Below, piece after piece: positions 1-64,000 of a stretch of DNA of 64,000 nt (the first letter of the stretch is position 1; the number at the start of each line of letters is the position of its first letter). The position numbers and the translations under genes were made by a program. Source of the DNA: Pseudomonadota bacterium (GTDB lineage: Bacteria > Pseudomonadota > Alphaproteobacteria > Micavibrionales > CSBR16-224). The stretch spans positions 611,179 to 675,178 of the forward strand of contig CP053449.1 in the NCBI GenBank assembly GCA_013285465.1, given 5' to 3'. The notes under the pieces were generated by a model, which worked only from the letters and a program-made list of their open reading frames with translations, ran no database searches and was not told the origin of the DNA.

Positions 1-10243: not shown

Positions 10244-11500
10244 ATGAAGCTTCACCCCACACCGGAATCCCCGACACTTGTCATGCATAATATGGCTTCC
10301 TTGCGTGAAACCGCAGGCCAGCCTGTGATTAAATTCGGTTTTGGCCAGTCACCTTTTCCGCCGCCGGCGGTGGTGATTGAAGCATTACGCGCCAATGCCC
10401 ACCGCCATGACTACACGCCTGTTGCGGGTATTCCGGCATTAAGGCAGGCGGTTGCCGCGCATCACAAGCAATTCGACGACATTGACTGCACGGATAAAAA
10501 TATCCTGATCAGCGCGGGGTCCAAGGCGCTGCTTTATGCCGCGATGGCAGCTTTTCAAAATGCGGCGGTGATTATTCCCGCCCCTGCATGGGTGTCCTAC
10601 GGGCCGCAGGCTGAATTGATCGGTCATGAGATTGTCCCCCTGCCGCGTATGGCAGGGAAAGACTGGCGGATTACGCCTGATGATTTGCAACAAGCAGCAG
10701 ATCAATGCAGCGCAGGGCGTGATAAAATCCTGATTTTCAATGCGCCGGGAAATCCTGACGGTATTTGCTATGCGGCGGACGAGCTGCAAGCGCTGGCGGA
10801 AGTTGCACGGAAAAACGATATGCTGGTTATTTCGGATGAAATCTATGGGCGCTTGCATTTTGAGAACGCCCATTTAAGCATGGCGCGTTTTTATCCTGAA
10901 AAAACCGTCGTCACATCCGGTCTGTCAAAATGGGGCGGCGCAGGCGGCTGGCGTCTGGGGACGGCAGTTGTACCGGAAGCTTTGTCTGATTTGCGGGATG
11001 CGATGCTGGGGATTTTGTCCGAAATCGTCTCTTGTGCGCCGACGCCTATACAGATGGCGGCGCTGACCGCTTATCAGGACAGCCCCGAAATGCAGGATGC
11101 GCTGACCCGCCGCCGCAATATTCTGAAAGCAATCGGGACACATAGTTACGAGGTGCTGACATCTGCCGGGATCGGCTGCACCAAACCGGAAGGCGGCTTT
11201 TACTGCTTTGTCGATTTTATGCCGATGCAGGATGTTTTTGCCAAGCGCGGGATTAAGGATTCCTACGGCTTGTGTGAAGCCCTGCTACAGGAAACAGGTG
11301 TGGCGCTTTTGGCCGGTCAGGCATTCGGTATGGCGCCGGATTATCTGTCGGCGCGGCTGGCCTTTGTTGATTTTGACGGACGCGCAGCGCTGGACGCGGC
11401 GAAGACGGAAAATGTCGATGAGGCATTCTTACAAAAATATTGCGGTAAAACCTGTCAGGGACTTGCTGCGATCAAGACATGGCTGGAAGGGCTGAAATAG
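10244..11500 (+). CDS. Class I/II PLP-dependent aminotransferase
   Basis: It has 'IFNAPGNPDG' and the PLP-lysine block 'SGLSKWGGAGGWRLG'. The start is uncertain (10244 or about 10283). Confidence 0.85.
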   Translation: MKLHPTPESPTLVMHNMASLRETAGQPVIKFGFGQSPFPPPAVVIEALRANAHRHDYTPVAGIPALRQAVAAHHKQFDDIDCTDKNILISAGSKALLYAAMAAFQNAAVIIPAPAWVSYGPQAELIGHEIVPLPRMAGKDWRITPDDLQQAADQCSAGRDKILIFNAPGNPDGICYAADELQALAEVARKNDMLVISDEIYGRLHFENAHLSMARFYPEKTVVTSGLSKWGGAGGWRLGTAVVPEALSDLRDAMLGILSEIVSCAPTPIQMAALTAYQDSPEMQDALTRRRNILKAIGTHSYEVLTSAGIGCTKPEGGFYCFVDFMPMQDVFAKRGIKDSYGLCEALLQETGVALLAGQAFGMAPDYLSARLAFVDFDGRAALDAAKTENVDEAFLQKYCGKTCQGLAAIKTWLEGLK

Positions 11501-11523
11501 GAAGGCGGATTCCGCACACCCGT

Positions 11524-13800
11524 ATGGAAAAGCACAAAACAAGCAAAACAAAAAGCCCTGTTGCAAAAGCCGGGCTCGCAAGCCAAAGGGCAAAGAAAAC
11601 AGGTGAGAAGGTGCTGCGCATCAATCTTGAAAACCTGAAAATCAGCCCGCGTTTTGCGCTGTTTATCCTTAGTCTTCTTTATCTTTATGCCGAGCTGGTC
11701 TTTAACCTGTTGATGCTGGATGCTGCGGGAACCAGCATGACGACCCCGCGGGAAATTGATGACATCCAGTTTTTCGGACGGATGACATCGGCTTTCGGTT
11801 TTACGCTGCTGGTGCTGGGCCTGTTTGCAAAAAACGGCTTTGTCCTGAAAACACCGACCGATTGGCGCGTGGCATGGGCAACGGTCTTTCTGTGTTCCTT
11901 TCCGTTATTTCTGACTTACGGCGATATTATTTTCGGAACAATAACGGGACGCGGCATCCATGATGCCTCCGTGAATCAGGAAATGCACTGGTCTTTTGTC
12001 ACGATGGGCGGCTGTGTCATATTCCTTGCAACGCGCGGCAGTAATGCCGTTTTTACGATTTTCGGCATTGTGATGATGGCCTTTCCGGCCATGTTTTCAG
12101 GGCAGAAATTGCTGGTGGAACGTTACGTTGTTTCCCCGACATCATGGGAACAAAGGCTGGTTGCACGTCATATGCTGATGGCGCGCAGCAGCGCCGAGGA
12201 ATGTATGATTAAACTCGGCACGCTGGATTTGTGTCATGTTGCGATCAAGAATGATGATCTGCGCAGTTTGAATGCGGTTTTCGCGACCTATATGGCCTTT
12301 GCCTATAAGGAGGTGCTGGCGGAACTGGAGGCACAGAAAGAAACCGTGCTGTGGAACATGGTGATGAAAAACACATGGTTCGGCGTGGATGAGGCCTATA
12401 CGCGTTATCTGTACAAAATCGAAGACGCGAATAAGGCGGTACAGATGCAATACGAAAATGTGATGGGGCAGTATGCCAAGCGTAAAACCCGTTTTATGCA
12501 GACGCTTTACAGCCAGTATACCGAAGCGTCTTCACGTTATTACCGTGCGCTTGACCACCGCAAGGCGCAGGAAATCGCCGCAGATGCCTGGGAAAGAATT
12601 GAGAAAAAGAAAAATGAAGGCTGGGATCAATACCGGCGTGCCGCTGTTAATTACAATACGTCGCTGGACGGAATCGCGCGGGACATCAAGGCAAAGCTGA
12701 TGCGCGTTTATAATCTGTCGCGCTGTTTCGAAGCGCATTGTGAGCGTGAAACGCGGCAGGCCTATAATTTGCTCTATGTGGAATACGGGGCCTATGCGAA
12801 AGAGCTGGAGAAGGCGTGCGGCGGCGATCTGATGGAGCATCCCTGCGCGTTGACGGAAAAAGAGATTGCGGATTATCTTCACCACAAAAAAGATCCGGAA
12901 TTTATTGCATCCAGCGGTCTGCCGCCTGATCTGGACACGCGCGCGGCGTTTTTGGCGCATGAGAAAATAAAAGAAAATACTGATACCGCCATCAGGGAAG
13001 CCTTTGCGGCGGAGCTGGAAAAGCAGAATATCAGTCTGCGGAATGAGAAAATACCGGTGTTCCTCTCGCAGCAGGATATCGAGAATTATATCATGCGGAA
13101 AATGCAGGAACGTGCCGATCAGAAATGGGCGGCACTGGTTGCCGGAAGTCTTGGGTTTTACGTGCCGCCGGGCTTAAGCTGGGAAGAGTTTTTTGCCGTG
13201 CTGGATGAAAAGCCGGCGATGATTAAATTGCGTAAACAGGCGGAAAGCATCCCGCCGCCGCCGGAGGTTGAAGCTCTGAACCGCGAGCAATTTGTACAAA
13301 AATACATCATCCCGGAATACCGTTCGGAGGCGATTAAATATTTTGATGAAATCAAAAAAGAAGGACCGGAATACGCAAACGGACAACGTCTTGCCAATCA
13401 GGGCAAGGATTATGTGCGCGCCATGTTTATTCCGTCAATTGCACTGGGATTGTCGCTGTTTATCGCGATTTTGACGATCGGAAAAAATATAATCTTTCTG
13501 CTGTCCTATTTGTTTAAATTTTCCTATTTTGCGCTTGGCGGTGCAGCGGAGAAATTCCGGCGGGCGGAGACGGGTTTTTATACGCTGGCATGGGGGATTT
13601 TCGCGCTGCTGTTTTCCTTGCTGGTGGTTTTCAGCCACAATGTCTATACCGAAAACGAGACTTATAAACTCTATTATCAGCGGGTGGCAGAGCGTTCGAA
13701 ACCGATTGCCGTCGGTCTGGATACGATTGTGCGTATGCAGCCGATTATTTACGGGCAGGGGCAGAAAGTCGTCGATTATCTGGGAGGATTGCGCCGCTAA
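11524..13800 (+). CDS. Large polytopic membrane protein with a ~430-aa soluble helical insert, unknown function
   Basis: An N-terminal TM cluster and a C-terminal TM cluster flank a charged helical region. The start could be 11479 or 11524; GGAAGG lies upstream of 11524. Confidence 0.65.
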   Translation: MEKHKTSKTKSPVAKAGLASQRAKKTGEKVLRINLENLKISPRFALFILSLLYLYAELVFNLLMLDAAGTSMTTPREIDDIQFFGRMTSAFGFTLLVLGLFAKNGFVLKTPTDWRVAWATVFLCSFPLFLTYGDIIFGTITGRGIHDASVNQEMHWSFVTMGGCVIFLATRGSNAVFTIFGIVMMAFPAMFSGQKLLVERYVVSPTSWEQRLVARHMLMARSSAEECMIKLGTLDLCHVAIKNDDLRSLNAVFATYMAFAYKEVLAELEAQKETVLWNMVMKNTWFGVDEAYTRYLYKIEDANKAVQMQYENVMGQYAKRKTRFMQTLYSQYTEASSRYYRALDHRKAQEIAADAWERIEKKKNEGWDQYRRAAVNYNTSLDGIARDIKAKLMRVYNLSRCFEAHCERETRQAYNLLYVEYGAYAKELEKACGGDLMEHPCALTEKEIADYLHHKKDPEFIASSGLPPDLDTRAAFLAHEKIKENTDTAIREAFAAELEKQNISLRNEKIPVFLSQQDIENYIMRKMQERADQKWAALVAGSLGFYVPPGLSWEEFFAVLDEKPAMIKLRKQAESIPPPPEVEALNREQFVQKYIIPEYRSEAIKYFDEIKKEGPEYANGQRLANQGKDYVRAMFIPSIALGLSLFIAILTIGKNIIFLLSYLFKFSYFALGGAAEKFRRAETGFYTLAWGIFALLFSLLVVFSHNVYTENETYKLYYQRVAERSKPIAVGLDTIVRMQPIIYGQGQKVVDYLGGLRR

Positions 13801-13814
13801 AAGCAGCGGCGCCG

Positions 13815-13841
13815 CGCCCCGCCGCGACAGGCGGCAGGGCG
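13815..13841. terminator. GC-rich hairpin between convergent genes
   Basis: The arms CGCCCCGCCGC and GCGGCAGGGCG (1 mismatch) flank the loop GACAG. The T-run is displaced by about 10 nt, so this is only a moderate terminator candidate. Confidence 0.4.
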
Positions 13842-13853
13842 GGTGCACAAAAA

Positions 13854-14207
13854 TTATTTTTTTGTCTTGGTCGGTTTCTTGGCGGCAGGCTTTTTCGCCG
13901 CAACTTTCTTTGCTGCGGGTTTGGCGGCTGCTTTTTTAACAGCAGGCTTTTTTGCCGCAGCTTTCTTGGCAACAGGTTTCTTGGTAACGGTTTTCTTTGC
14001 CGCGGGTTTTGCAGCCGCTTTTTTAACGGCAGGTTTTTTGGCGGCACTTGTCTTCTTGGCAGTAGAGGCTTTGGCGGTTTTGGCTGCTGTTTTTGCAGTT
14101 TTTGTCGCCGTCTTTGCAGCAGTTTTCTTAGCCGGAGCAGCTTTCTTTTTTGCCGTCGCGGGTTTGGAAGGCGTCGCCGCCTTCTTGGTCGTCGCTTTTG
14201 TGCTCAT
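13854..14207 (-). CDS. Histone H1-like lysine/alanine-rich nucleoid protein (117 aa)
   Basis: The protein 'MSTKATTKKAATPSKPATAKKKAAPAKK...' contains repeated 'AAKKPAVKKAAAKPAAKK'. The start is trimmed to the ATG at 14207. Confidence 0.8.
   Translation of the reverse strand: MSTKATTKKAATPSKPATAKKKAAPAKKTAAKTATKTAKTAAKTAKASTAKKTSAAKKPAVKKAAAKPAAKKTVTKKPVAKKAAAKKPAVKKAAAKPAAKKVAAKKPAAKKPTKTKK
13907..14046. repeat. Imperfect ~50-bp direct repeat (period ~89 bp) inside the K/A-rich gene
   Basis: 13907..13957 'ctttgctgcgggtttggcggctgcttttttaacagcaggcttttttgccgc' matches 13996..14046 'ctttgccgcgggttttgcagccgcttttttaacggcaggttttttggcggc'. Confidence 0.6.
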
Positions 14208-14427
14208 AGAGATATTCCCCTGAATGTTGCGTTGAAGATGCAGCCGCGGTGCAGAACGCACATGGCTACAGCTTTTATTATACCATAATTGCGAATCGGA
14301 TATATGGTTTTTCTGCAACAGTGCTGCAACATTCTGCATTTTTATTTTGCAGCAATATGGCATCTTAAAAGTGTATTATCTTTATAATATCGCTGAATAA
14401 TTCCGCGCCGCCGGATGGGGGGATTCC

Positions 14428-15408
14428 TTATTTTCCGCGCGTGTGTTTGCGCCATGCGGAAACGTTGCGGTTGTGCTCTTTTAGCGTTGCGGCAAAAGCA
14501 TGGCCGCCGCTGCCATCGGCGACAAAATACAGGTAATTGTGTTTTTCAGGATGCAATGTCGCCACAATGCTGTCATAGCCCGGATGGCAGATCGGTCCGG
14601 GCGGCAATCCGGCAATCTGATACGTGTTGTAAGGATGGGCAAGGGACAGGTCTTTTTTGTAAAGCGGACGGTCCATCGGTTTTTTGCCGCCGTCGGTCAG
14701 CGCATAAATCACCGTCGGGTCGGTTTGCAGCGGCATACCGCGTTTCAGGCGGTTCAGAAATACGCCGGCCACGCGCGCACGCTCACCCGCGATACCTGTT
14801 TCTTTTTCAACGATAGAGGCCATGATGACGGCCTCCTCCAGTGTTTTGTAAGGCAAGCCGTCTTCGCGTTTTTCCCATTCCTCTTCCAGCATTTTGCTCA
14901 TTTGCATCTGCATGCGCCGGATCAGATCATTGCGCGTGGTGCCGCGCGTGAAATAATAGGTTTCAGGGAAGAGTGTGCCGTCTTTCGGCACTGTTTCAAT
15001 CTCGCCGGTCAATGTTTCATCCGCATTCAGCATGGCAATAATCTGCCACGAGGTCAGCCCTTCGGGAATGGTCAGGCGGTTCTGGTGCATCTTGCCCGAG
15101 ACAAGAACATCGATCACTTCCGCAGCGGAGCTGTGGGCGAGAATATCATATTCCCCTGCGCGCAGCTGTTTATCGGCTTTTTTGATACGCGTTCCCAGCA
15201 GGAACACCCAGTCGTAACGGATGATGCCGTCATTTTTCAGCTGCCGTGCGATGGCGGGAACGGACGCGCCGGGGGCAATGAGTATGACACGATCTGTGTC
15301 AAGCGGGCCGGGTTTGTGTAATTCGTGATAGCTCCACAGCCCGGCGCTTGCGGCGACAATCACAGCCAGAATAAAAAGCGAAAACAGGGCGTGGAACAAA
15401 GCTTTCAT
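14428..15408 (-). CDS. mltG: Endolytic murein transglycosylase MltG (YceG-like)
   Basis: It has an N-terminal TM helix and the motifs 'LRAGEYDI', 'ASIVEKE', 'LQTDPTVIY' and 'YNTYQIAGLPPGPICHPG'. Confidence 0.9.
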   Translation of the reverse strand: MKALFHALFSLFILAVIVAASAGLWSYHELHKPGPLDTDRVILIAPGASVPAIARQLKNDGIIRYDWVFLLGTRIKKADKQLRAGEYDILAHSSAAEVIDVLVSGKMHQNRLTIPEGLTSWQIIAMLNADETLTGEIETVPKDGTLFPETYYFTRGTTRNDLIRRMQMQMSKMLEEEWEKREDGLPYKTLEEAVIMASIVEKETGIAGERARVAGVFLNRLKRGMPLQTDPTVIYALTDGGKKPMDRPLYKKDLSLAHPYNTYQIAGLPPGPICHPGYDSIVATLHPEKHNYLYFVADGSGGHAFAATLKEHNRNVSAWRKHTRGK

Positions 15409-15448
15409 CGGGAGGCGTTATATCCTCTTCACTGCGGTATGCCGCATA

Positions 15449-16723
15449 TTATACTTTGCGGAAAACAAGTGAGGCATTGGTGCCGCCGAAACCGAAAGAA
15501 TTCGACAGTGCAACATTGACCTGTTTTTCCTGTGCCTTATGCGGCACCAGATTGAAACCTTCGCAGGCATCCGAGGGATCATCCAGATTAAGCGTCGGCG
15601 GAACGATACCGGTTTCCATCGCTTTCAGCGTGTAGATGGCTTCAACCGCACCGGCAGCACCCAGCAGATGGCCGATGGATGATTTTGTCGAAGACATGGC
15701 GATGTTTTTGATGGCATCACCGAACAGTCTTTTCACGGCGCGCAGTTCAATATCATCGCCCAGGGGTGTTGATGTACCATGTGCATTGATATAATCGACA
15801 TCATCGGCGGAAATTCCGGCGCGGCGCAAAGCATTCTGCATGGAACGGAAACCGCCGTCGCCGTCTTCGGCGGGGGATGTCACATGATACGCATCACCGG
15901 ACATGCCGTAACCGATCACTTCACCGTAAATTGTCGCACCGCGGGCTTTCGCATGTTCCAGCTCTTCCAGCACAACAACGCCTGCACCTTCGGCAATCAC
16001 AAAACCGTCGCGACCTTTATCAAAGGGACGCGTGGCTTTTTCCGGGCTGTCATTATATCCGGTGGATAAGGCACGGCAGGCGGCAAAACCGCCGACACCG
16101 ATGCGGCTGATGGCGGCTTCGGCACCGCCGGCAACGATGACATCGGCATCATCCAGCATAATCAGGCGCGCGGCATCACCGATCGCATGCGTGCCCGTGG
16201 CACAGGCCGTGACGACGGAATGGTTCGGGCCTTTAAAACCGTATTTGATCGAGACCTGCCCCGAAGCCAGATTGATCAGGGAAGAGGGAATAAAGAAAGG
16301 GGAAATCCGGCGCGGGCCTTTTTCCTGTAAAATGATGGAATTGTCATGAATATTGATCAATCCGCCGATGCCCGATCCGATCAGCACACCGGTGCGGTTT
16401 TGCTGTTCCGGCGTCGCGGCAACCCAGCCGCTGTGTTCCACGGCTTCCTGCGCGGCGATCAGGGCGAAATGAATGAATTTATCCATTTTGCGCTGGTCTT
16501 TTGAAGAAATGTAATCCTCAAGCGTTAACGCGCCTTGCGCGGGAGCATCCTCCCATGATGTCAGCGGCACTTCCCCTGCGACCTGCGAGGGCATATCGGA
16601 AGGGTCAAAGCTTTTGATATTGCGGATGCCGGATACGCCAGACGAAATTTCCTGCCAGTTATGCCCGACACCGACGCCCAGCGGGCTGACCATGCCAAGT
16701 CCTGTCACAACAACGCGTCTCAT
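15449..16723 (-). CDS. fabF: 3-oxoacyl-ACP synthase II
   Basis: The active-site Cys block 'VVTACATGTHAIGDA' is present, along with 'HGTSTPLGD' and 'NSFGFGGTNASLVF'. Confidence 0.95.
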   Translation of the reverse strand: MRRVVVTGLGMVSPLGVGVGHNWQEISSGVSGIRNIKSFDPSDMPSQVAGEVPLTSWEDAPAQGALTLEDYISSKDQRKMDKFIHFALIAAQEAVEHSGWVAATPEQQNRTGVLIGSGIGGLINIHDNSIILQEKGPRRISPFFIPSSLINLASGQVSIKYGFKGPNHSVVTACATGTHAIGDAARLIMLDDADVIVAGGAEAAISRIGVGGFAACRALSTGYNDSPEKATRPFDKGRDGFVIAEGAGVVVLEELEHAKARGATIYGEVIGYGMSGDAYHVTSPAEDGDGGFRSMQNALRRAGISADDVDYINAHGTSTPLGDDIELRAVKRLFGDAIKNIAMSSTKSSIGHLLGAAGAVEAIYTLKAMETGIVPPTLNLDDPSDACEGFNLVPHKAQEKQVNVALSNSFGFGGTNASLVFRKV

Positions 16724-16779
16724 GGGATATCGTCTTTCTTTATTTTTTATCTATTAGAGGCGAAAATCTGTACGCATAA

Positions 16780-16819
16780 AAATGCGGCTATACAAGTATA
16801 AGCAAGTATAGCCGCATTT
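16780..16819 (-). terminator. Stem-loop/attenuator between acpP and fabF
   Basis: The 13-bp arms AAATGCGGCTATA and TATAGCCGCATTT form a hairpin. A T-run follows on the minus-strand transcript. Confidence 0.55.
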
Positions 16820-16851
16820 CAATTCGTTTTAAGCCAGTCAAAAAGCGGCCC

Positions 16852-17094
16852 TTAAGCTGCTTCAGCGTTTTGCTGGATGAAATCGATTGCATCCTTGACC
16901 GTCATGATTTTTTCAGCGGCATCGTCGGGGATTTCCACGCCGAACTCTTCTTCAAAAGCCATGACAAGCTCAACCGTATCCAGGCTGTCTGCGCCCAGAT
17001 CATCGATAAAGCTTGCGGAGTCCGTAACTTTGTCTGCTGCAACGTCAAGCTGGTCAACGACAATCTTTTTTACGCGTTCTGTAATATCGCTCAT
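16852..17094 (-). CDS. acpP: Acyl carrier protein
   Basis: The 80-aa protein has the phosphopantetheine site '[21 protein letters not shown]'. Confidence 0.95.
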
Positions 17095-17212
17095 CGTATT
17101 TTTCCTTTCGCGAACTGTTTTACATTATAGTGATGAGAAACCTGAACCAGAAATCTAGTACAGAGGAACGGATAACACAATCTTTTTTCTTTGGCTAGGA
17201 TAAAAAACCGGA

Positions 17213-17569
17213 TTAAGCCCCGAGCTTCTCGGCGGCGCGCTGTGCCGATTGTATGGCTTTTTGCGGCATATCGGCGAATTTCGTGATACAGCTTGCCGCC
17301 GTATGTCCGTAATCGGTGGAGGTTGTGACGATCTGAAAATTGAAGTCGAAGACATGCATCTGCACGAATTTGTCTTCATGGGAGGTGATATGCGCAATGA
17401 TGCCTTTGCCCAGTTTCATAAAGCCGTCATTTTTCTTCAGCTCTTCTTCGCTGAAGGGGGTGGGGGCGGATTGCTTTGCCAGCAGATTGAAAATTTTTTC
17501 CAGCGTTTTCGCGGCATCCTTTGTATTTGCGGCCGTTTTGTCGAGACTTTCACCATAGACATAGGACAT
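17213..17569 (-). CDS. Small orphan protein (118 aa), distant paralog of the upstream ORF
   Basis: It starts 'MSYVYGESL'. It shares an architecture with 17577..17984: a central 'FDF' beta region and a C-terminal 'MPxK..S.AQ.A' helix. Confidence 0.55.
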   Translation of the reverse strand: MSYVYGESLDKTAANTKDAAKTLEKIFNLLAKQSAPTPFSEEELKKNDGFMKLGKGIIAHITSHEDKFVQMHVFDFNFQIVTTSTDYGHTAASCITKFADMPQKAIQSAQRAAEKLGA

Positions 17570-17576
17570 GTTTCTT

Positions 17577-17984
17577 TTACCTTTCGCGCCGTTGAATGCG
17601 TGAGAACTGCTGTCCGTGCGTCTTACCGGAAACCGCCTGTTGCGCATCACTGACCATTTTTGCAGGCATTTCGGAGAGCTTTTTCGTCTCGGTTGCCGCA
17701 AGCCGGTTCTGCTGGAACGTCATAACAGTGGCAAGACCGGTTTCAAAATCGAACTGATAGAGTTGCGTCAGGTCGCTGCCGATTGTTTTGGCTTTGACGG
17801 CTGTCTGGGCATCGAATTTATAAAAGCTTCCGTCTTTGGGAGCCTGTTTCAATGCCTGCGGCAGTTTCGGCGCTTGTGAGTCAAAGGCGTATCTTAACGC
17901 ATCGATCTCTTTTTTCAGCGGCTCCGTCGCCATGCTGTGTACGGCCTGCTCTATGACTTTTCTGTCCCAATAATCAAAGCTCAT
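17577..17984 (-). CDS. Small orphan protein (135 aa)
   Basis: It contains 'YQFDFETGLATVMTF' and 'EMPAKMVSDAQQAV'. A 7-nt gap separates it from the next ORF on the same strand. Confidence 0.55.
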   Translation of the reverse strand: MSFDYWDRKVIEQAVHSMATEPLKKEIDALRYAFDSQAPKLPQALKQAPKDGSFYKFDAQTAVKAKTIGSDLTQLYQFDFETGLATVMTFQQNRLAATETKKLSEMPAKMVSDAQQAVSGKTHGQQFSRIQRRER

Positions 17985-18045
17985 GATATCCCTCCTTTAG
18001 ACGCATTTAAAAACATGAAAATAATAATATGAAAAATAATAAAAG

Positions 18046-18705
18046 TCAAGCAGCGTCAGGCTTGCGGTTGCCGAAAACGGCGGTGCCGATACGGATTTCC
18101 GTGGCGCCGAATGTGATGGCGGTGTCGTAATCTCCACTCATCCCCATGCTGAGTTCTTTCAGGCCATGGGCTGCGGCCAGTTTATGAAGCAGGGCGAAAT
18201 GCGGTGCCGCAGCCTCGTCAGCGGGCGGGATGCACATCAGCCCGCGTATATCCAGTTTGCAGTCTTTCGTGCAGAAATCGAAAAATCCTGGCAGGTCACG
18301 GGGGGCAATCCCCGATTTTTGCGGTTCTTCACCGGTATTGACCTGAATATAGCAGGGAATCGCACAGTCATGCGCCGCAAGAGATTCGGCAAGTTTTTCA
18401 CGATCCAGCGTTTCGATCAGGTCGAAAATCTCCAGAGCGGTTTTGACTTTGTTGGTTTGCAGCGGGCCGATCAGGTGCAGTTCCACTTTTGGAAAACCTT
18501 CTTTCAGCGCCACCCATTTTTCGACCGCTTCCTGCACGCGGTTTTCGCCGAACAGCCGGTGTCCGGCTTTCAGGTAAGGCACAAGAATATCCTGCGGCTG
18601 GGTTTTTGAGGCCAGCAATAGCGCAACATCGGCAGGATCCCTGCCGCAAGTCTGTGCTGCGGATTTGATATCCTCAGAGAGTTTTTTCCAGTTTGCAATG
18701 CTCAT
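18046..18705 (-). CDS. yggS: PLP homeostasis protein YggS (UPF0001)
   Basis: Motifs 'FGENRVQEA', 'HLIGPLQTNKV' and 'LSMGMSGDY' are present. The start is trimmed to the ATG at 18705. Confidence 0.9.
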   Translation of the reverse strand: MSIANWKKLSEDIKSAAQTCGRDPADVALLLASKTQPQDILVPYLKAGHRLFGENRVQEAVEKWVALKEGFPKVELHLIGPLQTNKVKTALEIFDLIETLDREKLAESLAAHDCAIPCYIQVNTGEEPQKSGIAPRDLPGFFDFCTKDCKLDIRGLMCIPPADEAAAPHFALLHKLAAAHGLKELSMGMSGDYDTAITFGATEIRIGTAVFGNRKPDAA

Positions 18706-36809: not shown

Positions 36810-37114
36810 CATCCGGACAGGATCGCTGGCAGCAAATGCAGGATGATATCGGTGAATTCACCGAAAAAACATTCGGCAAAGGCACGGTGAAGGGAAAGAT
36901 TACGCATCTGGCTGAAGAGCTGGAAGAAGTGCTGGCAGACCCGGATGACCGCCATGAATGGGCTGATTGCATGATTTTGCTGCTGGGTGCGGCACGCTGC
37001 GCAGGGCTTGATATGAATGATTTATATCAGGCCATGCAGGAAAAAATGGATATTAACCGCAAAAGGAAATGGGGTCCCCCCGATGAAGACGGCATTGTAC
37101 GCCATGTTAGATAG
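36806..37114 (+). CDS. MazG-like/DUF550-like nucleotide pyrophosphohydrolase domain protein (102 aa)
   Basis: The pattern 'FGKGTVKGKITHLAEELEEVLADPDDRHEWADCMILLLGAA...INRKRKWG' resembles the all-alpha NTP-PPase fold (EExxE plus a distal acidic residue). The start overlaps the pth stop as ATGA. Confidence 0.6.
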   Translation: MTSGQDRWQQMQDDIGEFTEKTFGKGTVKGKITHLAEELEEVLADPDDRHEWADCMILLLGAARCAGLDMNDLYQAMQEKMDINRKRKWGPPDEDGIVRHVR

Positions 37115-37297
37115 CCAGAGGATCGACGCGAAATTCGTCGTTCTTTGTCTGTTGATGCCTGGCGGGAATATCGTTCTTAGCCTGGTACTCGGACGTTATT
37201 TGTTGCGCTTTGTTCCCGCACTCTCTATAAAAAACAAAAAAGCGGCCTGATCTCTGCCGCGACAGTCACGGAAAACAGATGAAAGGCGAGGCGGCAT

Positions 37298-38398
37298 ATG
37301 GGCTTCAACTGCGGTATTGTCGGACTTCCGAATGTCGGAAAATCCACATTGTTCAATGCACTGACGGCAACAGCCGCAGCGCAGGCGGAAAATTTCCCTT
37401 TTTGCACGATTGAACCGAATGTCGGGCGTGTCTCTATTCCTGATCCGCGCCTTGACGAAATCGCTAAAATCGGCGGCTCGCAAAAAATCATCCCCACACA
37501 GATGGAATTCGTTGATATTGCCGGATTGGTCAAAGGTGCCAGCCGCGGCGAAGGTTTGGGCAACCAGTTTCTGGCCAATATCCGCGAAACAGATGCCATT
37601 CTTTATGTGCTGCGCTGTTTTGAAGATGACAATATCACCCATGTCGAAGGCTCCGTCGATCCGCTACGCGATGCGGAAACCATTGAAACCGAATTAATGC
37701 TGGCCGATCTGGAAAGTCTGGAAAAACGTCTGCCCGCAATGGAAAAAAAGGCGCGCAGCGGCGATAAAAAAACGCAGGAACAGATTGAGCTGATGAAGCG
37801 CTTTCTGGCTGTCTTGCAGGAAGGACGCCCCGCGCTGACAGCGGGATGGAGCGAGGATGAAGCGGAAGCCGTGCGCCAGCTGCAGCTGCTGACGACGAAG
37901 CCGATTTTATATGTGTGCAATGTGGCGGAAGCCGATGCCGCAAACGGCAATGAATGGACAAAAAAAGTCGCGGATATGGCGGCGGAAAAAGGCGCTGAAT
38001 CTGTTGTAATCTGTGCCGCGATCGAATCGGAAATCGCACAGCTTGACGATGCGGAAGAAAAACAGGCCTTTCTGGAAGAAATGGGGCTGACGGAACCGGG
38101 GCTGAACCGCGTGATCCGCGCCGGATATAAATTACTGGATTTGATTACGTTTTTTACCGTCGGCCCGAAAGAAGCGCGGGCATGGACGGTACGCCGCAAC
38201 GCAAAAGCGCCCGAAGCGGCAGGCGTCATTCATACTGATTTTGAAAAAGGTTTTATCCGCGCCGAAACCATTGCCTGCGATGTGTTCTTGTCTCTGGGCG
38301 GAGAGCAAAAGGCAAAAGATGCCGGAAAAATGCGTCAGGAAGGCAAAGACTATATCGTGCAGGACGGCGATGTCATGCATTTCCGCTTTAACGTCTAA
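37298..38398 (+). CDS. ychF: Ribosome-binding ATPase YchF
   Basis: Motifs '[18 protein letters not shown]' and '[10 protein letters not shown]' are present, with a C-terminal TGS-like '[13 protein letters not shown]'. Confidence 0.95.
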
Positions 38399-38403
38399 GG
38401 AAA

Positions 38404-39153
38404 TTATTGCTGCCCGCCGGCTTTTTGTTGTTCGATCTGTTCCTGCTGGCTTTTTGTCCGTTCCCAGATTTTGATTCCGGCTTTGTTCTCGGTTCTCCAT
38501 TCCCGCACGGCATTTTGTACCTGCCGTTGTTCACGCAGGCTCAGCCGTGCCATCATATTTTTCAAATCCTGCCGCGCCCGTTCCGAGGCATCCGATGTGT
38601 CGTCACCGTAAAATTCAACGGAAAGCGACAACCATTTTGCGGCATTCAGAACATCACGTTTTACGCCCTGTCCGCCAAAATAACGCACGCCGACATGGTG
38701 CATGGCAAGAGGCTGGAAATTCTGCGCGGCACGTTCCAGCCAGCGCAATGCCTGTACATCATCCTGTTTCGTGCCTTGTCCTTGTGCGAACATCATGCCG
38801 ACCATTTCCTGCGCTTCGGCGCTTCCGGCGCGTGCGGTCGTAATAAATTTTTCGAAGGCTTCCTCATATTTTTCTTCGGCATAGATGGCAAAGGCCTCGT
38901 CCAGCTGTGCGCTGAGCTCAACGATATTGGCGGCGCCTTTTTCCGTGCGCAGAGCCTGGCTGTTATCTTCCATGCCCGACAGCAAATGTTCCTGCCCTTC
39001 CTTCAGCAGGAGGCCGATTCCAAGGCTGCGGTATTCCTCAAAATCATCGGCAAATTTCTTTTCCTCCGTCTTTTTGTCCTTGGCTGCATAGGCAGGCACG
39101 GATATGGCGAGGCAGAGTGTAAGGACGAGAGCGGTGAAAATTGTTTTACGCAT
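38404..39153 (-). CDS. Sel1-repeat (SLR/TPR-like) secreted protein
   Basis: It has the signal peptide 'MRKTIFTALVLTLCLAISVPAYA'. SLR units include 'AQEMVGMMFAQGQGTKQDDVQALRWLERAA' and 'AMHHVGVRYFGGQGVKRDVLNAAKWL'. Confidence 0.8.
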   Translation of the reverse strand: MRKTIFTALVLTLCLAISVPAYAAKDKKTEEKKFADDFEEYRSLGIGLLLKEGQEHLLSGMEDNSQALRTEKGAANIVELSAQLDEAFAIYAEEKYEEAFEKFITTARAGSAEAQEMVGMMFAQGQGTKQDDVQALRWLERAAQNFQPLAMHHVGVRYFGGQGVKRDVLNAAKWLSLSVEFYGDDTSDASERARQDLKNMMARLSLREQRQVQNAVREWRTENKAGIKIWERTKSQQEQIEQQKAGGQQ

Positions 39154-39248
39154 CTTTTGCGTCTCCTTGGAATTGGCAATAAGGGCATCAGCTATGCATT
39201 TTTTTTATGATAGCACAGAGTTCTTAAAAAAAAACTATTCCCGGCAAC

Positions 39249-40646
39249 CTAAACGGGGTAGACGGGCGGCATTGTCTGTTCAAGCCATGCGCCGATATCC
39301 AGAACGCTGATATCGTCCAGCGCTGCGCCGATAATCTGTACCGCCAGCGGCAATCCGTCAGCGGAAAATCCCGCAGGGACGGAAATCGCAGGCAGCCCCG
39401 CCATATTTGCCAGAAAGGTAAAGGGTGTCCAGTCATACCAGATATCACCGGTCTCCGGATGAGGCGGAGATTGCACACCTGCTTGAAAAGCCGGGGTTGG
39501 TGTTGTCGGCATAATGAGAAAATCATATTTTTTGAAGAGTTTTGCACAATATTGCCGCAGTTCCAGCCGTAATTGCCGGGCATGCAGAAAGCGTGAGAGC
39601 GGCATATTCTGCCCCATTTCACCGAAGAGCCGCATTGAGGTGTCCATTTTTTCCAGCGATTTTTTATCGGGAAAATGCTCAATGATGGTACTGGCACCGG
39701 CCAGCCAGTTGATATTGGTCAGCTCGACCAGCCGTTCCAGCTGCGGTGTGATCTCTTCGACAGAGGCGATGTCCTGCAGATGTTGTGCGGTTTCTTTTAC
39801 CGCTTTTGCGGTATCCGGATGCACGTAGATACCGGCGAAATGTGGAATATAAGCGGCTTTCAGAGTCTTTTTGTGCCGTTTCGATCTTTTGAAGGCGGAT
39901 GTGACCTGCGTCGGATCACGGGAATCGCGTTTGCGCAACGCCGGCAGGCAGCTTGTAATATCGTCAATGCGTGCGGCCAGCAGCCCCGGTGTGGAAAAGG
40001 AATAAAAAAATGTGGCCGGAAAAATCGGCAATGCGTTTTGCGTCGGTTTATAGCCGAACACACCGGTAAAGCTCGCAGGGATACGGCAGGAACCGCCGGC
40101 ATCACTGCCCAGATGAATCATCCCCATATTCATCGCTGCGGCAACGGCGCTGCCGCCGGAAGATCCGCCCGGTGTTTTTTTGGTGTTCCACGGGTTGCGG
40201 GTAATACCTGTGAGTGGACTGTCAGTCACACCTTTATGCCCGAATTCCGGCGTGGTGGTCGTACCCAGAAAAACAGCGCCTGCTTTGCGCAGATTTCTGA
40301 CAACCGGCGAATCAGCTTTTGCCGGGCGCTCCGGCATCAGATAGGAACCTTGCCGCATCACCTGACCTTTGATCTCGAATAAATCCTTGATACTGGCGGG
40401 AATGCCGTCAATCGGGCTGAGAGCTTTGCCGCTGCGCCATCTTTTTTCCGATTCATGTGCCGCGGCGAGGGCGGATTCTGCCGTAACCAGACAAAAAGCG
40501 TTCAGTTTTTCATCATGGGCGGCAATATTTTTCAGGCAGTCCTGCACCAGTTCCACCGGCGACAAAGAACCGTTTTGGAACAGGGAGGTTGTTTCCGGTA
40601 TGCTGCGCCGCGTCTTGGAGGAAGGTAAAGGATTGTTTGAAAACAT
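39249..40646 (-). CDS. Amidase-signature family amidase
   Basis: The AS motif 'GGSSGGSAVAAA' is present, and the upstream 'IPASIKD' could supply the catalytic lysine. Confidence 0.85.
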   Translation of the reverse strand: MFSNNPLPSSKTRRSIPETTSLFQNGSLSPVELVQDCLKNIAAHDEKLNAFCLVTAESALAAAHESEKRWRSGKALSPIDGIPASIKDLFEIKGQVMRQGSYLMPERPAKADSPVVRNLRKAGAVFLGTTTTPEFGHKGVTDSPLTGITRNPWNTKKTPGGSSGGSAVAAAMNMGMIHLGSDAGGSCRIPASFTGVFGYKPTQNALPIFPATFFYSFSTPGLLAARIDDITSCLPALRKRDSRDPTQVTSAFKRSKRHKKTLKAAYIPHFAGIYVHPDTAKAVKETAQHLQDIASVEEITPQLERLVELTNINWLAGASTIIEHFPDKKSLEKMDTSMRLFGEMGQNMPLSRFLHARQLRLELRQYCAKLFKKYDFLIMPTTPTPAFQAGVQSPPHPETGDIWYDWTPFTFLANMAGLPAISVPAGFSADGLPLAVQIIGAALDDISVLDIGAWLEQTMPPVYPV

Positions 40647-40800
40647 TTTTTGTCTCGTTTGTAAAAATTGCAGAGAAAATATGCTATAATATTACTATAT
40701 GTTTTTTTTCGCGCTATGATAACAATCATATGCGCGAATACGGCTGTACACCGTATAGCCTTACTGGGTTTGGATGTTAGATAAAACGGGTTGTTGAAGG

Positions 40801-41592
40801 ATGAAGAAAAAACTGATTATTGCCTGTGTGGGAATCGCGCTGATGAGCGGGGTTGCCGCTGTGAAAACACCGGTCATGGCGCAGGATAGCGCTTATCCGG
40901 GGGTTTTGGTTCCGCAACAGAAAGATCCGGCCCGCAAAAAAGTGGAAGAGGAGCGCCCGGGTTACCGCGGCCTGATTCCCGGATGGCTGCCGGGCAGACG
41001 CTCCCAGCAGGAACAGCCGGAAGATATTGTGGAGAAAAATCCGGCGCAGCCTGTGGAGCCGGATGTACGCAGAACGGCACGTGGCACGCCCTGGCAGACA
41101 ACAGCCCCGCAAAATATGCAAAGCTCGGTCAAGCCGGCATCTATTGAAAGCAAAGCGCGCCGGAAACCCTATTCGGTGAATGATCTGAAAATGATGGCGA
41201 TGGTGCGCAATGAGGGCAGCTTTACGATTGAGGACAGCATTCTGGAGAATGTCTCTTTGCCGCCTTTTGTCATTGATGCCCTGTCGAAAGAGCCGACATT
41301 GCGCAAAGACGGTTTATCTTCTGCGGAATATATCGCCAAGCTTGAAATCACAAAAGCGATGAATGTGCTGGAAACGACAAAAAACGCGAAGGAACGCAAG
41401 GAAACCGCGGCGATTGTGGATGACTTTTTTGCGTCACTGATTGACCGTTATCAGATGGAGCGTGATATTCCGCAACGTGTGAAGGAAAAAGTCGGGCTGC
41501 CGAAAGTATATATCGAGCGGCGCAACAAGGAATTAACAAGCGCCATTAAAATGGTGGAAGATGCGCGCAAAACATTGCGCAGGCAGTTGTAA
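40801..41592 (+). CDS. Secreted orphan protein (263 aa)
   Basis: It has the signal peptide 'MKKKLIIACVGIALMSGVAAVKTPVMAQ'. A proline/charged N-terminal half is followed by a helical C-terminal half. Confidence 0.55.
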   Translation: MKKKLIIACVGIALMSGVAAVKTPVMAQDSAYPGVLVPQQKDPARKKVEEERPGYRGLIPGWLPGRRSQQEQPEDIVEKNPAQPVEPDVRRTARGTPWQTTAPQNMQSSVKPASIESKARRKPYSVNDLKMMAMVRNEGSFTIEDSILENVSLPPFVIDALSKEPTLRKDGLSSAEYIAKLEITKAMNVLETTKNAKERKETAAIVDDFFASLIDRYQMERDIPQRVKEKVGLPKVYIERRNKELTSAIKMVEDARKTLRRQL

Positions 41593-41631
41593 AAGAATGT
41601 AACCGGATTATTTTGGAAAGTGAGGACCGGG

Positions 41632-42132
41632 ATGGTGAAGAAAGCAATACTATGTGGTGCGGTGGCCGTACTTTTGGCAGGAACAGCTCCTGTGCTGAGT
41701 GCGAAAGCGCAGAGTTTTGTATTGGATCCGAATAATAATGCCCCCCGTCAGTCTTCACGCGATGCCAAGCCTGCTTACGGGGGCGGTGTTATTGTCCCCT
41801 ATAACCCGGACAGCAGCCGCAGCAGTTATCAACGCTCGCAAACGCGCACGCGCCAGCAGCAGCAACAGACGGGGCCGATTTCTTATGGTGCGCCCCGCGA
41901 CAATAAAGGGCGTGCCGGCAGTATTTATAACGGCTATAGCAATCCTGAAGAGGAAAAGGCGGCCAGAAAAAGAACGCCGGATCACGAAGCAAGATTGCTG
42001 GCCTATAGAGAGCGGCAAAAGGCGCATAAGATCGAGCGTGAACAGAAAATACGGGAGCGCGCAGCAGCGCAGGAAGAGGCCATGGCGCGCGCCAAAGAGG
42101 AATATGATGCACGCAATGGCGGTGAGGAATAA
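41632..42132 (+). CDS. Secreted Q/R-rich orphan protein (~166 aa)
   Basis: It has the signal peptide 'MVKKAILCGAVAVLLAGTAPVLSAKAQ' and the low-complexity stretch 'QRSQTRTRQQQQQTG'. GAGGA lies 5 nt upstream of the ATG. Confidence 0.5.
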   Translation: MVKKAILCGAVAVLLAGTAPVLSAKAQSFVLDPNNNAPRQSSRDAKPAYGGGVIVPYNPDSSRSSYQRSQTRTRQQQQQTGPISYGAPRDNKGRAGSIYNGYSNPEEEKAARKRTPDHEARLLAYRERQKAHKIEREQKIRERAAAQEEAMARAKEEYDARNGGEE

Positions 42133-42155
42133 ACATTCCGGCATTGATAATATAA

Positions 42156-42186
42156 AGAAAGAAGCCGCATCACGCGGCTTCTTTTT
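42156..42186. terminator. Bidirectional Rho-independent terminator between convergent genes
   Basis: The hairpin AAAGAAGCCGC-ATCAC-GCGGCTTCTTT is flanked by an A-run and a T-run. Confidence 0.7.
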
Positions 42187-42216
42187 TATTTTATGTGTCG
42201 TTTATGTGCAGAATAA

Positions 42217-43710
42217 TCAGAGATGCTGTAATGAGGCTTTCAGCTTTTCGACATCTTCCGCGAGGGCGGGGTCGATGGTCATCAGCTCTTCGATCTTGCG
42301 TGTGGCATAAAGAACCGTTGTATGGTCACGACCGCCGAATTGCCGTCCGATATCGGGCAGGGAGGCGGGTGTGAGAATTTTGGACAGATACATCGCCACC
42401 TGACGCGGACGCGCCACTGCGCGCGCACGGCGCGGCGAATCCATATCGGCGGGACGGGTGCCGTAATGTTTGGCGACACCTGCTTTGATATCCTCCACGG
42501 TGATTTTGCGGTCATAGGCGCGCAACAGGTCTTGCAGAACCGTTTGTGCGGCAGCAAGGCTCATTTCCCGCCCCGTCAGTTCCGTATGCATGACAATGCG
42601 GTTCAGCGCCCCTTCCAGCTCGCGAATATTGGAGGTGATCTTCTCGGCCAGAAATACCAGAACGGCCTCAGGCACGCTGACAGCGGGCATCTGATTCAGT
42701 TTGGATTTCAGGATTTTCAAACGCAGGGCTTCATCTGCCGGATGGATATCCGCCACAAGTCCGCCGCCCAGACGTGACCGCAGTCTTTCGCCGAAACCGT
42801 CGATATCCGAGGGCGGACGGTCGGCGGAAATAACGATCTGCTTATTCTGGTCAATCAGAGCGTTGAAGGTGTGGAAGAATTCTTCCTGCGTCGAGGTCTT
42901 GCCGCTGATAAACTGCACATCATCAATCATCAGAATATCAACGGAGCGGAACATCTCCTTAAACGACACCGTGTCTTTATGCCGCAACGAGAGAATAAAT
43001 TCATACATGAATTTCTCCGCAGACATATACATCACTTTGCGTGTGGGGTTCTGTTCCTGAACGGCCCAGCCGATGGCGTGCATCAGATGCGTTTTGCCCA
43101 GCCCCACACCGCCGTAAAGAAACAGCGGGTTGAAAGAGACTGTGCTGCTTTCTGCGACACGTTTGGCGGCGGCCAGCGCCAGTTCATTTGATTCACCTGC
43201 AACGAAATTGCCGAAGGTGAATCGAGGGTCCAAGGCACAATGGATACGCGGGGAGTGGGTGTTGTTTACTTCGCTTGATTCTTCTGTCTGCCCGTCGTCT
43301 TTTGCGTAGCTTTGTGCCAAAGAAGTTTTGCCGCCGGTTTGTTCCCCGTCATTGGCCGTGGCGGCATTGGCGGCCTCCATCGGTGTGCTGAATTCGGGGG
43401 CAACGATAATATCAATACCGATGACGTCACCGGGATAGGCGGCTTCCCAGATGCGTTTGATTTTATCGGCATAGTGCATGGCAACCCAGTCACGCACAAA
43501 GCGTGTCGGGGCGGCAATTTCGACCACGCGGTTTTGTACCGCGCAAACGGAAAGCGGGCCGATCCAGTTACGGAATTCGGTGTCGCCGATCTGTTTTTTC
43601 AAAAGTTTGGAGATGTGTTCCCATTTATGGTCGATGGAAAAATCGGAACCCTGGCCGTTAGCGGAAGAGGCAGTCGTGTCATGTGCCAATGAGTGTTTGC
43701 TGTGCAACAT
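42217..43710 (-). CDS. dnaA: Chromosomal replication initiator protein DnaA
   Basis: It has Walker A 'GGVGLGKTHLMHAIG', 'LMIDDVQF' and the C-terminal DNA-binding block 'SLPDIGRQFGGRDHTTVLYA'. Confidence 0.95.
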   Translation of the reverse strand: MLHSKHSLAHDTTASSANGQGSDFSIDHKWEHISKLLKKQIGDTEFRNWIGPLSVCAVQNRVVEIAAPTRFVRDWVAMHYADKIKRIWEAAYPGDVIGIDIIVAPEFSTPMEAANAATANDGEQTGGKTSLAQSYAKDDGQTEESSEVNNTHSPRIHCALDPRFTFGNFVAGESNELALAAAKRVAESSTVSFNPLFLYGGVGLGKTHLMHAIGWAVQEQNPTRKVMYMSAEKFMYEFILSLRHKDTVSFKEMFRSVDILMIDDVQFISGKTSTQEEFFHTFNALIDQNKQIVISADRPPSDIDGFGERLRSRLGGGLVADIHPADEALRLKILKSKLNQMPAVSVPEAVLVFLAEKITSNIRELEGALNRIVMHTELTGREMSLAAAQTVLQDLLRAYDRKITVEDIKAGVAKHYGTRPADMDSPRRARAVARPRQVAMYLSKILTPASLPDIGRQFGGRDHTTVLYATRKIEELMTIDPALAEDVEKLKASLQHL

Positions 43711-44070
43711 GTGTTTTCAAATGCCTTTTTTAAATGCTTCCGTTAATCCAATACACCCTTAAAAAAGACACAAGGATACCGTTTGCGGAACGGCGGATTT
43801 CCGCGCCTGCCACGTTGTTTTGTGTCTATAGGATAAAAAAGAAAGTACACAGAAACCCCCCTGTCTGACAAGACAGGAAATACAAAAAAACAGCATAAAA
43901 TGGCAAAAAAACATCTTGACAGTTTTTGGGGTGAAATTCATGCGGCGGTTCAAAAAACGCGGAAATCATGTATTACGAAAATAATTTTTTTCCTGCTGTC
44001 CGGGTACGGAACAGGTATTTTATTCTTATTACAAAGCGATGCCGTTTTTTGCTTTCGGGAATTCTCAGCG

Positions 44071-44991
44071 TCAATTTTTCGAAGATTTGAAAAGTGATTC
44101 TAACGGCAGCTTATTTGCACGAAAAGCAGCCGTCACAGTATTGGCCATCAGACAGGCAATTGTCATTGGTCCGACACCGCCGGGAACAGGTGTAATGGCA
44201 CCGGCGATTCTTTCCGCTTCTTCAAAACAGACATCACCTGTGATTCGGCCATCGGCAAGACGGTTGATTCCCACATCAATGACGGTGGCGCCGGGTTTGA
44301 TCATGTCGCCGCGAATCAAATCCGCATTCCCTGTTGCGACAACAAGGATATCGGCCTGACGCGTCAGAGCGGGCAGATCTTTCGTTTTGGAATGGGCGAT
44401 ACTGACGGTACAGTTTTTTTGCAGCAGCAGTTGCGCCATCGGCCGCCCGACCAGCGGCGAGGCACCGACAATAACGGCATGCAGACCGTCAAAATTTGTC
44501 ACGGCGCTTTCCAGCAGAATCAGACAGCCTGTCGGCGTGCAGGGCATCGGCTGCCCCGTCTGCTGCCAGAACAGTTTGCCGGCATTCAGGGCGTGCAGGG
44601 CATCGACGTCTTTATCGGGAGAAATTCTTTGCAGCAGATCGTAAGGGTCGGGGCGTCCGGGCAGCGGCAGTTGCAAAAGAATGCCATGCACCGAATCATC
44701 GCTATTCCATGCGGAGATTTGCGATTCGACCGCGTCCAGAGACGTCTCCTGCGGCAGGGTTTTGACAATGGATTTAATGCCGAGCGATTCTGCCTTTTGG
44801 CGTTTTTTACGGACATATATTTCGCTGGCGGGATTGCCTTCAACAAGGATGACACCCAGGGTCGGGGTGATGTCATGATTCGCTTTCAGCGCAGCGGCTG
44901 CGGCTGCAATTTTGCTTTCCAGCTTGCGGGCCTCATGGCGTCCGTCAATGATATCTGCCTGATGTGTTGCTGTTTGTTGTGTCATGCCCAT
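44071..44991 (-). CDS. folD: Bifunctional methylenetetrahydrofolate dehydrogenase/cyclohydrolase
   Basis: Motifs 'PTLGVILVEGNPASEIYV', 'VIVGASPLVGRPMA' and 'PVPGGVGPMT' are present. Confidence 0.95.
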   Translation of the reverse strand: MGMTQQTATHQADIIDGRHEARKLESKIAAAAAALKANHDITPTLGVILVEGNPASEIYVRKKRQKAESLGIKSIVKTLPQETSLDAVESQISAWNSDDSVHGILLQLPLPGRPDPYDLLQRISPDKDVDALHALNAGKLFWQQTGQPMPCTPTGCLILLESAVTNFDGLHAVIVGASPLVGRPMAQLLLQKNCTVSIAHSKTKDLPALTRQADILVVATGNADLIRGDMIKPGATVIDVGINRLADGRITGDVCFEEAERIAGAITPVPGGVGPMTIACLMANTVTAAFRANKLPLESLFKSSKN

Positions 44992-45018
44992 AACCGCCCC
45001 GCCGCATATATTGATAGG

Positions 45019-45288
45019 TTAAAGCCCGTATAGCAGCCTTTGTAACATAGTAATGCCGATAAGCAAGATCAAAGGCGAAAAATCAAACCCGCCCACCGGG
45101 GGCAGAACCTTCTGGATACGTTTATAGGCGGGGTCGGTTGCGCGGGTCAGCAGATCATTGATCTTTTTTGCGATCGGATTGCGGATATTCAGAACCTGCA
45201 ACATCACCAGCCAGTTGACGATGACAGAGGCAATAATAATGTAAAGATAGACTGTTAAGGCCAGTATCAAAAGATCGGTGATAAACAC
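45019..45288 (-). CDS. YggT-family small membrane protein
   Basis: The 89-aa protein has two TM helices and 'VLPPVGGFDFSPLILLI'. Confidence 0.8.
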   Translation of the reverse strand: MFITDLLILALTVYLYIIIASVIVNWLVMLQVLNIRNPIAKKINDLLTRATDPAYKRIQKVLPPVGGFDFSPLILLIGITMLQRLLYGL

Positions 45289-45362
45289 GGCAACACGCCT
45301 CCCGTAAAAATTATTTTCTTTAGGGATACTTTAGGCGAAGCTGCGCAATTCCTCAAGGGAAC

Positions 45363-46169
45363 TTAGCGGCGTGTCGTGATCTGGAATGTGCTGTTCAGCA
45401 GATTGTTACAGCTATCCGGCAGAACGGTCGCACCGTTATCTTTCATGTGCTCACAATTTTGCAGCATTTGCTGATCGCGCTGGCTCAATGTCTGTGTGCC
45501 TGCGCCGTTATTGCCGGGCTGGTAATAAGAGCTGCCGCTGTTGTTCTGCTGCTCTTGTTGAAGCTTCATCGCTTCCAGTTGCAACCTCAATGCCTCGTTC
45601 TGCGCCTGCAAAAGTGCGAGCTGCTCATTCGGTCCGTTACGAATACTTTGAATTTCCTGCTGTACCTGAGTCTGTACGATCTGGCGCTCCATATTATATT
45701 GATCGCGTTGGCGCTGTGCTTCGATTTGCGCCTGTGTTTTGTTATCGGAACGGATGGAGCTGTTGACGGTGTGGCTGGGGCTTCTGTTGCCGGAGCCGCT
45801 ACGCGTATCAACCGAGATTGTACGGGTTGTAATCATGCCGCCGTTGCCACCGCCGCCATTGGCACCGCTACCGTTGATGATGGCTTCGCGCTGGGCGCTC
45901 TGATTCGCCGTTGTTCCGGTTTTATAGGTGGCATCACGTTCGTTACGGTCATGTTCCATACGTTCGCGTGCACTTTTAAATGCGCCGCCCAGCCAGGATT
46001 TGAGTGTTTTGTTGACTTCGGTGACAACTTCTTCTTTGACGCCGTCGCCGACGCTTTGCGCATGCGCTTGTGACGGGGCAAATGTCATAGCGCCGACTGT
46101 CAGGGCAACCCCGATCATCAGGCTATGCTTAAAATTTCTTCCAACATTACGGTATTTCTTCTGGTCCAT
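45363..46169 (-). CDS. Secreted Q/N-rich coiled-coil orphan protein
   Basis: A signal peptide ends 'SQAHAQ'. It is followed by a G/N-rich stretch and a glutamine-rich heptad region ('QAQIEAQRQRDQYNMERQIVQTQVQQEIQ'). Confidence 0.55.
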   Translation of the reverse strand: MDQKKYRNVGRNFKHSLMIGVALTVGAMTFAPSQAHAQSVGDGVKEEVVTEVNKTLKSWLGGAFKSARERMEHDRNERDATYKTGTTANQSAQREAIINGSGANGGGGNGGMITTRTISVDTRSGSGNRSPSHTVNSSIRSDNKTQAQIEAQRQRDQYNMERQIVQTQVQQEIQSIRNGPNEQLALLQAQNEALRLQLEAMKLQQEQQNNSGSSYYQPGNNGAGTQTLSQRDQQMLQNCEHMKDNGATVLPDSCNNLLNSTFQITTRR

Positions 46170-46296
46170 GACCCACACTCCCTTAAAGGCACAATTCCTG
46201 CATTTGCTCTATAAAGAACATAATACATGAACAGAGTGTATTTGTCAAGGTTTTGACATAATAAAAATGCGGGAACCGCATGAAAAGGGAAGATTT

Positions 46297-48294
46297 TTAG
46301 ATGTCGATATCCTGCGCAAAGCGGGCATTCTCCTGAATAAACTGGAAACGGGCCTCGGGGCGCTTGCCCATCAGCTGTTCGACCAGATCACCCGTGGTGG
46401 CCACCGCGATTGATTCGCCTTCCACAGCGTCTTCTTTGGGCAGAACCACGCGCAGTAATCCGCGTTTTTTCGGATCCATCGTGGTTTCCTTCAATTGTCT
46501 GGCGGGCATTTCACCAAGACCTTTAAAGCGGCTGATATCAATTTTTTTCTTACCTTTGAAAACCGTCTGCATCAGCTCATCCTTATGCGCATCGTCACGG
46601 GCGTAAAAACTCGTACCGCCCGCGGCAAGTCTGTAAAGCGGCGGCATGGCCAGATACAGGCATCCCGCTTCAATCAGCTCCGGCATTTCCTTGTAGAAAA
46701 ACGTCATCAGCAATGCGGCAATATGTGCGCCGTCAACATCGGCATCGGTCATAATGATGACGCGTTCATAGCGCAGCTTGTCCAGATCGAAATTCTTGCC
46801 CGTACCGCATCCCAGCGCTTGCAGCAGATCGCTGATTTCCTGATTGGCGCGGATTTTTTCCGCGGTGGCGCTGGCGACGTTCAGGACTTTACCGCGCAGC
46901 GGCAAAATGGCCTGTGTCTCGCGGTCGCGCGCCTGTTTTGCGGAACCGCCGGCACTGTCGCCCTCAACAATGAAAATCTCCGTGCCTTCGGCGGATTTGC
47001 GGCTACAATCGGACAGTTTGCCGGGCAGGCGCAATTTGCGTGTCGCGGATTTACGCGACAGCGTCTTTTCCTCTTTTTTGCTGAGACGCTCTTCCGCAAC
47101 TTCCAGCACATGGGCGAGCAGTTCATCCGTCATTTGCGGATTACCGGTCAGCCAGTGATCGAAATGGTCGCGTATGGCGGATTCGACCAGACGCGGCACT
47201 TGTGCGGAGACCAGTTTTTCTTTCGTCTGTCCTTGAAATTGCGGTTCGCGGATAAACAGTGACAGCATCACCGCCGCTGTGCCCAGTACGTCATCGGCGG
47301 TCAGAATACCGGCGCGTTTTTGCCCGACCATCTCGGCATAGTTTTTCAGGCCTTTGATCAAGGCAGAGCGCAAACCGGTTTCATGCGTGCCGCCCAAAGG
47401 GGTGGGAACGGTGTTGCAATAAGAGCGGATAAACGCATGGGAGGGATGTGTCGGCCAGGTCACGGCAAATTCGACTTTGCCCGCACCATCCGGCAATTCC
47501 GCCATATTGTAAAAAGGCTGCGGCGTGACCAGTGACGTTCCCGCGATTTCGGCAGACAGGAAATCCAGAATGCCGTTTGGAAAATGTATGGTTTCCTGCT
47601 GCGGCGTTTCCGCATTTTCTTCCAGCAGTGACGGGTCACAGGACCAGCGGATTTCCACGCCTTTGAACAGATAGGCTTTCGAACGGGCAAGTTTATAGAT
47701 CAGGCCGGGTTTGAATGCGGCTGTTTCACCGAAAATTTCCGGATCGGGGTGAAAGCTGACGGTCGTGCCGCGCCGGTTGCTGACAGGCCCAAGGTCTTTC
47801 AGCTTGCCCAGTGCCACACCGCGTGAAAATTCCTGTGCAAAAAGTTTTTTATCGCGGGCGACTTCCACGCGCAGATGATCACTTAAAGCATTGACGACGG
47901 AGACACCGACACCGTGCAAACCGCCTGATGTCTGATAGGCCTTGCCGCCGAATTTACCGCCCGAATGCAGCGTTGTCATGATGATTTCCAGCGCCGATTT
48001 TCCCGGAAAGCGCGGATGGTCGTCAATCGGGATGCCGCGGCCGTTATCGCTGATAGTGACCAGATTATCCGGCGCAAGCGAGACTTCAATACGCGATGCG
48101 TGACCGGCAACGGCCTCATCCATCGCATTATCCATGATTTCGCTGACAAGGTGGTGCAGGGCGCGCTCATCCGTGCCCCCGATATACATGCCGGGACGGC
48201 GGCGGACGGGCTCCAGCCCTTCCAGTACTTCGATATCCGTCGCCGTATAGCTGTCGCCGGATTGTTTTGCGGTATTGTCAAAAAGCTCGGTCAT
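46297..48294 (-). CDS. parE: DNA topoisomerase IV subunit B
   Basis: Type IIA B-subunit motifs are 'EVLEGLEPVRRRPGMYIGGT', 'GGLHGVG', 'EIFIVEGDSAGGSA' and 'PLRGKVLNV'. The 665-aa length and the lack of the GyrB insert favour ParE over GyrB. Confidence 0.85.
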   Translation of the reverse strand: MTELFDNTAKQSGDSYTATDIEVLEGLEPVRRRPGMYIGGTDERALHHLVSEIMDNAMDEAVAGHASRIEVSLAPDNLVTISDNGRGIPIDDHPRFPGKSALEIIMTTLHSGGKFGGKAYQTSGGLHGVGVSVVNALSDHLRVEVARDKKLFAQEFSRGVALGKLKDLGPVSNRRGTTVSFHPDPEIFGETAAFKPGLIYKLARSKAYLFKGVEIRWSCDPSLLEENAETPQQETIHFPNGILDFLSAEIAGTSLVTPQPFYNMAELPDGAGKVEFAVTWPTHPSHAFIRSYCNTVPTPLGGTHETGLRSALIKGLKNYAEMVGQKRAGILTADDVLGTAAVMLSLFIREPQFQGQTKEKLVSAQVPRLVESAIRDHFDHWLTGNPQMTDELLAHVLEVAEERLSKKEEKTLSRKSATRKLRLPGKLSDCSRKSAEGTEIFIVEGDSAGGSAKQARDRETQAILPLRGKVLNVASATAEKIRANQEISDLLQALGCGTGKNFDLDKLRYERVIIMTDADVDGAHIAALLMTFFYKEMPELIEAGCLYLAMPPLYRLAAGGTSFYARDDAHKDELMQTVFKGKKKIDISRFKGLGEMPARQLKETTMDPKKRGLLRVVLPKEDAVEGESIAVATTGDLVEQLMGKRPEARFQFIQENARFAQDIDI

Positions 48295-48412
48295 TTATTT
48301 TTATTTCTGCTTTCGTCCGGACTGAGGTCAGATTAACCTTTGATAAAACTGTATGCGAGATAATATAATATGAACGTCGTATTGAAAACAAGTACGGAAG
48401 CAACCGCCGAAT

Positions 48413-48796
48413 ATGGATCAGACTGAAAGAATACCCGCGCTGCGCACAATTGCGATGCCTGCTGACACCAATCCGCGCGGCGATATATTCGGGGGATGGT
48501 TGTTGTCACAGATGGATTTGGCCGGTAGTGTTCTGGCGCAAAAGACGGCAACACAGCGCGTGGCAACGGTCGGCGTACAGGCGATGACCTTCCACCAACC
48601 GGTGTTTGTCGGGGACGAGGTGAGCTGTTATACGGAGCTGGTACGTGTCGGCAATACCTCGGTGACGGTGCAGGTTGAAAGCTGGGCACGGCGTTGCGAC
48701 GAAGAAACGGAAATAAAAGTCACGGAAGGGCAGTTCACTTATGTCGCAATTGACGAGAATCGCCGCCCCGTGCAAATACCGAAAGACAGTACCTGA
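48413..48796 (+). CDS. Hotdog-fold acyl-CoA thioesterase (YciA-like)
   Basis: It contains 'PADTNPRGDIFGGWLLSQMDLAGS'. Confidence 0.85.
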   Translation: MDQTERIPALRTIAMPADTNPRGDIFGGWLLSQMDLAGSVLAQKTATQRVATVGVQAMTFHQPVFVGDEVSCYTELVRVGNTSVTVQVESWARRCDEETEIKVTEGQFTYVAIDENRRPVQIPKDST

Positions 48797-48814
48797 GAAT
48801 ACCGGAGGGGTAAA

Positions 48815-50071
48815 ATGACGCAGGAAAACGGAAAAATAAAATTTATCGGAAAAGCATTCTGCGTGATGGCGCTGGGGCTGTGTCTGGCGCTGGGCGGTTT
48901 TTCAGGCTCTGCCGCAGCATGGTCACTGAAGGGCATGAAACAATCGCGGGATCGCGATGCGATGCATCATGATGCCGCATCTTCCATCACCGATCTTTTT
49001 ACCAAGGATAAACCTGTCTCCGCAGTTGAGAGTCTTGGCGATTTGCCGGATTTTAAAATCAAGGACGAGGCAAGCTTCCAGAAATACACGGTGGAAATTC
49101 ACGAAGTTCCCTATAACGAGACCACGCTATCCTATCGGTTGCGTCTTCCCGAAACATGGGACAAAAGAACACAGCATATGGAGCAGGGTGTCCAGCTGCA
49201 CAAAAGGCTGATGTCGCATATTACGACATTCATGGCACCGCCGATTGCCGATGTCCGCCCCTCTATGACCATTCAGGCCAAGAATCTGGAACATGAGATT
49301 GATGCGGCGCATTGGCTGCGCCATTATCTGCTGGTCAACGGTTTTACCTTGAGCGGTGAAGTCGAGGGCAAGGATCTGCGCAATGCAAATGCGCATTTCG
49401 TCTATGTGCGTGACGAGGCGGCCTATGCCGGATATGCCCGCGCCATTTTTCACGGCAATATGGTGACGCTGGCGCGTTTTGATGTGCCGCAGCGTTTTGT
49501 CAAATGGTATAGTGTTTTGCAGAAACAGGCTGTGGATACGCTTGCGCTGGTCTTTCCCAAATCCGGTACGATTGAAGAATGGCGCCGCGATAATCTGGGC
49601 GGCGAATTGCTGGAAATGCAATACCCGGCCAGCTGGGTGCGCAACCGTACCCGTTACAACGAAGACGGTATTAAAACAAGTTTTGAACTGCATAATCAGG
49701 CGGAAGAAAATAAGGTTTTCGGGCTGATGCATTTTACCGCCATTAAACGTTCCAAAGATACGGATTTGCCAACGGAAATAGAAATTCTTAAGAAAAGTCT
49801 TGAGGAGGTCTACGGGTTGTATGTCAAGGAAATCAAATCATCCCAGCCAAGCTACGGGCCGCTGGAATTCGATTATATCCGGGAAGAAATTTATATTGTC
49901 GGTTTTGAGGCTGAACGGGGAATTCAGGATCAGGAGCTGCGGCTGCTGGTGATGGCGGATAGCAAATGGTATGTGATCTTTTACATGATGACACCGCTGG
50001 AAGCGAATGACTTCTATAACTGGGCGCGTAATATGCGCGCCTATGCCATCATTAAGGATAGTTTTCTGTAA
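48815..50071 (+). CDS. Secreted orphan protein (418 aa)
   Basis: It has the signal peptide 'FCVMALGLCLALGGFSGSAAAW' and no family I recognise. Confidence 0.55.
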   Translation: MTQENGKIKFIGKAFCVMALGLCLALGGFSGSAAAWSLKGMKQSRDRDAMHHDAASSITDLFTKDKPVSAVESLGDLPDFKIKDEASFQKYTVEIHEVPYNETTLSYRLRLPETWDKRTQHMEQGVQLHKRLMSHITTFMAPPIADVRPSMTIQAKNLEHEIDAAHWLRHYLLVNGFTLSGEVEGKDLRNANAHFVYVRDEAAYAGYARAIFHGNMVTLARFDVPQRFVKWYSVLQKQAVDTLALVFPKSGTIEEWRRDNLGGELLEMQYPASWVRNRTRYNEDGIKTSFELHNQAEENKVFGLMHFTAIKRSKDTDLPTEIEILKKSLEEVYGLYVKEIKSSQPSYGPLEFDYIREEIYIVGFEAERGIQDQELRLLVMADSKWYVIFYMMTPLEANDFYNWARNMRAYAIIKDSFL

Positions 50072-50090
50072 GATTGCATGCGGGTATGTA

Positions 50091-51245
50091 TCAGGGAAGC
50101 GGGAAGAATTTGACCTTGCCGCCCTTGATGGCCACGGCCAGCTCGCCGTGTTTCAAGGCCAGCGCTTTCTGCCCGAAAATATCGTAACGCCAGCCCCGCA
50201 TAGCCGGAACATCGGCGCGGTCATTCTGGGCGATCTCTTCCAGATCCTGCGCATTGGCCAGCAGTTTCGGGGCGATTTTGTGTTCTTCACAGGTGTATTT
50301 CATCAACACACGCAGCAATTCGATAATGGCGGCGGCCTGATCTGATAAGCCGCGGCTTCTTTGCGGTTGCGGAATATCCGCAGGCGGTTTCGCTTTTTTG
50401 ATTTTGTCCAGCAGCAGATCAAGATCTTTTGAAGCGATATCTTTCGGGAAGCGGCGGATTTTGTCGAAATCATCGCGGGTGTTGATCTTGTGCATGGCAA
50501 GATTTTGCATGACATCATCGCGCATGATACGTGTGCGCGGACGGTTCTGGCGTTGCGCGACTTCCTCACGCCATTCCGCCAAAGCCTGCAGGCGGGCGAT
50601 GACATCTTTTTTCTCGGTGCGGATTTTCAGGCGTTTCCATGCGTTTTTCGGGTCGGCATCATAGGTTGCGGGGTTCAGAAGAGCCTCGTGATCTTCGGCA
50701 ATCCATTCCGCACGCCCGCTTTCCTCCAGCATGGGGGCCATTTTGATGTAAATGTCGCGCAGATAGGTCACATCCGACAAGGCGTAATCCAGCTGCTGCG
50801 GGTTCAATGGACGTTTTTTCCAATCGGTGAAACGCGAGCTTTTATCAATGGCTTTCCCCAGAAAGCTTTTGACCAGTTTCTCATAGCCGATCTGGTCACC
50901 GAATCCCAAGACCATGCCGGCGATTTGCGTATCAAAGACGGAAACAGGCATTTTATCGAATTCGTGATAGAAAATCTCGATATCCTGACGGCAGCCATGC
51001 ATGACTTTCAGGATTTTTTTATTCATCAGCAGCGCATGAAAGGGGGCAAGATTGATATCCTCGGCCAGAGGATCAATCGCGGCATAGTTCTTTTTGTCAC
51101 TGCCTGCGGCAATCTGTATCAGGCACAGTTTGGACCAATAGCTGCTGTCGCGGATAAATTCCGTATCAACGGTTATAAAGCTCTCTTTTTGTAGCCCGTC
51201 ACAGAATTTTTTCAGGTCGGCTTGCTGTGTGATGGTTTTTGTCAT
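50091..51245 (-). CDS. rnd: Ribonuclease D
   Basis: DEDD exonuclease motifs 'ITVDTEFIRD', 'KVMHGCRQDIE' and 'YALSDVTYL' are present, with an HRDC-like C-terminus. The start is trimmed to 51245. Confidence 0.9.
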   Translation of the reverse strand: MTKTITQQADLKKFCDGLQKESFITVDTEFIRDSSYWSKLCLIQIAAGSDKKNYAAIDPLAEDINLAPFHALLMNKKILKVMHGCRQDIEIFYHEFDKMPVSVFDTQIAGMVLGFGDQIGYEKLVKSFLGKAIDKSSRFTDWKKRPLNPQQLDYALSDVTYLRDIYIKMAPMLEESGRAEWIAEDHEALLNPATYDADPKNAWKRLKIRTEKKDVIARLQALAEWREEVAQRQNRPRTRIMRDDVMQNLAMHKINTRDDFDKIRRFPKDIASKDLDLLLDKIKKAKPPADIPQPQRSRGLSDQAAAIIELLRVLMKYTCEEHKIAPKLLANAQDLEEIAQNDRADVPAMRGWRYDIFGQKALALKHGELAVAIKGGKVKFFPLP

Positions 51246-51353
51246 TATTTTCGCAAGAAGTGTTGGAAACTGAGGTAATTTATACTTTGTTTTATAGCAT
51301 GCCATGCTAGATTAGCATAGGCGGAATATTAGAGCCACGAAGGAGGTTCCCCA

Positions 51354-53687
51354 ATGAATAAAGACCGGCTATACCAAAGCGCGCTGGAATACCATATGCA
51401 CCCGAACGGCCCCGGGAAAATCACCATCAACCCGACGAAAGCATTGGTGACGGCACGGGATTTGTCTCTGGCCTATTCCCCGGGCGTGGCGGCACCTTGC
51501 GAGGAAATCGCGGCAGACCCTGATAAGGCACGTGATTATACTGTGCGCGGCAATCTTGTCGCCGTGGTCACAAACGGGACGGCTGTTCTGGGACTGGGCG
51601 ATATCGGCCCGCTGGCGGCCAAGCCGGTGATGGAGGGGAAGGCGGTTCTGTTTAAGAAATTCGCGGGGCTGGATTCCATTGATATCGAAATTGACGAAAA
51701 AGATGTCGATAAGCTGGTTGATATTATTGCCTCGCTTGAGCCAAGCTTTGGCGGTATCAATCTGGAAGATATCGCGGCGCCTGAATGTTTCGAGGTGGAA
51801 AGACGTCTGCGCGAACGCATGAAAATTCCGGTCTTCCATGATGACCAGCACGGCACGGCGATTATCGTCGGCGCGGCCTTTACCAATTGGCTGCATCTGT
51901 CGGGGCGCGATATCAATGATGTCAAATTGGTCGCTTCGGGCGCAGGTGCGGCATCACTGGCTTGTCTGAATATTCTTGTCGGTCTGGGGCTGCCGCGGGA
52001 AAACGTGTTTGTAACCGATCGTGCCGGCGTTGTTTATAAAGGCCGTAATGAAGGTATGGATGTCTATAAAGCGCCTTATGCACAGGAAACCGATGCCCGA
52101 ACTCTGGCAGAGGTTATTAAGGGGGCGGATGTGTTCCTCGGCCTGTCGGGGCCGAATGTGATGAACAAATCCATGGTGAAATCCATGAATGACGCACCGT
52201 TGATTATGGCGCTGGCCAATCCCGTGCCGGAAATTATGCCGGAGGATGTCCGTGCGGTCAGCCCGGATGCCGTGATCGCGACAGGGCGCTCTGATTATCC
52301 GAACCAGGTGAATAATGTGCTGTGTTTCCCTTATATTTTCCGCGGAGCATTGGATGTCGGCGCGACGACGATCAATGAGGAAATGAAACTTGCCTGTGTC
52401 AACGCCTTGGCAAGACTGACCCGTGCCGAGGTCGGGGCAGAGGTCGCGCGTGTCTATAATGATGAAACGCTGGAATTCGGCCCTGAATATATTATCCCCA
52501 AACCTTTCGATCCGCGTCTGGTGGTCGAGCTGCCGATGGCGGTCGCGCAAGCGGCAATGGATAGCGGCGTGGCGACACGCCCGATCAAAGATTTTGCGGC
52601 CTATCGCAACCATTTGCGCGGCTATGTCTTTAAATCCGGCCAGTTAATGAGCCCGGTCTATGCGAAGGCATCGGACAGTCCGAAACGCGTTGTTTTTGCC
52701 GAGGGTGAGGAATTCCGTGTGCTGCATGCCACGCAAACGATTGTGGATGACGGTATGGCTTTCCCGATTCTGATCGGACGGGAATCCGTTATTCTTGAAC
52801 GCATCCGCCGTGCCGGTCTGCGCCTGAAACCGGGTAAGGATTTCGAGCTGATCAATAACGAGTTTGATCCGCGTTATGATGAATATTGGCAGACCTATTA
52901 CCAATTGCGTGCCCGTAGCGGCATTACGCCGGCCATCGCCAAAACCCATGTGCGGACGCGTGATACGCTGATCGGTGCGCTGATGCTGCACAAGAACGAA
53001 GCTGATGCGATGATCTGCGGCACGATCGGGCGTTACAATGCACATTTTGAAAATATCATCCATACCGTCGGGCTGCGCGAGGGTCTTACACATGCCGCGG
53101 CGTTGAATGTTCTGATTATGCCGACCGGTACATATTTCATCTGTGACGCCTATGTGAACCCCGATCCGACGGCAGAGGAAATCAGCGAGATGGTGATGCT
53201 GGCGGTGGAGCAAATCCGTCATTTCGGGATTACCCCGCGTGTTGCGCTGTTGTCGCATTCCAATTTCGGCAGCCATGATTATCCCTCGGCGCAGAAAATG
53301 CGTCTGGCCGCAAAATTGATCCGTGACCAAAACCCCGATTTTGAAGTTGATGGTGAAATGGCGGCGGATACGGCGCTGTCTGAACGTATCCGTGATTTGA
53401 TCTTCCCGGATTGCGGTTTGACGGAGACGGCGAATTTGCTGGTGATGCCCAATATTGATGCGGCAAATATCTCTTTCAACATGTTGAAAGTGCTGAGCGA
53501 TGCCGTTGTGATCGGTCCCTTGCTGCTGGGAACAAAAAAACCCGCCCATATTCTGACACCGTCTGTGACGGCGCGCGGTATCGTCAATGCGACGGCTGTG
53601 GCGACGGTCGGTGCGCAGAGTCAGGGCAGTATGGTACTGGAAACGCAGAAACCGGCGAAGCCTGCGCGTAAGCGCAAGAAGGCCTAA
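51354..53687 (+). CDS. maeB: NADP-dependent malic enzyme with a C-terminal phosphotransacetylase-like domain
   Basis: Motifs 'VVTNGTAVLGLGDIG' and 'FGGINLEDI' are present, with the NAD(P) site 'SGAGAAS'. A ~330-aa PTA-like C-terminal domain follows. Confidence 0.95.
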   Translation: MNKDRLYQSALEYHMHPNGPGKITINPTKALVTARDLSLAYSPGVAAPCEEIAADPDKARDYTVRGNLVAVVTNGTAVLGLGDIGPLAAKPVMEGKAVLFKKFAGLDSIDIEIDEKDVDKLVDIIASLEPSFGGINLEDIAAPECFEVERRLRERMKIPVFHDDQHGTAIIVGAAFTNWLHLSGRDINDVKLVASGAGAASLACLNILVGLGLPRENVFVTDRAGVVYKGRNEGMDVYKAPYAQETDARTLAEVIKGADVFLGLSGPNVMNKSMVKSMNDAPLIMALANPVPEIMPEDVRAVSPDAVIATGRSDYPNQVNNVLCFPYIFRGALDVGATTINEEMKLACVNALARLTRAEVGAEVARVYNDETLEFGPEYIIPKPFDPRLVVELPMAVAQAAMDSGVATRPIKDFAAYRNHLRGYVFKSGQLMSPVYAKASDSPKRVVFAEGEEFRVLHATQTIVDDGMAFPILIGRESVILERIRRAGLRLKPGKDFELINNEFDPRYDEYWQTYYQLRARSGITPAIAKTHVRTRDTLIGALMLHKNEADAMICGTIGRYNAHFENIIHTVGLREGLTHAAALNVLIMPTGTYFICDAYVNPDPTAEEISEMVMLAVEQIRHFGITPRVALLSHSNFGSHDYPSAQKMRLAAKLIRDQNPDFEVDGEMAADTALSERIRDLIFPDCGLTETANLLVMPNIDAANISFNMLKVLSDAVVIGPLLLGTKKPAHILTPSVTARGIVNATAVATVGAQSQGSMVLETQKPAKPARKRKKA

Positions 53688-54715
53688 GGTACGGAAAAGA
53701 GCGTCAGCGTGGCCAGATGGTCGCTGCCGATGGCGGGCAGCGCCGTGAATTCCAGTAGCCGGATATCACCTTTATAGAAAACATGGTCAATCGGAATACG
53801 CAGCAGATGCGGGATCATCAGATTCTCCGTCTTGAACCGTGTCGGAAGCGGCACATAAACCGGCCATGTCGGGTATAAGCCGCGCCCGTTGCGGGCATTT
53901 CGCAATTCTGTTTTGCGCAGAAAGCTTTTATAGGAGGGTGTATACATTGTCATGTTCATATCACCCGCGACAATCACCGGCCCGTCCTGCGCCTGCTGCA
54001 GGGATGCGGCAACCCCGTCCATATAGCTGTCACGGTGTTTGAAGCGCATTTTCGAGACCGGCGATAACGGATGCAGCGAGGCAATCAGAATATCCCGGTC
54101 GTTGACTGTGATGCGGAACAGGATGGCAGGGTGCGTGTCCGTTGCCGGATACAGGCTTTCCTGCTGTGTAAATTCATAACGTGACAGGACCAGCATGCCG
54201 TTACTGCCCGGCTTGGCCTGATCAATCATATAGGGCCAGCCGTCTTTTGCCGCCGTCAATTCTTTTAAGGCATCCCGCCATTCCGGTGTGGCCTCGGCAA
54301 TTGTGATAAGATCGGGTTTGTATTTATGGATGAAATGCAGCAACACGTCATGTTTCCGGTTGAATTTGAAGACATTGACCTGCATCAGCCTTAGTATCGG
54401 CGCATCGGCGTTATCAACCGCCTTTTGCGGACGCGGCATATAAGGGGCAAGCGAGGCGCCGCTTAGCAAAAGCGCAAGAAGGGACACGCCCAGAAACTGC
54501 TGCAGAATGCGGTTTTTTCGCCGTGTTTTTTTGCACCATAACAGCGCGGCAACCGAAAATAACAGCAAGGACAGTACAAAATAATAGCTTTGGAAATGTG
54601 CAATCAGGTCAAAAAACCAGAGTGACAGCGGCAGAAAAGGAATCAGGCAGGCCAGCAGCAGGAAATAGAGGCTGCCCAGCATGAAACTGCCGCAAAGATT
54701 TTTTATTATCCGCAT
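53684..54715 (-). CDS. Endonuclease/exonuclease/phosphatase (EEP) family membrane protein
   Basis: N-terminal TM helices are followed by EEP-like blocks ('LRLMQVNV', 'PDLITIAE', 'VIVAGDMN', 'SDHLA'). It overlaps the maeB stop by 4 nt. Confidence 0.75.
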   Translation of the reverse strand: MRIIKNLCGSFMLGSLYFLLLACLIPFLPLSLWFFDLIAHFQSYYFVLSLLLFSVAALLWCKKTRRKNRILQQFLGVSLLALLLSGASLAPYMPRPQKAVDNADAPILRLMQVNVFKFNRKHDVLLHFIHKYKPDLITIAEATPEWRDALKELTAAKDGWPYMIDQAKPGSNGMLVLSRYEFTQQESLYPATDTHPAILFRITVNDRDILIASLHPLSPVSKMRFKHRDSYMDGVAASLQQAQDGPVIVAGDMNMTMYTPSYKSFLRKTELRNARNGRGLYPTWPVYVPLPTRFKTENLMIPHLLRIPIDHVFYKGDIRLLEFTALPAIGSDHLATLTLFSVP

Positions 54716-54890
54716 GTTTTATTACGTTTTTTTTCTGATTTTTATATGATTCCATTAAATCTTAAAGGCTTTGAGGAAAACTTACCAATTTTTTCCGGCT
54801 GTTTTACTTTTCTTAAGGTTTTTTTGAGATCATATAATCATGGAAAACTGCGCTGTTTCTGTGGTTTTCCGCCTGTCGCAAGGGGGAGAA

Positions 54891-56657
54891 ATGCACAAAA
54901 TTCTTCAAAAATCATCCTATCTGGGCATTGTTTTCAGCTTATTTCTGCTGACGGCCTGTGTGCATCAGGATGCCCGGACGAACAGCTCCGAATATGCCGC
55001 AACGCCCTCTTATCTGGATAACCGTCAAGCCACGCTGACCGGTGCTTATCTGGCGGGACGTTTTGCGCAAAACCAAAGCGACTGGAGCGCGGCCAATTAT
55101 TACATGAATCAGGTTCTGGGCATGGATGACGGTAATAAAAACCTGCTGCACCGGAGCTTTCTGCTGGCACTTGGCGACGGGGATATGGATCGTGCCCTGC
55201 CTTTGGCGCGACAATTGGTTGCAGGCGGTGAAAATGCCGAACTGGCAACGGTTATTCTGGTCGCCGATGCCATGGGGCGCGGCGATGCGCAGGCTGCATG
55301 GGGCTATACTGAAATGTTGAATGGCGGCGGCTTTAACGAATATGCCAAGCCGCTGTTTCAGGCATGGGTGCTGGTAATGCAGGAGGATATTCCGGCGGCG
55401 CTGGAAAAAGTCACCGCGCAGATTGAAACCTTTAACCGTGATCCGGTGTATCTGTTGCACAGCGCATTAATTGCGGAATATCACGGCGATAAGAAACAGG
55501 CGGAAGATTATTATCTGGAGGTTATGGCTGCAGAAGATTACACCGTTTATGCGGCTTTGACGGCGGCCAGCTTTTACGAGCGGGACGGGCGGACGGAAAA
55601 AGCCAAGCTGATTTACGGCCAGTTGAATGAAAAACGTAACCCTTACCGCGTCTTGTCACTCTCGCATATGGCGGAGGTTGTCGGGAAATCCGCATCTGAC
55701 CCGCGTGATGCCGTATCTTTGCTGTTGTTCGAGCTGGCAACATTATTATATGAACGCGAAGCCTATGACAGCGCGCTGATTTACACGCGTCTGGCGGAAG
55801 TGCTGACACCGCAGTCTCCTTTTGTGGCGATGATGCTGGGGGATATTGCGCTGCATTACGGCGATTATCATGCGGCGCGTAAATATTATACCGCCGTCGG
55901 GGATGAATCGGGCATGATGCGTTTTGCGCGGCTGAAACTGGCGGAAGCGCTGGAGGCGGGCGGGCATCAGGATGAGGCGGTTGCGATTTTGTCGGATGCC
56001 GCAGATGAAGAAGAAAGCTATGCCGACAGTCTGATTTATCTGGGCGATATTTACCGCCGGAATGAACAATATGCCGAAGCCGTGCGTGCCTATAGCCGTG
56101 CGCTGGGGCGGATCGGCGATGTGAAATCCGAACACTGGTTTGTTGTTTACGCACGCGGCATGTCGCAGGAGCGTCTGAAAAACTGGGATATGGCTGAGCA
56201 GGATTTGCTGAAAGCGCTGGATTTGAACCCCGAAAATCCGCTGGTATTAAATTATTTGGGCTATAGCTGGGTCGATCAGGGGCTGCATCTTGAGCGTGCG
56301 ATGGAAATGATCAAAAAGGCTGTGATGTTGCGCCCGGAAGACGGCTATATCACTGACAGTTACGGCTGGGCGCTGTATCAGACCGGCGCATTGGACGAAG
56401 CGGTGAAATGGCTGGAATATTCTGTTGAACGCGTGCCTTATGATGTGACCATTAATGACCATCTCGGTGATGCCTATTGGCGTGTCGGTCGCCGTGTCGA
56501 GGCACGTTTCCAGTGGGAACGCGCCTATAATTTGGCAAAAGCCAAGAGCGACAAGGAACGTATTTACCGCAAACTGGAAGCCGGCTTGCCGGGGCAAAAT
56601 CCGGGAAAACAGCCGAAAACAGTCACGGCGGAACGCGAAGCCATGCTTCACCGCTAA
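54891..56657 (+). CDS. TPR-repeat lipoprotein
   Basis: AGGGGGAG is followed by the ATG at 54891. The lipobox is 'LLTAC', and multiple TPR units are present ('AEQDLLKALDLNPENPLVLNYLGYSW'). Confidence 0.75.
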   Translation: MHKILQKSSYLGIVFSLFLLTACVHQDARTNSSEYAATPSYLDNRQATLTGAYLAGRFAQNQSDWSAANYYMNQVLGMDDGNKNLLHRSFLLALGDGDMDRALPLARQLVAGGENAELATVILVADAMGRGDAQAAWGYTEMLNGGGFNEYAKPLFQAWVLVMQEDIPAALEKVTAQIETFNRDPVYLLHSALIAEYHGDKKQAEDYYLEVMAAEDYTVYAALTAASFYERDGRTEKAKLIYGQLNEKRNPYRVLSLSHMAEVVGKSASDPRDAVSLLLFELATLLYEREAYDSALIYTRLAEVLTPQSPFVAMMLGDIALHYGDYHAARKYYTAVGDESGMMRFARLKLAEALEAGGHQDEAVAILSDAADEEESYADSLIYLGDIYRRNEQYAEAVRAYSRALGRIGDVKSEHWFVVYARGMSQERLKNWDMAEQDLLKALDLNPENPLVLNYLGYSWVDQGLHLERAMEMIKKAVMLRPEDGYITDSYGWALYQTGALDEAVKWLEYSVERVPYDVTINDHLGDAYWRVGRRVEARFQWERAYNLAKAKSDKERIYRKLEAGLPGQNPGKQPKTVTAEREAMLHR

Positions 56658-56688
56658 AACAGATACCGCAGGGATGAAGCGATATAAG

Positions 56689-56718
56689 AAAACGGCCTTT
56701 ATCAGTAAAGGCCGTTTT
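56689..56718. terminator. Bidirectional terminator between the TPR gene and icmT
   Basis: The hairpin is AAAACGGCCTTTA-TCAG-TAAAGGCCGTTTT. Confidence 0.6.
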
Positions 56719-56743
56719 GCTGTGATCCGTTTTTTTTAATCTG

Positions 56744-57043
56744 TTATTCCTGATCGCCCAATTTGCGGCGGTCTGTCCAGAAATAAGCCGGGCGCTTCGG
56801 CCCGATGAGCCAGACACGCATGGCGCGTAAAGCAGCCGTAAAGGTCAGGCCTTTGCGCTCCAGCAGCCAGAAGGTAATATTCACCAGAAGAAAGACGGCA
56901 ATCGTCCATTTCCGCGGAAACAGAACAACCAGCAGCAGAACAAGGCCGGCACGCGCATCAAAACGCCAGAAACGCGGAGTCTTCTGGCTGTTACGCCAGT
57001 GCCATGTTTGAATCAGGACGACTTCCGTTTCTTCTTTCGCCAT
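56744..57043 (-). CDS. icmT: Type IVB secretion protein IcmT (TraK-like)
   Basis: The 99-aa protein has the hallmark 'WHWRNSQKTPRFWRFDARA' followed by two TM helices. It sits directly downstream of dotB. Confidence 0.85.
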   Translation of the reverse strand: MAKEETEVVLIQTWHWRNSQKTPRFWRFDARAGLVLLLVVLFPRKWTIAVFLLVNITFWLLERKGLTFTAALRAMRVWLIGPKRPAYFWTDRRKLGDQE

Positions 57044-57114
57044 GGGATTACCTTTATGCTTTGCGTTGTTTCAACAGCTTTTAATATTGTAGCAGGCAAG
57101 CGTTAAGAAATATT

Positions 57115-58359
57115 TTAATGCCCGCCACCGCCGGCGCGAAACTCTTCGACCTCTTCGCCGCGGGCGCGGCGCGCATCATCTTCTTCCTGAATTTTTCGCA
57201 GACCTTCGGCGCTTTGTACATAGGTCAGCAGGTGACGGCGGTCAATCAAGCCTTCGTCATATGCCTGACGTGCGGAAAACTCCATACTGCGGCCATGTTC
57301 GGGAACCATATTCATTAAGCGGCTGGCCCATTCCTCGAAGTTACAGCTCAGCATTTCCTCGCGGATTTCCTCGGTGAATTCCATCCACTCCCTTAAGCCC
57401 ACACGGCCGCCGCCGATACGCGGTGCCAGCGTTTGCGTCACAATCAGACGCAGGGTTTCCATCAGCGAGTAGGCACGCTCAACCCGCTCGGCAGGTTCAA
57501 AGCTTGAAATCATACGACGGACGGTCGCGGCAACGCCGGTGGTGTGAACCGTGGCATAAACGGTGTGACCCGTTTGCCCGGCTTCAATAGCGGCGGAAAT
57601 GGTTTCACGGTCACGCGCCTCACCAACCAGAATGATTTCCGGCTTCCGGCGCAGGGCGTTCCGGACACCATGAGCAAAACTTTCAAGGTGGCGCGGAATT
57701 TCCGACTGCCCGATCAGGCTTCGTTTACTGATAATCGTATCATAGGTGAACTCGATCGGCGCCTCATAGGTCAGCATCTTGCCGCAACCATGCGGACGTT
57801 CCAGCATCATGCGGTTTCCGGCGGCCAGCAGCGTTGATTTACCACTACCCGTCGGGCCTGTCACCAGAACAAGCCCCTGACGAGGGTGCCAGGCCTGTTT
57901 GATTTCTTCCTCGATACCCAGCTGTTCCATTGTCGGCGGTTCACTCGGCAGGACACGCATTGTGACCTGTGCACCGTCACGGCCGTCAGCCAGAATGGCC
58001 GTGATGTTGACACGGAAACGCTGGCGGTTCCAACGGTCGATCATGACTTCATAGGACAAATCGATATCACGGCCACCGGCCAGAAGCGCGAGAGCCTCAA
58101 CGCCGTAGAGTTTGGTGATAATGGCATTCATATCCGCCGCATCAAGCGGACGGAAGGTTGCAGGGTAAAGCGTGCCGTGAATCTCGTTATAGACGGGACG
58201 TGCCGATTGGAAGGTGATATCACTCGAATCTTTCCGGACACACCAGAGAAGAAACGGGTCAACATGATCCTCTTGGAAACGATCCGGTTCTTCCGGATAA
58301 GTTTCCTTGATATCATCTTTACCTTTTTTTAGAAGACTTACCGGTCTGCGGGCTGCCAT
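57115..58359 (-). CDS. dotB: Type IVB secretion ATPase DotB (PilT-like, TraJ-like)
   Basis: It has Walker A 'VTGPTGSGKSTLLAA', the Asp/His box region 'ILVGEARD' and 'TGHTVYATVHT'. It overlaps the dotC end by 22 nt. Confidence 0.85.
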   Translation of the reverse strand: MAARRPVSLLKKGKDDIKETYPEEPDRFQEDHVDPFLLWCVRKDSSDITFQSARPVYNEIHGTLYPATFRPLDAADMNAIITKLYGVEALALLAGGRDIDLSYEVMIDRWNRQRFRVNITAILADGRDGAQVTMRVLPSEPPTMEQLGIEEEIKQAWHPRQGLVLVTGPTGSGKSTLLAAGNRMMLERPHGCGKMLTYEAPIEFTYDTIISKRSLIGQSEIPRHLESFAHGVRNALRRKPEIILVGEARDRETISAAIEAGQTGHTVYATVHTTGVAATVRRMISSFEPAERVERAYSLMETLRLIVTQTLAPRIGGGRVGLREWMEFTEEIREEMLSCNFEEWASRLMNMVPEHGRSMEFSARQAYDEGLIDRRHLLTYVQSAEGLRKIQEEDDARRARGEEVEEFRAGGGGH

Positions 58360-59270
58360 TCTTCATAACCTGTCTTGAACTCGGATTGTCCGGTAATGCG
58401 CAGAGCGCGGTCACCGACACGCAATTCATCCTTACCGCCTGTCACACCGCGGTCTTCGTGAAGGGCATAGGGCTCGGAAATCATGCCTTGCGCTACCATC
58501 ATGCGGTAGCGAACCATCCCGTTGAAATCGGCAACAAGACGTTCAAGATTGCTTTCAAAAATCTGATTGGCCTGCTCTATGCCCGCTTTCCAGCCGCGTT
58601 CGAAGGCGGCATCCCATCGTGCAGATTCTTTCGGCGATTGCGGCCAAAGAATTTGCGGCGGCGGTTCGATCTCGACATCCCAATAGGGCTGGATATATTG
58701 ACGCCAGTTGCGCGGTGCCGTCACAATCTGCGCATTTTTCTGAATATTGTAAATACGGTCAGCCACAGCAGCTTCGATACCGCCTTTGCTGACAATCAGG
58801 GCGTTTTCCGCCTCGGATACAATCGGTGCCTCAATCAGCAAACCTGAAGGGGCGCGCATCAAAAGCCGTCTGAAATCGAAGACTTCATCCAGCGATTTTT
58901 CATGACCGCTTAATTCCTCGGCGATTTCATGGCTGCGGAACGAGAGCCCGCCGCGCGCGCCGTAAGACAGGGCGGCTTCTTCTTGCGCCTCGGTACGGAT
59001 ATCAAGAGAAACGGTATCATTGACAACGCCGGTAATTTCCATGGCGGCAGCAGGGCTGATGATCGGCGTTGTTGCACGCAATTGATCGCGGCTCAGCGGT
59101 GTTCCCGTTTTTTCAGGCGTTTTGGTTAGCGCCTCGGACTGGGCAAGCGCCCGGCGGTCAGCTTCGGTGAGCTCGGGTCTTTTATATTTGGAGCTGCATC
59201 CTGTAAGCGCCATAACGGCTGTCAGCGCCAAGGCTGTGCAAATCGAAGTCTTTTTTCTCATATGTGCCAT
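58338..59270 (-). CDS. dotC: Type IVB secretion outer-membrane lipoprotein DotC (TraI-like)
   Basis: The lipobox is 'MALTGC'. The blocks 'RNWRQYI', 'ERGWKAGIEQANQIF' and 'DRGVTGGKDELRVGDRALRIT' match my recollection of Legionella DotC. Confidence 0.85.
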   Translation of the reverse strand: MAHMRKKTSICTALALTAVMALTGCSSKYKRPELTEADRRALAQSEALTKTPEKTGTPLSRDQLRATTPIISPAAAMEITGVVNDTVSLDIRTEAQEEAALSYGARGGLSFRSHEIAEELSGHEKSLDEVFDFRRLLMRAPSGLLIEAPIVSEAENALIVSKGGIEAAVADRIYNIQKNAQIVTAPRNWRQYIQPYWDVEIEPPPQILWPQSPKESARWDAAFERGWKAGIEQANQIFESNLERLVADFNGMVRYRMMVAQGMISEPYALHEDRGVTGGKDELRVGDRALRITGQSEFKTGYEEWQPADR

Positions 59271-59294
59271 TCTTACAAACTTTCCGCGCTTTCT

Positions 59295-59798
59295 TTACAT
59301 TGATTCGTCAAATAACGAGACATAGCTGACTTCAACCGTACGGTTATCCGCATCGACGACAACATCCGCGCGGGTTCCGCCTTGCAGACCCAGATCACGC
59401 AAAACATCAATGACCGGTTTTTCAACAACATTCAGCGTCACAACGACCGGAACGGGCGGACGGATGCCGGCAACGTTAAAGTTATATCCGACGCGTTCGG
59501 CAAGACGTGCGGTGATTTGCTCGAGAGGACCGACCCAATCAACGGAGATGCTGCGCATCAGTTCGCGCGGCGCATCGGTCACCGGAGAAACATTTGCCAG
59601 CGGCGTGCGTGCCTGTTCGACGGCAGCGAGCGTTTCCAGCGCAGCGGATGCGCGGTCAACCGATGATGCCAAACGCAGTGAAACGGCATCAGGCTGCGCA
59701 ACCAGTTGATGACCGGTTGTCGGTTTAAAAGTGCAGCCCGAAAGCGCAATCATACCTGTCAAAGCCAGTGCCGTATAAAATGGGGTTGTCTTTTTCAT
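59295..59798 (-). CDS. dotD: Type IVB secretion lipoprotein DotD (TraH-like)
   Basis: The lipobox is 'IALSGC'. The blocks 'SVDWVGPLEQITARLA', 'PVPVVVTL' and 'DNRTVEVSY' are colinear with Legionella DotD. Confidence 0.85.
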   Translation of the reverse strand: MKKTTPFYTALALTGMIALSGCTFKPTTGHQLVAQPDAVSLRLASSVDRASAALETLAAVEQARTPLANVSPVTDAPRELMRSISVDWVGPLEQITARLAERVGYNFNVAGIRPPVPVVVTLNVVEKPVIDVLRDLGLQGGTRADVVVDADNRTVEVSYVSLFDESM

Positions 59799-59883
59799 CT
59801 TTGCCTCGTGTCCCTTAAAGATATTATGAGAAAGTGTGACTTTCCGCGTGAACGTACTTTATTAACAAAACATATTTTATCGT

Positions 59884-60306
59884 TTATCTCAAGCTGTTTT
59901 GCGTTTTCAACAGCCCTTGTCTGTGCATGGCAACAAAAACCTTCTGACGGTAGGGTAAACCATAGCGCGGCGTTTTGGAATGGTAGTGTGCAATTCCCGT
60001 ATAAAGACTGCCGGCATCGTCACTTTTTTTGCGCAAAATCCATGCGCCGACGGCGACATTGATGCAGCCGTCATCACGAACCCAGCGTTTTGCCGTGGAT
60101 TGCGGCACCTGCCAGTGCCGCGCCAGTTCCGGCATCCAGATTGTATTGATCTGCATGGGGCCAAGATCATAGGTGCCGTTGCTGTTACGCACCTGTTGTC
60201 CGACCTTGCCGCCTTCGACATGCAGGATGCCCACCAATACGGCAGGTGGAACGCCGTAGGTTTGCGAGGCAAGGAATATGCAGGTGGCTAAAGTGTTCGC
60301 AAGCAC
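59884..60306 (-). CDS. Soluble lytic transglycosylase-domain protein (T4SS-associated muramidase)
   Basis: The SLT catalytic region 'GILHVEGG' and 'YDLGPMQIN' are present, with the signal-like N-terminus 'MLANTLATCIFLASQ'. The start is GTG. Confidence 0.8.
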   Translation of the reverse strand: MLANTLATCIFLASQTYGVPPAVLVGILHVEGGKVGQQVRNSNGTYDLGPMQINTIWMPELARHWQVPQSTAKRWVRDDGCINVAVGAWILRKKSDDAGSLYTGIAHYHSKTPRYGLPYRQKVFVAMHRQGLLKTQNSLR

Positions 60307-60348
60307 TGTCGCACTCTCTGATAAAGGTTTATGTGTATAGCTTTAATA

Positions 60349-61335
60349 TTATCGGATGAAGTCGGATAATAGCAAGAGCGGATTATCAGGTTTCCCGATC
60401 AAAATTTTGATTTTGCTGTCGCTCGGGGACCGGTAAACGCTGAAAGGCGTTGTCCGCAATTTCCATTTCATCCAGATATCGGTATTTGCCGCGACTTTAT
60501 CGTAAGCGCTTTTATCGGTGATCTTGTCCTCTGACAAAGCGCTCTTGTCGCCGCCGGTATAGCTGCCCCATGCCTTTACGGGGTCGCTGACGGAAAGAAG
60601 AGCCGCGCTGGCGGTCTTATTATCGGCGGAGCTTCCGAAAGGCAGGATGCGTAACTGTATTGCGCCGCTGTCAATATGCGGCTTCAGGTCATTCCAATAG
60701 GCGATGCAATGCTCGCAGGTCGGATTCATGAATATATATATATAAGGGGCATTCGCATTGCCGACAGGAAACCAATCCGCCTGCTCCACGATACTGTAGA
60801 ATATTTCGGATTTGCCGGATTTCTTCGTGTCTTGTGCAGGTTTGTCAAATTTTTTGGAAGCGGCTTGCTGCGGAGCGGCGACCGGGGACGGAGCCGCTTT
60901 GACAGGGGCGGCAGCTTGTTTCGTGCCCCCGCTTTGTGCTGTGCCGCCGTCATCCGTCAGATTCAGCTTTTCAAGGAGGTTTTGCTGCGCCTCTTGTGTT
61001 AACGCCTGATCGGCCAGTTTGTTCCGCAGGGTTTGCGCCTGTTCTTGCGTGACGACCTCTTCCGAAGAGCTCATCAAAAGACCGAAGACAACGCCGCCTT
61101 CCGGTGTGGAATAGGCATAGCTTCTGCCGCCGTCAATATCGACGGCCCAGCCGTCCAGCCCGTATTTGTTTCCCAGGAAATGCAGTTTGCCGTTTTTTTG
61201 CGCAACGTAATTTGACAACAGTTCCGGCGGCTTTTTCGTTTGCGCCGCGGCGGGTTGCGGCACAAGAATCGACAGGCAGGCTGCAAAAAAGCCGAGTAAA
61301 AGATAGTTATACAGGGCAGTTTTTTTTCTGGTCAT
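60349..61335 (-). CDS. DsbC/DsbG-like periplasmic thiol:disulfide isomerase with an A/P/Q-rich linker (TrbB-like)
   Basis: The signal peptide ends 'PAAAQ'. A DsbC-type N-domain and the low-complexity linker 'KQAAAPVKAAPSPVAAPQQAASKK' precede a thioredoxin fold with CxxC 'NPTCEHCIAYW'. The start is trimmed to 61335. Confidence 0.75.
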   Translation of the reverse strand: MTRKKTALYNYLLLGFFAACLSILVPQPAAAQTKKPPELLSNYVAQKNGKLHFLGNKYGLDGWAVDIDGGRSYAYSTPEGGVVFGLLMSSSEEVVTQEQAQTLRNKLADQALTQEAQQNLLEKLNLTDDGGTAQSGGTKQAAAPVKAAPSPVAAPQQAASKKFDKPAQDTKKSGKSEIFYSIVEQADWFPVGNANAPYIYIFMNPTCEHCIAYWNDLKPHIDSGAIQLRILPFGSSADNKTASAALLSVSDPVKAWGSYTGGDKSALSEDKITDKSAYDKVAANTDIWMKWKLRTTPFSVYRSPSDSKIKILIGKPDNPLLLLSDFIR

Positions 61336-61665
61336 TGTGCTGTTTCCGTTTTCTTTCGTTAAATGTGACGGCTCAATATTAACATCACTTTGGCGGAGAT
61401 GACCATCATAAAAACAAAATGCCTGCCGGTTGGTATAAGCCATTTAATTGTAGACAAGCGGCTTTTTTGCGCTAAACTTTACGCCGCTTTCAGCAAATGC
61501 CTGAGATTCGGGCGGAAAAGATATTGCGTTATAAGACTGCAGAGGTCGATTCTTTTTTTGAATCTGTTAAATCCGATGTGACGCAATAAAAAGAATGTTT
61601 TTTGCCCTTTATAGCAACAAAACCCCAGTTTTTTTGCCGAAAAGACATAAAAATACAAAAAAGTC

Positions 61666-61694
61666 TTGACCTGAAAGCGGGAGTCTAGTAAATT
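61666..61694 (+). promoter_or_regulatory. Candidate sigma70-type promoter of the ClpA-like gene
   Basis: TTGACC (61666..61671), a 17-bp spacer and TAAATT (61689..61694) are present. GGAGG at 61754..61758 lies 9 nt upstream of the ATG at 61768. Confidence 0.45.
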
Positions 61695-61767
61695 CCATAA
61701 CTGTAGAACGAAAAAATTAAACATAATACCCGATAAAAACACAGAAACCAGTTGGAGGTTTAAGAAC

Positions 61768-64000
61768 ATGGCGAATAATTTTCACGGCCCTAGATACTTT
61801 GTTGACGCTAAGGAGAATATCCAATACGTCATTACTTTTTCCATGGGGCGTCCGGCAGAGATGGTGGCGCTTGATAGCAAGACAGGGATGCCGATTCCGC
61901 CGCAGGTCCTGTTCTCCGGCGACAATAAAGACAAATCCTTCACGGCTGTGGATGATGAAACGCTTGAAGTTTTCAGCATTAAAACACAGAACGTTCCCGG
62001 TATGGGGCTCGGTATTTCCGTAGAGCCGACCGGTCAGAATGTCGACAAACTGCCCGACCAGCACCCGACAGGTGCGGATGCGGCACGCCGTTTTGACGAT
62101 ACCCGCAAACAACAGGCCGAGCGTCTGAAAGACATGTTCGGCGGCTTGTTCGGCGGCGGCGATAAAGATCCTGATGAAAGCCCGTTCGGCGGTCTCGGCG
62201 ATCTGTTCGGCAATGGCGAGGACAATGACGATAACTGGACGCCGCCCAAGCGCGAGCCCGTTCAGGATACGACACCCCGCGGTCGCACCAAACCCGGTAT
62301 TAAAGGCGTTCCCAGCGGCGGCTACAAAGTTTCCGACAGCGCACTTGAAAAAGTTCTGCACAAATTCGGAACGGATCTGACCGAGCAAGCCATGAAAGGC
62401 GAGCTGGATCCGGTTGTCGGTCGTGATGAAGAGCTGAGCCAGCTGAAACAGTTCCTGCTGCGTAAAAACAAATCCAGCGTGAACATCCTTGGTGAGGCCG
62501 GTACAGGTAAAACCGCGATGTTCGATGCGCTGGCACAGGATATTGTTGCCGGTAAAGCGGAAGAAGAGCTGGCGGATGCCCGCGTTATCTCGCTGGACAT
62601 CACCGGTATGAACGCAACGGATCAGGCCAAATTCCGCGGCCAGTTCGAGAAAGAGCTGAAAAAAGTTCTGGACGGTCTGGAAGAGCGCGGCGGCTACATC
62701 AACGGTCAGAAAGTCATTCTGTGCTTGGACGAGATTCACTCGATCCTCGGCGCGGGTGCTGTTTCCGGTAACGAAGGCGGCGGCGCGGCACAGATCATGA
62801 AACCGTTCCTGGCGCGCGGATCGATTACCTGCATTGGTACGACAACGTTGAAAGAACACAAGAAATACATCGAAAAGGACGGCGCATTGAACCGTCGTTT
62901 CCAACCGCTGTATCTTGACGAAACCGATACGGATGCCACTTTGTTTATCTTGAGTAAAGTGAACGAGCATTACGGCAAGTATCACGGCATGGACACATTG
63001 ATGAATGAAGATCAAATGAAGAAAGTCGTCAAAATGACCGACCGCTTCATGCCCGCGCAGTACCAGCCGGATAAGTCGATCGGTGTTCTGGATGATGCGA
63101 TGGCGATTGCCCGTAAGGAAGGCCGCAAAGGCGTGACGGATGATGATATCATCACGGCTGTTTCCAAAGCGTCGAAACTGGATAAGAAATTCTTGAACCA
63201 GGATGACCATCAGCGCTTTATCGCTCTGGAAGAGCAGTTGCCGGAAATCGTTCTCGGACAGGATGAAGCTCTCGAAGCGGTCGGTGATCGCCTGATGTCG
63301 GCGCGTGCCGGTCTGACCGATCCGAACCAGCCTTGGGGCGCGTTCCTGTTCCTCGGTCCGACAGGTGTCGGTAAAACGGAAACCTGCTACGCTCTGGGTG
63401 AGCTGCTGCATGGTGACCGCGACTCCGTTATCCGGATCGATATGAGCAAATACAGTGAAAAACACGCGATTTCCGGTCTGATCGGTTCGCCTCCGGGCTA
63501 TGTCGGTCACGAAGATACGGAAGGCGAGTTCGAAAAAGTGCGTGAAAAGCCCTACAGTATCGTCGTCCTTGACGAGGTGGAAAAAGCGCATCCGGATGTC
63601 TTTAACGTGCTGCTGCCGATTTTGCAGGACGGTGAGATCGAAGACAGCCGCGGACGCAAGATTTCGTTCAAAAACACGATCATTGTGATGACGAGTAACC
63701 TGGGTGCCGGTAAAAGCGGTAAAACCATCGGTCACATCGCCAATAACGATGTCGAGGAAGATCGTAAACTGACTTACATGGCAGCTGCAAAATCGCAGTT
63801 CCGTCCCGAGCTGATCAACCGTATCAACATGCTTGGTGGTGTTCAGGTCTTTAACCGTCTGGACAAGCCGGTCATCGACAAACTGGTGAAACGTGAAGTC
63901 GAAAAAGTCGGCGCACGTCTGCAAGATGCATCCGGTGGCGGTCTGCAGCTGGAAAACATCACGCTGAAAGTGTCGGATGAAGTCCTCGCGATCCTGGGTG
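61768..64000 (+). CDS. ClpA-like double-AAA+ (Hsp100) ATPase with a non-canonical N-terminal region; 3' end truncated by the window edge
   Basis: I translated this frame by hand and found 744 codons with no stop; the ORF is missing from the track because it runs off the window. D1 has Walker A 'GEAGTGKT' (62491..62514), 'AKFRGQFE', Walker B 'ILCLDEIH' and 'ALNRRFQPL'. D2 has 'GPTGVGKT', 'GSPPGYVG', 'VVLDEVEKAH' and 'MTSNLG'. There is no ClpB-type M-domain. Confidence 0.85.
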   Translation, partial: MANNFHGPRYFVDAKENIQYVITFSMGRPAEMVALDSKTGMPIPPQVLFSGDNKDKSFTAVDDETLEVFSIKTQNVPGMGLGISVEPTGQNVDKLPDQHPTGADAARRFDDTRKQQAERLKDMFGGLFGGGDKDPDESPFGGLGDLFGNGEDNDDNWTPPKREPVQDTTPRGRTKPGIKGVPSGGYKVSDSALEKVLHKFGTDLTEQAMKGELDPVVGRDEELSQLKQFLLRKNKSSVNILGEAGTGKTAMFDALAQDIVAGKAEEELADARVISLDITGMNATDQAKFRGQFEKELKKVLDGLEERGGYINGQKVILCLDEIHSILGAGAVSGNEGGGAAQIMKPFLARGSITCIGTTTLKEHKKYIEKDGALNRRFQPLYLDETDTDATLFILSKVNEHYGKYHGMDTLMNEDQMKKVVKMTDRFMPAQYQPDKSIGVLDDAMAIARKEGRKGVTDDDIITAVSKASKLDKKFLNQDDHQRFIALEEQLPEIVLGQDEALEAVGDRLMSARAGLTDPNQPWGAFLFLGPTGVGKTETCYALGELLHGDRDSVIRIDMSKYSEKHAISGLIGSPPGYVGHEDTEGEFEKVREKPYSIVVLDEVEKAHPDVFNVLLPILQDGEIEDSRGRKISFKNTIIVMTSNLGAGKSGKTIGHIANNDVEEDRKLTYMAAAKSQFRPELINRINMLGGVQVFNRLDKPVIDKLVKREVEKVGARLQDASGGGLQLENITLKVSDEVLAILG

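Follow-up and report, generated by a model that had tools for sequence, protein, structure and literature searches.

A chromosomal six-gene block, probably part of a Dot/Icm-type (type IVB) secretion system, in an alphaproteobacterial clade that includes Micavibrio

The systems closest to the locus analysed here are the Dot/Icm system of Legionella and the conjugation systems of the MPF_I class. In the genome of L. adelaidensis, dotD-C-B is followed by dotA and icmV/W/X, and no icmT adjoins. The Legionella region-II order is icmL-K-E-G-C-D-J-B, together with dotM/dotL. IncI1 (R64-type) plasmids show the order traH(dotD)-traI(dotC)-traJ(dotB)-traK(icmT), with a TraK of 96 aa, and the order traM-N-O-P-Q-R-T-U. 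The same four-gene module occurs on many alphaproteobacterial plasmids, and in Acetobacter, Beijerinckia, Bosea and Shinella the MPF_I plasmids have it together with SLT and thioredoxin-fold genes.

In Micavibrionales, a system of this type has been known since 2022. With MacSyFinder, Needham et al. (2022, PMC9418006) detected pT4SSi (IcmB and at least six accessory genes, no relaxase) in seven marine MAGs of Micavibrionales. The paper devotes one passing sentence and a supplementary table to this result, with no anatomy in the text, and the text does not show the MAG of the present DNA among the seven. The pT4SSi is very probably of the same system family as the one described here. According to the 2011 genome paper on M. 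aeruginosavorus ARL-13 (PMC3189940), nothing pointed to a type IV secretion system. The complete genome of M. aeruginosavorus HCB189 carries the cluster described here and dotI.

The window, i.e., the whole 64-kb stretch of DNA analysed, contains six co-oriented genes on the minus strand between 56744 and 61335 (Table 1). In gene order, the spacing is 42, 85, 24, -22 (overlap of dotC and dotB) and 71 nt, in agreement with the first-pass annotation, which had described six co-oriented genes with one 22-nt overlap and other gaps of 24-85 nt. The DsbG-like gene opens the block in all relatives and has an alternative upstream start at 61443, which gives a longer ORF. Besides a signal peptide, its product has an N-terminal region of dimerisation type, an Ala/Pro linker of low complexity and a thioredoxin domain; the signal peptide and the CEHC motif of the thioredoxin domain can be seen in the sequence. 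The SLT protein is conserved at 51-96% in relatives. The nucleotide-binding motifs of DotB are intact (Walker A, GPTGSGKST; Walker B; His-box), and Walker A and B align with those of 6GEB.

Table 1. Assigned genes of the block, from first to last, with the family evidence from profile and PDB searches
Assigned product	Coordinates	Strand	Evidence
DsbG/DsbC-like periplasmic thiol:disulfide isomerase; first gene of block	60349..61335	-	NF008657 DsbG 5.6e-28 (residues 171-320); PDB DsbG 1v57/2h0h 3e-15
Small SLT-domain lytic transglycosylase, TrbN/IagB-like	59884..60306	-	PF01464 1.3e-05; NF010463 TrbN 1.6e-28
DotD/TraH outer-membrane lipoprotein, lipobox LSGC	59295..59798	-	PF16816 2.8e-34; NF033882 1.2e-28; PDB 6x62/3ady ~3e-18 (6x62 DotD 2.7e-18)
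DotC/TraI outer-membrane lipoprotein, lipobox LTGC	58338..59270	-	PF16932 T4SS_TraI 9e-72; PDB 6x62 (L. pneumophila DotC) matched by clade DotC profile at 1.3e-53
DotB, PilT-family hexameric secretion ATPase	57115..58359	-	TIGR02524 DotB 1.4e-109, TraJ 3.3e-72, PilT 2.6e-65; PDB L. pneumophila DotB 6GEB 1.1e-96, 6GEF 4e-61, PilT 2e-46
Small protein of the inner membrane, IcmT/TraK; closes the block	56744..57043	-	NF038220 IcmT_TraK 1.6e-21, 76 bits (cutoff 40); precomputed Pfam call PF28014 IcmT_2

The cluster is real and lies far beyond what chance would produce. The assignments of DotD, DotC, DotB and IcmT, which the first-pass annotation had made from the letters and open reading frames, have strong support from the profile and PDB searches. 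Misreading of an ordinary PilT and unrelated lipoproteins is ruled out by these matches and retains next to no probability. DotB does match the PilT family as well, and IcmT gave no match in the Pfam profile search. Against this, the DotB model scores 146 bits over the PilT model, the E-value of the PDB match to DotB beats that to PilT by 50 orders of magnitude, and specific matches to DotC, DotD and IcmT are found together in the canonical order.

All 80 related genome loci with sufficient flanking sequence have the same six genes in this arrangement. Nearly all of these come from alphaproteobacterial MAGs or Micavibrio, the complete M. aeruginosavorus genome included. The window has its nearest relatives among alphaproteobacterial MAGs, many of which bear the label Micavibrio, in line with the host proposed in the first-pass annotation. 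Between two members of the window's lineage (the window and L006), dN/dS is 0.13 for the DsbG-like gene, 0.046 for SLT, 0.036 for DotD, 0.052 for DotC, 0.035 for DotB and 0.038 for IcmT; the block is thus under strong purifying selection (0.035-0.13). The 22-nt overlap of dotC and dotB is constant in all eight loci from relatives with gene calls for both, whereas the plasmid overlap is 4 nt. The block is chromosomal: the window or its immediate surroundings contain dnaA, gyrB, fabF, flhA and genes for ribosomal proteins. GC content is level throughout the window. The flanks are identical, with perfect synteny, in a different genus-level relative (535-kb contig; DotC 81% identical).

The relatives carry further components at a second chromosomal locus, in the order dotI-dotH-dotG-dotF-traQ-like-128aa-dotN-icmB(dotO). 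The DotG/H/I/F/N set is recognised by PF11393, PF12293, PF03743, NF033900 (2e-45), NF038218 (5e-11) and NF038221 (3e-26). In one subclade, the order icmB-dotM-x-dotL was found, with DotM matching PF23127 and a DotL-like T4CP matching PF12696. IcmB itself was found in one relative's locus (L104) and, in a metagenome scan with two peptide patterns, in the 80 loci listed out of 124 matches. On one 889,960-bp Micavibrio contig (L046, L130), DotC lies about 20 kb from IcmB; several subclades besides that of the window have the system split over distant loci. A TcpQ-domain gene and two to four TraW/IcmX-like paralogues are also present in relatives, after icmT in most. Ten ORFs adjoining icmB on its downstream side in four loci were compared with NCBIfam; six are housekeeping genes (HslVU, YidC, YsxC, UbiH, AlaS) and four have no family match, and no mobile-element gene, relaxase or DotA is among the ten. 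Queries with the DotA of Legionella and Shinella (DotA/TraY) gave no tblastn match in any clade locus.

Compared with the Legionella Dot/Icm system, the locus shares orthologous DotD, DotC, DotB and IcmT and a chromosomal location; no relaxase was seen in the limited checks. The Legionella region-II order is matched by the second locus of the relatives. The DotB of L. adelaidensis is 47% identical to that of the window and is closer than the plasmid versions (32-39% for plasmid TraJ, 31% for IncI1 TraJ). For the IcmB of the clade, identity is likewise highest with the Legionellales type (42%), followed by that of an alphaproteobacterial plasmid (38%) and by IncI1 TraU (27%). The locus differs in its alphaproteobacterial, not Legionellales, host, in the DsbG-like and SLT genes built into the operon, and in the TcpQ-domain protein and TraW/IcmX-like paralogues added in relatives. 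Here icmT directly follows dotB; the separation of dotDCB and icmT in Legionella, noted in the first-pass annotation, agrees with the L. adelaidensis genome. A Legionellales Dot/Icm system in the strict sense does not fit: icmT is joined to dotDCB, queries with Legionella IcmW and IcmV gave no match in the clade loci examined, and DotB and DotD score under the NCBIfam equivalog cutoffs (366 vs 463 and 100 vs 140).

The gene order noted at the outset as traH-I-J-K was indeed matched by an IncI1 plasmid and by alphaproteobacterial MPF_I plasmids, and the IncI1 order traM-N-O-P-Q-R-T-U matches the relatives' second block. The "IncI order" is the generic MPF_I order and implies no affinity to IncI. 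The parallel drawn there with a plasmid thioredoxin gene also holds, as MPF_I transfer regions carry thioredoxin-fold and SLT genes. Their arrangement is different: the SLT gene, 38-41% identical to those of Acetobacter and Beijerinckia MPF_I plasmids, lies upstream of dotD here and downstream of icmT in the plasmids. In the Shinella MPF_I plasmid, the thioredoxin-fold gene adjoins dotI and its product matches the DsbG-like protein weakly, around the active site. Proteins of IncI1 are 27-33% identical and those of alphaproteobacterial plasmids 29-42%; for IcmT, the best matches in the plasmid collection were on large alphaproteobacterial replicons (Methylorubrum, Bosea; 44-53%).

It is quite improbable that these genes are part of a DNA-transferring conjugative element, i.e., of an MPF_I (IncI-like) plasmid or ICE that has integrated, or of the remnant of one. 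The traH-I-J-K order, the SLT and thioredoxin-fold genes as typical accessories of MPF_I transfer regions, and the occurrence of the four-gene module on alphaproteobacterial plasmids would fit such an origin. However, the window's Pfam calls include no gene for a relaxase, T4CP, integrase, rep/par or toxin-antitoxin function, which bears out the first-pass annotation as to the relaxase. No oriT or plasmid/ICE backbone lies beside the tra genes in the window, and the thin-pilus and exclusion genes of MPF_I conjugation systems are missing here. The flanks are core genes conserved between genera, the whole clade has the locus at a fixed chromosomal position and GC is flat. Plasmid homologues are only 27-42% identical, and DotB and IcmB are nearer to the Legionellales type. 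A query with MobF, the sole relaxase family queried, found nothing in the clade IcmB loci, and Needham et al. (2022, PMC9418006) report no relaxase for the Micavibrionales systems.

Somewhat less improbable, but still unlikely, is an orphan block in a lineage that has lost the rest of the T4BSS, its six genes decaying or co-opted for another envelope function, e.g., a complex in the outer membrane powered by a PilT-like ATPase. Within the 64-kb window and about 10 kb on each side, no other T4BSS gene was detected; this applies to IcmB/DotO and, for the window's genome, to DotG/H/I/F/N. In other subclades, icmT has TcpQ-domain and TraW-like genes next to it, which the window lacks. Moreover, the 80 metagenome IcmB loci listed (of 124 matches) include none from the window's species, with tetranucleotide correlations of r <= 0.90, compared with r >= 0.98 for loci of the same genome. 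JGI samples containing the lineage of the window exist. These negative results cover only the window, its near flanks and the listed loci, and the split over distant loci in other subclades also speaks against loss. All six genes are intact and, in a comparison of two lineage members, constrained; a third member shows perfect synteny. DotB, DotC and DotD are not known to act outside a T4BSS.

The six genes are thus likely to make up a single locus, on the chromosome, of a functional system of the Dot/Icm type (type IVB, MPF_I class) that is vertically inherited in a large alphaproteobacterial clade including Micavibrio, and the other components would be encoded elsewhere in this particular genome. 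By analogy with the Legionella machine, the DsbG-like isomerase would be exported by Sec and correct the disulfides of periplasmic components, and the SLT enzyme would open a local gap in the peptidoglycan for machine assembly. DotD and DotC may nucleate the outer-membrane core complex with DotH, DotG and DotF, encoded at another locus. IcmT would be seated in the inner membrane, and a DotB hexamer would dock on the DotO/IcmB ATPase and energise assembly and substrate transfer. Given DotM/DotL coupling, as found in one subclade, and no relaxase, in line with the lack of any relaxase family in the window and the empty MobF query in the IcmB loci, such a machine would move proteins, not DNA, into a contacted cell.

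The contacted cell may be a bacterium taken as prey, as with Micavibrio, or it may belong to a eukaryotic host, which the ankyrin, Sel1 and TPR genes nearby might suggest. The window was initially described as full of ankyrin and Sel1 proteins; such genes are present, but they amount to three ankyrin, one Sel1 and one TPR gene among about 55. Arrays of ankyrin paralogues adjoin the cluster in relatives. As candidate effectors, these neighbours are only suggestive.

The reading put forward in the first-pass annotation, an effector-type system split across loci, is supported: relatives carry the remaining core T4BSS genes elsewhere on the chromosome, no relaxase appeared in the limited checks, and each testable element held up. 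The block probably belongs to a type IVB system; it sits in an uncultured alphaproteobacterium akin to the bacterial predator Micavibrio, in a group where this system has so far hardly been described.

All six genes of the cluster were recovered on the minus strand where the first-pass annotation had placed them, and profile-HMM searches backed each family assignment. DotD matched PF16816 (2.8e-34) and DotC matched PF16932 (9e-72). DotB matched TIGR02524 (1.4e-109), clearly ahead of the plasmid TraJ (3.3e-72) and PilT (2.6e-65) models, and IcmT exceeded the curated cutoff of NF038220 (1.6e-21). The SLT gene was matched by PF01464 and the TrbN model (1.6e-28), and the thioredoxin gene by the DsbG model (5.6e-28). 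Solved L. pneumophila structures were matched by DotB (6GEB, 1.1e-96) and DotC (6x62, 1.3e-53), and further structural matches were obtained for DotD (3e-18) and, with E. coli DsbG, for the DsbG-like protein (3e-15). Lipoboxes are seen in the DotC and DotD sequences, the Walker motifs of DotB are intact, and the DsbG-like protein carries a signal peptide and a CEHC motif. From the DsbG-like gene to icmT, the intergenic spacing is 42, 85, 24, -22 and 71 nt. Scans of the window found no tRNA genes and zero Rfam matches, and promoter and terminator scans gave nothing informative.

Features of the window and of loci fetched from relatives (L-numbers)
Feature	Location	Strand	Remark
DsbG-like	60349-61335	minus	longer reading frame up to 61443
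SLT	59884-60306	minus	
DotD	59295-59798	minus	
DotC	58338-59270	minus	
DotB	57115-58359	minus	
IcmT	56744-57043	minus	
dnaA	42217-43710		
gyrB	46297-48294		
Ankyrin, Sel1 or TPR gene	5026-5820	minus	
Ankyrin, Sel1 or TPR gene	20824-21501	plus	
Ankyrin, Sel1 or TPR gene	27634-30036	minus	
Ankyrin, Sel1 or TPR gene	38404-39153	minus	
Ankyrin, Sel1 or TPR gene	54840-56657	plus	
Type I secretion operon	21618-26570	plus	complete
Hsp100-type gene	61768-64000	plus	runs off the window end
Hsp100-type gene, full length	L002 3896-6592		
735-aa ORF, TTG-initiated	61717-63924	minus	rejected
Downstream of icmT, relative	L013 12302-13618		
Downstream of icmT, relative	L028 13836-19182		
Downstream of icmT, M. 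aeruginosavorus HCB189	L065 12413-13804		
DsbG gene to dotI, HCB189	L065 6594-20681		NZ_CP195303.1
Extra ~340-aa gene, HCB189	L065 7625-8635		

The block lies among core chromosome genes (dnaA, gyrB, folD, fabF/acpP, prs, pth, ychF, rnd, malic enzyme and ispG), and ribosomal protein genes and flhA are found just beyond the window. The dnaA and gyrB genes commonly occur close to a chromosomal replication origin. GC content is flat over the window, and its called genes include no family of relaxases, coupling proteins, integrases or plasmid maintenance proteins. The ~4-10 kb examined past both window ends contain solely housekeeping and flagellar genes. The sequence of the window is also matched by contigs of the MAG GCA_016743515.1, by a 607.6-kb TARA scaffold and by several other assemblies. 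In GCA_016743515.1, positions 1-27000 and 46000-64000 of the window fall on separate contigs (RBMU01000011.1 and RBMU01000006.1), so the window must derive from an assembly of the same organism with greater contiguity.

The DotC alignment was scanned against one genome per species, and the best 80 of the 337 matching genomes were examined. Almost all of these 80 are MAGs of Alphaproteobacteria. Many carry the label Micavibrio, and one of the 80 is the complete M. aeruginosavorus HCB189 genome. Among them, every sufficiently flanked locus retains the order DsbG-SLT-DotD-DotC-DotB-IcmT. Both dotC and dotB were called in 8 of the relatives' loci, and in each of these the overlap is again 22 nt; elsewhere, the two genes overlap by 4 nt (alphaproteobacterial plasmids) or are separated by 135 nt (Legionella adelaidensis). 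In a relative with 81% DotC identity (535-kb contig), the flanking genes are identical to those of the window, and comparison with another relative, whose DotC is 95% identical, gives dN/dS values of 0.035-0.13 for the six genes. The conserved order, the shared flanks and the low dN/dS therefore indicate a stable, selected and vertically inherited chromosomal locus rather than a decaying fragment.

The surroundings of the cluster vary between subclades. In Micavibrio proper (L044-L085), the DsbG-like and SLT genes are separated by a further conserved gene of ~340 aa, which has no Pfam, NCBIfam or PDB match. In most relatives (L010-L085), the gene after icmT encodes a Pro/Ala-rich protein with a C-terminal TcpQ domain (PF10671; weak STN match), and next come 2-4 tandem paralogues of a secreted, Cys-containing, TraW/IcmX-like protein of ~450 aa. 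The HCB189 locus reads, in order, DsbG, an extra 336-aa gene, SLT, DotD, DotC, DotB, IcmT, the TcpQ protein, flgL-flgK, two TraW-like genes and dotI. With hhalign, the tandem proteins reached a probability of 96.8% with the protein at the TraW position of a Shinella plasmid and 74% with IncI1 TraW; the family (c0) was placed as TraW-like by profile comparison alone, and it resembles Legionella IcmX only weakly. At its own locus, the window has neither the TcpQ-domain gene nor the TraW-like paralogues of the other subclades. The window contains no homologue of the relatives' neighbour families c0, c4 and c9, and searches of NCBIfam and PDB with these families gave no match.

As for the remaining components, no other T4BSS gene was found in the window or its near flanks. 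A DotI/IcmL gene is present in M. aeruginosavorus ~8 kb beyond icmT; it was located by searching the DotC loci with tblastn, with MPF_I proteins of the Shinella plasmid as queries. A DotI search with this gene led to loci spanning dotI to icmB. This second locus reads dotI-dotH-dotG-dotF-(TraQ/IcmC-like)-128 aa-dotN-icmB, is backed by NCBIfam and Pfam, and follows the arrangement of Legionella region II and of the IncI genes from traM to traU. On a related contig, icmB-dotM-181 aa-dotL was found in a chromosomal context. The clade IcmB (991 aa) is 42% identical to the Legionellales type, 38% to IcmB of an alphaproteobacterial plasmid and 27% to IncI1 TraU.

A metagenome scan with the clade IcmB listed 80 of 124 loci, which gave, with two further clade loci (L104 and L105), 82 loci for analysis. 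DotN (62/82) and the TraQ-like gene (58/82) are the most frequent companions; DotF, DotG, DotH and DotI each occur in 29-33, DotM in 18 and DotL in 13 of the 82. DotC and IcmB lie ~20 kb apart on one 889,960-bp Micavibrio contig (L046, L130). In eight loci (L136, L156, L158, L159, L162, L167, L180 and L183), traQ-like-128aa-dotN-icmB stands alone, with no dotI-H-G-F upstream; such loci were seen in several subclades, including marine TARA contigs, and the T4BSS is therefore divided differently among lineages. By tetranucleotide signature, none of the 80 IcmB loci listed (of 124) belongs to the window's species. None of the clade loci examined yielded DotA/TraY; the large ORFs near icmB considered as candidates proved to be YidC, AlaS and one 953-aa ORF without family match. 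A five-sequence plasmid IcmB profile returned, among the matches listed, plasmid and Legionellales-like sequences alone, and two of its matches (P0226 and P0238) proved to lie in mobile-element contexts.

Comparison with plasmids placed the gene order in a wider frame. An IncI1 plasmid carries traH-traI-traJ-(TraK) in the order of DotD-DotC-DotB-IcmT, and MPF_I plasmids of Acetobacter, Beijerinckia and Bosea carry DotD-DotC-ATPase-IcmT. Two of the latter have an SLT gene (38-41% identical to that of the window) directly downstream of the module, and a thioredoxin-fold gene adjoins dotI in the Shinella plasmid. The Dot/Icm-IncI equivalences given in the first-pass annotation and its parallel between the thioredoxin gene and TrbB therefore hold. 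Its 'IncI order' is the general MPF_I arrangement. Identity to the plasmid proteins is low (DotC 29-42%, DotB 32-39%; IncI1 TraI 27% and TraJ 31%), and the closest DotB is that of Legionella (47%). Behind dotD-C-B, L. adelaidensis has dotA-icmV and icmW-icmX and no icmT, whereas icmT follows dotB in the window; this agrees with the separation of icmT from dotDCB that the first-pass annotation gave for L. pneumophila. The L. adelaidensis sequence, a 365-kb PLSDB entry named 'Legionella adelaidensis plasmid 24' (L089, NZ_LR134433.1), contains rpoH, ftsEXY, ribosomal protein genes, cytochrome bc1 genes and Dot/Icm region I, and looks like a wrongly labelled chromosome fragment.

The block is probably one of the loci of a functional Dot/Icm-type system that translocates proteins and is distributed over several chromosomal sites, as had been proposed from the sequence. 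The DsbG-like protein would help with periplasmic folding, SLT would open the cell wall locally, and the lipoproteins DotD and DotC would nucleate the outer-membrane core complex; the block would also supply the ATPase DotB, along with IcmT. With each assignment backed by profiles, a mis-assignment of the families is excluded. A lineage-specific orphan block, which would fit the lack of other T4BSS genes in the window and its near flanks, is unlikely. A conjugative element, with which the block shares its MPF_I order, is highly improbable. A MobF relaxase query had no match in the 82 IcmB loci, and the ten ORFs adjoining icmB in four loci include no relaxase or other mobile-element gene; six are housekeeping genes (HslVU, UbiH, YidC, YsxC, AlaS) and four have no family match.

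Several genes near the block deserve mention. Divergent from it lies a non-standard Hsp100-type gene resembling ClpB, with two AAA+ modules and a ClpB_D2-small domain, no Clp_N domain, and an N-terminal region of ~200 aa without PDB match. It scores far under all Hsp100 subfamily cutoffs (ClpB 560 vs 1232, ClpV 471 vs 885). The window's protein and those of the intermediate subclade share only 44-47% identity, yet the gene stays near the T4BSS cluster in ~17 relatives' loci, and the product may be a secretion-associated unfoldase. The 735-aa ORF opposite is its antisense shadow and not a gene. The window also holds three genes for ankyrin proteins, one of them 800 aa long, a single Sel1 gene and, adjoining icmT, a TPR gene of 605 aa. 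In the intermediate subclade, arrays of ankyrin-repeat paralogues lie directly upstream of the cluster, before the DsbG gene (L013, L017, L019, L025, L028 and L047). In Legionella and Coxiella, ankyrin proteins count as classic substrates of Dot/Icm, and their genes beside a T4BSS cluster are odd for a lineage supposed to prey on bacteria. The type I secretion operon (TolC-like OEP, ABC exporter with C39 peptidase domain, HlyD/AprE-type adaptor) adjoins an ankyrin-like gene. From JGI sample 3300037558 (Ga0314846), in which the window's organism occurs, a 'gamadvirus' contig has also been recovered; a published phylogeny shows this group beside the haptophyte virus Pleurochrysis sp. endemic virus 2, which hints at an alga-associated sample.

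To our knowledge, Dot/Icm work has been confined almost wholly to Legionellales, in which hundreds of effectors are injected into eukaryotic cells. M. aeruginosavorus is a model 'leeching' predator of Pseudomonas. The type of machine is well known, and its occurrence in Micavibrionales has been flagged once. A single sentence of a 2022 MacSyFinder study of marine genomes reports pT4SSi, called there when IcmB occurs with six or more accessory genes and without a relaxase, in seven Micavibrionales MAGs among others (PMC9418006); the literature searched yielded nothing else on a Micavibrionales T4BSS. The 2011 genome paper of M. aeruginosavorus ARL-13 stated that there was no evidence for a type IV secretion system (PMC3189940), a statement contradicted by the locus in the cultured, completely sequenced HCB189. 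New relative to this literature are the anatomy of the system, its vertical inheritance throughout the clade and the fact that cultured M. aeruginosavorus carries it.

A joint reading can be offered only tentatively, and is rather doubtful. The T4BSS could be an ancestral, vertically inherited, chromosomally fixed trait of the whole Micavibrio-like clade, serving the epibiotic predators as a contact-dependent injector of proteins into prey and perhaps redirected, in the window's marine ankyrin/Sel1/TPR-rich lineage, to an alga or protist as eukaryotic host. The components added in this clade (operon-encoded DsbG and SLT, TcpQ-domain protein, tandem TraW/IcmX-like paralogues and the divergent Hsp100-type AAA+ gene adjoining the cluster) would then fit a Legionella-type injector to a new target.

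For annotation, SLT and a DsbC/G-like gene together with dotD-C-B-icmT in this order constitute an ancestral MPF_I module, which is no plasmid marker. The cluster represents a second lineage of the Dot/Icm machine, apparently vertically inherited and chromosomally fixed in a widespread alphaproteobacterial clade that includes M. aeruginosavorus, and an outgroup for reconstructing how protein-injecting T4BSSs relate to IncI-type conjugation systems. It is a testable candidate for the attack apparatus of an epibiotic predator or, alternatively, for host interaction in the window's ankyrin-rich marine lineage.
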